A stretch of 47,826 nucleotides of DNA, taken from NCBI GenBank assembly GCA_023142915.1, contig JAGLIO010000063.1, positions 1-47,826 of the forward strand. The letters run 5' to 3'. The notes beneath the pieces were generated by a model. The model was not told where the DNA came from, did no database searches, and saw nothing but the letters and a program-made list of their open reading frames with translations. The DNA is from Candidatus Parcubacteria bacterium (GTDB lineage Bacteria > Patescibacteriota > Patescibacteriia > Patescibacteriales > UBA12075). Below are positions 1 through 47,826 of this stretch, one piece after another. The translations under genes and the position numbers were made by a program. Every line of letters starts with the position of its first letter. Positions within the stretch are counted from its first letter, which is position 1.

Positions 1-46
1 CCTTTTTTGTTAACCTGGGTTTTAAAACCCAGGTTAACAAAAAAGG
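1..46. terminator. Perfect 46-bp palindrome downstream of rplL, probable terminator (may extend past the window edge)
   Basis: CCTTTTTTGTTAACCTGGGTTTT|AAAACCCAGGTTAACAAAAAAGG is its own reverse complement and lies 18 nt after the rplL stop. Confidence 0.65.
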
Positions 47-64
47 ACGTTTTTTATTGTTTTT

Positions 65-520
65 TTATTTCAAAGTAACCTTAGCTCCTGCTTCTTCCAA
101 CTGTTTTTTAATGGTTTCTGCTTCTTCCTTTTTAACGCCCTCTTTAATAACTTTTGGCGCTGCGTCAACCATGTCTTTAGCATCTTTAAGACCTATTTCA
201 GTAATGGCTCTTACCGCTTTAATTACTGCAATTTTATTGCTTCCTGCCTCGCTTAATTCAATGTCAAAACTGCTTTTTTCTTCTACTTCCGCGCCTGCGT
301 CAGCGCCTGGCATAGCTCCCATCATCATTGCCGGAGCAGCAGCGGAAACGCCGAATTTGTCTTCAAGAATTTTTACCAATTCAGCTAAATCCAAAACAGA
401 CATTTTCTCTATTTCTTCAACCAATGATTTAAATTTTGCAGGAACCTCAACTGCTTTTTCCTTATCCGCCTTAGCTTCAGCGGCGGCAGTTGTTTTCTCT
501 TGTTTTTTTTCTTCAGTCAT
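65..520 (-). CDS. rplL: 50S ribosomal protein L7/L12
   Basis: [51 protein letters not shown] signatures; directly follows rplJ. Confidence 0.99.
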
Positions 521-555
521 AGTATTTGTTTAATTTTAATTAATTATTTTTTAAT

Positions 556-1092
556 TTAAGCTTTTTTTTCTTCAATAGCTTTTAAAACATTAACCAATCC
601 GCGGATATTTCCTGCCAAGACATTAACAAAACCGGAAATCGGCGCGTTTAGGGAACCGACAATTTTAGCATATAACTCATCTTTGCTCGGCAATTTCGCA
701 AGAGCGGTAACTTCGGTCATGTTTAAAAATTTATTTTCCAAAATTCCCGCAACCAGTCTTACTTTTTCTTTATTTTCTTCATTCTTATTTTGGAATTCAT
801 CAACAATTTTTGCCGGAGCAACTTCATCTTTGTAGCCGAATACAGCCGCTATTTTTCCTTCAAAACTCTTAATATCTAAATTTTCAATTTTTTCTTCTTT
901 AAAAGCAATATCCAAAAGAGTTTTTTTGGCAACCATGTATTCACTGTCAGCTTCTCTTAAATTATTTCTTAATTCTTCATTACCTTTTACTCCCAAAGAA
1001 TTAAATTCGGTAAAAACAATGGATTTGGCTTTTTTAATTTTTTTTTCAAGAGTTCTTAAAATTTCTTGTTTTTGCAGTTTTGTTTTAGGCAT
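556..1092 (-). CDS. rplJ: 50S ribosomal protein L10
   Basis: LRNNLRE..YMVAKKTLL, LAKLPSKDELYAKIVGSLNAPI motifs; upstream of rplL. Confidence 0.98.
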   Translation of the reverse strand: MPKTKLQKQEILRTLEKKIKKAKSIVFTEFNSLGVKGNEELRNNLREADSEYMVAKKTLLDIAFKEEKIENLDIKSFEGKIAAVFGYKDEVAPAKIVDEFQNKNEENKEKVRLVAGILENKFLNMTEVTALAKLPSKDELYAKIVGSLNAPISGFVNVLAGNIRGLVNVLKAIEEKKA

Positions 1093-1119
1093 ATAATAAT
1101 AAATTAACTAAAATTAAAT

Positions 1120-1200
1120 AAAAAAATGGCAATTAAAAAGCCATTTATCTCTTGTCTTACCTCGGCAGGTCTTATTTTTTCGCCTGCTGTCTATGGCTTA
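1120..1200 (-). promoter_or_regulatory. L10 ribosomal protein leader with attenuator hairpin
   Basis: Minus strand AGACAGCAGG...CCTGCCGAGG (L10-leader core), followed by AAATGGC-loop-GCCATTTTTTT hairpin plus U-run just before rplJ. Confidence 0.8.
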
Positions 1201-1214
1201 ATTAACTTGTTTTT

Positions 1215-1245
1215 ATTATAATAGCATAGCAAATAATTATGTCAA
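1215..1245 (-). promoter_or_regulatory. sigma70-type promoter for rplJL
   Basis: TTGACA (1245-1240) followed by TGcTATTAT/TATAAT (1226-1215); spacing 16 or 19 nt depending on the -10 chosen. Confidence 0.6.
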
Positions 1246-1277
1246 GCAATTATACTCTTAAATCACAAAATCACGCT

Positions 1278-2564
1278 TTACTCATTCCTCAAAGCCTCAA
1301 TCGGATCCATGCGGGCGGCTTTGCGGGCAGGGTAGAGGCCGAAGGCTATGCCAAAAAAGGTTGAAAAACCCAAGGCAACAATGTATGCTTTTAAAGGAAC
1401 AGTAAATTCCCAGCCCAAACCTGCATAATTAGCTCCAAAAGCGATAAGCCAGGAAAAAATAATTCCTACTATTACTCCCAGTATTCCGCCTAAAACCGTA
1501 ACTAAGATTGATTCAAGTAAAAATTGCGTCATTATATCCGCGTAAGTCGCCCCAACGGCTTTTCTTAAGCCGATTTCAGATGTCCGCTCGGTAACGGCAA
1601 CGTACATAATATTCATAATCCCAACTCCGCCAACCACCAAAGAAATGGCAACAATAGCCAGTAAAAGCAAAGTAATCGCACCGGTAACAGTATCCATAAT
1701 CTCCATAGATTCAACCATGGACGCAACTCGAAAATCATCTTTGCCTGTATCAAAAACACCTGTCTGTTTTTCGGTTGGCTGAGGAATATTATGATTTTCT
1801 CTTAATAAATAGCGCATCTCGTCCGCAGCCTCATCTATTCTTTTTACGTCGCTAATTTTATGCATCATATATTGTATACTGCCAATGCCCATAATTTTTT
1901 TTTGCAAAGTCCTAACCGGCACATAAGCGATATCGTCAAAATCAAAAGTCATAACAGCTCCGCGCTCTTTTAAAACACCGATAACTTTAAACTTTTTCTT
2001 GCGCAATTTAATTGATTTGCCAATAGGGTCTGTTTCACCGAATAATTCGTCTTTTATTTTTCGCCCCAAAATTACAACCTGAGATAATGATTTGTCTTCC
2101 GCTTCCGTAAAAAAACGGCCGCTGTTAATTTCACTTCTATCCAGCTTGATATAAGACGCGCTTACACCCAAAAGCATTGCTTTATAAGTTTCATTTCCGT
2201 AAGCTAATTGCTCTTGTCCGAGTACGCCAGCGTAACTGTCTTCAACTAGAAATAATTTGTTTATATCATCCATGTCATCCAAAGTTAAAGTGGTAACCTG
2301 CACGCCCATTGCCATATTGGTTACTGACTGCGCTTCCGAGCCTCCGCCTTGCTTGGAGCTGGGAATTTTAATTTCGGTTTGTATCATATCCGAACCGCCA
2401 AAAGATTCAATTTGTCCCACAATCAAAGAATTTATGCCCTCGCCGGCGGAATACACGATAATTACGCTTGCGATTCCAATCACAACGCCCAAAACAGTAA
2501 GAGCTGTCCTTACTTTATTAATCTTAAGCGCGATTATTCCGTTTTTAGCGCTTTCTAGAAACAT
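1278..2564 (-). CDS. MacB/FtsX-family ABC transporter permease
   Basis: RTALTVLGVVIGIASVI, GGVGIMNIMYVAVTERTSEIGLRKAVGA, YPARKAARMDPIEALR. Confidence 0.95.
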   Translation of the reverse strand: MFLESAKNGIIALKINKVRTALTVLGVVIGIASVIIVYSAGEGINSLIVGQIESFGGSDMIQTEIKIPSSKQGGGSEAQSVTNMAMGVQVTTLTLDDMDDINKLFLVEDSYAGVLGQEQLAYGNETYKAMLLGVSASYIKLDRSEINSGRFFTEAEDKSLSQVVILGRKIKDELFGETDPIGKSIKLRKKKFKVIGVLKERGAVMTFDFDDIAYVPVRTLQKKIMGIGSIQYMMHKISDVKRIDEAADEMRYLLRENHNIPQPTEKQTGVFDTGKDDFRVASMVESMEIMDTVTGAITLLLLAIVAISLVVGGVGIMNIMYVAVTERTSEIGLRKAVGATYADIMTQFLLESILVTVLGGILGVIVGIIFSWLIAFGANYAGLGWEFTVPLKAYIVALGFSTFFGIAFGLYPARKAARMDPIEALRNE

Positions 2565-2646
2565 ATTTGGATTTATGATTTGAGATTTATAATTTTAATT
2601 TAAAAAATATTTTAATTTATTAGATTTTAAAATTTCTAACTTTTAC

Positions 2647-3042
2647 TTAATTCGCTTGTGCTCGTTGACTGATGTAATTATTAATCGCCTTATGCAAAGC
2701 ATCAACACCAAGCATTGAACAATGCACTTTTGGCGCTGGCAAACCGCCAAGATCTTCAACAATATCATCTTTTTTTAATTTCAATGCTTCGTCCAATGTT
2801 TTTCCTTTGGCAATTTCGGTTAAAGCCGAAGATACGGCAATCGCGGCGGCGCAGCCCAAAGTTTCAAATTTTATATCTTCTATAAATTCTTCTCCCGATT
2901 TTTTCCGCACTATTTTAAGATACATTTTCATAACATCCCCGCAAACAGGATTGCCTTCTTTGGCAACCGCGTCAGGATTTTTCATGCTGCCCTGATTGCG
3001 CGGACTTTTAAAATGCTCTAAAACTTTTTGTGAATATGGCAT
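2647..3042 (-). CDS. iscU: Fe-S cluster assembly scaffold, IscU/NifU-N family
   Basis: YSQKVLEHFKSPRNQG, GNPVCGD, FETLGCAAAIA, KVHCS: three conserved Cys. Confidence 0.95.
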   Translation of the reverse strand: MPYSQKVLEHFKSPRNQGSMKNPDAVAKEGNPVCGDVMKMYLKIVRKKSGEEFIEDIKFETLGCAAAIAVSSALTEIAKGKTLDEALKLKKDDIVEDLGGLPAPKVHCSMLGVDALHKAINNYISQRAQAN

Positions 3043-3051
3043 ATTTCAAAA

Positions 3052-3789
3052 TTAATAAATAAAAACTCCCGTCCCAATCGGCGTCCAATTGTAAATTAAT
3101 TCAGCCGAATCCTCTCCTAGGCGAACACAGCCATGAGATGCCGGCTTGCCTAAATGATCCTCTCCTTCGCGGTATCCGTTCGGCCAAATCGGCAATTCGT
3201 GAATTCCAATTCGTCCGGAATCAAGCCCAAGCCAATATGGCATCCATAGGCCGTAAGGCGACCAGGCTTTCGGGCTTTTGCTTGCAACTTTATAATGCTT
3301 GCGCGGGGTTGAATTGTTGAGTCCGCTTGAAACAGGAAAAACTCCCATCAGCACTCCTCCTAAAAAAAAGCTTAATTCCTGCTTGGCAATATTTATTTCA
3401 ATCCGTTTGCTAAGCAAAACTTTGTCTTTGTTTAACGGATCGTAGCCGGCCTTAATTTCCTCATAATCGGAAAAACCGTCCCCGTCAGTATCTTTATTAA
3501 TCAAACTGGTGTGAAATCTAAGCTCATCCTTGTCGGACAATCCGTCTTTGTCATAATCGTTATCTTCCAGCCTTACAGCTTTTGGATTATGCGGCGAATA
3601 GCCTGTATTCAGTTCAAGCCAATCTGAGTAGCCGTCTCCATCAGTATCCGGATTATCAGCATCAGTAAAATAAATATTTTCCTCGTCTAAATCAGGCACG
3701 CCGTCCCAATCAGAATCAACCAAGCCGTTAGCAATGGCGATACTTGATGAAAATACTAACATTACTATTACTGCTGCTAAATATTTCAT
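3052..3789 (-). CDS. Secreted L,D-transpeptidase (YkuD domain) with DxDxDG/TSP3-like Ca-binding repeats
   Basis: Signal peptide; DSDWDG, DTDGDG x2, DYDKDG repeats; IGIH...SHGCVRL catalytic motif. Confidence 0.92.
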   Translation of the reverse strand: MKYLAAVIVMLVFSSSIAIANGLVDSDWDGVPDLDEENIYFTDADNPDTDGDGYSDWLELNTGYSPHNPKAVRLEDNDYDKDGLSDKDELRFHTSLINKDTDGDGFSDYEEIKAGYDPLNKDKVLLSKRIEINIAKQELSFFLGGVLMGVFPVSSGLNNSTPRKHYKVASKSPKAWSPYGLWMPYWLGLDSGRIGIHELPIWPNGYREGEDHLGKPASHGCVRLGEDSAELIYNWTPIGTGVFIY

Positions 3790-3805
3790 ATCAAATAAAA
3801 AATTT

Positions 3806-3847
3806 AAAAAACCGTCCCGCCCTTCGCAAAAGACGGAACGGTTTTTT
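3806..3847. terminator. Intrinsic terminator (possibly bidirectional)
   Basis: AAAAAACCGT...ACGGTTTTTT stem 11 nt past the stop of 3859..4296. Confidence 0.7.
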
Positions 3848-3858
3848 TAATCTTACAA

Positions 3859-4296
3859 TTACGCCGCCATAACATGCTCTTGAAACTTTGTTTTTAAAAC
3901 CTTTAATTCTCCTTTTACTTTTTCAACTTCTTTATTAACGGCAATAATATCTTCATTTTCAGTATTAATTGATCTATCAACTTTTTGTTCTAATTTATCA
4001 ATTTTTTTAGAAAGAGTTACGATATCATGTTTAATTGTGGTAATTTCGCCTTTCATTCCGGAAATCTCGCCTTTAATTTCAAAAATATCACTTTTTATTT
4101 CAGCAATCTCGCCTTTAATTTCAAAAATATCACTTTTTATTTCAGCAATCTCACTTTTTATTTCAGCAAATTTTTCATCCTGCGCCTCAAAGCCTTTTTG
4201 AACGGAAATAGCTAAATTATCAACTGTTTTGATAAAATATTCAGTGCTACTGTCCACTATTTTTTTAATTTGTTTTAAATCATTATTGTCTAACAT
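3859..4296 (-). CDS. Small heptad-repeat coiled-coil protein, paralogue A
   Basis: EIKS(E/D)I(A/F) heptads; N- and C-termini nearly the same as 6467..6823. Confidence 0.85.
   Translation of the reverse strand: MLDNNDLKQIKKIVDSSTEYFIKTVDNLAISVQKGFEAQDEKFAEIKSEIAEIKSDIFEIKGEIAEIKSDIFEIKGEISGMKGEITTIKHDIVTLSKKIDKLEQKVDRSINTENEDIIAVNKEVEKVKGELKVLKTKFQEHVMAA
4063..4152. repeat. 42-bp tandem repeat (two copies plus a partial) encoding paired heptads
   Basis: AATCTCGCCTTTAATTTCAAAAATATCACTTTTTATTTCAGC starts at 4063 and 4105; partial copy at 4147. Confidence 0.9.
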
Positions 4297-4302
4297 GATA
4301 AT

Positions 4303-4331
4303 ATTATATATTATTAATTATTTTATGTCAA
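4303..4331 (-). promoter_or_regulatory. Consensus sigma70 promoter, predicted leaderless transcript
   Basis: TTGACA-17 nt-TATAAT, then 6 nt, then the ATG at 4296. Confidence 0.85.
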
Positions 4332-4350
4332 AAATAAATACAACAAAAAC

Positions 4351-4998
4351 CTATTCATATAAAATCATTTCCTCACCGCTAATATTAAGTATCTCTTGCC
4401 CGAAATAATTCAAACGCAATTCTTCTAAATTCAAAATATGCTTTAGTCCGCTATCTGTTATAACAAAAACTTTGACATCGCCCTGCTCGCGAATTAAATC
4501 ATTAATAAAATATTTTTTGTCTTGATATTTATTCAACTCGCTCATCTCAACATCATAAATAATTTGCCCTGAATATTCTTTTAATTTCTCAATACTTGAA
4601 ATATATATTTTAAATCCTTTTCTTATTAAATATATTTTATTGTCTTCGCCTCTGAGTAGCGCGCCATCCGCGTAAGCGCTTATACCAAGCGTAATAACTC
4701 CTTTATCCGCTTTATTATTCTTGTCCTCTAAAATTTCGGCGTGGGATGGTTCTTTGTTTTCTTGATTAACCGGAAAAATATAACCGCTTCCCAAAGAATC
4801 TATTGTTGATGGTTTATTTTCTTCTTCTTGTTTTTCCAGCTCATCTTCAACATTTTCTCGCGAATCAGAAGAATTAGACGATTCATTATTCATTAATTGC
4901 GGATTTGTGCTAATATTGCCGAATATTTCTGACGCGCTTAATTGCGCGAACGGAAGCAATAAAAAAATAATAAAAATAATAAAATTTTTCATACGCAT
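4351..4998 (-). CDS. Secreted protein with two C-terminal repeats
   Basis: Signal peptide, acidic linker, two ~50-aa repeats (GALLRGEDNKIYLI... / NDLIREQGDVKVFVI...). Confidence 0.8.
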   Translation of the reverse strand: MRMKNFIIFIIFLLLPFAQLSASEIFGNISTNPQLMNNESSNSSDSRENVEDELEKQEEENKPSTIDSLGSGYIFPVNQENKEPSHAEILEDKNNKADKGVITLGISAYADGALLRGEDNKIYLIRKGFKIYISSIEKLKEYSGQIIYDVEMSELNKYQDKKYFINDLIREQGDVKVFVITDSGLKHILNLEELRLNYFGQEILNISGEEMILYE

Positions 4999-5004
4999 AA
5001 AAAC

Positions 5005-5032
5005 GTAGAGACGCGCCGTGGCGCGTCTCTAC
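5005..5032. repeat. GTAG-type REP-like palindrome, copy 1 (intergenic)
   Basis: GTAGAGACGCGCC-GT-GGCGCGTCTCTAC, stem extended by AAAC/GTTT. Confidence 0.92.
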
Positions 5033-5050
5033 GTTTATATTTAAATTATC

Positions 5051-6379
5051 CTATTCTGTTAAAATTCCATAACCGGAATTATAAGCGCCAACAACGGTTC
5101 CTGCCGGCACTTTCATTTGCACATATATTTTCACCTGCCTGCCATCGCTTACGCCATTATCAATTCCGCTTATATCTACTCCTGTGTCAGGATAAATATT
5201 ATCGTCTAAAATATCAACCCAAGTAATTTCATTAACTGAAAAACGCATATTGCCTCCGGCGCCTAAAACTGCTGCTCCGCCCCATTCGTTAAATTTCATT
5301 TTTAACAAAGTTTCGCTCATATCCAAAACCGTAATATCAAACTCCCAGCTCCAGCCGTCCGCGTATTCGTCTTTGGCTTTTGCCGAAGTTTTTGTCATCA
5401 CTAACGAATCCACTGTAATCCCGCAAGGAGATGTTGTAAAAGCCGCGTCAGCGCTTGTGTCATTTTCCGAAGCATCAGCATTTTCAACATAAACTGAATA
5501 ATGATAGGTTGTATTACAGCTTAAACTATCTAAATTAATAATCGCTTCTGTGTTGGCAGTGACGCTAATTTCAGTTGTAACATTTCCATAAGTATCATCC
5601 AAACCGAAATTCACAACAGCTCCGGAATCTCCATTGGTTTGAAAAACAATATCCGCGCTTGTCTTTTCAATATTTTGTACCGGCTCCGCGTTTAACGCGA
5701 CTGTTAAAACAACGCTTCCCTCTAAACTGCTATCACCCTCTTCTTCACCATCTCCCTCTCCGCTTTCTGATGAATTTTGCGGTGTTGGCATATCGGTTTC
5801 AATAAAATCAACGCTATTGTCATCAGTATCTTCGCCGTCGGGTACTCTGACGATGCTATATGTTTCCGCCGGATTAGGCGCGGCCGCCAAACCTTCAAAA
5901 TCTACTGCCGAACCTATACCGACAAAGTCAACAATATTTTCATCTTCTTTGTTTTCTATATTAATATCATTATTTACCAAATAAACCGTATTGCCATTAG
6001 CCAGTGACAAACTTGATGATGTAATATCTGCTAATTCCAATAAAGACGTAGTAGCAAGGCTTCTTACAACCAAAAAATACCCACCTGCCGGAATTATTTC
6101 GCTAAGACTAATTTTAGATAGTGATGTCCCTGCCAGCCTTTGCAAAGACCAGCCGTCCAATAAAACATCTTCTGTCGTAGGATTGTATATTTCCACCCAA
6201 TCATCATTGTAGCCTCCACCGCCAACAATGCTATCTAAATGCGCTTCATTAATAACCAAATGATCGGCAATGCCGGCTTGCGCGTCTTCTGTTTTTTCCA
6301 AACACAAAAAACACGCCAAAATTAAAAAAGCCCCTGCGCTTAAACGCAAAGACACCTTGTTGTTCCTCCTCGTTTTCAT
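5051..6379 (-). CDS. Secreted lamin-tail-domain + FN3-like + C-terminal beta-sandwich protein (start moved to ATG at 6379)
   Basis: DHLVINE...DDWVEIYNPT..LDGWSL (LTD); LSCNTTYHYSV (FN3-like); ends MKVPAGTVVGAYNSGYGILTE; signal peptide begins MKTRRNNK. Confidence 0.8.
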   Translation of the reverse strand: MKTRRNNKVSLRLSAGAFLILACFLCLEKTEDAQAGIADHLVINEAHLDSIVGGGGYNDDWVEIYNPTTEDVLLDGWSLQRLAGTSLSKISLSEIIPAGGYFLVVRSLATTSLLELADITSSSLSLANGNTVYLVNNDINIENKEDENIVDFVGIGSAVDFEGLAAAPNPAETYSIVRVPDGEDTDDNSVDFIETDMPTPQNSSESGEGDGEEEGDSSLEGSVVLTVALNAEPVQNIEKTSADIVFQTNGDSGAVVNFGLDDTYGNVTTEISVTANTEAIINLDSLSCNTTYHYSVYVENADASENDTSADAAFTTSPCGITVDSLVMTKTSAKAKDEYADGWSWEFDITVLDMSETLLKMKFNEWGGAAVLGAGGNMRFSVNEITWVDILDDNIYPDTGVDISGIDNGVSDGRQVKIYVQMKVPAGTVVGAYNSGYGILTE

Positions 6380-6466
6380 TGTTTTTTTTTGTTGGCAAAA
6401 TAAAATAGGATTAAATCCCACAAAATATTTTGCCAAATTAATAATTATTAAAAAATTTACTAAAAA

Positions 6467-6823
6467 TTACGCCGGCATAACATGCTCTTGAATTCTTGTT
6501 TCTACAATTTTTAATCTCTCTTTTACTTTTTCAACTTCTTGATTAACAGCAATAATATCCTCGTTCTCGGTATTAATTAATCTATCAACTTTTTGCTCTA
6601 ATTTATCAAGCCTCTCAGAAAGCTCCGCGACTTCACATCTAATAGTAGCGATTATTTCATCAAATCTTTTATCTATATATTTATCCTGTTCATCAAAACG
6701 TTTATCAACTTGTTCAAAATGTTTATCAACTTGTTTAAAACCTTTATTAATAATAATAGCAAAATCATCAAATTTGCTATCCATTAATTTTCCAATTTGT
6801 TTTAAATCATTATTGTCTAACAT
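6467..6823 (-). CDS. Small coiled-coil protein, paralogue B
   Basis: MLDNNDLKQI start and LEQKVDRxINTENEDIIAVN...QEHVMxA end shared with 3859..4296; middle is VDKRF-type repeats. Confidence 0.85.
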   Translation of the reverse strand: MLDNNDLKQIGKLMDSKFDDFAIIINKGFKQVDKHFEQVDKRFDEQDKYIDKRFDEIIATIRCEVAELSERLDKLEQKVDRLINTENEDIIAVNQEVEKVKERLKIVETRIQEHVMPA

Positions 6824-6829
6824 AATAAT

Positions 6830-6858
6830 ATTATATATTATTAATTATTTTATGTCAA
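6830..6858 (-). promoter_or_regulatory. Consensus sigma70 promoter, predicted leaderless transcript (duplicate of 4303-4331)
   Basis: TTGACA-17 nt-TATAAT, then 6 nt, then the ATG at 6823. Confidence 0.85.
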
Positions 6859-6869
6859 AAAAATTTATT

Positions 6870-8201
6870 TTATTTTTTGCGTATAGCCAAAACTAAAACA
6901 ATCAAAATAACAAAGACGCCAATTAATAAAAATAATTCTCTTGGATTAAATCCTGATTTAATGAATTCCATGCTTAAAACTTTTATTTTTTGCACTAAAA
7001 TACTTGCTTCTGACTCAACTGTATTATGATTGGAAGCATAAATTTTGGCAAAATTTGTATAATTTCCGCTTTCAATATTATTTTCTATATCAATCATATA
7101 TGAAACACTCTTAAATTCACCAACATTAATATCGCCGATATTCCAATTTTTATTTTCTTCATTTGTGGCGTTATAGACAAAACCTTTTGCCAATATATTT
7201 GTTAAAATTACGTCAAAAGCCGGTAAATTACCGCTATTGCTTATAATAATTTCACATGCAATTCCTGTTTGTCCGGGATTAACTATTTCTTCTTTAATGA
7301 TATTTTCCACTTCTAATTTCGGCTCTCCTTCCTCTCCCAATACTATTGTTTCATCTTTGTTTTTTGTGGTTGTAAATGATAATTCTTTTCCGTATTTTTC
7401 AGGAGAAGCCTTTGAAAGCGGGCGGAAATAGTAAGTTGTTGCCGGCTCAAGATCACTTATAATTACCGAATGCGGAATCGTCTTATTCAAATCTTCCGCG
7501 ATAGAGTAAGCATAACCATAATTTGGCGCGCTTGAATTACTAATGTTTAGATGCGATATTATGTCATAGATTACTCTGGAAGTAGCTGGATTATTCGTGA
7601 GCCAAGATATAGTAGCGCTGGCATTATTAACGGTTACTACTTCATTGGAAATTATTAAATTATTATAATAATATCCTCCGCTAGAGCTCCCACCTTCGTC
7701 AATTTCACCGCTAATTGATTCATTTGTTCCGTCGCCGACAACAATATCAAAACCGGCTATTTTTCCCTGATAACTATTATTAGCTGATTCGTTAAAACTT
7801 ACGGCAAAATTATATGTGATAGCTGTGAATCCTGCTAAATCAGACAAATAAACGCCATCTAAAGCAAAAAAATTATTCAAGCTGTCAGAGTAAAGCTCAT
7901 CCCCTTCTTCTGTAATCGTTAAAATTAATTGTTCTCCTAGTCCGTTATCATATATATTTATTGCTCTGGCAGCGATAGGAATGTTATTTTCTGTTTTATT
8001 AGTAACATTTATCCAGCGAGCCTCACTGTTTCCCGGTAAAAAATTAGCCTTGTCAAACAATGGCGTACTTGTACCGGTTTTAAATTCAATATCTAAAATA
8101 TCAGTTGACTGCGCGCTAACCGTTGAAACACACGCAACAAAACCGGCAATAACAAAAATTACGCTAAAAATAAAAATAAATTTTAATATTTTGATTGGCA
8201 T
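6870..8201 (-). CDS. Membrane-anchored protein: TasA-like domain + FN3-like + DUF11-like + C-terminal TM
   Basis: NFLPGNSEARWINVTN and FNESANNSYQGKIAGFDI (TasA/camelysin-type motifs); ATISWLTN..ATSRVIYD; VLGEEG; hydrophobic tail ending IRKK. Confidence 0.75.
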   Translation of the reverse strand: MPIKILKFIFIFSVIFVIAGFVACVSTVSAQSTDILDIEFKTGTSTPLFDKANFLPGNSEARWINVTNKTENNIPIAARAINIYDNGLGEQLILTITEEGDELYSDSLNNFFALDGVYLSDLAGFTAITYNFAVSFNESANNSYQGKIAGFDIVVGDGTNESISGEIDEGGSSSGGYYYNNLIISNEVVTVNNASATISWLTNNPATSRVIYDIISHLNISNSSAPNYGYAYSIAEDLNKTIPHSVIISDLEPATTYYFRPLSKASPEKYGKELSFTTTKNKDETIVLGEEGEPKLEVENIIKEEIVNPGQTGIACEIIISNSGNLPAFDVILTNILAKGFVYNATNEENKNWNIGDINVGEFKSVSYMIDIENNIESGNYTNFAKIYASNHNTVESEASILVQKIKVLSMEFIKSGFNPRELFLLIGVFVILIVLVLAIRKK

Positions 8202-8217
8202 TTTTTTAATTTTATTA

Positions 8218-10248
8218 TTATTCGTCTTTGTTTTCGCTGTTGTTCACTGATTTTTCAATTATGTCATCTGTAATTTTTTCATTTGGGGGCTCTATGTTGT
8301 CGTCGCACGGTGGTAGAGACGCGCCGCGGCGCGTCTCTACGGTTGCGGTTGTTTCATCATCAACGATTATTTCATTATCTGTTGTTTCTTCATCGTCAGA
8401 CACAGAATTGGATGTAAAATCAAAATCAGATGGTGTGTCAGGCGCTGGCTCAGGCGTGACAATATCTATTGTGGTGTCTGTTGGATTTGGGTCGGGATTG
8501 GATGTGGGATTAGAGGCTGTATCAGGATTAGACGTGGAATCAGACGCTGGATTAGACGCTGGATTAGACGCTGGGTCAGACGCATTGCAATGCGTCTCTA
8601 CGGTTTCCTCGTATTCATCCAAATCCGCGTTTTCGTCTAATTCAATATTTTCTTCATTTAAATCTTCGTCTGCTATTTCGGCTTCTTCCGGATCTTCGCC
8701 GACAGACGCGCCGCGGCGCGTCTCTACGGTATTCTCACCAACCAATTCAACTGACAAATCTAATAATTCACCGGAAGCGTTGTTGTTTTTGTCTGCCTCA
8801 TTGTATAATCCGAGCTTTTTTAACATCTCTAATTCTTTTTCTGTTAATAATCCATAATCAATCGGCGGACAATAATCCTTATCTGACTCATCGCTATTTT
8901 GTACCATGAAATTTTCAGGACCGACAGCGACAACTTTTATTCTGGCATTGCCTGAGGGAACATAATATGTAAAATCTTCCAAAAATAACGGCAGACGAAA
9001 AAAATAATAACCAGTGTTTGTTGTTGTGGCAATAAAGCACCAGGTTCTCCCGCTATTATTTGAATAATACAAGCTAATAGTTAATTCACTGTCAGCGCTT
9101 TCGTTTGTACTGCTTGCGCTCCAATAAATTTCCTCAGTATGTCCGATATACCAAACCTCGCCGCCATTCGGACTCAAAACTTCAACTGTAGGCAAAGACA
9201 AATCTTTCCAATCAGAAACCGCGTCCGTATCATATCCGCTTGGAACGCGCCCCAGCATATTACCTTCGGATGTGGTTGCCACGGCAGGATTCCAAATATT
9301 ACTATTATAATTATCCCAATTTTCATTTGGCTTACCCCAATTCATCTGATCAATAATATTTCCATAATTATCTTTTAAAATAAGCATATCAGCATCATTA
9401 GCCATTTCAAACTGACCGCCCAAAGCATTAATTGTTTGGATGTTATCGGGAATTTCCCAATATTTCCAAGTGCTTAAATCATGTGAAATTAAAATATAAG
9501 CGCCAGCTTCAATCGTAGTGCTTGCGTTTATTTTCGCGCACGTGTTATGATTGCATATTTCCCATTTTTTTATGCTAATATCTTTATCAGTCGGATTAAA
9601 AAGCTCTATCCATTCATTTTTATCTTCCCTGCCGTGCGCGTCATCAACATCATAATAAACTTTATTAATCACTAAATAATCGGCAATATTCTCCCATATT
9701 CCGCTCGTAACAATATTGGAAATTCTTTCCAAATCTGAAAATCCCTTTTTGCCTGTTTGTTCTCCGTCAAAAATAAAATCAAATTCGCAAACCTTACTCC
9801 AATAACCGTAATCATTACTATTTAAAACTACTGTGAATTCTAAAATATCAAGCGTGCTTGTTGCCAAATAAAGATTATTTAAACTAAAATTAGCAAGAGA
9901 GCTTGTTGATAATAAAACCCCGTTTTTTATAACCTCCAAATCCAAAACTTGGCACAAGCCATCGTTACCATTCACAAAATCAATTCCAATATCATAACGC
10001 AAATCCATATCGCTATCATTAATAACTCTGATTTCACGATACGCGTTTATGTCGGGAACAAGTTCAGGTAAAAAATCATTATCCGATTCCAAAGAAAAAT
10101 CCAAAGAAGAAGTAAAAAAAGAGCTTATTTTTGTTGTTTCACTGTCGTTAAAAAAAGCCTTAGCCTGAATTACAGCCCAAAATCCCAGACAATTAAGTCC
10201 GGCTATCAATATTATTGCAATAAATTTTGATAGGGTTTTTTTATGCAT
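8218..10248 (-). CDS. SipW-type signal/TasA-like domain + lamin-tail domain + Ig-like domain + acidic low-complexity tail (likely start ATG 10248; track gives 10275)
   Basis: AKAFFNDSET..SSFFTSSLDF; YLVINKVYYD...EWIELFNPT; PTVEVLSPNGGEVW; D/E/S/N/P-rich C-terminus. Confidence 0.8.
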   Translation of the reverse strand: MHKKTLSKFIAIILIAGLNCLGFWAVIQAKAFFNDSETTKISSFFTSSLDFSLESDNDFLPELVPDINAYREIRVINDSDMDLRYDIGIDFVNGNDGLCQVLDLEVIKNGVLLSTSSLANFSLNNLYLATSTLDILEFTVVLNSNDYGYWSKVCEFDFIFDGEQTGKKGFSDLERISNIVTSGIWENIADYLVINKVYYDVDDAHGREDKNEWIELFNPTDKDISIKKWEICNHNTCAKINASTTIEAGAYILISHDLSTWKYWEIPDNIQTINALGGQFEMANDADMLILKDNYGNIIDQMNWGKPNENWDNYNSNIWNPAVATTSEGNMLGRVPSGYDTDAVSDWKDLSLPTVEVLSPNGGEVWYIGHTEEIYWSASSTNESADSELTISLYYSNNSGRTWCFIATTTNTGYYFFRLPLFLEDFTYYVPSGNARIKVVAVGPENFMVQNSDESDKDYCPPIDYGLLTEKELEMLKKLGLYNEADKNNNASGELLDLSVELVGENTVETRRGASVGEDPEEAEIADEDLNEENIELDENADLDEYEETVETHCNASDPASNPASNPASDSTSNPDTASNPTSNPDPNPTDTTIDIVTPEPAPDTPSDFDFTSNSVSDDEETTDNEIIVDDETTATVETRRGASLPPCDDNIEPPNEKITDDIIEKSVNNSENKDE
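8313..8340. repeat. REP-like palindrome, copy 2 (in frame, VETRRGASL)
   Basis: GTAGAGACGCGCCGCGGCGCGTCTCTAC. Confidence 0.92.
8490..8583. repeat. Imperfect 12-bp tandem repeat encoding ASNP/ASDP/TSNP
   Basis: AGACGCTGGATT units; protein ASDPASNPASNPASDSTSNPDTASNPTSNPDP. Confidence 0.8.
8578..8601. repeat. REP-like palindrome, copy 3, variant core (in frame, VETHCNAS)
   Basis: AGACGCATTGCAATGCGTCTCTAC: same arms, different self-complementary centre. Confidence 0.85.
8704..8727. repeat. REP-like palindrome, copy 4 (in frame, VETRRGASV)
   Basis: AGACGCGCCGCGGCGCGTCTCTAC. Confidence 0.9.
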
Positions 10249-10261
10249 AGCGCATATGTAT

Positions 10262-10540
10262 TTAATTAATCTCAACCTCCATCACCAAACTCTCAATCGG
10301 CAGACTCCCAACATTTTCAAATTCCAACTCCCCTTCCACTTCGTCGCCAGGCAGCCAATTTTCAGCTGTCCAAACCGCGTTAGCAGGTTCGTTTATGACT
10401 AAATCCAATGTCCCTGCCTCAAAAACATTATTTTCCGACACTTCCGTATCTTGAAAAAAAGCGGTTGTGTAGCTGATTGAAGCGATTACAGCGCTTACGG
10501 CGATTATTACTGTTAAACTTTTTATGATTTTGATGTTCAT
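10262..10540 (-). CDS. 92-aa SipW-dependent protein, N-terminal half of a TasA/camelysin-like domain only
   Basis: YTTAFFQDTEVSENNVFEAGTLDL...NWLPGDEVEGELEFENVGSLPI, then stops. Confidence 0.85.
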   Translation of the reverse strand: MNIKIIKSLTVIIAVSAVIASISYTTAFFQDTEVSENNVFEAGTLDLVINEPANAVWTAENWLPGDEVEGELEFENVGSLPIESLVMEVEIN

Positions 10541-10561
10541 ATATTTTTTATCTTTAAAAAA

Positions 10562-13500
10562 TTATTTAGCTAAAAATTTAAAATTAACATTAATACTTTT
10601 ACCTTGATATTCATTTCCGGCTGATTCTAAAAATTTGAATTTCATTTTTAGTTTTTTCTTTTGGGCTGGATTTAATACGCCGTCTGTTGTGTAATCTTCC
10701 AAATCCACTGATGATTCTTTTAGTTCGGAAAGAAGTAATGGGGCTATGCCATCGCCGGTGTCTGCTGTGACTGCGGTTAGAATGTCTTCTTCGCCGTATT
10801 CTAGTTTTGTGATGGCAATTTGGGTTTCTAGATTTGCGCCCATGTCAAGGGTGTTGCCTGTTGTGAATGTTTCTTCTGGTTCACCGTCGCCATCTTCATC
10901 TATCTCCACTGTAACACCTTCCCCACCTTGTGAGAGGGCTTGCCAGTCTATTGAGTATTGGTGTACTTCGTCGGGGGTTGTTGGAATATGGGCGGCATTG
11001 AAGGTGGTTTCTTCGCCGTTTATAACTGAAGTAACAGTGAGTCCATATATTCCATTGCTTGTTCCGACTATTTTTGGTGTATAGCCTTCTTCTGGAAATA
11101 ATATCAGCGCCCTCTCTGTCTCTTCGTCATACATAGAATTTGGAATATTTTCAACTATTTGACCATTAACTATACCGGTCACGTTCCCATCTACATCTTG
11201 TATTTGCATGTCGACAGGACTATGAACTTCATATTCAACATAATTAGTTAACACTTTTTCTAATTCTTTGACTAAATTATCCTGTGAGTTTGGATAAAAA
11301 TTCTTTAACCAACTTCCAACTCCAGACATATACGCCTTTTCGCCATTATATCTCCAAACAGCGCTAGCAACATCTCTTGCCTTATTAGCTGTTTCCGAAA
11401 AACCACTATCATAAGGTGCATTATTATCTAAGCCGTATTTAGTATTAAGATGATATAACATGTCTTTAAGATTTGCTTCTACACCCTGTCTAGTATTGGT
11501 ATATATTTTACAAGAGCATCCATCCACAATCTCTTCTTTACATGTTCCATAAGTCATACCGTCCGATTTGCTTGGATACTTATACTTATAAACAGATTTC
11601 CATCTATTATCTTCATATTCTTTCATGTTGCAATAGTAGCCATCTCTATAAAGAGTGTGATAAAGCTCGCCTGGCTGCCGAAAACAATCTTTTATAAAAT
11701 CTTCTGGCAACAAATAATCTGTAAGACCTACCTTGTCATATGGCATATACCCTGTTTCTATATCTTTTCCACAATAGCATCCGACTCCGCCACCTTTGCT
11801 TATGCTACTATTATCAGTTAATTGTCCTAATCCGCGACCACAATCAAAGGATATATTTGTGTTATCTCCTTCTGTCCATTCTTTTTTTACCATTGCCCTT
11901 AGCAACTCAAATGGAAATTTATGTTTATTCAAAGAACTACTGGAAATTTCTCGCATTATTTCATTTTCTTCTTCATCTTTGTAACGATAATCTATCATTT
12001 TGTTTTCCCAATCTATTTGTTGATTATCATTAAAACTCAAACCATCAGATTTCATCCAGCCGATTAAATCATCTGTTTTATCTTCCACTTCCCACCAGAT
12101 AGAGCCATCTGGTGATATTTCTAAATTGTTATGAGTATTTGTTGCTTTTAATATCCAACCATCTGGCACGACTTTTAGTCTTTCGTTAATGTCGTTTTCT
12201 CCTTTAAATTTTTCCGAATAAATTATTTGTGAACCAACCACTTTTACAAATTTTCCATTTGACGGCATATTGATTATAGTAACGTTTTCCTCTCTATTAT
12301 CTTTGCTATCATATGAACTTTGATTATCTGCATCTCCATCCGTATGACATCCAGGGTCGTCTTCATCTGTAAATCCATCCCCATCATTATCAACTTCATC
12401 ATTACACTGAGTCTTTGCAACAGTTGTGCAAGCGCTTATATCAATCAAACACACATCACTACAGCTCAAACTCCCACCATCAAAATCAAAAGACTCACAA
12501 TTTTGCCCGTCAAAATTAGTTCCATCACACTCTTCTGTGTCAGTTATTTCGCCATCACCGCAATACGAACCAATAATTGTAATAAGCTGACATTCATTTG
12601 AGCAGTATTCACAAGTTCCGTCATATCCTGCATGACAAATATATCCATTCTCGCCATTCCAATCACACTCCTCACCTTCATCTACAATATCATCTCCGCA
12701 AAAAGCATCAGTGCATTTGTAATTAAAACATCTATCATTCTGGCAATCACTATCTATTTCACAAGTATCGCCAATTGGACACTTATTGCAAATACTGCCT
12801 CCGCAATCATCGTCTGTCTCGTCTTGGTTTTTAATACCATCAGAACAAGTCTCTTCCACGGAACAACCTTCATCAACAACACCATCACAATCATTATCAA
12901 GATTATCATTACATATTTCAGACACCGGATTTACAGACCCGATACAATTACCCCAATTTCCTCCGATACATGTCTGTGTGCCATACGAACATAAACCAAC
13001 ATCTGTTTGACCGCATGATCTAACGGCGCCGTTTAAACAATCGCAATTTTCGTCAACAATATTATTACAATTGTTGTCAAATCCGTCACAATATTCAAAA
13101 GCGCCCAGGTGTATTGCCGAATCAGTATCATCGCAATCCCGTCCTAAAATAGTAAAATAAAAATAATTCGGATTGGTAGCTCCATAACATAAAGATACCG
13201 AGTTTTCAGGCAAAGAATATCCATCGCCGTCATAATCATAATAAAAATCACCAAGCCGCCATATACTGCTGTTGTTGTCATTACAATCAACATCTGAACA
13301 TACTCCATCGTTATCTGCATCAACACAAATAGGACCGCATATATTACTTGGGATATTTACAGTAACTGTATTTGAATTAACGTTACCACTCGGAAGTAAG
13401 GCTCTAATGTAGTAGCTATAACTATTTCCAGCGATTAAATTTAGGTTATTATAAAAAAAAGAATCTAAGGATGTATTTGTGTAAGGATAACCGTTGCGAT

Positions 13501-14221
13501 AAACCTCGTACTTTGTGGCGCCGGGATAATCATTCCAATCAAGCATAATTGCTGGAGCGTCGTAATATTCATGATCACAAACAGGAGGTTGATGAGATAA
13601 AAGAAGTTCTACTGGCTCATCTACTACTGTGACTTTGATACTCACGTCATCAAGTTTAAATGACGTAAACACAGTATCATCTAAAGTACTATGAAACTTA
13701 ATTTGAACACTGTTGCCATCTTTTCCGCTTAGATCAATTTGTTTTGTAGAAAGCTCATAGCAACTTCCACCGGCGCACGAATGTTTGTTTAAATTACTAA
13801 GGTTTCTGATTGGATATGATTCCCCTGTGGTTAAATTTTCTAACGTTACATCTAGTTCATCGTAAGGTTGCGTAGTCGCTTCGTCAGAGTAAATATTAAA
13901 ATAAAATGAAATCGTCGCTAACTCTGCCCCAGAAGGCACAGTCATTACTTGAGACAGAAGGTCTTGTTTTCCGTTTATTTCACCCAATACGGCATAATAT
14001 GATCCCCAGTGCGGGAATAAGCCTGACGTTATAACTGCGCCAGACAAATCCCAGTCACCATTATCACCACTTTCAAATCCACCATTTAAAACAATGTTTT
14101 GATCTGCAGCAAATGCTGTTTGTGTTATTAGCAGTGCTGAACAAGAAATAATAAATGAAAAACAAACCAAAAAAACACTAATTTTTAAACTTTTAAAGTT
14201 CCTCCTTTTTATTAAATTCAT
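10562..14221 (-). CDS. 1219-aa secreted multidomain protein: CBM-like, FN3, MopE-like/Cys-rich repeats, SH3-like, lytic transglycosylase-like, SPVD domain, C-terminal half TasA-like domain
   Basis: VLNGGFESG; DCDDTDSAIHLGAFEYCDGFDNNC; CGDGEITDTEECDG; IWWEVED..IGWMKS; PFELLRAMVKKE..GRGLGQ..AVWRYNG; HSPVDMQIQDVDG; ESAGNEYQGKSINVNFKF. Confidence 0.8.
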   Translation of the reverse strand: MNLIKRRNFKSLKISVFLVCFSFIISCSALLITQTAFAADQNIVLNGGFESGDNGDWDLSGAVITSGLFPHWGSYYAVLGEINGKQDLLSQVMTVPSGAELATISFYFNIYSDEATTQPYDELDVTLENLTTGESYPIRNLSNLNKHSCAGGSCYELSTKQIDLSGKDGNSVQIKFHSTLDDTVFTSFKLDDVSIKVTVVDEPVELLLSHQPPVCDHEYYDAPAIMLDWNDYPGATKYEVYRNGYPYTNTSLDSFFYNNLNLIAGNSYSYYIRALLPSGNVNSNTVTVNIPSNICGPICVDADNDGVCSDVDCNDNNSSIWRLGDFYYDYDGDGYSLPENSVSLCYGATNPNYFYFTILGRDCDDTDSAIHLGAFEYCDGFDNNCNNIVDENCDCLNGAVRSCGQTDVGLCSYGTQTCIGGNWGNCIGSVNPVSEICNDNLDNDCDGVVDEGCSVEETCSDGIKNQDETDDDCGGSICNKCPIGDTCEIDSDCQNDRCFNYKCTDAFCGDDIVDEGEECDWNGENGYICHAGYDGTCEYCSNECQLITIIGSYCGDGEITDTEECDGTNFDGQNCESFDFDGGSLSCSDVCLIDISACTTVAKTQCNDEVDNDGDGFTDEDDPGCHTDGDADNQSSYDSKDNREENVTIINMPSNGKFVKVVGSQIIYSEKFKGENDINERLKVVPDGWILKATNTHNNLEISPDGSIWWEVEDKTDDLIGWMKSDGLSFNDNQQIDWENKMIDYRYKDEEENEIMREISSSSLNKHKFPFELLRAMVKKEWTEGDNTNISFDCGRGLGQLTDNSSISKGGGVGCYCGKDIETGYMPYDKVGLTDYLLPEDFIKDCFRQPGELYHTLYRDGYYCNMKEYEDNRWKSVYKYKYPSKSDGMTYGTCKEEIVDGCSCKIYTNTRQGVEANLKDMLYHLNTKYGLDNNAPYDSGFSETANKARDVASAVWRYNGEKAYMSGVGSWLKNFYPNSQDNLVKELEKVLTNYVEYEVHSPVDMQIQDVDGNVTGIVNGQIVENIPNSMYDEETERALILFPEEGYTPKIVGTSNGIYGLTVTSVINGEETTFNAAHIPTTPDEVHQYSIDWQALSQGGEGVTVEIDEDGDGEPEETFTTGNTLDMGANLETQIAITKLEYGEEDILTAVTADTGDGIAPLLLSELKESSVDLEDYTTDGVLNPAQKKKLKMKFKFLESAGNEYQGKSINVNFKFLAK

Positions 14222-14306
14222 AAATTGTTGATTTTAAAAATAATTATTTAAATTAATATAAAATATTTTATGTTTGTTTTGATTTTATTGATTTACCGCG
14301 CGCGGT

Positions 14307-14334
14307 GTAGAGACGCGCCGCGGCGCGTCTCTAC
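14307..14334. repeat. REP-like palindrome, copy 5 (overlaps the sipW stop)
   Basis: GTAGAGACGCGCCGCGGCGCGTCTCTAC preceded by ACCGCGCGCGGT. Confidence 0.92.
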
Positions 14335-14843
14335 GGTGGTAATTTCCTAATCCTCCGAACCTCCACCCAAATCTTCTTCCCCTCATCCAAAATAATAATC
14401 AAAGCCGGGATGCCAATAATCAAAATAAAACCCCAAGGCTTTTTTGCAGTGGCAACGGCATATCCCACAAACGGAACGGAAAATAAAACTTTTCCAATAA
14501 TTTCATGCTCTTTTATTTTTTTCGCATCTTCGGAATTATTTGCGTCTCCTTTTGTAGTATATGTTTTTACGCCGTTATCATTTATTATTTCTTGTATTCT
14601 GTGCGTGGTTGGCGTTTTCCCTTTGCTTTCCGCTCCAAAAGTAATAACATCGCCTGCTTTATATTCCTTAACCGGTTTAATCACAACAATACTTCCGGTT
14701 TTAATTGCCGGCTGCATTGATCCTGATTGCACGATTTTTACTTTAAAATTACCTGTAATGGGAAACATTGTGGCAATCAATAAAATCGCGATAATGCCGA
14801 TGCAAACAAAAAATATATTGCTGGATATTTTAAATAACTTCAT
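14331..14843 (-). CDS. sipW: Signal peptidase I, SipW/ER (S26B) type
   Basis: N-terminal TM, VQSGSMQPAIKTG (Ser), PTTHRI (His), TKGDANN..D, C-terminal TM. Confidence 0.93.
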   Translation of the reverse strand: MKLFKISSNIFFVCIGIIAILLIATMFPITGNFKVKIVQSGSMQPAIKTGSIVVIKPVKEYKAGDVITFGAESKGKTPTTHRIQEIINDNGVKTYTTKGDANNSEDAKKIKEHEIIGKVLFSVPFVGYAVATAKKPWGFILIIGIPALIIILDEGKKIWVEVRRIRKLPP

Positions 14844-14861
14844 AAATAAGAGCTATTTATT

Positions 14862-17105
14862 TTAATTTATAACAAAATTAATATCACCAGACATAACCGA
14901 TGCCCAATTTCCTTGATGAAAACTCTCTTCAGTCAAAACCATTTCTAAATCATAAGTTCCTGCTGTAAGACCCAGTCCATTGCATCCGCCTCTGCCAGGT
15001 TCCGGCTGTCCGCTTGATCTATATTCAGGGCAAAATAATACACTTGGATTAAATGAGTCAAGATTTTGAAGATAATCATTGCTTGTGCTTGAGCTGCATT
15101 CTTCGTAAAGAGTACCACAGTACAAAACATGATAACTTGAATCACTTGATAAAATAATATCATCAGCGTAAATATTTCCAGAGGCATCAGCGGTAAAATA
15201 ATCAAACACTAGATAGCCGACTATGCATTCCTTATTAGGATCAATATCTGATAATAATTTATTTGCCTCATACTGCGCGTCAGTTCTGTTTCTTGCGTTA
15301 GCATCTCCTACGCAAGTAGCGCCGCTAACACATGTCCATCTGCCTTTATAACCTACATATTCATTGGCTAAATCATCAGTGCCGCCGTTACAAACCGGCT
15401 TGCCTTCCAATTTCACTTGATAAGTGGCATAAGGTTTTAATCCTGAAGCAACCATGCTGCCTGTTAATTTTCCGCTTACAGGACCTGGATTAACATAAGT
15501 AAAAGCCGCGCTAGCATTGTAATAATCATGATAATAGCCATACTGAGTGCTTTCTGCCAAGTCGTTTAATTGGATTGTTTGAAAGCCAGTACAAACTCCG
15601 GCACAATCTAAATCAGTACAATCAACAAATCCATCACAATCATCGTCTAAACCGTTATCGCAAACCTCAGGAGCTTCCGGATTTACTAAAGGATTATTGT
15701 CGTTGCAATCCCTGCCTAATGTTGTTTCTGTGTATCCATCTGGAATTTCATCTCCACAACAAACTGCCATCATTCCATCATCCCTGCGATTTGCTCCATC
15801 CCCATAGTATCCGTCATCATCGCCGTCGTAATAATAAATGCCTACGCGCCAAGAATTAGGATTATTTATATCATTACAATCGCTATGTCCTAAAAATCCA
15901 TCTTCACCTTCACATCCGCTTGCCTCTGCGTAATATCCATCCCCGTCATTGTCCGTGCAATTCGGATTATCGCTTCCATTTTCATCTTCATAATCGCAGT
16001 TTAATTCTTCATTCGGCTTGTCTCCCTGTTTGTAATTTATTAGTCCTGGCCAGTTGTCAAAAATCCAATCTGAATTGTCTGGGCTCCAACTAACTAACTT
16101 ATGATTTAAAATATCATATTTAATACAAGGTAATAGCCAAATTTTAGCGCCGTTTGGATAATTTTCATCGTCAATATTCGGCAAATCAGTATTAATATTT
16201 TTATTATCAATTAAAGAAAGCTTTCCATCGCTATCCGGTGTTCCTTGATCAATTAAAAATCCTGTTTGTCCTGTCGTTCCGCTTCCTTCGCTGCTCCAAG
16301 GATCTGCATAATAAATTAAGCAATATTCCGTACTCGGATTAAGCCCAACGCCTAAAAAATCATAATTAAAAGTCGGCGCCATATAATCATATTTTAAAAT
16401 ACCCATTGTTTCGTCTGCTGTTGCAGTCCAAGTGTTATTGTTATATTTATTATCCATAAAAGATATCTGTTGTAACGGCTCTGGCGCGCTTACTTGACGC
16501 GCCTCAATTTCAATCACAAACGTCATTTTATCGCTTTGCGCCCAATTTTCAGTATCTTCACGCATATAATATCTTTGTATAACATTGACTGATTCGTCTG
16601 GTTGTAAAATTCCATCGCCATTGTTTTGTTCAAACGGCTGGTCTAGTTTTACCAAGCCCATATAATTGTCTTTAACATGGTTCATTGTAATTCCGGCTTC
16701 CTTAGAAATAGCCAACTTACCGTCAACATACATTTCATAAATAATCGCGGAATCAATATCGTTTTTCGGATTACCGCTATTATTTTCATCATACCATTCC
16801 TGCTCAGGTTCAATTATTCCATTGTCATCATACTCAACACATTTAATGATTTTCCATAATTTTAATGGGTTTAATCCTTCGTTTGTGATTTCAAATTCAA
16901 TTTCAAAATCTTTGCCAGGCTTAATGTCATCCCAAACAAAATTTCGCGACCATGGATTTTCACCGTCTATGGAAATATGAATAGTTCCCGCGGTAAATGT
17001 ATTGCCGGTTGAAATTTCCGTGTCGCTAAAAAATGATATTGTTCCTCCTGCTACCAACGCCGACATTGCGCCAATAACCAATATGCTTAATAAAATTTTT
17101 CGCAT
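14862..17105 (-). CDS. SipW-dependent TasA-like protein with extra domains and MopE-like Cys/Asp repeats
   Basis: GGTISFFSDTEISTGNTFTAGTIHI; IKPG; ENWAQSDKMTF; DCNDNNPLVNPEAPEVCDNGLDDDCDG. Confidence 0.88.
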   Translation of the reverse strand: MRKILLSILVIGAMSALVAGGTISFFSDTEISTGNTFTAGTIHISIDGENPWSRNFVWDDIKPGKDFEIEFEITNEGLNPLKLWKIIKCVEYDDNGIIEPEQEWYDENNSGNPKNDIDSAIIYEMYVDGKLAISKEAGITMNHVKDNYMGLVKLDQPFEQNNGDGILQPDESVNVIQRYYMREDTENWAQSDKMTFVIEIEARQVSAPEPLQQISFMDNKYNNNTWTATADETMGILKYDYMAPTFNYDFLGVGLNPSTEYCLIYYADPWSSEGSGTTGQTGFLIDQGTPDSDGKLSLIDNKNINTDLPNIDDENYPNGAKIWLLPCIKYDILNHKLVSWSPDNSDWIFDNWPGLINYKQGDKPNEELNCDYEDENGSDNPNCTDNDGDGYYAEASGCEGEDGFLGHSDCNDINNPNSWRVGIYYYDGDDDGYYGDGANRRDDGMMAVCCGDEIPDGYTETTLGRDCNDNNPLVNPEAPEVCDNGLDDDCDGFVDCTDLDCAGVCTGFQTIQLNDLAESTQYGYYHDYYNASAAFTYVNPGPVSGKLTGSMVASGLKPYATYQVKLEGKPVCNGGTDDLANEYVGYKGRWTCVSGATCVGDANARNRTDAQYEANKLLSDIDPNKECIVGYLVFDYFTADASGNIYADDIILSSDSSYHVLYCGTLYEECSSSTSNDYLQNLDSFNPSVLFCPEYRSSGQPEPGRGGCNGLGLTAGTYDLEMVLTEESFHQGNWASVMSGDINFVIN

Positions 17106-17177
17106 AAATTTTTTGTTATTTAATTTTTAAATATATAAATCATTTTTATTGTTTTTGTCTAATTCCCAGCGCATTTT

Positions 17178-17664
17178 TGTCATCCTGGAATTTTTATTGG
17201 AGCGGCAACGCGCCCAACGGAAGTGCCCTTGGGGTAGAAATAAAAATATCCGGGATCCAGGGGTAAAAGCTTATTCCATGTCTTTAAAAAAATCTTTCCA
17301 AGCGGGATTATCTTTTTCAATTAATTCTATCTTCCATTGTCTTTTATATCTTTTTAATTTTTTTTCACGAACTATCGCGTCTTGAATATTTTGATATTCT
17401 TCATAATAAACAAGCTTATCTGAATTATATTTTGCCGTAAAACTATCTTTATTTATCTTTAATTTATGTTGTAACATTCTTGAATATAAACTGTTTGTTA
17501 CTCCGATGTATAATGTTCCGTTTCTTTTGCTTGCTAAAATGTATGTATAATAAATGTGTTCTTTTTTCATCTTTGCGTATTATTTTATGGTCTTATCTCT
17601 TACCCCTGGATCCCGGATATTTTTTCTTGTCGCTGCCGCTCCAAGAAAAAATTCCAGGATGACA
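17178..17664. mobile_element. GIY-YIG nuclease gene flanked by long inverted, internally palindromic repeats
   Basis: TGTCATCCTGGAATTTTT..GGAGCGGCA..AAAAATATCCGGGATCCAGGGGTAA at 17178-17266 and its reverse complement at 17600-17664. Confidence 0.7.
17271..17570 (-). CDS. Stand-alone GIY-YIG nuclease
   Basis: YYTYILAS..NGTLYIGVTN.L..R..QH, FTAKY, LVYYE, AIVREKKLK..KRQWKIELIEKDNP.W. Confidence 0.93.
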   Translation of the reverse strand: MKKEHIYYTYILASKRNGTLYIGVTNSLYSRMLQHKLKINKDSFTAKYNSDKLVYYEEYQNIQDAIVREKKLKRYKRQWKIELIEKDNPAWKDFFKDME

Positions 17665-17781
17665 GGTGGGGGCGACCCCATTTCCCTCCTTAATTATTAA
17701 TTTTAAATTCTTGGCTGTCTTGCCGAATACTGTTGTTACCACAGACGCATACACACAATCCAATACCACACACCGCGCGCG

Positions 17782-17809
17782 GTAGAGACGCGCCGCGGCG
17801 CGTCTCTAC
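17782..17809. repeat. REP-like palindrome, copy 6 (intergenic)
   Basis: GTAGAGACGCGCCGCGGCGCGTCTCTAC, with ACCGCGCGCGG before it and CGAAT mini-repeats after it. Confidence 0.92.
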
Positions 17810-17891
17810 GAATGCGAATTACGAATATTGCGAATATACAATAAAAACAACAAACAAACAGCAAGACAAAAAGAATTCAAATCAGATATTC

Positions 17892-19127
17892 TTAGTTATA
17901 ATCATAATTTACCAATGTTCCGTCATCAACTAAATACTGGCTTGGATTCCAACCGCTCATTTTTTTATTAACCTCATCATAATCAGCAGCCAATACTAAC
18001 CATACCTTAGCTCCAACTCCATAATTAGCATCAGGAATTTCAGGCAAATCTATTCCCAAAACAGTACTGCCAGTAACGTCATTAATTTCACCACTACTAT
18101 CTGCAGTATAATTAGCAATCAAGGCTCCTGGATGATTTCCTGGATATGGATCTCCATAATAAATTAAACTGTAATCCGCATTATCAGTAAGACCTGTGGC
18201 AGTAAAACTATAATCAAATGTTGCGCCTTCAACCTTATAAGTCAAAGTACCTTTTGCACCATCGGAAAGGGCTGTCCATACATCACCAGAAGTATCCTTT
18301 TGAGTTAATTTTGCTATAGATGTGTTGTCTTCACTTACACCCGGCGCCGGAGCCGTCAACTGTCTAGCTTCCAATTGAACATCAAAATTCATAACATCGC
18401 CTTGCGCCCAATTTGTAATCATTGCTTCTCCCGAATCATCCCATGCCATCAAATGATAACTTTGGCTAACAACTAATTTTTCGCCTGGCGCTAATTTACC
18501 ATTCAATTTAACCCAAGTGTCAACAACATTGTCAATTCTAACCTGATCGTTTTCGTCAATAAGAACTGTCCATAATCTATTACCGTCTACATCCGTTTTT
18601 TCTAAATCAGGCTTTTTGTTTTCTTCAGGATTGGTAGTGTTATTTATTATAAACGGACAAGAATCTATTTCTGCTCGATTTACTGGAATTTTACAAATCG
18701 CCATATCATAAACCATAAATGCTGAAAGATTATCTCTTTCTGTATACTCATTATTATCACCATCCACACAAGTTCCATCTTCAAATATTCCTCCGCCTTC
18801 TGTGTATTCCGGTTCAGAAGAAGCTCCGCAATAGCTTGTGTCGCCAGGACCATTTTTAACATTTGTTAATTTTTTCCAAATATTGGCTGGATTTTCTCCA
18901 ACATTTTCAATAACAAAAGTCATATAACTAACTTGACATGGCTTGTCTAAAAAATTTGACCAACTGCTAGCCCACGGATTCTCCTCATCAACAGAAATAT
19001 CAATAGTCCCCGCGGTAAATGTATTTCCTACGCTTGTTTCAGTGTCGCTAAAAAAAGACGTAGTGGCTCCGACCGCAAGCGCTCCGACAGCGGCGATCAT
19101 GGCCAAACTCATAATAATTTTTTTCAT
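17892..19127 (-). CDS. SipW-dependent TasA-like protein, candidate major fibre subunit
   Basis: GATTSFFSDTETSVGNTFTAGTIDI; TNWAQGDVMNF; second domain YSLIYYGDP..GAKVWLV shared with 14862..17105. Confidence 0.88.
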   Translation of the reverse strand: MKKIIMSLAMIAAVGALAVGATTSFFSDTETSVGNTFTAGTIDISVDEENPWASSWSNFLDKPCQVSYMTFVIENVGENPANIWKKLTNVKNGPGDTSYCGASSEPEYTEGGGIFEDGTCVDGDNNEYTERDNLSAFMVYDMAICKIPVNRAEIDSCPFIINNTTNPEENKKPDLEKTDVDGNRLWTVLIDENDQVRIDNVVDTWVKLNGKLAPGEKLVVSQSYHLMAWDDSGEAMITNWAQGDVMNFDVQLEARQLTAPAPGVSEDNTSIAKLTQKDTSGDVWTALSDGAKGTLTYKVEGATFDYSFTATGLTDNADYSLIYYGDPYPGNHPGALIANYTADSSGEINDVTGSTVLGIDLPEIPDANYGVGAKVWLVLAADYDEVNKKMSGWNPSQYLVDDGTLVNYDYN

Positions 19128-19283
19128 AAATTTTTTTGTTTACTAATTTAAAAAAAATATAAAATTTTTTTAAACTAATAATTTTAATTAACGCCGTTTG
19201 AAATATAATAGCTCGACCTTTGCCCTCCAAATTTAAAATTTCAAAAACGACTTTTCTAAAATATATAAATTTAATAATTTTTA

Positions 19284-19320
19284 CAAATAAAAAATACCGC
19301 CCCAAAAATGAACGATATTT
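19284..19320 (-). terminator. Terminator-like hairpin inside the 5' leader of 17892..19127
   Basis: Minus strand AAATATCGTTC-loop-GGGCGGTATTT (with G-U pairs) then TTATTT. Confidence 0.5.
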
Positions 19321-19420
19321 GCGTATAACAAAAACAAGTTAATAAACTAAAAGCATGGGGTGCTTTTAAGATATTTATCATTGCTGTTGATAACTATTAT
19401 TTTATTTAAACTTAATATTA

Positions 19421-19449
19421 ATTTTAGCAAACATTATATTTATTTGCAA
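19421..19449 (-). promoter_or_regulatory. sigma70-type promoter with extended -10
   Basis: TTGCAA-17 nt-TAAAAT with TG at the extended position. Confidence 0.6.
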
Positions 19450-19560
19450 CAAAAAAACAACCAAAAAATGGCTAAAACTAGAAAAATTGACAAATATTTA
19501 TTTTTGTTTTAAATAAATAAAATTAATATAAAATAATTATGAAATTTTTATAAAAATTAT

Positions 19561-19591
19561 AAAAAAAACGGCTTTTACAAGCCGCTTTTTT
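19561..19591 (-). terminator. Intrinsic terminator after 19612..22506
   Basis: CGGCTT/AAGCCG stem flanked by A and T runs. Confidence 0.75.
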
Positions 19592-19611
19592 ATATATAAT
19601 TTTTTTTAGTT

Positions 19612-22506
19612 TTACACAGTTTGCCTGCTTCTGATAAATATAGCAGAGCTGGCTAAAGTCAAAAGAGAAACAAATAAAATAATAAATTCGTTAAACTTAA
19701 ACCCTGTTTCAGCCAGCACTATCACTTTTTCCACTTCAAGGCTTGCCGAGGCAGTAACGCTTGCGTGATTATCAGCGCTGGCGCTTGCGTTATTCGCGTA
19801 AACTTTTGTCGCCGCGTTTGCGTTTACTCCTGCCATGTATTTTACCGCGGCTTCTTCACCTGGATTAATATCTCCTAAATCCCAATCTTTAATATTGCCG
19901 TCAAAATCCTGAAAACTTATTCCTTGAGGCAAAATATCATTTAACTTAACATTAAAAGCTGTCAAGTTGCCTTCATTTTTTACAATAATAACAAATTCTA
20001 TATCTGTCTCGCCCGGATTTGCTTTTTCTTTGCTTACTGTTTTTGTAATGACTAAAACAGGCGCTCCTTCTTCGCCAAGGACTGCCGTTTCTTCGTTAAT
20101 ATCATTGTCAAAATCAACAGTGCTAAAAGTTATTTCCTGCCCATAAACCTCAGGTGATCCATGTGATATTGACCGGAAATAATAAGTTGTTTTTGGCGCT
20201 AAACCTGAAATGGTTACGGAATGGGCGGTTACTTTAACGGGATCTTCTATTGTTGAATAAGCATAGCCGTAATTCGGCGGATTCCCAACAGTAGAATGCG
20301 GAACCGTGTCATAAACCACGCGGCTGGTGGAAAAATGAGTGGTAAGCCATGTAATGGTAACTGAATTTGGCTTTGCGCTGTTTACCTCTACTTGAGTATT
20401 TTCTATACTAAGGGCTGAATTAATAAAACCGCCTCCTCCTCCCGCGCTTTGCAATTCGCAGTTTGAATCGCAAGTATATCCGCTTGACACGCCATCACTT
20501 CCATCACATTCTTCATTTCCGTTTTTAATTCCATCACCGCAATATGATCCGGATAATTCCACTATTTGACATATATCAGAACAATAATTACAACTGCTTC
20601 CGTAAGAAGGATCACACACAATGCCATTGTTTTGCCCGTCATCACATGTTTCGTTATTATCTAAAATTTCATTTCCGCAATACGCGTAATAATTAACAAA
20701 ATTATTATTTTCGCTATCGCTTCCATTAATAACAATATCAGAGCTTGACGCCATTAATTGCTCCCATCCGCTTTTTAAAGTTTCTGTTAATATATATTCG
20801 CCGTCTTCTAAATCATTAAACTCAAAATAGCCGTTTACGTTTGTGGTGGTTGTGGCGGTTGTTGATACCGTAACATCAAAAAGATTAATTACCCAATCTT
20901 TTCCAGGATTCTGCAAATATTCATTAGTTGTTGTCGCTCCGTCCTGATCTTCAAATTTATAGCCGGAGATAATACTTGTTGAGGGAATATCTTGCTCATT
21001 AAAAAATGTACATTCAACATTATCACCCTGACCAAGAGTAATATTAACGCTATTGCCTGTTGTGTTGTAATTTCCATTAATACACCCAACACAACTTATT
21101 TCAGTTAAATTCCAACCAGAAACTACATTTTCCGTTACAGAATAACTTCCAACAGGAATATCAAAAAAACTTTTAGAGCTAGTTGAATTAGATCCATTAT
21201 CAATTAATTCAAAATCAATTCCTAAATTACTGCTAAATACAAATTCCTGAGAACTGCTTGAATTGCTGTTCTTTATGATTGTGATTGAGCCTGTTTCAGG
21301 CTCATCAGGTATTTGATAATTACCAAAATGCCTTTCATTGGCATTTACGCCCTCTTCTAATAACTCTACTGTCCAAAAACTTTCTTCTGTTGGATAAGTC
21401 TGTGTCCAGCCGTTTTGCTCAATTTCGCTAACAGTATAAATTCCGGACATTAAACCAGCAAAAGTATAGCAACCATAATTTTCATCATTAACATCGCTTA
21501 CTGTTTCTTGTTCTGATATAAGATTACCATCTTGCGATAAATTAATAACCCATCCCCCGATTTTTTCTTCACCGATTATATCACTATCCTCATCAACATC
21601 ATTATATTTACATCCGGAAATTGAACCGTAATTACAAATCTGCGATCCTATATTATCATAAATATTTTCCAGCCCATCGCCTGTTGAGGCATAGTAGTAG
21701 CCAACAGCATTATTTTCCCTTTTTGCGCCGGTAACATCTGCAATATATTCTAACAACGCTTCGGCACCAGCATCAATATTATCACCTAAGCCGATTGTAA
21801 AAATTTTATGCCCCAACAAAGCGGCTTGATCAGCCATGTTTTTGGCATACTGAACAGCATTTTCATCGGGTTTATTAGCATTGCCATCAGCTAATAATAT
21901 AATAGCTTTCATTGCTTGCGGATTGGCATTAGTGCTTGATGCAAGTTCAATATTAGCAGAAGCAATAGCAGCCCCGATATTAGCTCCTCCACCTATTGTT
22001 AAATCGCCAATTTCAGTATGAGTGCTAGTTAAAAATTTATCCCGCGTTGCATTATCCGCAAACGAAACTAGCGCTGATTGATCATTTGTTCCTAATTTAC
22101 CTAAAAAATTATTGGCTGCTTGTTTCGCATCAGTAATTTTATTTGGAATAGTGGCAGTATAGACGGGAGCCCTACAGCTGTTCGGAAACTCATCATCATC
22201 TTTAATAGCTAGACACTGATCTTTAGTAAGTCCGCTTTTTTCACGAGAAACGCATGCACTATTATAAACGCTCTCCCATTCACAAAAACCTCCATCTTCC
22301 ATACTCCCAGACCGATCCATAACCAAAACAACATCCACATCAGCGACGCACATATTTTGACTTGGCTCGTCTGCCAGCGCGTCGTCTATTGGCAAAACAA
22401 CAAAAAACACGCCTAAAAATGACATGTTTAAAATAACCGCGCATAAACTGAAAATACTAATTAACCTATTACTTCTTGCCCTCCCAGCTCGAAAAAATAA
22501 CCGCAT
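19612..22506 (-). CDS. vWA adhesin with three SdrD-B/CnaB-like domains, Cys-rich repeats, FN3-like, DUF11-like and LAETG-TM anchor
   Basis: DVVLVMDRSGSM (MIDAS); GSISGCKYND, GSITIIK, IISGYKFED; CGDGIKNGNEECDG; VLAETGF + hydrophobic stretch + RSR. Confidence 0.88.
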   Translation of the reverse strand: MRLFFRAGRARSNRLISIFSLCAVILNMSFLGVFFVVLPIDDALADEPSQNMCVADVDVVLVMDRSGSMEDGGFCEWESVYNSACVSREKSGLTKDQCLAIKDDDEFPNSCRAPVYTATIPNKITDAKQAANNFLGKLGTNDQSALVSFADNATRDKFLTSTHTEIGDLTIGGGANIGAAIASANIELASSTNANPQAMKAIILLADGNANKPDENAVQYAKNMADQAALLGHKIFTIGLGDNIDAGAEALLEYIADVTGAKRENNAVGYYYASTGDGLENIYDNIGSQICNYGSISGCKYNDVDEDSDIIGEEKIGGWVINLSQDGNLISEQETVSDVNDENYGCYTFAGLMSGIYTVSEIEQNGWTQTYPTEESFWTVELLEEGVNANERHFGNYQIPDEPETGSITIIKNSNSSSSQEFVFSSNLGIDFELIDNGSNSTSSKSFFDIPVGSYSVTENVVSGWNLTEISCVGCINGNYNTTGNSVNITLGQGDNVECTFFNEQDIPSTSIISGYKFEDQDGATTTNEYLQNPGKDWVINLFDVTVSTTATTTTNVNGYFEFNDLEDGEYILTETLKSGWEQLMASSSDIVINGSDSENNNFVNYYAYCGNEILDNNETCDDGQNNGIVCDPSYGSSCNYCSDICQIVELSGSYCGDGIKNGNEECDGSDGVSSGYTCDSNCELQSAGGGGGFINSALSIENTQVEVNSAKPNSVTITWLTTHFSTSRVVYDTVPHSTVGNPPNYGYAYSTIEDPVKVTAHSVTISGLAPKTTYYFRSISHGSPEVYGQEITFSTVDFDNDINEETAVLGEEGAPVLVITKTVSKEKANPGETDIEFVIIVKNEGNLTAFNVKLNDILPQGISFQDFDGNIKDWDLGDINPGEEAAVKYMAGVNANAATKVYANNASASADNHASVTASASLEVEKVIVLAETGFKFNEFIILFVSLLTLASSAIFIRSRQTV

Positions 22507-22540
22507 AAATTTTAAATTTTATTAATTTTTTAAAATATTA

Positions 22541-23473
22541 TTATATAAATTTATTTAATTCTTTTCTAATTTTAATATTTTTCCTAAATTGCCAAATAAC
22601 AATAAATATTAGCATCAAAGCCATTAAAATAAGCGGCCAAGATGATTCAATATTGTTAATAATCCCACCCCCAAAAACATCTTCTTCCTCTTCTTTGGAA
22701 ATGGAAAATTGAAATTGTTTTTCAAGCAATAATTCATCTTTATGATAAAATCCCAATTGAGCTGAATATTTTCCTTCAGGCCAATCATACGTTTGCGCGA
22801 TAATCGGCTTAATTTCATATTGAGCCTTTGGATTAACTTTTGGTTCATCTTCAGGATAAGGATAAATAACATCATAAACATTTTTTTCGTCTTTTTTTAT
22901 TTTTAAATGAACTTGCGGAGATAAACCGACATTACCTTGGTTGTCATAAATTATTCTAATGCTTAACGGTTCGCCAATATTTAAATCATAATCATTTGGT
23001 ATAACAGAAGTGTTTTTTATGCTGATTTCTTGCTTGTCGCTAACTACTATGGTTACTTTGCGATCAATTTTTTGCAAAACAGCAGCGCTTGATTCTTCGC
23101 TCTTAACAATTTCACCGGGAAGATTGGAAACACTTATTGAGCCTTTATATTCTCCGTTTAAAACGTCGCTCGGAATATCTAAAATAGCGATTACGCGCAA
23201 AGTCCCTTGAGCGGGAATCGTTGTTGTGGCAAATTGATTTTTTAAATCTTCAGTTAAAAAAAATTTTACCCAGTCTTTAATTTGGCCTTCAGCGCCGAAT
23301 TTTACGACTATGGGCTGTTTATCTGAATTAACAGCGATAATTTCCTGCTGAATTCTTTCTCCGCGCAAAGCGTTTTCAATAACAATCGGCTGAGTCATCT
23401 GCCCAAGCGCGAAAACAAATTTCGGAACAAGCAAAAAACTTATTAATAAAATAAATATTTGACATTTTTTCAT
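22541..23473 (-). CDS. Secreted two-Ig-domain protein with C-terminal TM (loosely resembles DUF916/DUF3324 WxL-partner proteins)
   Basis: Signal peptide; IPSDVLNGEYKGSI; YDNQGNVGLSP; WPEGKYSA; TM then basic tail. Family call is tentative. Confidence 0.6.
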   Translation of the reverse strand: MKKCQIFILLISFLLVPKFVFALGQMTQPIVIENALRGERIQQEIIAVNSDKQPIVVKFGAEGQIKDWVKFFLTEDLKNQFATTTIPAQGTLRVIAILDIPSDVLNGEYKGSISVSNLPGEIVKSEESSAAVLQKIDRKVTIVVSDKQEISIKNTSVIPNDYDLNIGEPLSIRIIYDNQGNVGLSPQVHLKIKKDEKNVYDVIYPYPEDEPKVNPKAQYEIKPIIAQTYDWPEGKYSAQLGFYHKDELLLEKQFQFSISKEEEEDVFGGGIINNIESSWPLILMALMLIFIVIWQFRKNIKIRKELNKFI

Positions 23474-23557
23474 AATTCCATCTAGATTAAAAATTTATTA
23501 CAAATTATATTCTATCTTAGCCGTTTTAAAATATTTGTCAAATACATTTGTCAATAT

Positions 23558-25171
23558 TTATTTTTCACAAGTCAAACTTGAAATTTTTTCAGCTGATAAT
23601 ATCATTTGTCCTGAAAACGCTGATTGATTGTCGTTTTCAGGATATTTTTTAATTAAAATACCCAAATCAATATTTGTTGTTTCGCCCAAATCCAATGGAT
23701 CTTTTAAATACGCGATTTGCTCGGGAAAATAATTTAACCATTCAGCGTTTTTTCCTACCCGCGCTTTATATTCAAGATTCCAAATTCCATTTGTTTTGCC
23801 TAAATTAAAATCATCTTGCTGAATTTTAATCTGCAAGCGGGTATTTCCGATATTGCGGACTGTTGGACGGAATAAACCGCCCCAAACAGAATCGCCTCGC
23901 GTAATTTTAAATTTATTTTCAGCAACTCTTAAATATTGAAAATTGCTAAAATCATTTTCAAATGTTGTCAGTTCTAAATATTTTAAAACATTGCTTGCTT
24001 CAGCTAAATTTTCTTGACTGTCTTTAACTTTTAACAAAACTTGATATTCACCTGCAGGATCATCAAAAGCCAAACTGCTTTCAGCGCAAAACAAAGAAAC
24101 AGTATCTTGCTCTAAAAATCCTTTTGTTCCGCAAACTTTTTCATAGCCATAAACATAATTTTCCTCTTTATTTGTATGCCAAACTAATAAATTATTATTA
24201 TTTTCTCTTGTTTGCCTGCAAATAATTTCCAGCGCTTCTTTTTTAGGTATTGCGCTTAATTCTACTTCACTTTTTTCTTGCCCGCAGCCTTTTTTAAAAC
24301 TCTTGTCATAAGCGATATCTTTTGGATAATTAACATTAGCCAAAACAGAACCTGCTGTTCCAAAATCACCGCCAACTATGGCGCATATAGCGTATTGTCT
24401 ATCAAGTTTATATTCACCGGATGGCAAAATTTGAGCGCCAATATCTTTGCTGTCGTCTTCTCCTTTATAAATATTATTGTCTTTTAAAGCAAGCATTTGC
24501 CATTGCGCTATTATTTCCGGCTTGTTAAAAAAAACGTCATTATCAATTTTAGCTGCCGCGCTTGAACCGCCTGATCCTCCGGAAGAACTGTTTACAATAC
24601 TTGGGCTTGAACTTGCTTTATCTATGATTAATTTTGAACTGCTGCTTGTTTTATCACTAAATGATGCCATGTCTTCAGTAGTTGAAGCAGTGCTTGATCC
24701 GTTCGCGCTTTCACTATTAAATAAAACGGCTTGCGAACCGCTTGCCTGATCTTCTGCTTTATCGCCAAGACTATCAAAAACAAAAATTATCGGCTCATCA
24801 CTAAAATCAACTAAAACAACATCATCAATTTCTTCAGGCAAATTATCGTTTTGTTCAAACTCATCAATTATTTCTTCTTGTGTTTCTTCTTGCAAATTTT
24901 CATTTTGCTCAACAGCGACTTGTTCTTCATCGGCGCTTTCCTCTGTCTCTGTCTGGTCAACTTCTTCTTTATTTGCTTCTTCATTTGCTTCTTCATTAAC
25001 AGCAGGTTCATCAACATCGGTCTGGTCGCTTGTTTCAATTTCAGGCGCTTCGCTTTCACTCTCAGGCAAAACTTCTTCATTCGCCATTACAAAACCAAAA
25101 TTTAAAATCAAGCTTATAGCGCAAATATAAGCGATTAACTTTAGTTTAATTTTCTTGGTTTGTAATGGCAT
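23558..25171 (-). CDS. Secreted protein, acidic N-terminal stalk plus domain paralogous to 25254..26360
   Basis: GAQILPSGEY, DDPAGEYQV, YLELTTFENDF, TVRNIGNTRL, WNLEYKARVG. Confidence 0.82.
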   Translation of the reverse strand: MPLQTKKIKLKLIAYICAISLILNFGFVMANEEVLPESESEAPEIETSDQTDVDEPAVNEEANEEANKEEVDQTETEESADEEQVAVEQNENLQEETQEEIIDEFEQNDNLPEEIDDVVLVDFSDEPIIFVFDSLGDKAEDQASGSQAVLFNSESANGSSTASTTEDMASFSDKTSSSSKLIIDKASSSPSIVNSSSGGSGGSSAAAKIDNDVFFNKPEIIAQWQMLALKDNNIYKGEDDSKDIGAQILPSGEYKLDRQYAICAIVGGDFGTAGSVLANVNYPKDIAYDKSFKKGCGQEKSEVELSAIPKKEALEIICRQTRENNNNLLVWHTNKEENYVYGYEKVCGTKGFLEQDTVSLFCAESSLAFDDPAGEYQVLLKVKDSQENLAEASNVLKYLELTTFENDFSNFQYLRVAENKFKITRGDSVWGGLFRPTVRNIGNTRLQIKIQQDDFNLGKTNGIWNLEYKARVGKNAEWLNYFPEQIAYLKDPLDLGETTNIDLGILIKKYPENDNQSAFSGQMILSAEKISSLTCEK

Positions 25172-25184
25172 TTTTTATAAATTA

Positions 25185-25247
25185 AAAGGTCTGGTGTTAA
25201 TGGCTTTATTAACAACAAGCCTTTGGGGCGGAAATAATACCGCCCCA
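25185..25247 (-). other. Tandem hairpins immediately 3' of 25254..26360
   Basis: TGGGGCGG/CCGCCCCA stem (25224-25247) next to AAAGG..GTTAAT/ATTAAC..CCTTT stem (25185-25224). Confidence 0.65.
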
Positions 25248-25253
25248 CATAAA

Positions 25254-26360
25254 CTAACTACCAATAACACAATCTGTGCAAGTAGTATCACATTCTAAAT
25301 GATTAACCATTACAGCTCCTAAAGTCATTGTTCCAACATAGCAATCGCTATCATGTGTTGGCGGGAACTTTGAGATAGTAACGGAAAAATCCATTTCATC
25401 TAATTCTGACAAATCCAATTCATCTGCCAATGTAACTGTTTGATTTGGATTATAAACAGAGTATGGAGATAAACTTCCAACTCTTGCGTCATATTCAACG
25501 TTCCAAAGTCCGTCTGTTACGCCAAGCTCCATATCGTCTTGGCTGACAGTCATAGCCAATCTGGTATTACCGACATTTCTTACTGATGCTTTTCCAGCGT
25601 CCATTGCATCCCAAGTCAAATCACCACTAATGATTTTGTGTGTGTTTAGTCTGACATTACCGTAACTAACAGTTGTAAAATCAGTTTCAAAAGCAGTTAA
25701 AGGAAGATAATCAAAATGATTTTCTAAAATATCCTGCAATCCGTTATAATCTTGTCCAACAGCCCAAACTTTATAACTTCCTGATGGATCTTCATAGGAA
25801 AGTTCTTTTGATCCGCAATATACCGCTGCTCTGTCTTTGTATAATTCACCGTCTTCTCTGCAAATAGCGTCATAACTATAACCGCCTTCAATAGTCGGCA
25901 AGTTATAGTTATCATTTCTTACTGAATCGCAAAAAAGCGCAATTCCTTCCATTTTTTCCAATCTATGCAAACTGTCTTCTTGCATTAATTCACCGCAACC
26001 TAAGCCGGATTGATCAGCCAATGCTACATGGCTATCGCCTAAAGCAATATTTTCAGGATAAAATACGTCAGCGTAAACATTAAGCACGTCAGCTAATCCG
26101 TCAGGATCAGTTACAATCGCGCACATTGCAATAGTTTTGTTTACTTGGTATTGTCCGGAAGGCATAATTTGAGCGCCGTCTGCTGTTGATGCGTCAGTAT
26201 ATCTGTCATCATTAGCTTCCCATTTTGCCAAAACCAACGGAGCTTCACCGCCGCTTGTGTCGCGAGTAAGACCTGTGTCAATAGTGCTGGCAACGCCTGT
26301 TCCACCACACATAGTAAATGCCATCGCGAACATTAAACTAAAAATAATAAATTTTTTCAT
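25254..26360 (-). CDS. Secreted Cys-containing beta-rich protein of unknown family, candidate abundant structural subunit
   Basis: Signal peptide; GAQIMPSGQY, EDPSGSYKV, YLPLTAFETDF, SVRNVGNTRL, WNVEYDARVG; ends YVGTMTLGAV... Confidence 0.85.
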   Translation of the reverse strand: MKKFIIFSLMFAMAFTMCGGTGVASTIDTGLTRDTSGGEAPLVLAKWEANDDRYTDASTADGAQIMPSGQYQVNKTIAMCAIVTDPDGLADVLNVYADVFYPENIALGDSHVALADQSGLGCGELMQEDSLHRLEKMEGIALFCDSVRNDNYNLPTIEGGYSYDAICREDGELYKDRAAVYCGSKELSYEDPSGSYKVWAVGQDYNGLQDILENHFDYLPLTAFETDFTTVSYGNVRLNTHKIISGDLTWDAMDAGKASVRNVGNTRLAMTVSQDDMELGVTDGLWNVEYDARVGSLSPYSVYNPNQTVTLADELDLSELDEMDFSVTISKFPPTHDSDCYVGTMTLGAVMVNHLECDTTCTDCVIGS

Positions 26361-26598
26361 ATATTTTTTTCTTTAGTTTTGCTTCTTATCAAGACCGTTA
26401 ATTTAAAACATGTCCGACCTTTACGCCATGCATTTTTAATAAATTACCAGATAATTTTGATAACAAGCATGAATTAATATTTTTATATATTTCCCAAACG
26501 TAATTTTTACGTTCAAAAAACACATAAATGCTTTTTTAAGTTTCAGAAATATTCTGAAATCGACCTTTAGGACACTTAAAAATTAATAATTAATTTGC

Positions 26599-26655
26599 AA
26601 AAAATAAAACGCCCTATGCAAAAACAACATATATTGTTCTTGAATAATCGGCGTT
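26599..26655 (-). terminator. Hairpin plus U-run between the Com-like gene and 25254..26360
   Basis: Minus strand AACGCC...GAACAA-TATATG-TTGTTT...GGCGTTTTATTTTTT. Confidence 0.6.
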
Positions 26656-26717
26656 GATGTTTGCTATGAAACGTTTATACCTTGATTATTTTATTAAATT
26701 TTTAAAAATATTTTATT

Positions 26718-26951
26718 TCATTCAGGATAAGGATAATTATTTTCAAATTCATTGCGATATTCATTTGTGCCCGGATCATAGAATTTGCAGTGAATAAACA
26801 TTTCTTTGTTTGCTAAAGTTATTATATTGATTGATTTGCATTTCGGGCATTTTTTTTCCTGCTTAAGTATTCCATCCATCTTTGTGATATTCGCAAAATG
26901 ATTTGAGCATTTGGCGCATCTCCAAATAAAATTATACGAACTGCTTGGCAT
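26718..26951 (-). CDS. Mu Com-like zinc-ribbon protein
   Basis: WRCAKCSNHFA...EKKCPKCKSIN matches the RCxxCxxLLA...EIKCPRCxxxN pattern of the Com family. Confidence 0.7.
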   Translation of the reverse strand: MPSSSYNFIWRCAKCSNHFANITKMDGILKQEKKCPKCKSINIITLANKEMFIHCKFYDPGTNEYRNEFENNYPYPE

Positions 26952-26979
26952 ACAAATATTTTAAATAAATTTTATAAAC

Positions 26980-27008
26980 AAAAAAACCTCATGCCCGGGC
27001 ATCAGGTT
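26980..27008 (-). terminator. Terminator-like hairpin in the leader of the Com-like gene
   Basis: Minus strand AACCTGATGCCCGGGCATGAGGTTTTTTT, 29 nt before the ATG. Confidence 0.6.
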
Positions 27009-27117
27009 ATAAAAAAATATCAAGAGTATAATTCCAACATCTTTTTTTATTAACAATCACAATTGCAAAGCTATTCATATTTTTAAAAAAATTAATATTT
27101 TTTTAAACACATAATTA

Positions 27118-27146
27118 AGATTATCAAATTACAAAATCGTTGTCAA
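27118..27146 (-). promoter_or_regulatory. sigma70-type promoter for the Com-like gene
   Basis: TTGACA-17 nt-TAATCT with extended TG. Confidence 0.55.
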
Positions 27147-27301
27147 CCAGCCTTTTTTCGGGCTTTTGCTCGCTTTTCATTCAAAGTTATCCACATTTTT
27201 ATCTTATAGTAAGATAGTTAAAAATTAATTAAAAAATAGATAAATTATTTATAAAATATTTATGAATTATCCATAAAATATTTCTAAATTTTAAAATATA
27301 A

Positions 27302-27337
27302 AAAATAACCCCGCCTCTCGCGAGGCGGGGTTATTTT
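27302..27337. terminator. Strong intrinsic terminator after 27362..28282
   Basis: AAAATAACCCCGCCTC-TCGC-GAGGCGGGGTTATTTT, 16-bp perfect stem. Confidence 0.85.
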
Positions 27338-27361
27338 ATATTTTAAAATATTTAATTCTTT

Positions 27362-28282
27362 CTACGAATTTTCTCTTTTTAACACCATTATAAAACCGGT
27401 GATAACGCTAAGAGATATTAAGAGTACCATAAGGTCTTTTACGCTGAATCCTGTTTCCGCCAATACTTTAACTGCTCTTACTTCAAGATTTGCTTCAGCG
27501 CTTACGGTTTCATGGTTTGACGCGCTTGCTTCCGCTTTGTTGATATAGACTATTGGCTTTGCGTCCGCGCTAACATCAACCAAATAAGAAATTTCTTTAA
27601 TTCCGCTTTGTTCAATATCGCCTAAACTCCATGTTTTAACCATGCCCTCTTGATCGCTAAAATTTAATCCAGCCGGCAATGTATCTGTAAGCAAAGTTTC
27701 AAAAGCTGTTAAGTTGCCTGTGTTGGCCACCGCGATCGTATATTCAATATCAGTATCTCCGGGATTTGCAAATTCTTCTGCTATTGATTTTGTTATTTTT
27801 AATATTGGCTCGCCTTCCTCGCCCAAAACAACCGGATCGCAACAATCCGCCATATTAAATGCTAATTCACCGCCAAGCACACTTGGAGAAGCGCTGGAAA
27901 TAGGCTTAAAGTAATAAGCTGTATTTTTAATTAAGCCTTTAATAACCACAGAATGATGAGTAACTTTATTAGTATTTTTTATTGTAGAAAATTCATAGCC
28001 GTAATTCGGAGCCGCGCCGATTGAAATCTGATTTTTTGTTCCATAAACTACGCGGCTGGTCGCGTTTTTATTAGTGCGCCAAGTAATAATAGCGGAGGCT
28101 TCCGACAAGCAGGATAATTGCTGATCGTGAATTTTCAAAGGCGGAGTGCCGCCATAACCGAAAGCAGTTTTTGTATCCAAAAAATTACCGCTGCCAAAAT
28201 TGCCTGAAAAACAAACTATTGCGGTAACGGCTAAAATACTGAAAATAATATTAGTATTTATTTTTTTTATAGTTTTTAACAT
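27362..28282 (-). CDS. FN3-like + DUF11-like + LAETG-TM surface protein (likely start ATG 28282; track gives 28324)
   Basis: AGGGG just before the ATG; AIITWRTN..ATSRVVYG; VLGEEG; VLAETGF + TM + KR. Confidence 0.85.
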   Translation of the reverse strand: MLKTIKKINTNIIFSILAVTAIVCFSGNFGSGNFLDTKTAFGYGGTPPLKIHDQQLSCLSEASAIITWRTNKNATSRVVYGTKNQISIGAAPNYGYEFSTIKNTNKVTHHSVVIKGLIKNTAYYFKPISSASPSVLGGELAFNMADCCDPVVLGEEGEPILKITKSIAEEFANPGDTDIEYTIAVANTGNLTAFETLLTDTLPAGLNFSDQEGMVKTWSLGDIEQSGIKEISYLVDVSADAKPIVYINKAEASASNHETVSAEANLEVRAVKVLAETGFSVKDLMVLLISLSVITGFIMVLKRENS

Positions 28283-28448
28283 ACCCCTAAAATTTCTCCA
28301 ATATAATAAAGCTAACAACAGCAAAAAAAAGACCTTAATTTAAGCCCTCCTTAATTATAAATTGTATTGCTTGTGTCTTAAAACAAATTATAGCACAATT
28401 TTACATAGTGTCAATGTCAATTAATTTTCATACCCCGAGTTTTAAAAT

Positions 28449-29600
28449 CTATTTTAAAATTTTAGCAATATTTTTAATTGCCTCAGTTATCGGTATTACT
28501 GTAACATCTCCGTGATACTCTGTATATTGAGTGTTGCAAAACATATAACACTTTGCTTCGGGGTAATCTTTTTTAAACGCTCGCAATCCCCTAAAATCTT
28601 TTTTAGAAAAACTTTTCTTGCGTTTTACTTCAATCGCCACAAGACCGTTCTCACCGTAAAGCGCGAAATCAACTTCCAAACCGGTTTTTGTCCGCCAATA
28701 ATATATTTTATAATTCAATTTATTATATTCATTAATCGCGCGCAATTCTTGCAAAACAAGAGTCTCAAGAGCAGGACCGTCTAACTCGCTTTCAGAATCT
28801 AATGGTCCTGTCGGTCTTAATTCGCGAAATACTCCGACATCAAAAAAATAAAATTTATTGCGCTTAAGCAATACTCGTTTTGATCTTTTGCCAAAAACAG
28901 GTATCCGCGCCGCTATCAATAAATCATCCAATATATTAAAATAACTTTCTGCGGTATCACGTTTTAATTCCGCTTCTCGTGTTACCTCGGCAATATTAAG
29001 CGCCTCTCCCTGTGAAAAGCTTGCTACTTCCAAAAATCTATAAAAATCGCCAAGGTTTCTTGTTAATCCTTCTTCCGCGACTTCTTCTCTTAAATATGTT
29101 TTTATATACGAACTTAAAAATTTTTTTGGATCGTCTGCTGTGTATGCCTTTGGTAAATGACCTGTTTTAAGCGATTTTTTCAAAGAAAAATCTTTTTTCA
29201 ATTCCGCGGCGCTTAACGGATGCATTTCGTATGTGTATGCTCTGCCTGCCAGTAAATTTATGCCTTTTTTGCGTAACTTGCGCGCGTTTGAACCGGTAAG
29301 AATAAACTTATACTTCTTATTTTCAATAAGCCTATGCGCTTCATTTAATAACTCTGGTATTCGTTGTATTTCATCAATTATAATCCAATTATTAAAACCG
29401 TTTGGAATTAATTTGCTTAATGATTCCGGATTTGCCAAAAGTTTGCGATAAGTAGCTGAATCAAGAAGATCAAAATACAACGCGTCTTTAAAATTTTTCT
29501 TTAGCCAGCTTGTTTTGCCTGTGCCGCGCGGACCAAATAAAAAAAACGAATTTGATTTTGTTGTTTGTATTATTCTTTTGTAATATTTTTCACCAGACAT
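28449..29600 (-). CDS. AAA+ ATPase with DUF4143/PD-(D/E)xK C-terminus (likely start ATG 29600; track gives 29636)
   Basis: GPRGTGKT, IIIDEIQ, LTGS, LAGRA, KFYFFDVG, YYWRT..EVDF..IEVK. Confidence 0.92.
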   Translation of the reverse strand: MSGEKYYKRIIQTTKSNSFFLFGPRGTGKTSWLKKNFKDALYFDLLDSATYRKLLANPESLSKLIPNGFNNWIIIDEIQRIPELLNEAHRLIENKKYKFILTGSNARKLRKKGINLLAGRAYTYEMHPLSAAELKKDFSLKKSLKTGHLPKAYTADDPKKFLSSYIKTYLREEVAEEGLTRNLGDFYRFLEVASFSQGEALNIAEVTREAELKRDTAESYFNILDDLLIAARIPVFGKRSKRVLLKRNKFYFFDVGVFRELRPTGPLDSESELDGPALETLVLQELRAINEYNKLNYKIYYWRTKTGLEVDFALYGENGLVAIEVKRKKSFSKKDFRGLRAFKKDYPEAKCYMFCNTQYTEYHGDVTVIPITEAIKNIAKILK

Positions 29601-29660
29601 GATATTTATTTTATTTAAACTTTTTTCGGTTAACAACCTTATTTTAGCATCTTTTTTTAA

Positions 29661-32039
29661 TTATAACGCAATTTTATAAAGTGTCAAGCCATTTTCTTGA
29701 TAAATAACATCTAATAATTTTGACTCTAAAAATTCATACTTAAATATATCATCATTTATTAAATCATCAGTAAAAATAATATATTTAATTCCTGAATCAC
29801 TGAAAAAATTAATTGCTTTGTCAGGTAAAAAATCATCGCTGATTATTATTTTTTCTATTTCCCTGCTTTCGCTATGGCCTTCCTGGCTGAAAATTTTACC
29901 GATTTCCATATTATAACCCTGTATTACTTCTTTATCAAAATAAAGCCTGGCAGGATTTGCCGTAATCAGCTTTCTGTTAAAATTTAAAGAAAAATACTGA
30001 TGCCATGGCAAAAATAAAACTTTAAAATCATCATCATCGTTATTTAATATTTGATTAGCCTCTTGCCAGCTTTGCGGATACTTAACAGGTTCTATCTGCC
30101 TGGCAAAACCGCCCAGCATCGGATAAGTATAAAAAACCGGAATTAAAAATAATAAAAATAAAAATAATTTTAAAGCTTTAACTGATTTTTCTTTTATCAG
30201 CTTTGCCAAAAAAACAAAACCCAAGCCGCCGAAATAAGCATAACTTAAAGCAATCAAAGCGGAAAATTTTTGCGTGTCGCGAAAGCCGCGCCAAATTCCG
30301 ATATTTTCAAACAGCCATAAATTCAAGCCTTTAAAAATAATTTCAGACAAACCGCAAGAAAAAATAAAGCCAAACAAACCTAGGGCAATGAATAATATTG
30401 CCTGCCTTCGTGTTTTTCTGTTTTTCAACCCGTCTGCCATTCCAATAGCGATAATTCCAGCCAATAAAATAAAAATTACAGCCCATAAACTAAAGTTGTC
30501 TTTTGGCAAGATAAAATAATTTACCCACGGTTCTCGCTCTCCCCAAAATCCATACAAGGCAAACACATTCAGCTCGGCGCCTAAGCGCGCGTCATCAGCC
30601 GTTCTGAAAGCGTCCCAATGATCTTCGGTAAATGTTCCGACAATAGACTGCTCAGCGCGCAAGGCATAAGGCGCGATCCAATAAAAACTTAAAAGCAAAA
30701 ACATAGACCCGCCGATTAAACAGCATTTTATTATTTTTCTTATTTTTTTCTTGTTTGATTTTTTTATTTCAACTATCATGATATAAAAAATATAGCCGAA
30801 TAAAATCAAGACAGCCATTACCAAAAAATGAAGCGAAAACATTCCGATTAAAAACAGCCAAAAAAACAGCTTTAATCCTTTTTTTATTTTTGGCTTTTTG
30901 CTAAGCCTTAATAAATAAAAAATAAACGGGGGTAAAAACGCGTAAGCAAACAAATGAGCCCAGTGTCCTGCTAAAAATCTTTCATAAACAAATGGATTAA
31001 CAGTATAAAATAAACATGCCCAATATCTTGCGCCAAACTTTTTTGGAACAGGCAAAAATTTAAAAGCTAAATAACTAACGCAAAAAAATAAAGCAATAAG
31101 CATTATTTTTTGGACTATCCATCCATCCATAAGCAGATTTAAAAATTTCATTAAATACCTAACGGGCAAATCATTATAAAAACCGTTTGGACTTGACAAT
31201 ATTTTTATGCTTGGAGCAAATATCATATCTTGCGTAAGAATATATCCGGGCTTTAGCATTTGCCAAAGAATAATCACGACTCCTGCTAAAAATATTAATA
31301 TTTTGCTGTTTTTTATTTTACTCGCGATACTAATATATATTTTTTTATTGCGCTCATGTATGAATATTAATAGATTAACAGCTGTTAAAATTAAAACTAC
31401 CGCGGTCAGAGCGATTACCATTTGTTTGCTAAGACTGTAAAAACTGAAAGCAAAAAAATATAATACAACTATTACCACATTAAAAACTATGTGAAATTTG
31501 GAAAAATAAAGATCTTGCTTGCTTGCTTGCCGCGGTTTTAATAAATCACTGACATTGCCTTTGATTTTTTCTTTTAATTTTGCGTCTGCGGGATTGATTT
31601 CTTTTTCAGAAACTCCGTCTGGGTTTCGCTTAAATTCTATAATCTGCAAAACAACTCCCATGGCTAAAAAATAATAAGCGTAAACAGCTATTGCCTCGGC
31701 TATTTCTTGCTTTCCGCCTGCCAGTAAAAACGGACAAGCAAGTAAACACAAAAGCGCCAATCCGATAATAATACGGTTCTCCCATTTATAAAATAAAAAG
31801 GAAAAAAACAAAACCCACAGCAAAGCCGCGCTTAAGCTTATTTTCCAAAAAATCAAAGCGAAAAAAATCATTAAAAGTCCGCCGTATGTTTTATTTTTTT
31901 TAATATCGGCTACTGCGCGCTTCGCGCTTTTTATAATCCAAAAAACAATAAAAACAATAGCCTGTTTTATGTTTGTAAAAACATAACAGCTTAAGCTAGA
32001 AAATATTCTTTTATTTATTTTTTCTTTTTTTATAGACAT
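29661..32039 (-). CDS. Polytopic membrane protein, GT-C (AftD/DUF3367-like) glycosyltransferase-like with extra N-terminal TM domain
   Basis: PGYILTQDM, FYTVNPFVYERF..GHW, GFWGE, GFRDTQKF, YPQSW, VLFLPWHQY. Confidence 0.65.
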   Translation of the reverse strand: MSIKKEKINKRIFSSLSCYVFTNIKQAIVFIVFWIIKSAKRAVADIKKNKTYGGLLMIFFALIFWKISLSAALLWVLFFSFLFYKWENRIIIGLALLCLLACPFLLAGGKQEIAEAIAVYAYYFLAMGVVLQIIEFKRNPDGVSEKEINPADAKLKEKIKGNVSDLLKPRQASKQDLYFSKFHIVFNVVIVVLYFFAFSFYSLSKQMVIALTAVVLILTAVNLLIFIHERNKKIYISIASKIKNSKILIFLAGVVIILWQMLKPGYILTQDMIFAPSIKILSSPNGFYNDLPVRYLMKFLNLLMDGWIVQKIMLIALFFCVSYLAFKFLPVPKKFGARYWACLFYTVNPFVYERFLAGHWAHLFAYAFLPPFIFYLLRLSKKPKIKKGLKLFFWLFLIGMFSLHFLVMAVLILFGYIFYIMIVEIKKSNKKKIRKIIKCCLIGGSMFLLLSFYWIAPYALRAEQSIVGTFTEDHWDAFRTADDARLGAELNVFALYGFWGEREPWVNYFILPKDNFSLWAVIFILLAGIIAIGMADGLKNRKTRRQAILFIALGLFGFIFSCGLSEIIFKGLNLWLFENIGIWRGFRDTQKFSALIALSYAYFGGLGFVFLAKLIKEKSVKALKLFLFLLFLIPVFYTYPMLGGFARQIEPVKYPQSWQEANQILNNDDDDFKVLFLPWHQYFSLNFNRKLITANPARLYFDKEVIQGYNMEIGKIFSQEGHSESREIEKIIISDDFLPDKAINFFSDSGIKYIIFTDDLINDDIFKYEFLESKLLDVIYQENGLTLYKIAL

Positions 32040-32061
32040 ATATTTAAAAAAATTAATTTTT

Positions 32062-32994
32062 GTGATAATGATCCATTCTTCTACCAGTATTGAGGGGAAT
32101 ATTTTAAGCCGTTATGAAGTGAAAAAAGTTTTGTCAGGCGAGAAAGTTGACGCGCCTAAACGCGATATTTCCGAAGTTAAAAATTACCGCGATGCCTTGT
32201 ATTACATTAGTAAATTTATTGAAAAAAAACAAAAAATTACAGTTAAAACAATTCTGGAAATTCATCGGCTTACCACTAAGAACGTGCTTGATAAAGAAAA
32301 ATGCGGAAAATTCAGACAAAATCAGGTTTATGTGGTTAGCCGCCACGGCAATAAAATTATTAAAGTGTCTTACACAGGACCGATTGTCAAACAAGTTCCC
32401 ATTCTTGTAAAGAATCTAATTAATTGGCTGGAAAAAGCTAAAAAAGAAAATATCTGTCCTGTTATAATATCTGCTATCGCTCACGCGGAAATCGCGGCGA
32501 TTCATCCTTTTGCCGACGGCAATGGCAGAACAGCTCGGCTCTTAGCCACTTTAATCCTTTATAAATCCGGCTATGATTTTCGCCGCCTTTTTGCTTTAGA
32601 AGATTATTATAACCAAGATCGTCCGTCCTATTACAAAGCGATTCATTTGGGTAAAAATTATCAAGAGCGAATGCAAGGCGATTTAACCGATTGGGTAATT
32701 TATTTCAGCCAAGGGTTTGCTTGTGAAATGGAAAAAATTTATAATATTATTGTGCCATTAAGTTTGGACGCCAAAATGTTAAAAAAAATCGGCGGTCATG
32801 TTTATCTTGATAAAAAACAAATCAAAATCGTTGATTTCATGATGACTATGGGCAAGGTTGACAGCAATGACGTTGTTGATATTCTAAATATTACTCAAAG
32901 AAGTGCCAGAAGGTATTTAGCTGAATTAACAAAATTAAAATTATTAGCCAAAGTGGGCGGTAAAAAAGACGCTTACTACCAATTGAATATTTGA
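32062..32994 (+). CDS. Fic-domain protein with C-terminal HTH, probably 5'-truncated
   Basis: HPFADGNGRTAR canonical Fic motif; SSTSIEGN at the very N-terminus; ITQRSARRYLAEL HTH; the only credible plus-strand gene. Confidence 0.85.
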   Translation: MIMIHSSTSIEGNILSRYEVKKVLSGEKVDAPKRDISEVKNYRDALYYISKFIEKKQKITVKTILEIHRLTTKNVLDKEKCGKFRQNQVYVVSRHGNKIIKVSYTGPIVKQVPILVKNLINWLEKAKKENICPVIISAIAHAEIAAIHPFADGNGRTARLLATLILYKSGYDFRRLFALEDYYNQDRPSYYKAIHLGKNYQERMQGDLTDWVIYFSQGFACEMEKIYNIIVPLSLDAKMLKKIGGHVYLDKKQIKIVDFMMTMGKVDSNDVVDILNITQRSARRYLAELTKLKLLAKVGGKKDAYYQLNI

Positions 32995-33053
32995 TGTCCG
33001 TTAAAATGTCCGTTATTTGTCCGTTAATCTAATGTCGCGATTTTGTCGCGATT
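32995..33053. repeat. Phased short direct repeats after the Fic gene
   Basis: TGTCCGTTA at 32995, 33007, 33018; TGTCGCGATT at 33033, 33044. Confidence 0.8.
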
Positions 33054-33125
33054 ATTAAAATCCGTTTAAGCCATACTTTTCACTAATTTTGCCTATTTTT
33101 AAATAACACAAATATAAAAAATATA

Positions 33126-36100
33126 TTAATCCAAAAAATTAAATAAATTGCGAAATTGTTTGCTTCGCTGTCTGCGTCTTTTTACAAAATCCGCTGTTAA
33201 ATATGTTATGCAGCCCAAAAATATTATCCCTGACACAAACAATCCCGAATAAAACCATCTCTGCGGCCAAAATTCTATTATCATTTCCATATCATAAGTT
33301 CTATCCTGATTTTTATTGCAAAAATTCTTGTCCTTGCAAATATCATTGGCGTCTATCCACCAAGCGTTGGCAAAACCGTTGGCGATAATATGATTATCTC
33401 GCGCGATTTCTTTTTCATTCCAAAATCCAAAATGCCGCCTTGCTTTTTGTAAAAAATTTTGCGGTGATTTTTCACCCTGAATATACGCACGCCATCCGGG
33501 ATGAAAAGATTCTTGAAAAATAATCAAGGAGGCATCTTTTTGCTTTAACAATAATTTGTAATAAACCGGATTTACTTTTTCAAAATTAATATTTGACTGG
33601 CTTATTTTTTTCTCATCTTTTGTCTTTAAGTAATAAGCGTCCAAAATTTTATTTTCCACAATATTAATTGCGACATTGTCATATCTGACAACCGCATTTT
33701 CAACTTTTTCAGCTGAAGCGTAAAAATAAATATTTAAAAATTCTGAATCAATGTTGGGCTCAAATATTGTTTCATAATAATGCCAGCCATCATCAACTTT
33801 TTTTAAGTCTTCGGTTTTAACGCAAACATTGCCATCCCATACGCAAAATCTCGCCGCGTTGCCGGCAACTATTTTGTAATCAAATGAAACAGCATAAGCC
33901 TTATCTTTGCTGAATTTTTTAATCGGAGCTGATGATACGCAAGCCGCGTCTTTTTCGGCGCTTAGCTCAAGAGCCGCTTTGCCGTCTGTTGAATCGGGAA
34001 TTAATTTCATTTCCAATAAAGCGTCCGGGTCGGACAGTCTGCAATTCCCGACTTTTTCATTCCAAAAACCTTTTTCAAATGAATTATTTTCAAGCAAATT
34101 TAATTCATCTTTAAAAATTACGGCGCTTATTTTGTGCTCCCCGCTTTTTAAAAATATATCTTCTGAAAATTCAGAGACATAAGGCAATTCTAAAATAATC
34201 TGTTTTATCGGCTTTGTTATTTTATAAACTTTTACGTTATCATACAAATTAACCGTTACCGGGCCTTTATTTTTATGAGAATAAAAATACATAATAAATT
34301 GTTTTGCTTCCGGACTTAATTTTACCAGCATTTCATGCGTTTGCCAGTTTTTAGAAACAAGCGCTTCGCCGTCTTTGGCGCAACCTTTGCCGTTCCAAAC
34401 GCAAAACGCCGGAGCGCTGCCGGATATATTTTTGCAGTCAAACGACAAAAAATAAACCGTATCAGGCTCAAATTCTTTAATCGTCCGCGAATAACTGCAA
34501 GCGGAATCTTCTTCCGCTGACAGCAAAAGAGCTGACTGCCCGTCGCTTGCGTCTTTTGTTAAATCCATTAAAATTTTAGCGTCAGGATTATTAAAATTGC
34601 AATTCCCGACTTTTTCATTCCAAAAACCTTTTTCAAATGAATTATTTTCAAGCAAATTAATATTATTTTTTTTGTCTATCTTGTAAATATTCACGGCATA
34701 AAAATCTTTTGGCTCTAATCGCATACTGTCTAAATATTGCCATTTATCGCCGGGGCGCAAATAAAAAATTTTATTTTCAATCTCAATTCCTATAGGCTCT
34801 GATAATTCAATGCCTAAACTTATTTCTTTTTCAAAATTTTCAACAGCATTGCCGTCAGCGAAGCTATCATCAATAAATAACTTTTCATTTACATTTTTAA
34901 ATCTTAAAATACAATCTTTATTGTCATAATAATAATAAATTTGATAAGCATTAAAACCATAATTTTCATTTCTTGAAATATTATAATTATTTCCCGTTAA
35001 AATTTCAAAATTTTCAGCGGTTATATTATTTTTAAATTCAATATTTTCTTTTTTTAAAATTTTTTTATAATAATTCGCGTGTTTTAAAGTCAAATCATTG
35101 GAATCTGCTTGCGATGAAATAATAAAAGATAATTTTTCTCCGTCTAAATTAAACTTATCAAAAATATCCAAAGACTCATTAAATGTATCAGTAACAACTA
35201 TTTTTGACGGACTGTATATTCTTGGATAAACCAAATCATCTTGCAGTTTATATAAATCAAGCATGTTAAAACTCGCCTCGGAAGATATGCTTGAATGCGA
35301 AGAAATTATTTCTTTAACTTCTTCAGGTTCTTCAACTTTATAATATTCAGAGTAAAAATCATTTCTTTGAAAAATATGGGATATATTTATCAATCCCAAA
35401 AACTTGTCTATATTTTTGCTTTTTAAATTATCATAGATAAAATCATATACTTTGGAAGTGTGATAATTGCCGCAGCCAACGCAAGCATTATGAACTACGG
35501 GAATTTTTAACAAGGTGTCGGCTAATCCGCGCGGGATTGACTTCATTTGATTATTCCATTTAAAAACCGCGAAATATTGGTCAGGCAAAAGCAAAATTCT
35601 GTTTTCAGCGGCAATCAAGCTATTATTAATATAATCAGCTGCTTGATGCCAATACTTTGGAATATTTTTTATCTGTGAATTTTTTTCAAACAACCTTCCG
35701 CTAAAAAAAGGAAAAGCGTTAATAGCTATAGCCGCAAGAACCAGCAATGGAATAAAATATTTTAATAAAAAATATTGTTCCACGTTTTCTCTTTTTTTGC
35801 TTAAAATATGATTTAAAAATATTGTTACAAGCATGGCGTAAAATAATACAGCTATTGCCGTCCATTTATAAGTATTTCTAAACGCCATAAAATACGGCAC
35901 ATTATCAAAAAGCCACTGCATTAAACCGTTCGTGGGCCAGCTTTTATATATACCGCCTATAAACGGGAATAATAATATAATCGCTATATAAAAAAATAAA
36001 ATTTTCTTTTTATATTCTCTGCCTTTAATTTTCGCGAAAAATAACAGCGGGAAAAAAACAATTATCGGAATAGCAAAACCGCTGATAAGAATTATCAAAT

Positions 36101-37016
36101 TATGCTTATAGGCTGGAGAAAAATTTTTGTATGGGATGCCTTGGTGCCCGCTGAAAAATCCCCAATCTCCTAAATTGCGAAAAATATTATTTAGCGAACT
36201 GTCATTATTATAAAAACTCTCACTGGTTAAGACGCTTTGAGTGGTTGCTTCGTCAATAACACTGCCATATATCATCGGCAGTATCCACCATATAATAAAC
36301 AAAAAAGTTAAAGCGCCTGCAAGCGCGCTGAATTTAATCAATCTTTTTAATTTAATTTCTTTTACAACAAGCGCGCTCCATAGCCCATAGCCCAGCAGCA
36401 ATACAATAGCGATAACGTCAAAAATAAGATTAAAACCGAATACTAAAGAATTGACAAAGGCTAAAAATATACTGTATTTTAATAATTTATTTGTTCTTAT
36501 TCCTTTAATAAACAGATAGAACTGCAAAGGCAAAAAAACATAAGGAGTTATCATAAAATATGAATTTGGCAAAAATGTAAGAACATAAAGATTGTAAATA
36601 AAAAACAGCGCGCCGATAAGGATAGCTGTTTTGTTTATTTTTTGATTTTTAAATAACTCTTTAATTAAAATATAAAAAGAAATAAAACCGATAAAAAATA
36701 AAAATGACAAAATAAAAAATTGGGTTATGTTCGGCGGTATGCCGATAAGTCCGTTACTTGCAAAATATATTAAATTTAACGGAAACAGCTTCCATAATAA
36801 ATCCAAATTATTATCTCCTAAATTCACGGAATGCCATCCAAAAAAATTATTAAATAAATTAGGCGGATTTTTTATAAAATAATCCGCGGAGCTTTGGATC
36901 ACCAGCTTATCAATGGAAAAAATAAAAGGTATGGCGCAAAAAAATAAAACAAAAAATATTAATAAATATTTTTTATTCTTTATAAATATAATTTTACAGC
37001 AATCAATCGGTTTCAT
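33126..37016 (-). CDS. Large GT-C (AftD/DUF3367-like) membrane glycosyltransferase with two CBM-like repeats
   Basis: Many TM helices, FRNLGDWGF, AFRNTYKW, IPKYW, RILLLP; NLLENNSFEKG x2; FQESFHPGW, ANGFANAWWI, EFWPQ. Confidence 0.75.
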   Translation of the reverse strand: MKPIDCCKIIFIKNKKYLLIFFVLFFCAIPFIFSIDKLVIQSSADYFIKNPPNLFNNFFGWHSVNLGDNNLDLLWKLFPLNLIYFASNGLIGIPPNITQFFILSFLFFIGFISFYILIKELFKNQKINKTAILIGALFFIYNLYVLTFLPNSYFMITPYVFLPLQFYLFIKGIRTNKLLKYSIFLAFVNSLVFGFNLIFDVIAIVLLLGYGLWSALVVKEIKLKRLIKFSALAGALTFLFIIWWILPMIYGSVIDEATTQSVLTSESFYNNDSSLNNIFRNLGDWGFFSGHQGIPYKNFSPAYKHNLIILISGFAIPIIVFFPLLFFAKIKGREYKKKILFFYIAIILLFPFIGGIYKSWPTNGLMQWLFDNVPYFMAFRNTYKWTAIAVLFYAMLVTIFLNHILSKKRENVEQYFLLKYFIPLLVLAAIAINAFPFFSGRLFEKNSQIKNIPKYWHQAADYINNSLIAAENRILLLPDQYFAVFKWNNQMKSIPRGLADTLLKIPVVHNACVGCGNYHTSKVYDFIYDNLKSKNIDKFLGLINISHIFQRNDFYSEYYKVEEPEEVKEIISSHSSISSEASFNMLDLYKLQDDLVYPRIYSPSKIVVTDTFNESLDIFDKFNLDGEKLSFIISSQADSNDLTLKHANYYKKILKKENIEFKNNITAENFEILTGNNYNISRNENYGFNAYQIYYYYDNKDCILRFKNVNEKLFIDDSFADGNAVENFEKEISLGIELSEPIGIEIENKIFYLRPGDKWQYLDSMRLEPKDFYAVNIYKIDKKNNINLLENNSFEKGFWNEKVGNCNFNNPDAKILMDLTKDASDGQSALLLSAEEDSACSYSRTIKEFEPDTVYFLSFDCKNISGSAPAFCVWNGKGCAKDGEALVSKNWQTHEMLVKLSPEAKQFIMYFYSHKNKGPVTVNLYDNVKVYKITKPIKQIILELPYVSEFSEDIFLKSGEHKISAVIFKDELNLLENNSFEKGFWNEKVGNCRLSDPDALLEMKLIPDSTDGKAALELSAEKDAACVSSAPIKKFSKDKAYAVSFDYKIVAGNAARFCVWDGNVCVKTEDLKKVDDGWHYYETIFEPNIDSEFLNIYFYASAEKVENAVVRYDNVAINIVENKILDAYYLKTKDEKKISQSNINFEKVNPVYYKLLLKQKDASLIIFQESFHPGWRAYIQGEKSPQNFLQKARRHFGFWNEKEIARDNHIIANGFANAWWIDANDICKDKNFCNKNQDRTYDMEMIIEFWPQRWFYSGLFVSGIIFLGCITYLTADFVKRRRQRSKQFRNLFNFLD

Positions 37017-37055
37017 ATTATTTTTAGAATTTCAGCGCCAGCATGGCTGCACTTT

Positions 37056-38018
37056 TTAAATTTTTTGTTTCGCGTAAATAAACCCTTTAATAAAATAAAA
37101 CGAATAGCATATTAAGCAGATAAAATTAATAAAAGGCAGTATTATAATTTTAAAATCTTTATAACATTTTAAATAAGCCAGTTTTGTATAGTAAAAACAA
37201 AACAAAAGCAGAATTAATAAAGCTAATCTGTTTATAAAAAATATATTAATAAAAAGGCCTAACAATATCATCGGCCTGAAAATCAACAAAATTATATCTT
37301 TTATTTTTGTTTTTAAAAAATACCTTCTCAGATTAACGCCATAACATTCAGCCAATTGCGATTCTTTTTTAATTAATTGTTTTAAAGAAAAATTATTGTC
37401 TTTATTGTGCAAATGCACTACGTCTAAATCAGCCAAAACAACTTTGCCGTATTTAGAACACCGCATTTCATAATCCAAGTCTTCTCCGGCTGTTCTGTAA
37501 AGAGATGAATTAAATTTAAGATCTTTTATTTTTTTTACGCAGTCAAACTTTCCCGTAAACCTTGTATGCCTTTTACTGACAAATCTGCTAAACAAGCATT
37601 TTTGCCAAAAATTATATGCCGTCCAAACTTTATAGGGATGTAAAAGCGCAGGGTAAGCGGCCGCAACATTGCTATTTTGAAAAGGCTGGAATATTTTAGC
37701 AAATGAATCCATGTCTTCCAGCACAATATCCTGGTGCATTAAAATTATATAATCTGTCTTTGATATTTGAATTCCTCTGTTATAATTTATCGCCAAGCCT
37801 GTTGATTTTTCATTCTTAATAATCATTATTGAATATGAAGATTTTTTTTTATAATCTAAAATAATATCATGGCTCGCGTCGCTTGAACCGTCATTAATTA
37901 TTATAATTTCTTTAATAATTTTCTTATTATTTTGTTTTTCCAGCGAATCAAAAACATCGCGCAATGTAGTCCCTCCGTTAAAAACCGGAATTAAAATTGT
38001 TATTTGATCTTCTTTCAT
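37056..38018 (-). CDS. Glycosyltransferase family 2 with C-terminal TMs
   Basis: ITILIPVFNG, IIINDGSSD, HQD, GEDLD. Confidence 0.92.
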   Translation of the reverse strand: MKEDQITILIPVFNGGTTLRDVFDSLEKQNNKKIIKEIIIINDGSSDASHDIILDYKKKSSYSIMIIKNEKSTGLAINYNRGIQISKTDYIILMHQDIVLEDMDSFAKIFQPFQNSNVAAAYPALLHPYKVWTAYNFWQKCLFSRFVSKRHTRFTGKFDCVKKIKDLKFNSSLYRTAGEDLDYEMRCSKYGKVVLADLDVVHLHNKDNNFSLKQLIKKESQLAECYGVNLRRYFLKTKIKDIILLIFRPMILLGLFINIFFINRLALLILLLFCFYYTKLAYLKCYKDFKIIILPFINFICLICYSFYFIKGFIYAKQKI

Positions 38019-38019
38019 T

Positions 38020-38844
38020 TTATTTCTTTATTAAATACCCAATCCCTCCGAACCCAAACTCGCAAGTTTTCATAAAAAGCATGCCAAGACCGACTACGGG
38101 CGAGCGGAATAATTTATTTGGTTTATTAAAAAATAATTTATAACGGCTTAAAATGCCGGTTTGCTTGTTTATTTTTTCCTTGTGTTCGCTTAATCCCATA
38201 TATTTCGCAAACCCCTCTGCGTAATAATACTTTTTTTTGACAGTATCAATCAGGCTTATCTTTCCCTCATTATGATATATTAAATTATCAATTCTTTTAA
38301 GCTTGCCAAGATTACCGATTTTTTGCGACAAATCCCAATCTTCTCCACTGTTTAAATTCGCGTTATAACCTTGAACCCGCGAATAATCTTCCAGGCGCAT
38401 AAAGCGAGCCGCTTCCATCCAATCCACGCCGATATAAAAACTCTTTTCCAATTTCTTGCACTTAGCCCAAAAACCATTTCCAAAAGATTCTTCAGGGATT
38501 ATTATTCCGCTAGCGTTGCTGTCTTCTTCCATTTTTTTCACGCAGCTTTCAACAACTTTCGCGCTAAGCTCCATATCCGAATCAATCGCAAGAATATATT
38601 TGCCGCGAGCATTTTTTGCGGCCATATTTTTCTGCTCGCTGCGGTGATCGCCGATTTTGTCAAATAGACAGACCTTGTCAGTATAAGCCTTTGCCACATC
38701 GCGGGCATTATCTTCGCTGTTGCCGTCAACTATTATTATTTCAATATTTTTGTAAGTCTGCTTTTTCAGACATACTAAACATCTTCGGAGCAATTCCGAG
38801 CGATTACGAGTTGGTATAATAATTGAAACTAACGGATTACGCAT
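38020..38844 (-). CDS. Glycosyltransferase family 2
   Basis: VSIIIPTRN, IIVDGNSED, IDSDM, GEDWD. Confidence 0.93.
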   Translation of the reverse strand: MRNPLVSIIIPTRNRSELLRRCLVCLKKQTYKNIEIIIVDGNSEDNARDVAKAYTDKVCLFDKIGDHRSEQKNMAAKNARGKYILAIDSDMELSAKVVESCVKKMEEDSNASGIIIPEESFGNGFWAKCKKLEKSFYIGVDWMEAARFMRLEDYSRVQGYNANLNSGEDWDLSQKIGNLGKLKRIDNLIYHNEGKISLIDTVKKKYYYAEGFAKYMGLSEHKEKINKQTGILSRYKLFFNKPNKLFRSPVVGLGMLFMKTCEFGFGGIGYLIKK

Positions 38845-38848
38845 AAAA

Positions 38849-39640
38849 TTAAAAATCTAAAAATTTATTAATCTTGCCTATGCTTTTTAAAAATTCGCAA
38901 TGCTTTTTAAAATCATCAAACAGGCAGCTATATAAACGATCGCTTCCTGACCTTGAAATAATATGATAAGCCTCTATAATTAAAATTTCTTTTTTGCCTT
39001 GTTTTTCTTCTTCTAGCAATCTTTTATAATATTTTTCTATTTTTGAAAAATTCGTGTATTTGCTGAATGAAATCGTATTAAGCAAAAATTTATTTGAATC
39101 ATTGTTTAAATCCTCAATAAGATTCGGCCCTATTTCCGAAGTTCTGGCAAAAGTATAATTTTTTGAAACAGAGCTTGCGATATTTTTATCAAAATAACCT
39201 CCGGGATATAAAAAAGCAATAATCTTTTTTCCAAATATTTTTTCCAGCATATTTTTTGAATCAATAATTTCCTTATTTTTTTCAAATTCAAAAATTTCTT
39301 TTTTATCATCATCATTTTTATTAAAAGCAAAGAAATGCAATATTCTAAAAAAATAGTCAATTTTATCCGGAAATGATTTTACTCTTGAAAAAGTTTTTTC
39401 TATTTTTCCACGAATATTATAGGCCGGCGTAACATGGTAATATCCATGTGAAGCTATTTCTATATTTAAATTTTGAATAGCGTTAAAAATCAACTTTTTT
39501 GAGGCTATATTTCTATTTTCAAAATTCTTGCCAATAAGCCCGGCTGGAACGCCTACAACAATCGGAATATTAAATCTTTCGCTTAAAAAAAGCTTAAGGG
39601 TTTTTTCATCTGCGTCATCTATTGTTATAATAAATTTCAT
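38849..39640 (-). CDS. Polysaccharide deacetylase (NodB/CE4-like)
   Basis: ITIDDA, EIASHGYYH, FLYPGG, YH motifs. Confidence 0.82.
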   Translation of the reverse strand: MKFIITIDDADEKTLKLFLSERFNIPIVVGVPAGLIGKNFENRNIASKKLIFNAIQNLNIEIASHGYYHVTPAYNIRGKIEKTFSRVKSFPDKIDYFFRILHFFAFNKNDDDKKEIFEFEKNKEIIDSKNMLEKIFGKKIIAFLYPGGYFDKNIASSVSKNYTFARTSEIGPNLIEDLNNDSNKFLLNTISFSKYTNFSKIEKYYKRLLEEEKQGKKEILIIEAYHIISRSGSDRLYSCLFDDFKKHCEFLKSIGKINKFLDF

Positions 39641-40452
39641 ATTTTTTTAATCCTCCCGATTAAATACCCAAGCCCTCCAAACCCAAACTTAAAAAAATTA
39701 TAAATAATAAAACCTAATCCGAAAATCGGGTGAAAAATAAATTTTTTCCAATTTTTTAAATAAATTCCGCGAATAAATTTTAACTGGACTTTTGACTCTT
39801 CCTTGTTTTCGTTTTTATAATTTACAAAATCCTTGCCATATTCATAATACTTCATCAAATGCTCCAAAAAACTTTTTGATTCGCCCAAATGCAAGGCTTC
39901 CGCGCTAATAAAGCCGGTTTTATAATTTGCCCTGTTTAATTTATTTTGAAAATCATAATCTTCACCGGCTATAATTTTTTCATTATAACCGCTGATTTTT
40001 TGAAAAACTTCTTTTTTTAAAAATCTTGCCGCTGAATGGGTAATATCATATTTATACATATCAACTTCAAATTTTCTAATCTTGGCAATCCAGCCCGCTC
40101 TTATGTCAGGACTGTTATGAGCGACAATAGCGTCAAAATTTTCATTGATTTTATCCATGCATTGCTGAACGACTTCCCTGTCTAAAATAAAATCACTATC
40201 AACCCTGTAAACAAATTTGCCGCTACTTTTTTCAACTCCGAAATTAAACTGAGCCGATCTTTCATGTCCTTTGAGAAAAACTTTGCTCGTGTATTTTTTG
40301 GCAATTTCAATTGTTTTGTCTGTTGAAAAATTATCAACCACGATTAACTCAATATTTTTGTAAGTTTGCTTTTTAATTGACTTTAAGCATACATCCAAAA
40401 ATTCAGAAGAATCTTTTGTGGTAACAATAATTGAAACTAAGGTATTATTCAT
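39637..40452 (-). CDS. Glycosyltransferase family 2 (paralogue of 38020..38844)
   Basis: VSIIVTTKD, VVDNFSTD, VDSDF, GEDYD; shared ending FGFGG.GYLI. Confidence 0.93.
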   Translation of the reverse strand: MNNTLVSIIVTTKDSSEFLDVCLKSIKKQTYKNIELIVVDNFSTDKTIEIAKKYTSKVFLKGHERSAQFNFGVEKSSGKFVYRVDSDFILDREVVQQCMDKINENFDAIVAHNSPDIRAGWIAKIRKFEVDMYKYDITHSAARFLKKEVFQKISGYNEKIIAGEDYDFQNKLNRANYKTGFISAEALHLGESKSFLEHLMKYYEYGKDFVNYKNENKEESKVQLKFIRGIYLKNWKKFIFHPIFGLGFIIYNFFKFGFGGLGYLIGRIKKI

Positions 40453-40458
40453 AAAAAT

Positions 40459-41613
40459 TTAATTATTATATTTATAATTCAAACTATGGCATCCAAAACA
40501 AGGCGGCAAAAATTTTTCTTTTATAATTTTCTTTTGAAATTTTTTTGACTCTTTAGAATTCCACATTTCTTTCAGGCTAACATCGCCATCCAAATATCCT
40601 ATCTTATTGCCCAAACACAAACAAACATCGCCATTGCCCAAAATATTCATGGAATTAAGTGGAGACAAACAAAACGAATCTTTGTTTGGAAATTCTCCAG
40701 AATAATATTTGCCCAAACTATCAATCGCCGGTTTTTCTGATAATTTTGTCTTGCCGTTCGCGGCCATCGCATAAATCTTTTTTAACTCACTCTCAAGCTT
40801 CTCGGCTTTGCCTGGGCTTAAATAATAATCTTCATCAATCAAAGCGCCGTCGCAATATTCGCCTATGCCTGTTTTTTCCTTAAATCCATCAATTGTTTTT
40901 TTAATGCTTGGCGTATGAAAACTGTAATGCTGAACGCATAATTCATCAACGCCTAAATTTTCAACAAACTTATAAATTTTTAACAACTCATTATAATTTT
41001 CTTTTCGCGCGACAGTATTTATTTTAATATTAAATGACAGTTTTTTCATGCCGTTTCTTTTGCTAATTAAGTCTTTAAGCCCGCTGATCGCGCGATCAAA
41101 AATTTCAGGATTATTTCCTTTTATTTTATTATGGACATCTTTTTTATAATAATCCAAAGACACAGACAAAAAATTCAAATCTGAATTTAATATTTTATCA
41201 ACGTTTTCAGTTAAAAAAAATCCATTAGTTGACATAGCCGTAATAATCCCGTTTTTTGACAGCAAATTTATAATATCAAAAGTATGCTTATTAATTAAAG
41301 CTTCTCCGCCTGTAATATAAAACATAGGCTTGTATTTTTTTAATTCAGGCAATATTTTTTTAATATGATCAAGCGTAACTTGCTCTTCCGTAATATTTTT
41401 ATTTCTATATTCCGCGTTTAAGCAGCCTTCACAGCTAAGGTTGCATTTGTTTGTTATAAACATAGTTATTATGCGCGGAAAAGGCGTTCTCCTGCGAAAT
41501 AAAATTTGATCCATTGCCAAATTTTTGGCTGTGCGCGGAAAAACTAAAGTTAAATAAATTTTTTTAATAATATCAAGATTGTTTTTAAAGTCTTTTTTCA
41601 TAAAAATCGCCAA
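40459..41613 (-). CDS. Radical SAM protein with SPASM/twitch-like C-terminus (start may be ATG 41601)
   Basis: CNLSCEGC, TGGE, STNG, C-terminal C..GDVCLC..CFGC. Confidence 0.92.
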   Translation of the reverse strand: MAIFMKKDFKNNLDIIKKIYLTLVFPRTAKNLAMDQILFRRRTPFPRIITMFITNKCNLSCEGCLNAEYRNKNITEEQVTLDHIKKILPELKKYKPMFYITGGEALINKHTFDIINLLSKNGIITAMSTNGFFLTENVDKILNSDLNFLSVSLDYYKKDVHNKIKGNNPEIFDRAISGLKDLISKRNGMKKLSFNIKINTVARKENYNELLKIYKFVENLGVDELCVQHYSFHTPSIKKTIDGFKEKTGIGEYCDGALIDEDYYLSPGKAEKLESELKKIYAMAANGKTKLSEKPAIDSLGKYYSGEFPNKDSFCLSPLNSMNILGNGDVCLCLGNKIGYLDGDVSLKEMWNSKESKKFQKKIIKEKFLPPCFGCHSLNYKYNN

Positions 41614-42724
41614 TTACTTTTTTAAAATCTTTATAGCTGTTTTCAAAATTAATTTCTTTGCTCCACTCCCATGCGTTTTTTCTTAACTTATTATAATTAT
41701 CTTTATTATTTAATAAATCCACAATATTTTCCGCTAAGATATTTGGGTTGTTTTTTTCGCAAACGATTCCTGTTTCATTATGCCTTACGCTGTCCCTAAG
41801 TCCTGCCACATTATAAACAACAGCCGGAGTTCCTTGGCTGTTTGCTTCGGTAACGATTAAACCCCAGCCTTCCCTTACAGAAGTAACGCAAATTAAATGC
41901 GACTTTCGCATTAACTCAATTTTTTTACTCTTACTAACTCGCCCCAAAACTTCTATTGATTCGCAATATTTTGATTTTGCGATTTTATTGAGAACTTTTT
42001 TCCCGTATTTGCCATCTGTATCCCCTGCCATAATTAATTTTAATCCAAGCATTTTCTCTTTAGCCAACTCAAAAGCGCTCACAATATGATCGGTTCTTTT
42101 CATTCCCCGAAACGCGCCCAAACTAAGAATCGTCGGCATTCTATATTTACTGCTCTCTAGCTCTATACTTTCCAACTTTCTAATCGGCGCCAACCCTATT
42201 CCCTCGCTTATTATTTTAATTTTCTCTTTATCAAAACCGAATTTTATAAGATCGTTTCTTGAACTTTTTGAAACAGTTATCACCTTTCTATCGCGCAAAA
42301 GCCACAAATAAATCGGCTCTATAATATATCCGATAATATTAAGCGGAAAAAAAATTTCATAAAACCAAATCTCTCTCGCAAGCTGATGAATAAATAATAT
42401 ATTTTTTTCTTTTACGTAAAATTTAGCAAAAAAAGGAACAGTGTTAATTTCATCAATTACCAAATCCGCCCAGCCTTGCAAATTTTTTTTATAATACTTA
42501 TAAACATGCCAATAAACCGAGAACCTGTTTCCAAGCCTGATTATTTTAAAACCGTCCCGCTGATGTACAGACGCGCCGCGGCGCGTCTCTACGAATCCGC
42601 CGACCAAAAATAGAATCTCATGCCCGTCCGTTGCTAATCTTTTTGCCAATTCTTCATTCACTGTCTCAGCGCCGCCTGCTAAAGGATTTTTTTTGTCTTT
42701 CCATGTTAACCAAAGTATTTTCAT
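41585..42724 (-). CDS. Glycosyltransferase family 4
   Basis: NPLAGGAE, EGWGLIVTEANSQGTP. Confidence 0.93.
   Translation of the reverse strand: MKILWLTWKDKKNPLAGGAETVNEELAKRLATDGHEILFLVGGFVETRRGASVHQRDGFKIIRLGNRFSVYWHVYKYYKKNLQGWADLVIDEINTVPFFAKFYVKEKNILFIHQLAREIWFYEIFFPLNIIGYIIEPIYLWLLRDRKVITVSKSSRNDLIKFGFDKEKIKIISEGIGLAPIRKLESIELESSKYRMPTILSLGAFRGMKRTDHIVSAFELAKEKMLGLKLIMAGDTDGKYGKKVLNKIAKSKYCESIEVLGRVSKSKKIELMRKSHLICVTSVREGWGLIVTEANSQGTPAVVYNVAGLRDSVRHNETGIVCEKNNPNILAENIVDLLNNKDNYNKLRKNAWEWSKEINFENSYKDFKKVIGDFYEKRL
42565..42592. repeat. REP-like palindrome, copy 7 (in frame in GT4, VETRRGASV)
   Basis: GTACAGACGCGCCGCGGCGCGTCTCTAC, one mismatch to the consensus. Confidence 0.9.
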
Positions 42725-42727
42725 AAA

Positions 42728-43669
42728 TTATATTTTTTTGTCCCTGATAACATATAAGGGGCGGTTTACTACTTCATTTTGTATATTGCCGATGTATAAA
42801 GCAATCAAGCCAAGGCAAACCAAAATTATCCCAACTAAAAATAAAATAATTACAGCCAAGATGGCAGGACCGGAAAAATTAAAATCAAAAGGATCATTTA
42901 AAATATATTTTTCAATAAAAATAAAAATTCCCAAAGGACCTGATGTTAAAATAATAATAACACCCAGTTTGCCGACAAGCTTAAGCAGAAAAAGGCTATG
43001 CCCTACAAGCGCGTCAACGGTCAAATTAAAAAGTTTAAAAACGCCGTATCCTGCTTTTCCCCTTATTCTTTCATTTGCTTCAAAATAAACAAAGTATTTT
43101 TTAAAGCCAAGCCAATCCAATAATCCTCTTGTAATTCTATTCCCTTCCGTGAATTTATTAAATTCATTGATGACTTTTCTGTCTATTAGGCGAAAATCAG
43201 TGGCATTGGGAATTATTTTTGTTCCGCCTGCCTTATTCATAAATCCGTAAAAAAGCAATGAGCCAAAACGTTTAACCAGGCCTTCGTTGTTATTCTTTTT
43301 TCTTATTCCGATAACCGTTTCCGCGCCGGCCTCCCATTTTTCTATAAATTTTGGAATTAATTCAGTCGGATGCTGCAAATCAGCGTCAATCATAAAACAT
43401 GCGTCTCCGTTACATTTGTTTATTCCCGCTGTTGTGGCGATTTCTTTGCCGAAATTTCTTGAAAATTCCAAATATTTTACTTGTTCGTCTTTACCGGCAA
43501 GATTCTTTAAAATTTCCTGCGTGTTATCAGCGCTTCCGTCATTAACAAAAATTATTTCGCATTTATACGGAATATTTTTAAAAATATCTTTTATCTCCCT
43601 ATAAATAAACGGAATATTTTCCGCTTCATTATATGCCGGAATTATTATTGATATCAGCTTCTTTTCCAT
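42728..43669 (-). CDS. Polyprenol-phosphate glycosyltransferase (GtrB/YkoT-like GT2)
   Basis: IPAYNEAENI, FSRNFGKEIA, DADLQHP, DFRLIDR, two C-terminal TMs, RPLY. Confidence 0.92.
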   Translation of the reverse strand: MEKKLISIIIPAYNEAENIPFIYREIKDIFKNIPYKCEIIFVNDGSADNTQEILKNLAGKDEQVKYLEFSRNFGKEIATTAGINKCNGDACFMIDADLQHPTELIPKFIEKWEAGAETVIGIRKKNNNEGLVKRFGSLLFYGFMNKAGGTKIIPNATDFRLIDRKVINEFNKFTEGNRITRGLLDWLGFKKYFVYFEANERIRGKAGYGVFKLFNLTVDALVGHSLFLLKLVGKLGVIIILTSGPLGIFIFIEKYILNDPFDFNFSGPAILAVIILFLVGIILVCLGLIALYIGNIQNEVVNRPLYVIRDKKI

Positions 43670-44930
43670 GCTTTTTTTTGCTTTTACAAATTTCCAAATA
43701 AATTATAAACAAAAGAGAAATTAATATTAAAACACTGCCTAAAATAAAATTATTTATTATATTATTAATGCTTTGATGATTAAAGAATGATAAAATAGTT
43801 ACTATCAACGGAGCGAATATAGCGGGAAAAAATAACAATCTGTTTCTTAAGGCAAATAAATAAAAAAATAAAATATTTATAATTGAAACAAAAAACAATA
43901 GAATGCTTAAATTTGGCAAAAAACCGGCAAAAGATAAATATTTTTCGCCAATTAAAGTATTAACCACCGTATTATAAAATAGAAAAAATGTCAATAATAC
44001 TGCACCGCCTATAGCGACAATTAAAAATAAAGCTTTTAGCAAAATTTTCAAATTTTCATTTTTTTTATCATTAATTTTTATCGCAGGCAAAAGAACCGCT
44101 GAAATTGATCCTGTTATAAAAAATATAATTCTGGCAATAGTGGCTATTCCGCTATAAAGACCCGCTTCATCGGCGGGAAAATAATATTTTACAATTATTA
44201 CGTCAAAAGTATATAAAAATGTTATGCAAAGAGTTCCTGCTAAAATAAGAATGCCGTAAATAAGCTCTTTTTTAATTTTATCGTTTATTTTTATTTTTTT
44301 ATTTCTGTTCAGACCTAAATGATCTTTTGTTTTTAATAAGACATAGAAAAAAGCGATTGTCTGGGCTATAAGCATTCCCATTATCGCCCCAAAAGAAGAC
44401 CAGCCGATATATACTAAAATAACGGCAAAAATCAAGCGTCCGGCAGACATTATTATATTTGCTATTGAAATTTCTGAAAATTTATTTAACCCCTGCAAAA
44501 TCGCCTGCCTGATATTGAAAAAGTTCCCTAAAAAAAGAAGAGACGCTAAAACTATAAACGGCCAAAAAGAATCAAATTTTAATTTTTCTTTTAGTTCTCC
44601 GCTAAAAATTATTAATAAAAAAGAAATTATGATAAAAAAATAATAAGCAAATTTTCCAAGCATTAAAATCAGTTTTTCCCTTTCTGCTTTATCTTCAATA
44701 TTAGCAACCAGATTAACAACAATATTTTTAAAAACTCCTCCGAAAATAGCCAAAAATAAAAAAATAGAAATTATTACCTGCACCTCTCCAAAACTTTCAA
44801 CATCCATAATTCTTCCAAGCGCCGGATGATAAATATAATTTAAAAAAGCCACAATCATTGACCCTGTAAAAAATATAAAATTATTTTTTATAAATTTATC
44901 GCTTGCTATTTTTTTTAAAAAAATTTTCAT
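43629..44930 (-). CDS. Wzx-like oligosaccharide flippase
   Basis: About 12 TM helices, FGEV, DVIIVKYYF..EAGLYS. Confidence 0.88.
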   Translation of the reverse strand: MKIFLKKIASDKFIKNNFIFFTGSMIVAFLNYIYHPALGRIMDVESFGEVQVIISIFLFLAIFGGVFKNIVVNLVANIEDKAEREKLILMLGKFAYYFFIIISFLLIIFSGELKEKLKFDSFWPFIVLASLLFLGNFFNIRQAILQGLNKFSEISIANIIMSAGRLIFAVILVYIGWSSFGAIMGMLIAQTIAFFYVLLKTKDHLGLNRNKKIKINDKIKKELIYGILILAGTLCITFLYTFDVIIVKYYFPADEAGLYSGIATIARIIFFITGSISAVLLPAIKINDKKNENLKILLKALFLIVAIGGAVLLTFFLFYNTVVNTLIGEKYLSFAGFLPNLSILLFFVSIINILFFYLFALRNRLLFFPAIFAPLIVTILSFFNHQSINNIINNFILGSVLILISLLFIIYLEICKSKKKHGKEADINNNSGI

Positions 44931-45040
44931 AAAATTTCAAATTAATTCTTTTTTAACCTACCACTCTAAAGCCAATTTGTCAATAAAAAAATAGCTAAAA
45001 ATAGCTAAAAGCAAAATAATATAAATAAATTAAAAAAATA

Positions 45041-46078
45041 TCAAATAATTATTCCCCCACCTAAAACTTTTTCTCCATGATAAAAAACAGCGGATTGGCC
45101 GGGCGTAATCGCGCGTTCAGCTTTCTTTAGTTTAACTTGATACTGATTATTCTCTTTGCTAAAAATTGCGCACTCAGCCGCTTCGTGGCGATAGCGAATT
45201 ACAACTTCCGCGCGCAATGGAAATTTAATTTTCGCGTCAAGCCAATTCGCGTCCTTAATTAAAAATTTGTCGTCACACAAAGACGGATCATCCGGATTTT
45301 TAACAACATATAATATATTTTTCTTATAATCTTTATCAGCCGCGTAATAAGACCCTGTTCCGCCGATCTCAATGCCACGGCGCTGTCCCTTAGTATAAAA
45401 ATATAATCCTTGATGCTCGCCGATTATTTTTCCTGACGAATCAATAATCAAGCCGGATTTTTTTTTAATATATTTTTTTAAATATTCATTATGCTCAATT
45501 ATTTTTTCATCTTCAACTAGAAAGCAGATGTCTTGGCTTTCAGTTTTTAGGCTTGGCAAATTTATTTTTTCGGCTTGCTTTTTGACCTCTTCTTTAGTCA
45601 AACCACCCAAAGGAAATAATATTTCTTTAAGCCATTCTTGTTTTAAATTATATAGAAAATAACTTTGATCCTTGTTTTTGTCTTTTCCGCGCAATAGATT
45701 AAAATCGTCCCCATCCTTAATAATTCTCGCGTAATGCCCTGTTGCCAAAAAATCGCACGCGAGCTCGTTTTTTATCCGCAAAAGTTCTTTAAATTTTATC
45801 AAATAGTTGCATCGCACGCACGGATTCGGAGTAATGCCGGCTTTATAACTTGAAATAAAATAATCAATCACTTCGCTTTTAAATTTAGCTGATAAATTTA
45901 TTGGGTAAAATTTCACTCCCAAATCGCGGCAAACTTGCCTTGCCGCTCTTTCGCTTTTTTCATAATTCTTGTTAAGCCGCATATAAGCGCCCAAAACCTC
46001 AAAGCCTTGCTTTTGTAAAAGCAAGGCGCTAACACTGGAGTCAACTCCGCCTGATATGGCAGCTAAAACTTTTTTCAT
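45041..46078 (-). CDS. mnmA: tRNA 2-thiouridylase
   Basis: SGGVDS, TPNPCVRCN, ATGHYA, KDQSYFL, ESQDICF, TKGQRRG, AITPGQSAVFY. Confidence 0.98.
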   Translation of the reverse strand: MKKVLAAISGGVDSSVSALLLQKQGFEVLGAYMRLNKNYEKSERAARQVCRDLGVKFYPINLSAKFKSEVIDYFISSYKAGITPNPCVRCNYLIKFKELLRIKNELACDFLATGHYARIIKDGDDFNLLRGKDKNKDQSYFLYNLKQEWLKEILFPLGGLTKEEVKKQAEKINLPSLKTESQDICFLVEDEKIIEHNEYLKKYIKKKSGLIIDSSGKIIGEHQGLYFYTKGQRRGIEIGGTGSYYAADKDYKKNILYVVKNPDDPSLCDDKFLIKDANWLDAKIKFPLRAEVVIRYRHEAAECAIFSKENNQYQVKLKKAERAITPGQSAVFYHGEKVLGGGIII

Positions 46079-46083
46079 TTAAT

Positions 46084-47403
46084 TTATACAATTAATAATT
46101 TAGGCAGAACGCTTTCTAAAAAGCTGAAATTCAAATAGACTATTCCCGTCAAACAGATAATTGCGATTACTGTTTGGATAAAAACTTTTTTATGCTGAAT
46201 TTCAGCGCGCACAACAATATTTATTATCATCGCGATAAATAAAATTCCTAAAATTACCATGGTAACCATGTTGGAAATTCTTACTTTTTCCGAGTAGGCA
46301 ATGCTATTTTTATCCAAAATATTGCTAAAGCTTTTTACTTCTGTAAAAATATTTTTTTCAACCGCAATATTAGGGCTAATCTCCGCCTTGGCAATTAAAT
46401 TTTTATCATTTTCACCGATAATATTTTTTGCCTCAGGAAACAAGGATGATAAATTTTCTTTTTGAATCGGGACGGGAATGCTGTCGGGAATTTTAAGCTC
46501 ATCAGGCTTGCCAATATCATTGGTTTGAGGCGCTTTTTCTTCAACTTCAATAACTGCCGTTTCCGTAGTTCCAGCGGTTTTATATTCAGCTAAAGCGATT
46601 TTAATCGGCGCTGGTTTTTTTATCGCGAAAAACTGCACTAAAACATTAGTTTTCTTACCGTCCAATTCTCCGTTTACAACTGCTATTCCAATATCTGAAT
46701 ATTTATCGCTTAAAATATTTTGCCTGTGGGTCGGCGAAAGCATTAAGGCTTGATGCGCGGATTCGGCTGATGTAAAATTCATAGCCAAATTCTCACCCAC
46801 ATAAAGATATTCGTATTGGCCGCGATCAATAAAATCCCAAGGCTTTTTTCCGTCAGGACTGTAATGCGCGAAATAATCTTTTATAATTAAATCCTCGGCT
46901 TTTGAAAAAGCTGAAAAATTTAAAACAGTATTAACGCTCAAAGGGTCAAGATTTTGCGCTTTGCGGTCGCGATTAATCAGATCAACAATCTGGCCGGAAA
47001 TATTCTCGCTCATCTCGGCCTTGTAAGAATTAATAAAAAAAACATAAGCCAAAATTGAAATCTTTAGAATAACAACAGCGATAACTATAAGCGCCAAAGA
47101 TCTTGTTCGCAATATTTTCGGCTTATGCCCGTTGCCTTTATGCGGAATAAAAAAATCTTTAAACAATTTCAAAGAATCATGTAAAAATTCCGGCAACTCC
47201 TCTTCTTGGTCTGATAATTCTTCAATTTCTATTTCTTCTTTTTTTATATACTTTTTAAAATTATTTTTAACTTGCGAAGAACTGATTTTTTTAAACAAAA
47301 AAACAACCAGTTTTATTAAAAAACCTCCTAACAAAAAAAATATAAGCCAATTTTTTTGATTGGTATTTTTTTGTTTTTTTTGTGGCATAAATTTTAATCG
47401 CAA
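46084..47403 (-). CDS. Membrane-bound CAP (SCP) domain protein (start may be ATG 47388)
   Basis: DYFAH, GENLA, LMLSPTHRQNIL, IGIAV; N- and C-terminal TMs. Confidence 0.9.
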   Translation of the reverse strand: MRLKFMPQKKQKNTNQKNWLIFFLLGGFLIKLVVFLFKKISSSQVKNNFKKYIKKEEIEIEELSDQEEELPEFLHDSLKLFKDFFIPHKGNGHKPKILRTRSLALIVIAVVILKISILAYVFFINSYKAEMSENISGQIVDLINRDRKAQNLDPLSVNTVLNFSAFSKAEDLIIKDYFAHYSPDGKKPWDFIDRGQYEYLYVGENLAMNFTSAESAHQALMLSPTHRQNILSDKYSDIGIAVVNGELDGKKTNVLVQFFAIKKPAPIKIALAEYKTAGTTETAVIEVEEKAPQTNDIGKPDELKIPDSIPVPIQKENLSSLFPEAKNIIGENDKNLIAKAEISPNIAVEKNIFTEVKSFSNILDKNSIAYSEKVRISNMVTMVILGILFIAMIINIVVRAEIQHKKVFIQTVIAIICLTGIVYLNFSFLESVLPKLLIV

Positions 47404-47602
47404 TATGCTTTAATCCCAAATAAATCATCAGAATTTACAACTCCAGCCGTACCAAGAACGCCCTAACTTTCCCCAAATTTTTTACACACAGTCCGACACA
47501 CAAGTTATAGCCGGCGCTACCATTGACCTAGCAATAAGCATTTGTGAATTTTTTCTGCTCTAAAAAACGCCTTCAACAATTTAATATATCCAAGGTCCTA
47601 CC

Positions 47603-47824
47603 TTAATTACAGCAATAAATTCTTGCTTGTTCACAACGTGTTGAATCTGCACATGAGCCAGCAGAACATCCTTGTCTTTGATAGCCAGCCGAAAAAGTAT
47701 TTATGGGACATATTACTTGCGTGGAAACGGCCCAAGCCACACAACTGCTCCAAGCTGTCCAACTACAAATAGTATGGGCTCCTGTAAGACCGTCCCCCGA
47801 TTCATTCACCTTATTAACCAGCTC
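47603..47824 (-). CDS. 3' end of a gene entering from outside the window, Cys-rich C-terminus
   Basis: Frame is open to the window edge (ELVNKVNESGDG...) and ends ARIYCCN. Confidence 0.6.
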   Translation of the reverse strand, partial: ELVNKVNESGDGLTGAHTICSWTAWSSCVAWAVSTQVICPINTFSAGYQRQGCSAGSCADSTRCEQARIYCCN

Positions 47825-47826
47825 AT

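What the first reader, a model, noticed from the sequence alone, without database searches (positions are those of the whole stretch)
10262..10840. Split, order-permuted TasA-like domain: C-half on a giant cargo protein, N-half as a separate SipW substrate
Seen: the 92-aa ORF (10262-10540) has a SipW-type signal, the N-terminal TasA motif (AFFQDTEVSENNVFEAGTLDL) and the early strands (WLPGD..FENVGSL..MEVEIN), then stops. The last ~92 aa of the upstream 1219-aa ORF (10562-10840) read like the missing remainder (LETQIAITKLEYGEEDIL..GDG..LSEL..LNP..LKMKFKF.ESAGNEYQGKSINVNFKFLAK). The C-half gene comes first and each gene has its own signal peptide, so a frameshift or simple insertion in one ancestral gene does not explain it. 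Known: Bacillus TasA polymerises by donating its N-terminal strand after SipW cleavage. Inference: the two halves fold together after export, letting a large N-terminal cargo join a TasA-like fibre while the small partner supplies the free processed N-terminus.
Basis: partly seen in the sequence, partly recalled or inferred. Interest (0 to 1): 0.92.

Follow-up and report, generated by a model that had tools for sequence, protein, structure and literature searches.

The report
Split TasA-like domain carrying cargo
A fibre-protein domain is encoded in two genes, its back half at the end of large secreted proteins and its front half as a tiny partner, a conserved layout in a few ultra-small bacteria that probably lets varied cargo snap onto a surface fibre.

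Summary
The 92-aa ORF (10262-10540, -) matches the first half of the TasA/camelysin profile PF12389 (positions 6-86 of 196, 47.3 bits). The last ~92 aa of the upstream 1219-aa protein match the end of the profile (150-190, weak here). An intact 217-aa relative aligns to the two pieces side by side without overlap. The small protein has 36 relatives, 35 of them 84-108 aa; all 31 aligned stop at the same place. The tail sits at the extreme C-terminus of 20 other representative proteins with unrelated cargo, none carrying an N-half. In 7 of 7 loci with enough upstream sequence, a tail-bearing gene precedes the N-half gene. Both halves are under purifying selection. Four per-run assemblies carry the junction unchanged. 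A co-fold prediction passes (0.68 against 0.00 for controls), but split halves of a solved fold tend to pass by likeness. It pairs a conserved Glu strand with a conserved Lys strand and leaves the conserved N-terminal donor segment outside the confident interface. Co-folding after export is well supported in silico; joining a fibre is inference. No description was found in print. The pair is rare: only the window's genome among 401 sampled in its phylum.

The parts
10562..14221 (-). Gene for the 1219-aa secreted cargo protein. It has an N-terminal signal-like segment (read by eye), an NTTRR-F1-like stretch, Cys-rich MopE and acidic-disulfide repeats, an unassigned middle part, an Ig-like spacer shared with P0047, and the C-half tail.
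   Evidence: ORF. PF11617 at 3.1e-11. NF033662 and NF033675, both under their cut-offs. 51% identity to P0047 over residues 903-1218.
10565..10840 (-). The C-half of the split TasA-like jelly-roll: the last 92 residues of the cargo protein. It includes the Lys-rich strand and the final strand.
   Evidence: PF12389 positions 150-190 at 14 bits. 37% identity to residues 104-201 of the intact P0065. Twenty other representative proteins carry it at their extreme C-terminus. Interface residues.
10541..10561 (-). A 21-base spacer between the cargo stop codon and the N-half start codon. The two ORFs are in the same frame here.
   Evidence: Sequence; frame worked out from the coordinates. The layout is not conserved: the genes overlap in L010 and L011, and a membrane-protein gene intervenes in L004, L005 and L014.
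10262..10540 (-). Gene for the 92-aa N-half precursor. It comprises a SipW-type signal (about residues 1-27), a conserved donor-strand and linker motif (about 27-43), and the first strands of the jelly-roll (44-92) including the Glu-rich strand 67-75.
   Evidence: PF12389 at 47.3 bits. TIGR04088 at 19.6 against a cut-off of 19. 36 relatives, 35 of them 84-108 aa, and all 31 aligned end at one place. Conservation.
14331..14843 (-). SipW/archaeal-type signal peptidase I (170 aa), directly upstream of the cargo gene.
   Evidence: TIGR02228 at 115.1 bits (cut-off 51.85). NF046067 (Bacillus SipW) at 113.7 bits, under its cut-off of 190.
14862..17105 (-). A 747-aa protein with a SipW-type signal, an N-terminal TasA-like domain in one piece and a long C-terminal extension. 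It is a possible fibre subunit or acceptor.
   Evidence: PF12389 at 39 bits. TIGR04088 at 28.3 bits. 39% identity to the N-half.
17892..19127 (-). A 411-aa protein with a TasA-like N-terminus.
   Evidence: PF12389 positions 2-50 at 28.8 bits. The N-half HMM hits it at E 3.5e-11.

Best explanation
The site encodes the two pieces of a naturally split TasA/camelysin-type jelly-roll domain.

**Shown**
- A large secreted protein ends in the second half of the domain.
- The next gene encodes a 92-aa precursor holding a SipW-type signal, the conserved N-terminal donor-strand motif and the first half of the domain.
- The pair is conserved in several CPR lineages, with interchangeable cargo, and both halves are under purifying selection.

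**Inferred from a prediction**
- After separate export the two unfolded pieces fold together into one beta-sandwich whose sheets mix strands from both.
- The sandwich is held in part by a ladder of conserved Glu residues (N-half 67-75) against conserved Lys residues (tail, P0002 numbering 89-97).

**Inferred further**
- A signal peptidase cuts the small protein at a conserved T-x-(S/A) site near residue 27.
- The freed N-terminal ~17 residues, as conserved as the core but outside the predicted interface, insert as a donor strand into another TasA-like unit. That unit could be another heterodimer or one of the locus's one-piece TasA-domain proteins.
- Cargo would thereby be tied non-covalently to a fibre or surface matrix.

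In effect the tail works like a dockerin-type tag, and the split lets cargo sit N-terminal to a domain that needs a free processed N-terminus.
For: **Split geometry.** Pfam positions 6-86 against 150-190. The intact relative P0065 is covered at 3-94 and 115-205. Its model has strands 38-101, then a loop at 102-118, then strands 119-201, so the break falls in a loop. Its best fold matches are B. subtilis TasA 5OF2 and 5OF1 (E 2.6e-6, TM 0.42-0.47).

**Conservation of the small protein.** There are 36 relatives at 56-99% identity, 35 of them 84-108 aa. All 31 aligned end within 3 residues of one point.

**Conservation of the tail.** Of 27 representative hits, 1 is the window's own protein. Twenty carry the tail within 5 residues of the C-terminus, on proteins of 74-1517 aa. 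Two are intact TasA-like proteins and 4 are repeat proteins. None of the 21 tail bearers has an N-half-like region.

**Cargo diversity.**
- papain C1 plus C39-like peptidase
- RCC1 repeats
- NosD beta-helix with a peptidoglycan-binding domain
- metallophosphoesterase with PKD

**Synteny.** In 7 of 7 loci with a full N-half gene and more than 1 kb upstream, a tail-bearing frame lies upstream.

**Selection.** dN/dS is 0.07-0.30 wherever dS could be computed; L010 against L011 gives dN 0.051, dS 0.389.

**Co-fold.** Score 0.68 in 3 runs against 0.00 for the best of 3 controls. This mark was reached by 58 of 80 solved complexes and 2 of 110 mismatched pairs. The runs agree in at least 95% of contacts, and the partner's pLDDT is 68-69.

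**Charge ladder.**
- N-half: E67 31/31, E69 29/31, E71 30/31, E73 31/31, E75 16/31.
- Tail: K89 15/21, K91 19/21, K93 17/21, K95 21/21, K97 21/21.
- The intact P0065 has T/T/T/Y/N and E/A/V/T/L at these places.

**Donor segment.** Residues 27-43 are absent from the confident interface, yet their mean top-residue frequency is 0.83, against 0.79 for residues 44-92.

**Processing.** A SipW-type peptidase lies next to the cargo gene, and part of one lies upstream in L010. The cleavage-site positions are conserved: T25 in 30/31, and a small residue at 27 in 31/31.

**Precedent.** TasA polymerises by an N-terminal donor strand, residues 28-38 (PMC9674648, passages).
Against: - There is no experimental evidence of any kind, and no RNA data.
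- The co-fold pass may reflect likeness to solved TasA structures, as the tool warns for halves of a split gene. My own alignments were used, so its calibration holds only roughly.
- That residues 27-43 are unlisted in the interface is not evidence that they are free; the tool says so.
- Their conservation could serve signal-peptidase recognition alone.
- A mirror-tree test on 6 pairs gave no co-evolution signal (r = 0.16, p = 0.56).
- The window's own tail is under the Pfam cut-off (14 bits).
- G062 has no peptidase over the TIGR02228 cut-off (37.9 bits) and no TasA-like match other than the pair. A fibre there would have to be built of the pair itself.
- The pair is rare: it was found only in G000 among the 401 genomes sampled in the phylum, and no convincing tail was found in 60 relatives. 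So it is dispensable.
Confidence: 0.6

Rival explanations
1. Heterodimer only. The small protein completes and stabilises the cargo's C-terminal domain after export, as a secreted intermolecular chaperone or cap, and no fibre is formed. On this view the N-terminal motif is conserved only because the signal peptidase needs it.
For: The co-fold prediction needs no third partner. In G062 the pair is the only PF12389 match. Cargoes are mostly enzymes. TIGR04088 models signal and motif together.
Against: Residues 27-43 are conserved well past any cleavage site, for example N38, F40 and G43 in 31/31. They correspond to the segment that forms the TasA donor strand and linker (PMC9674648). The window's locus holds several further TasA-domain proteins and a SipW-type peptidase.
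Confidence: 0.22
2. Membrane anchor. The small protein's signal peptide is not cleaved and serves as a transmembrane anchor. The exported cargo docks onto it by domain completion, and is thus displayed on the cell surface.
For: The TIGR04088 score is only just over its cut-off (19.6 against 19). No SipW-type gene lies in the fetched flanks of L004 and L005. A small polytopic membrane protein is encoded between the two genes in L004, L005 and L014.
Against: The -3 and -1 positions are conserved (T25 in 30/31; S, A or G at 27 in 31/31). A SipW-type peptidase is adjacent in the window and in L010, and one is present elsewhere in G061.
Confidence: 0.08
3. Two decayed fragments, or an assembly artefact, with no joint function.
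For: The pair is rare. One lineage (L006, L015, L016) carries a copy in which a deletion joins the start of the tail to the middle of the N-half, out of frame.
Against: Length and stop position of the small protein are conserved in 31 of 31 aligned relatives. dN/dS is 0.07-0.30 in both halves. Synteny holds in 7 of 7 loci. Four per-run assemblies have 0 differences across the junction.
Confidence: 0.02
4. Stop-codon read-through fuses the two ORFs into one circularly permuted domain. In the window they are in the same frame, 7 codons apart.
For: The in-frame layout in the window.
Against: In-frame spacing has a chance expectation of 1 in 3. The layout is not conserved: the genes overlap out of frame in L010 and L011, there is a spacer of about 240 bases in L009, and a whole gene intervenes in L004, L005 and L014. 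A signal peptide would also end up inside the fusion.
Confidence: 0.02

Closest known systems
Bacillus subtilis TasA / TapA / SipW (PF12389; PDB 5OF1, 5OF2, 8AUR)
   Same: The same sequence family for both halves. The intact relative has the same fold. The locus has a SipW-type signal and a neighbouring SipW-type peptidase. It also has a conserved N-terminal motif where TasA has its donor strand (PMC9674648, passages).
   Different: TasA is one polypeptide. Here the jelly-roll is cut in a loop and encoded by two genes in the order C-half then N-half, and the C-half is fused behind large variable cargo. It is not an orthologue: NF046066 scores 36.7 bits against a cut-off of 450. No TapA counterpart was sought.
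Bacillus cereus TasA-CalY heterofilaments with CapP (PMC13082335, abstract and passages)
   Same: Fibres built from more than one TasA-family protein, all processed by SipW.
   Different: There, two complete paralogous subunits co-polymerise. Here two incomplete pieces would first have to make one subunit.
Donor-strand complementation in chaperone-usher pili (as summarised in PMC9245690 and PMC9674648, passages)
   Same: An incomplete beta-sandwich is completed in trans by strand(s) from another polypeptide.
   Different: Those pilins lack one strand. Here about half of the sandwich (strands in both sheets, by the contacts) comes from the partner. There is no chaperone, usher or outer membrane.
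Cohesin-dockerin attachment of cellulosomal enzymes (recalled, not tested beyond Pfam)
   Same: A short conserved C-terminal module on many unrelated secreted enzymes, which would tie them to a scaffold.
   Different: There is no sequence relation: no dockerin or cohesin hit at E <= 1. The dockerin is a complete fold binding a complete fold; here binding would be by completing one fold.
Archaeal TasA-superfamily filaments AbpA / AbpX / cannulae (PMC9245690; 10.1101/2024.12.30.630787; 10.64898/2026.01.04.697558; passages)
   Same: Members of the TasA superfamily outside Bacillota that assemble by donor strands. PF12389 was reported in Patescibacteria.
   Different: All described subunits are single chains. 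The word 'split' does not occur in these three texts.

Membership tests
TasA/camelysin family (Pfam PF12389) | Sequence match to the family profile over the curated cut-off | tested here: met
   N-half scores 47.3 bits against 22.5. The window's tail alone scores 14 bits, under the cut-off. Orthologous tails score 31.1 (L010), 26.5 (G062) and 22.8 (G061). Both halves match the intact P0065.
TasA/camelysin family (Pfam PF12389) | Whole jelly-roll domain in one polypeptide | tested here: not met
   The profile is covered at 6-86 by one gene and 150-190 by another. None of the 21 tail bearers has an N-half-like region. No close longer form of the N-half was found, though that search is weak.
TasA/camelysin family (Pfam PF12389) | TasA-type jelly-roll fold | tested here: inconclusive
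   The model of the intact relative P0065 (pLDDT 71.4) best matches TasA 5OF2 and 5OF1 (E 2.6e-6, TM 0.42-0.47). For the split pair only a contact list is available. It pairs the strands that correspond to P0065 strands 74-83 with 170-178, and 91-101 with 191-201.
SipW-dependent secreted proteins (TIGR04088 with a TIGR02228-type peptidase) | Cognate signal/motif and a dedicated signal peptidase nearby | tested here: met
   TIGR04088 scores 19.6 against 19, which is marginal. TIGR02228 scores 115.1 against 51.85 for the ORF at 14331-14843. Cleavage itself is not testable here.
B. subtilis TasA equivalog (NF046066) / BsaA subfamily (TIGR04090) | Score over the equivalog or subfamily cut-off | tested here: not met
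   36.7 bits against 450, and 29.3 against 60.
Donor-strand-exchange filament subunit | The N-terminal strand inserts into the next subunit | not testable with these tools
   Only one complex job was allowed, and it was used for the heterodimer. Indirect evidence: residues 27-43 are conserved (0.83) and not listed in the interface.
Cohesin-dockerin system | Dockerin or cohesin domain | tested here: not met
   No such Pfam hit at E <= 1 in the seven window proteins. The comparison is of working principle only.

The most novel reading that the evidence does not exclude
The pair may be a natural, portable two-piece protein fastener. On this reading, any secreted protein given the ~90-residue Lys-rich tail is captured outside the cell by the ~65-residue Glu-rich partner through completion of one fold. 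The resulting unit then polymerises by donor-strand exchange, on its own where no other TasA-like gene exists (as in G062) or as a branch point (L010's cargo has a whole TasA-like domain at its N-terminus and a half-domain at its C-terminus). The result would be fibres studded with enzymes. Cargo swapping and spread between CPR lineages would explain 60-84% identical tails on unrelated proteins in a family missing from 60 close relatives.
Probability: 0.3. Interest if true: 0.88.

Novelty: new variant of a known kind. Interest (0 to 1): 0.78.

Why it matters
TasA-type fibres are the main protein scaffold of Bacillus biofilms, and their relatives are now known across bacteria and archaea. Every described subunit is a single chain.

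- **A new assembly mode.** A conserved form in which the domain is made from two separately exported polypeptides would be a new way to assemble an extracellular fibre unit.
- **A topological solution.** It shows how cargo can sit in front of a domain that needs a free, processed N-terminus.
- **CPR biology.** For ultra-small CPR bacteria, which live attached to other cells, it suggests a way to display hydrolases and adhesins on surface fibres.
- **A testable tool.** A small natural pair that reconstitutes outside the cell, with an E/K charge ladder, is also a candidate protein-tagging tool that can be tested directly by co-expression.

Tried and rejected
**Searches that found nothing or little**
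1. I searched for a close fused form of the N-half among proteins of 162-2000 aa. Of 94 candidates, none scored E <= 0.001. The evidence is weak: the word index also missed the window's own 39%-identical 747-aa protein.
2. A tail search in 60 relatives gave two weak matches (E 0.0077 in G024, 0.0091 in G050). The tail HMM did not confirm them in L002 or L003 at E <= 1e-3, so I treated them as no match.
3. A tail search in 400 further genomes of the phylum found nothing at E <= 1e-5.
4. A mirror-tree correlation of N-half and tail distances over 6 pairs gave r = 0.16, p = 0.56. It adds no support and has little power.
5. dS was saturated (not computable) for 7 of 28 N-half pairs and 10 of 15 tail pairs.

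**Cargo identity**
6. The Atlas feature search of residues 640-1010 pointed to lysozyme-like, SLT and SH3 clusters at scores 0.84-0.88, which the tool rates as leads only.
7. A PDB sequence search of residues 658-1000 gave only beta-propeller and trefoil designs on residues 14-63 of that stretch.
8. An AlphaFold model of residues 745-1000 from a two-row alignment was useless (pLDDT 35.0), so no fold search was run on it. The cargo's enzymatic nature in the window stays unassigned.
9. A PDB sequence search with the intact P0065 gave no meaningful hit (E 0.44 and worse). The relation to TasA shows only by Pfam and by fold.

**Other**
10. L007, L008, L019 and L020 are ordinary TasA-like proteins (28-35% identity). 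L017 and L018 are short fragments. None was counted in the synteny tally. L012 and L013 were left out of that tally because only 318 and 27 bases lie upstream.
11. Read-through fusion was considered and rejected (see rivals).

**Literature searches**
- 'TasA' + 'Candidate Phyla Radiation'
- 'TasA-like' + 'donor strand'
- 'SipW' + 'Patescibacteria'
- 'Peptidase_M73'
- 'PF12389'
- 'TasA' + 'Saccharibacteria'
- 'camelysin' + 'split'

None turned up a split form. Supplementary Data 1 of PMC9245690 lists PF12389 proteins, including some from Patescibacteria. It may contain these short proteins, but supplements were closed.
Full report
**What is there.** The window is a whole 47.8-kb contig of a 1.32-Mb, 99-contig genome. 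Around the finding all genes lie on the minus strand:

| Coordinates | Product |
|---|---|
| 17892-19127 | 411-aa protein with a TasA-like N-terminus |
| 14862-17105 | 747-aa protein with a SipW-type signal and an N-terminal TasA-like domain |
| 14331-14843 | 170-aa signal peptidase |
| 10562-14221 | 1219-aa protein |
| 10262-10540 | 92-aa ORF, 21 bases downstream of the 1219-aa gene |
| 8218-10275, 6870-8201, 5051-6436 | three more large secreted-looking proteins |

- The peptidase scores 115.1 bits on TIGR02228 (cut-off 51.85).
- The 92-aa protein matches PF12389 at 47.3 bits, over profile positions 6-86 of 196. It just passes the SipW-cognate signal model (19.6 against 19).
- The last 39 residues of the 1219-aa protein match PF12389 positions 150-190, but only at 14 bits.

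**The two pieces are halves of one domain.** A search of 1.84 billion representative proteins with the last 95 residues returned an intact 217-aa TasA-like protein, P0065. BLAST aligns its residues 6-94 to the 92-aa protein (43% identity, E 4e-16). It aligns residues 104-201 to the tail (37% identity, E 5e-11). Profile HMMs built from the two families cover residues 3-94 and 115-205.

An AlphaFold model of P0065 (pLDDT 71.4) has strands up to residue 101, a loop at 102-118, and the remaining strands from 119. Its best structural matches are B. subtilis TasA 5OF2 and 5OF1 (E 2.6e-6, TM 0.42-0.47) and the TasA fibre 8AUR. The break therefore falls in a loop of a TasA-type jelly-roll. Orthologous tails pass the Pfam cut-off on their own: 31.1 bits, and 26.5 and 22.8 bits.

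**It is conserved, not decay.**
- *The small protein.* It has 36 relatives in the 5.8-billion-cluster collection at 56-99% identity. Thirty-five are 84-108 aa and one is a 54-aa fragment. All 31 that I aligned end within three residues of the same point.
- *The tail.* Of the 27 representative hits, 1 is the window's own protein. Twenty carry the tail within five residues of their C-terminus, on proteins of 74 to 1517 aa. Two are intact TasA-like proteins with the stretch in their second half, and 4 are repeat proteins with many weak stretches. None of the 21 tail bearers has an N-half-like region.
- *Cargo.* It is unrelated from case to case: papain C1 plus C39-like peptidases, RCC1 repeats, NosD beta-helix with a peptidoglycan-binding domain, metallophosphoesterase with PKD.
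- *Synteny.* Scans of genome and metagenome contigs with the N-half alignment gave 17 loci. Eight loci including the window hold a full-length N-half gene, and a ninth (L013) holds a frameshifted copy. Seven have more than 1 kb upstream, and all seven have a tail-bearing frame upstream. L012 and L013 have 318 and 27 bases upstream and could not be judged.
- *Lineages.* Named records place the pair in Gottesmanbacteria and Nealsonbacteria genomes, and a decayed copy in a Saccharibacteria genome.
- *Gene spacing.* It varies: 21 bases in the window, overlapping stop and start in L010 and L011, about 240 bases in L009, and a small polytopic membrane-protein gene in between in L004, L005 and L014.
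- *Selection.* dN/dS is 0.07-0.30 for both halves wherever dS was computable.
- *Copy number.* G061 and G062 each hold one tail and one N-half.

**Assembly check.** Four runs of one study, labelled cold seep metagenome and possibly the source, each carry 9900-11300 in a single contig with no differences. This assembler is independent of the window's, but the samples are not independent. The recurrence of the architecture in other assemblies is the stronger argument.

- The score was 0.68 in each of three runs, against 0.00 for the best of three controls.
- That mark was reached by 58 of 80 solved complexes and 2 of 110 mismatched pairs.
- The runs agree in at least 95% of contacts, and the partner's pLDDT is 68-69.
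- The tool warns that halves of a split gene tend to pass by likeness to solved structures. It also warns that its counts hold only roughly with my own alignments. So this shows the halves look like one TasA-type fold, not that they bind.

The contacts are nevertheless informative. N-half residues 72-76 pair antiparallel with tail residues 88-92, and N-half 86-88 pair with tail 115-118 and 73-75. Both sheets therefore mix strands from both chains.

Extending that register puts E67, E69, E71, E73 and E75 opposite K97, K95, K93, K91 and K89. These residues are conserved:
- N-half: E in 31/31, 29/31, 30/31, 31/31 and 16/31.
- Tail: K in 15/21 (K89), 19/21 (K91), 17/21 (K93), 21/21 (K95) and 21/21 (K97).

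The intact relatives lack the Lys ladder. P0065 has T/T/T/Y/N and E/A/V/T/L at these places. By my reading of alignment A3, P0064 and the window's 747-aa protein each have one basic residue of five on the second strand. A charge ladder specific to the split forms is what one would expect if the pieces must find each other in trans. This is my inference.

**The N-terminal segment.** Residues 27-43 are not in the confident interface (the tool notes that unlisted residues are uncertain, not shown to be free). Yet they are at least as conserved as the core: mean top-residue frequency 0.83 against 0.79, with F29, D31, E33, N38, F40 and G43 invariant.

In TasA, residues 28-38 are the donor strand that completes the next subunit, and residues 39-47 the linker (PMC9674648, passages). 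T25 (30/31) and a small residue at position 27 (31/31) fit the -3/-1 rule of type I signal peptidases, which is established knowledge. Cleavage near residue 27 is thus inferred.

**Best reading.** The cargo protein and the small protein are exported separately. The small one is trimmed by the neighbouring SipW-type peptidase. The two pieces fold together into one TasA-like unit, and the free N-terminal strand ties that unit to another TasA-like unit. The split solves a topological problem. One-piece TasA-domain proteins of this locus carry their extensions behind the domain, because the domain needs a processed N-terminus. With the split, cargo can sit in front.

I put about 0.6 on the whole chain, more on co-folding (about 0.75) and less on fibre joining (about 0.45). 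The main rival is a heterodimer with no polymerisation. In G062 the pair is the only PF12389 match, and no peptidase passes the TIGR02228 cut-off. So either the pair polymerises with itself or it does not polymerise.

**Distribution.** The pair is rare and patchy. There was no convincing tail in 60 relatives, including 3 of the same genus, and none in 400 other genomes of the phylum. Yet tails are 60-84% identical on unrelated cargo in distant CPR lineages. That pattern suggests a mobile module and cargo swapping. This is inference; no tree was built.

**Novelty.** TasA homologues in Patescibacteria have been noted from PF12389 counts (PMC9245690, passages). Hetero-filaments of two complete TasA paralogues are described in B. 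cereus (PMC13082335, abstract and passages). TapA is proposed to donate a strand to TasA (PMC9674648, passages; PMC10151520, search listing and start of the abstract only). Seven full-text searches found no split TasA-type domain. 'Split' does not occur in the three superfamily papers I checked. NCBIfam has no model for the tail. I rate it a new variant of a known kind.

Noticed in passing
L010:702-4949 (+), with L010:2-268: The 1416-aa cargo protein of this metagenome locus has its own SipW-type signal and a whole TasA-like domain at its N-terminus (N-half HMM on residues 17-129, tail HMM on 144-216 of the stop-to-stop frame). It also has NosD beta-helix repeats and the half-domain tail at its C-terminus. 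The end of a SipW-like peptidase gene lies upstream. The protein could link two fibre units.
   Followed up: partly
L006:5618-6123; also L015:2804-2998 and L016:2-193: A decayed copy in a Saccharibacteria-labelled genome and two metagenome contigs. A deletion joins the first strand of the tail to the middle of the N-half, out of frame. An intact 203-aa version of the small tail protein exists (P0049).
   Followed up: partly
L004:3683-4381, L005:5629-5970, L014:1149-1487, L012:1-312, L011:66-803: A small polytopic membrane-protein gene sits between the tail-bearing gene and the N-half gene in the metallophosphoesterase-cargo loci. The copies are only weakly alike (E about 1e-3). It was not found with this query in the window's genome, which is 93% complete. 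It may be a third component.
   Followed up: partly
L006:2234-5995 and L011:277-1187: In this lineage the cargo gene itself seems cut in two. The long protein stops just before the Cys-containing module that precedes the tail in L004 and L005. That module plus the tail is a separate small protein with its own signal, behind the membrane-protein gene.
   Followed up: no
window 6870-8201 (-): This 443-aa protein has a signal, a first ~130 residues that look TasA-like but lack the N-terminal donor motif (only a short BLAST match to the tail, E 0.002, and no PF12389 hit), FN3-like and DUF11 domains, and a hydrophobic C-terminal stretch followed by basic residues. It may be a membrane-anchored acceptor for a donor strand.
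   Followed up: no
window 8218-10275 (-) and 5051-6436 (-): Two large secreted-looking proteins with Lamin Tail Domains (PF00932, 52.7 and 46 bits). The first begins, after a likely ATG near 10248, with a motif resembling the SipW-type N-terminus, but neither TIGR04088 nor the N-half HMM hits it.
   Followed up: no
window 11192-12304 (-), residues about 640-1010 of the 1219-aa protein: The middle of the cargo shares a stretch with P0047 (26% identity over residues 682-802). It gives Atlas leads to lysozyme-like, SLT and SH3 clusters (scores 0.84-0.88). Neither the PDB sequence search nor a fold model (pLDDT 35) could confirm a cell-wall hydrolase.
   Followed up: partly
window 10541-10564 (-): The cargo stop codon (TAA) and the N-half start codon are in the same frame, seven codons apart. 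This is not conserved in related loci.
   Followed up: yes

Follow-up and report, generated by a model that had tools for sequence, protein, structure and literature searches.

Whether an SH3b-like and a lytic transglycosylase-like module are carried as the cargo of a split, fibre-forming surface protein, and on whose cell wall such a head would act, is the question raised by the P0001 locus in the genome of a Candidatus Parcubacteria bacterium. The window, which is the whole stretch of DNA that was analysed, spans 47,826 nucleotides of contig JAGLIO010000063.1. Positions 11340-12260 form a minus-strand stretch within the P0001 open reading frame that corresponds to residues ~654-961, and all of the motifs quoted in the preliminary description fall between residues 708 and 960. 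Contigs assembled per run from four DNA runs covered positions 10000-14335 with zero differences; the runs that contain the window DNA are labelled cold seep metagenome, and none of the sequencing runs listed was an RNA run carrying the locus. Our overall reading, to which we assign a probability of about 0.6, is that a cassette with an SH3b barrel and a divergent GH23 domain is carried, as cargo, by a TasA-type subunit that is split between P0001 and the next gene. The earlier interpretation, a peptidoglycan-cutting or -binding enzyme displayed on a fibre, is partly supported.

Domain architecture and folds of P0001

The following features were assigned within P0001, upstream of its C-terminal 90 residues.

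10562..14221, minus strand: P0001 gene, encoding a 1219-aa secreted multidomain protein (ORF call and translation)
14108..14221, minus strand: signal peptide, residues 1-38 (basic start, hydrophobic core, AFA followed by AD; read by eye from the translation)
12302..13339, minus strand: Cys-rich repeat region, residues ~295-640 (Pfam/NCBIfam matches and Cys positions)
12017..12259, minus strand: SH3b-like β-barrel, residues 655-735 (KVVPDGWILK...IWWEVED..TD..GW; model strands at pLDDT 76-97)
11252..11980, minus strand: GH23/SLT-like lysozyme-fold domain, residues ~748-990 (VIA-align; Pfam SLT in relatives)
11879..11881, minus strand: codon of Glu781, putative catalytic acid (conservation, helix end, weak alignment to MltE)
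11504..11815, minus strand: Cys-rich insert, residues 803-906, between motif II (GLGQLT) and YTNT (104 residues, 7 Cys)
10841..11242, minus strand: conserved β-sandwich, residues 994-1127, without a Pfam family (pLDDT 96-98)

The Cys-rich repeat region matches Pfam Cu-binding_MopE in two stretches (43.7 bits) and the NCBIfam acidic double-disulfide repeat at 30.2 bits, under its cut-off of 41. Downstream of it, residues 655-995 were modelled with AlphaFold2 (pLDDT 80.5, pTM 0.82), and the model was compared with 48,161 chains using VIA-align. Lytic transglycosylases rank first among the matches, with MltF (5aa1_A; Z 13.0, rmsd 2.4, 123 aligned) followed by MltC (4c5f_A; Z 10.8, rmsd 2.5, 124 aligned), Slt (5o2n_A; Z 10.6, rmsd 2.9, 128 aligned), MltE (4hjy_A; Z 9.6, rmsd 2.8, 122 aligned), a g-type lysozyme (Z 9.5, rmsd 2.8, 121 aligned) and Slt70 (Z 8.5). 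The lysozyme fold surfaced with VIA-align only; Foldseek against the PDB returned zero matches at E≤1e-3, and its top rows were all SH3 domains (E 0.06-0.4). Glu781 is the last residue of the model helix 771-781, and the family profile aligns it, weakly (E ~0.7), to Glu64 of MltE. Atlas look-alikes, which serve as leads only, comprise SH3_3, CwlT-lysozyme, muramidase+SH3 and SLT+SH3 clusters at 0.88-0.91. Two sequence searches of the PDB were set aside: residues 640-1010 retrieved nothing but designed proteins (propellers and trefoils), by way of low-scoring repetitive segments, and these are irrelevant, and the search with the relative P0004 was dominated by a TolB-like propeller and was uninformative on the SLT part. 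The preliminary description had made its proposal depend on a lysozyme-like fold; this fold is present in the AlphaFold2 model and in the VIA-align matches to MltF, MltC, Slt and MltE, and together with the motif order and the invariant Glu described below it bears out the SLT/lysozyme-like module.

The first 77 residues of the model match the SH3b domains of wall hydrolases at Z 7.9-6.0 in VIA-align, including 4krt_B (Z 7.9, rmsd 2.3, 66 aligned) and 6bim_A (Z 7.2, rmsd 2.0, 63 aligned), with many further SH3 rows at Z 6-7. Since these Z values are middling, the SH3b assignment, which agrees with the one made earlier, rests on the consistency across rows and on Pfam SH3_3 (PF08239) hits to the homologous stretch of two relatives that pass the cut-off (P0023, 32.3 bits; P0035, 28.2 bits). 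On the other side of the lysozyme-like domain lies the β-sandwich, for which VIA-align gave no clear known fold (best match 2qz7_B; Z 6.2, rmsd 4.0, 112 aligned). Most relatives have it together with the SLT domain, and in 12 of 60 related genomes it is present by itself. The cassette at residues 655-1127 would be composed of a wall-binding barrel of the SH3b type, a divergent domain of the GH23 (SLT) family and the conserved β-sandwich, borne by a secreted protein of 1219 residues that appears to be a disulfide-rich surface protein.

Motif conservation and the divergent active site

Every motif string in the preliminary description is present in P0001: IWWEVED (residues 708-714) and LIGWMKSDGL (719-728) in the SH3b-like barrel, then FPFELLRAMVKKE (769-781), ending at Glu781, ISFDCGRGLGQLT (790-802), YHLNTKY (923-929) and AVWRYNG (954-960). 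The order of the motifs and their deviations from the canonical forms, EW for ES and GLGQ for GLMQ, were also found as claimed, as was the Cys-rich interruption, with 7 Cys within the 104 residues between T802 and Y907 and one further Cys at position 794. The assignment of the AYN-like motif stood in part. AVWRYNG does contain it (Y958, N959 and G960), but N..D..YHLNTKY belongs to a conserved helix that follows YTNT.

When residues 640-1010 were searched against 1.84 billion representative proteins, 88 proteins, query included, were found at E≤1e-3, 16 at E≤1e-10 and 2 at E≤1e-30. Glu781 is kept in 86/86 family proteins and in all 88 covering rows of the local alignment, in which G797 (87/87), Q800 (87/87), Y907 (86/86) and D920 (86/86) are likewise conserved. 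The motifs are therefore beyond chance, because 88 relatives exist and the motif residues are kept in every covering row. The A-Y-N-x-G type motif III is present as WRYNG (956-960), its Tyr being found in 78/87 rows and its Asn in 74/87, and the commonest pattern in the family is ES...GxGIMQIT...YNG.

ES and G-L-M-Q are the names by which the motifs of GH23/SLT lytic transglycosylases are known. Both the Ser/Thr after the Glu and the Met of G-L-M-Q are absent from P0001. Among the 86 family proteins, the residue after the Glu is Ser in 49 and Thr in 20, and it is Trp in P0001 alone (1/86); the Met of motif II is present in 68/87 rows, at a position where P0001 has Gly. The nearest relatives likewise deviate (EG, EM, GGQ and GSQ), and the nearest branch (P0002, P0003 and P0005-P0007) has lost both the Ser/Thr and the Met. 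This shared motif loss indicates that the active site of the P0001 branch has changed, and the activity of the branch may be altered or lost. The site of the Cys-rich insert is hypervariable, ranging from 10 to 133 residues across the family and measuring ~20 in canonical relatives; in P0001 it was modelled at pLDDT 39-64. Because P0001 is an outlier in having EW, GLGQ and a 104-residue insert with 7 Cys, its enzymatic activity can be called plausible at most, with the balance tilting slightly in favour.

Neither P0001 nor its fragments matched Pfam SLT or SH3, even with the threshold relaxed to E≤10, and a six-frame search of the genome gave no SLT match. The Pfam scan of relatives covered P0002-P0048 (47 of the 87 relatives P0002-P0088); one family alignment took in 38 of the 87 relatives. 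Among the 47 scanned, SLT was above the cut-off in 5, SH3_3 was listed in 5 (2 of them above the cut-off) and PG_binding_1 was present in 15.

A putative two-gene TasA-like carrier

The end of P0001 and the genes on either side of it hold three further features.

10565..10834, minus strand: TasA/camelysin-like C-terminal half, P0001 residues 1130-1219 (partial Peptidase_M73 match, metagenome copies)
10262..10540, minus strand: next gene, 92 aa, SipW-type signal peptide and TasA-like N-terminal half (Pfam/TIGRFAM)
14331..14843, minus strand: SipW-type signal peptidase I, directly upstream of P0001 (TIGR02228, 115.1 bits against a cut-off of 51.85)

The C-terminal half aligns to positions 150-190 of the 196 in Pfam Peptidase_M73 (PF12389) at 18.2 bits, against a cut-off of 22.5, and two of its metagenome counterparts score 21.8 and 18.0 bits on the same profile. 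The 92-aa protein passes the cut-off at 47.3 bits over profile positions 6-86 and matches TIGR04088 at 19.6 bits (cut-off 19), so that the two halves match complementary parts of Peptidase_M73. Five metagenome copies share 60-77% identity with the C-terminal half, and the conserved part begins at LETQIAIT. The half is modelled at pLDDT 35-50 when folded alone. A complex model of the 92-aa protein with P0001 residues 1120-1219 scored 0.62 (runs of 0.61, 0.63 and 0.62), while the best of three controls scored 0.00; the mark that it passes is reached by 51/78 solved complexes and 2/108 mismatched pairs. Contact agreement between runs was at least 97%, and the pLDDT of the partner was at least 63. 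Because the two chains are halves of one fold, a resemblance to solved TasA structures may account for the pass. The interface listed for the model does not include residues 28-44 of the 92-aa protein.

The arrangement recurs in metagenomes. Seven loci carry the C-terminal half at 60-81% identity, and the gene for the N-terminal half lies downstream of it in 5/7, with a 4-nt overlap in two. The cargo on the C-terminal half differs, the proteins being 205 and 725 aa long, as compared with 1219 aa in P0001. The junction between P0001 and the N-half gene is bridged by contigs in 4/4 runs, all of which come from one study and three of which are possibly the source of the window DNA. A search of the genome (93% complete) turned up no full TasA-like gene. 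A search of 60 relatives for the C-terminal half gave three weak matches (E 0.005-0.008), of which the one inspected (L026) is an unrelated protein. Stop-codon read-through from P0001 into the 92-aa frame was considered, since the two are in the same frame with one TAA and 21 nt between them, and was rejected because the 92-aa protein starts with a signal peptide of its own and because the genes in loci L031 and L032 overlap by 4 nt in different frames. The proposal that the module is the cargo of a split pilin gains support from models and comparative genomics, namely the complex score and the recurrence of the gene pair with other cargo in 5/7 loci. Genes neighbouring P0001 encode adhesin-type domains (LTD, DUF11, VWA and SpaA).

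The closest parallel is the TasA/TapA/SipW fibre system of Bacillus subtilis, which assembles by donor-strand exchange (PMC9674648), and TasA homologues have been reported in Patescibacteria (PMC9245690). As in that system, a SipW gene lies beside genes with a SipW-type signal peptide and Peptidase_M73 matches, and in the model the N-terminal strand appears free to donate. Unlike TasA, which is a single chain, the subunit here is encoded by two genes, C-terminal half then N-terminal half, with a large swappable cargo on the C-terminal chain, and a full-length TasA gene was not found in this genome. In this reading, a TasA-type fibre-subunit fold is divided so that the last 90 residues of P0001 make up its C-terminal half, and the next gene would supply the missing N-terminal half with its SipW-type signal peptide and free donor strand. 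If the halves pair in vivo, the two chains could form one subunit able to plug the enzyme into an extracellular TasA-like assembly. Such a split pair with swappable cargo, if it holds, would be a new loading route onto donor-strand fibres.

Likely target and alternative functions

The lysozyme-like domain resembles Family-1 GH23 enzymes (PF01464: Slt70, MltC, MltE/EmtA and MltF) in its fold (Z 13.0-8.5) and in the succession of a helix-end Glu, G-x-x-Q, a Y-x-N helix and Y-N-G. It differs from them in EW, GLGQ, the 104-residue insert with 7 Cys and the absence of a Pfam hit, and in the family-less β-sandwich that follows the domain in P0001 and most relatives. An SH3b barrel adjoins a catalytic domain in several wall hydrolases as well (the Psm endolysin 4krt, the NlpC/P60 proteins 6bim and 3pvq, LytB and the AtlE repeats); whereas those are compact autolysins or endolysins, the pair in P0001 sits behind ~350 residues of disulfide repeats and on half of a fibre subunit. 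By analogy with these families, the SH3b barrel would dock on peptidoglycan and the lysozyme-like domain, with Glu781 as general acid, would cut the MurNAc-GlcNAc bond to leave 1,6-anhydro-MurNAc ends, while the Cys-rich insert at the hypervariable site could shape what gets bound. Such a head would most likely serve to grip another bacterium's wall and open it.

The SH3b-SLT part was not found in 60 relatives (3 genomes of the same genus and 57 further) or in 400 other genomes of the phylum. A genome-collection search with a four-sequence alignment as query gave two matches, both with record titles of archaeal MAGs, and in a search of 300 genomes of an archaeal phylum 14 others matched over the β-sandwich part only. 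Only 10/86 proteins have a C-terminal membrane tail, which was examined as a possible sign of archaeal origin, and the family is therefore not called archaeal. A comparison is offered by the modular peptidoglycan hydrolases with which archaea kill bacteria (PMC12352652); these too combine a catalytic with a wall-binding domain, and the wall of another cell is their target. The enzymes of that survey were defined by Pfam catalytic and binding domains, and its main text does not use the terms 'SLT', 'lytic transglycosylase' or 'GH23'; in contrast to the enzymes described there, most members of the P0001 family escape Pfam SLT. The virion-associated phage transglycosylase phiKZ gp144 (3bkh_A; Z 8.0, rmsd 3.2, 130 aligned) parallels the proposed arrangement, being a wall-cutting GH23 domain borne on an elongated structure by which another cell is reached, but a search of 50,697 phage records for sequence relatives of the window fragment found none, and PHROG gave no match. 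The genome encodes peptidoglycan machinery of its own, with a YceG/MltG gene and four PBP matches, and a YkuD gene lies within the window. Because the organism makes its own peptidoglycan, a self-directed role is possible.

Four other explanations were weighed against the reading of a wall-cutting head directed at another cell. An unlikely but serious one is that P0001 is a pseudoenzyme that has kept the fold and groove and lost turnover, acting with the SH3b barrel as a glycan-strand lectin in the adhesin head of a fibre. The Trp after the Glu in 1/86 proteins, the Gly in place of the usual Met, the loss of both Ser/Thr and Met in the nearest branch, the missing Pfam SLT match and the adhesin-type domains encoded nearby all fit this explanation. 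However, P0001 keeps Glu781, Q800, Y907, N909, D920 and Y958-N959, and a Glu found in 86/86 proteins, the divergent branch included, is the pattern predicted by selection on catalysis. Rather less probable is a role in opening the producer's own wall, as dedicated transglycosylases do for secretion systems, flagella and pili, here for passage of the large surface proteins or fibres of the locus. The own wall machinery (four PBP matches, YceG and the YkuD gene in the window), the position of the gene in a SipW/surface-protein locus and the type III secretion transglycosylase EtgA among the fold matches (8urn_A; Z 7.8, rmsd 4.0, 118 aligned) speak for it. A machine part should travel with its machine, yet the SH3b-SLT part was not found in the 60 relatives or the 400 other genomes; the split carrier bears non-enzymatic cargo elsewhere; and P0001, with 1219 aa and ~350 residues of disulfide repeats, contrasts with known space-making transglycosylases, which are generally small.

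We give little credence to a substrate other than peptidoglycan, such as chitin, chitosan-like glycans or the capsule of a partner, all β-1,4 amino-sugar polymers. GH23 does include a chitinase, which is among the matches (3w6b_A; Z 8.2, rmsd 3.4, 115 aligned), and altered active-site motifs with a large insert could fit a new substrate, but relatives pair the domain with PG_binding_1 (15/47) and SH3_3, and the best fold matches are peptidoglycan enzymes. An explanation by coincidental motif similarity or by an assembly artefact has next to nothing in its favour beyond the lack of direct Pfam hits in P0001, and it is refuted by the 88 relatives, the confident fold with its matches and the identical contigs in four runs.

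Little is known about the means by which ultra-small bacteria that depend on a host attach to their partners and exploit them, and P0001 offers a concrete, expressible candidate, a predicted wall-binding and wall-cutting head on a putative fibre adaptor. A broader and distinctly tentative suggestion is that the locus exemplifies an undescribed design, in which a two-gene TasA-type subunit with interchangeable C-half cargo bears, in this case, an SH3b/transglycosylase head shared with archaeal surface proteins, making a fibre-borne wall opener that might seize or breach a partner; this would be the first TasA-like fibre armed with an enzyme, and a candidate means for an episymbiont to enter its host. 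The family itself comprises ~86 representative clusters (SH3b, divergent SLT and β-sandwich) that are mostly missed by Pfam; as the SLT profile passes in only 5 of the 47 relatives scanned, it is undercounted when uncultured bacteria and archaea are surveyed for peptidoglycan hydrolases.

Fold and sequence family of the SH3b-SLT module

The coordinates and all of the motif strings of the preliminary description fall within one open reading frame (window 10562..14221, minus strand) encoding the secreted multidomain protein P0001 (1219 aa), as follows (P0001 residues).

708–714: IWWEVED, SH3b-like part
719–728: LIGWMKSDGL, SH3b-like part
769–781: FPFELLRAMVKKE, putative catalytic-Glu motif (motif I), ending at Glu781
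790–802: ISFDCGRGLGQLT, GLGQ-type motif II
803–906: insert
923–929: YHLNTKY
954–960: AVWRYNG
994–1127: beta-sandwich (window 10841-11242)
1130–1219: TasA/camelysin-like C-half

Neither Pfam nor NCBIfam matched the SH3b-SLT part; on the whole protein Pfam found only Cu-binding_MopE repeats, and on its fragments nothing relevant even at E ≤ 10. The module was therefore overlooked by routine annotation and recognised by the preliminary description.

An AlphaFold2 model of residues 655–995, built from an alignment of 38 relatives, had a mean pLDDT of 80.5 and a pTM of 0.82, the insert being its sole poor region (pLDDT 39–64). Foldseek against the PDB gave no match at E ≤ 1e-3, listing nothing but SH3 domains among its weak best rows; the lysozyme-type fold emerged from VIA-align against 48,161 representative chains, in which lytic transglycosylases rank top, with the transglycosylase and lysozyme matches spanning model residues ~94–327.

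Table. VIA-align matches of the model of residues 655–995
Chain, protein, Z, rmsd, aligned residues
5aa1_A, MltF, 13.0, 2.4, 123
4c5f_A, MltC, 10.8, 2.5, 124
5o2n_A, Slt, 10.6, 2.9, 128
4hjy_A, MltE, 9.6, 2.8, 122
4g9s_A, g-type lysozyme, 9.5, 2.8, 121
1qsa_A, Slt70, 8.5, 3.2, 129
8rhe_A, MltD, 8.3, 2.6, 119

Model residues 1–77 matched SH3b domains of wall hydrolases (4krt_B, Z 7.9, rmsd 2.3, 66 aligned; 6bim_A, Z 7.2, rmsd 2.0, 63 aligned; AtlE, InlB and others, Z 6–7), values that are individually middling and are mutually consistent and in line with Pfam SH3_3 in relatives. Glu781 is the final residue of model helix 771–781, and the family profile pairs it weakly (E ~0.7) with Glu64 of MltE/EmtA, for which the 4hjy entry title gives an E64Q mutant. 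These two points bear indirectly on whether the Glu would sit in the cleft, a condition set in the preliminary description.

A word-indexed search with residues 640–1000 returned three relatives, and with residues 640–1010 as query an HMMER search through all 1.84 billion representatives returned 88 proteins at E ≤ 1e-3, query included; removal of P0046 and P0065, which matched a short repeat only, left 86 proteins with the query among them. In nearly all members a barrel (KVVPDGWVLK...WWEVEDVTDG..GW) is followed directly by a helical domain, and this in turn by a beta-rich one (SP.EL.I.D..G.VTG.VNG...IP.S.Y...H.Y.IDW...G..GV...D.DGDG). The family consensus from local iterative alignment, FP.ELILAIIAQESG..FDNE..S.D.G.GIMQIT ... 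YYTNT.QGI.ANIKDG..L ... AVWRYNG, is, at the level of sequence, the textbook SLT pattern. Glu781 is kept in 86/86 proteins, G797 and Q800 in 87/87 covering rows, Y907 and D920 each in 86/86, N909 in 83/86, Y958 in 78/87 and N959 in 74/87. A Pfam scan of 47 of 87 relatives (P0002–P0048) placed SLT above cut-off in five (P0004, 31.5 bits; P0037, 26.6; P0024, 26.1; P0023, 25.3; P0018, 22.2), SH3_3 in five, two of them above cut-off (P0023, 32.3; P0035, 28.2), and PG_binding_1 and NosD/beta-helix in 15 each. By alignment, P0003 appears to carry a second PG_binding_1 domain inside its SLT-like domain, between the YTNT helix and WRYN; its Pfam count is two PG_binding_1 stretches. The observation and the structural reading of the preliminary description both hold. 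The module belongs, as a divergent member, to an SH3b-SLT-sandwich family that has mostly escaped annotation, and we place the probability of the fold and family assignment at roughly 0.9.

The motif deviations and the Cys-rich insert noted in that description were also found. The residue after the glutamate is Ser in 49 of the 86 proteins, Thr in 20, Met and Ala in 4 each, Ile and Asp in 3 each, and Trp, Gly and Glu in one each, the Trp being that of P0001 alone. Motif II of P0001 has Gly at a site occupied by Met in 68/87 rows. The nearest relatives show the same motif loss (P0002, EG/GGQ; P0003 and P0005, EM/GSQ; P0006 and P0007, EM/GGQ), and the deviation is therefore a property of the branch, not a lesion. 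The segment from motif II to YxN is the family's variable site (10–133 residues); in P0001 it holds 104 residues with seven cysteines, all between T802 and Y907, and an eighth lies at position 794. Retention of catalysis in P0001 is slightly favoured, chiefly because the glutamate is invariant even in this divergent branch.

A proposed split TasA-like carrier

P0001 ends in TAA and is followed after 21 nt by a 92-aa gene (window 10262..10540, minus strand) encoding a SipW-type signal peptide and a TasA-like N-terminal half. A SipW-type signal peptidase (TIGR02228, 115 bits) is encoded in the locus. Three ORFs match the first part of Peptidase_M73 at their N-termini (92 aa, 47.3 bits; 747 aa, 39; 411 aa, 28.2), and the last 39 residues of P0001 correspond to profile positions 150–190 (18.2 bits, below cut-off). 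In a six-frame search of the 93% complete genome these four pieces were the only matches; a full-length TasA-like gene was not found. The P0001/92-aa junction is bridged by per-run contigs in 4/4 runs with zero differences.

Folded alone, residues 1130–1219 had a pLDDT of 35–50, against 96–98 for the preceding sandwich. A complex model of residues 1120–1219 with the mature 92-aa protein scored 0.62 (runs 0.61, 0.63 and 0.62; best of three controls 0.00), passing a mark reached by 51/78 solved complexes and 2/108 mismatched pairs, with at least 97% contact agreement and a partner pLDDT of at least 63. This pass may reflect likeness to solved structures, both chains being halves of one known fold. 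Residues 28–44 of the 92-aa protein lie outside the named interface; in TasA, the N-terminal strand 28–38 is described as the donor strand joining subunits (PMC9674648).

The strongest support for the split carrier is comparative, as judged from sequence. A metagenome scan with residues 655–1219 gave seven loci matching the C-half only (60–81% identity), with conservation starting sharply at LETQIAIT (residue ~1130). In five of them (L029–L032 and L035) the C-half gene is followed downstream by a homologue of the 92-aa gene, 97 aa long, and in L031 and L032 the two genes share a 4-nt overlap; the contigs of the remaining two end short of that position. The preceding cargo varies: a 205-aa protein, a 725-aa Ig-like protein or the 1219-aa P0001. 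The proposal that the module is cargo of a split pilin thus gains from the complex model and from the other cargo of the split pair, and its display on a fibre is what we infer. Among the papers listed in a literature search, none was found connecting TasA-type fibres with a transglycosylase; TasA homologues are mentioned in Patescibacteria (PMC9245690), and a donor-strand pilus of another kind has been described in CPR bacteria (PMC13278184).

In the metagenome loci, small multi-pass membrane proteins (~100–130 aa) lie beside the split pair (L029, 493-828; L033, 487-816; L031, 2678-3655; L032, 1093-2473), the one in L029 between the C-half and N-half genes.

Distribution and target wall

The genome comprises 1.32 Mb in 99 contigs (relatives, 0.7–1.8 Mb). 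Residues 655–1119 matched 12/60 related genomes, the listed matches all falling within query 304–465, the beta-sandwich, and none in SH3b-SLT; these sandwich genes are orthologues of another gene on contig 21 of the same genome as the window. Residues 655–995 had no match in 400 other genomes of the phylum. When 185,579 species genomes were scanned with a pattern, two loci emerged, both titled as uncultured Halobacteria archaeon MAGs; in one of them an open frame of 831 aa combines this cassette with a Cys-rich insert and ends in a membrane tail. Such a tail occurs in only 10/86 family proteins and other C-termini look bacterial, so that the family, on its sequences, is not purely archaeal. 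Four DNA runs, all from a single study and labelled cold seep metagenome, contain the stretch, and three of these may be the source of the DNA.

The beta-sandwich, modelled at pLDDT 96–98, belongs to no Pfam family and resembles no PDB chain clearly (best Z 6.2). Without the SLT domain it occurs in 12/60 related genomes and 14/300 genomes of an archaeal phylum, in proteins of ~1000–1900 aa; it is also present on contig 21 and in loci L002–L008.

An enzyme directed at the producer's own wall is possible, since PBP transpeptidases (four matches) and YceG/MltG are encoded in the genome, with a YkuD gene within the window, but a housekeeping enzyme or machine part accords poorly with a module not found in three same-genus genomes, a carrier found elsewhere with different cargo, and relatives in archaeal MAGs that have PG_binding_1 and SH3b domains. 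Archaea of the Halobacteria-titled MAG group are not known to have murein. In this genome the module is an accessory and probably acquired piece of cargo, borne by a split TasA-like carrier that is itself conserved, and its target would most likely be the wall of another bacterium. The use of modular peptidoglycan hydrolases by archaea against bacteria was shown in 2025 (PMC12352652), in a paper with no mention of SLT or GH23 in its main text.

Neighbouring genes and repeats

The 747-aa (14862-17105) and 411-aa (17892-19127) proteins, both on the minus strand, start with a SipW-type signal peptide and cover only the first 50–75 TasA profile positions before unrelated domains; they could be TapA-like strand donors. 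Three DUF11-type surface proteins (19612-22506, 27362-28324 and 6870-8201, minus) have at their C-termini ...VLAETGF or a variant, then hydrophobic residues and finally a basic tail, which by eye looks like a sortase-type sorting signal; P0001 is without a sortase-type anchor. Two small coiled-coil proteins (6467-6823 and 3859-4296, minus; 118 and 145 aa), on either side of surface-protein genes, have near-identical N-termini (MLDNNDLKQI...) and C-termini (...KLEQKVDR.INTENEDIIAVN.EVEKVK...).

The window contains six copies, against none expected, of a perfect, GC-rich palindrome of 22 nt, GAGACGCGCCGCGGCGCGTCTC (5008-5029, 8316-8337, 8703-8724, 14310-14331, 17785-17806 and 42568-42589), two copies lying within a 685-aa ORF, where they encode ETRRGAS. 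Metagenome contigs break at 14263-14400, where depth is 106–336 against 7–25 elsewhere, and the palindrome resembles a small element present in many copies.
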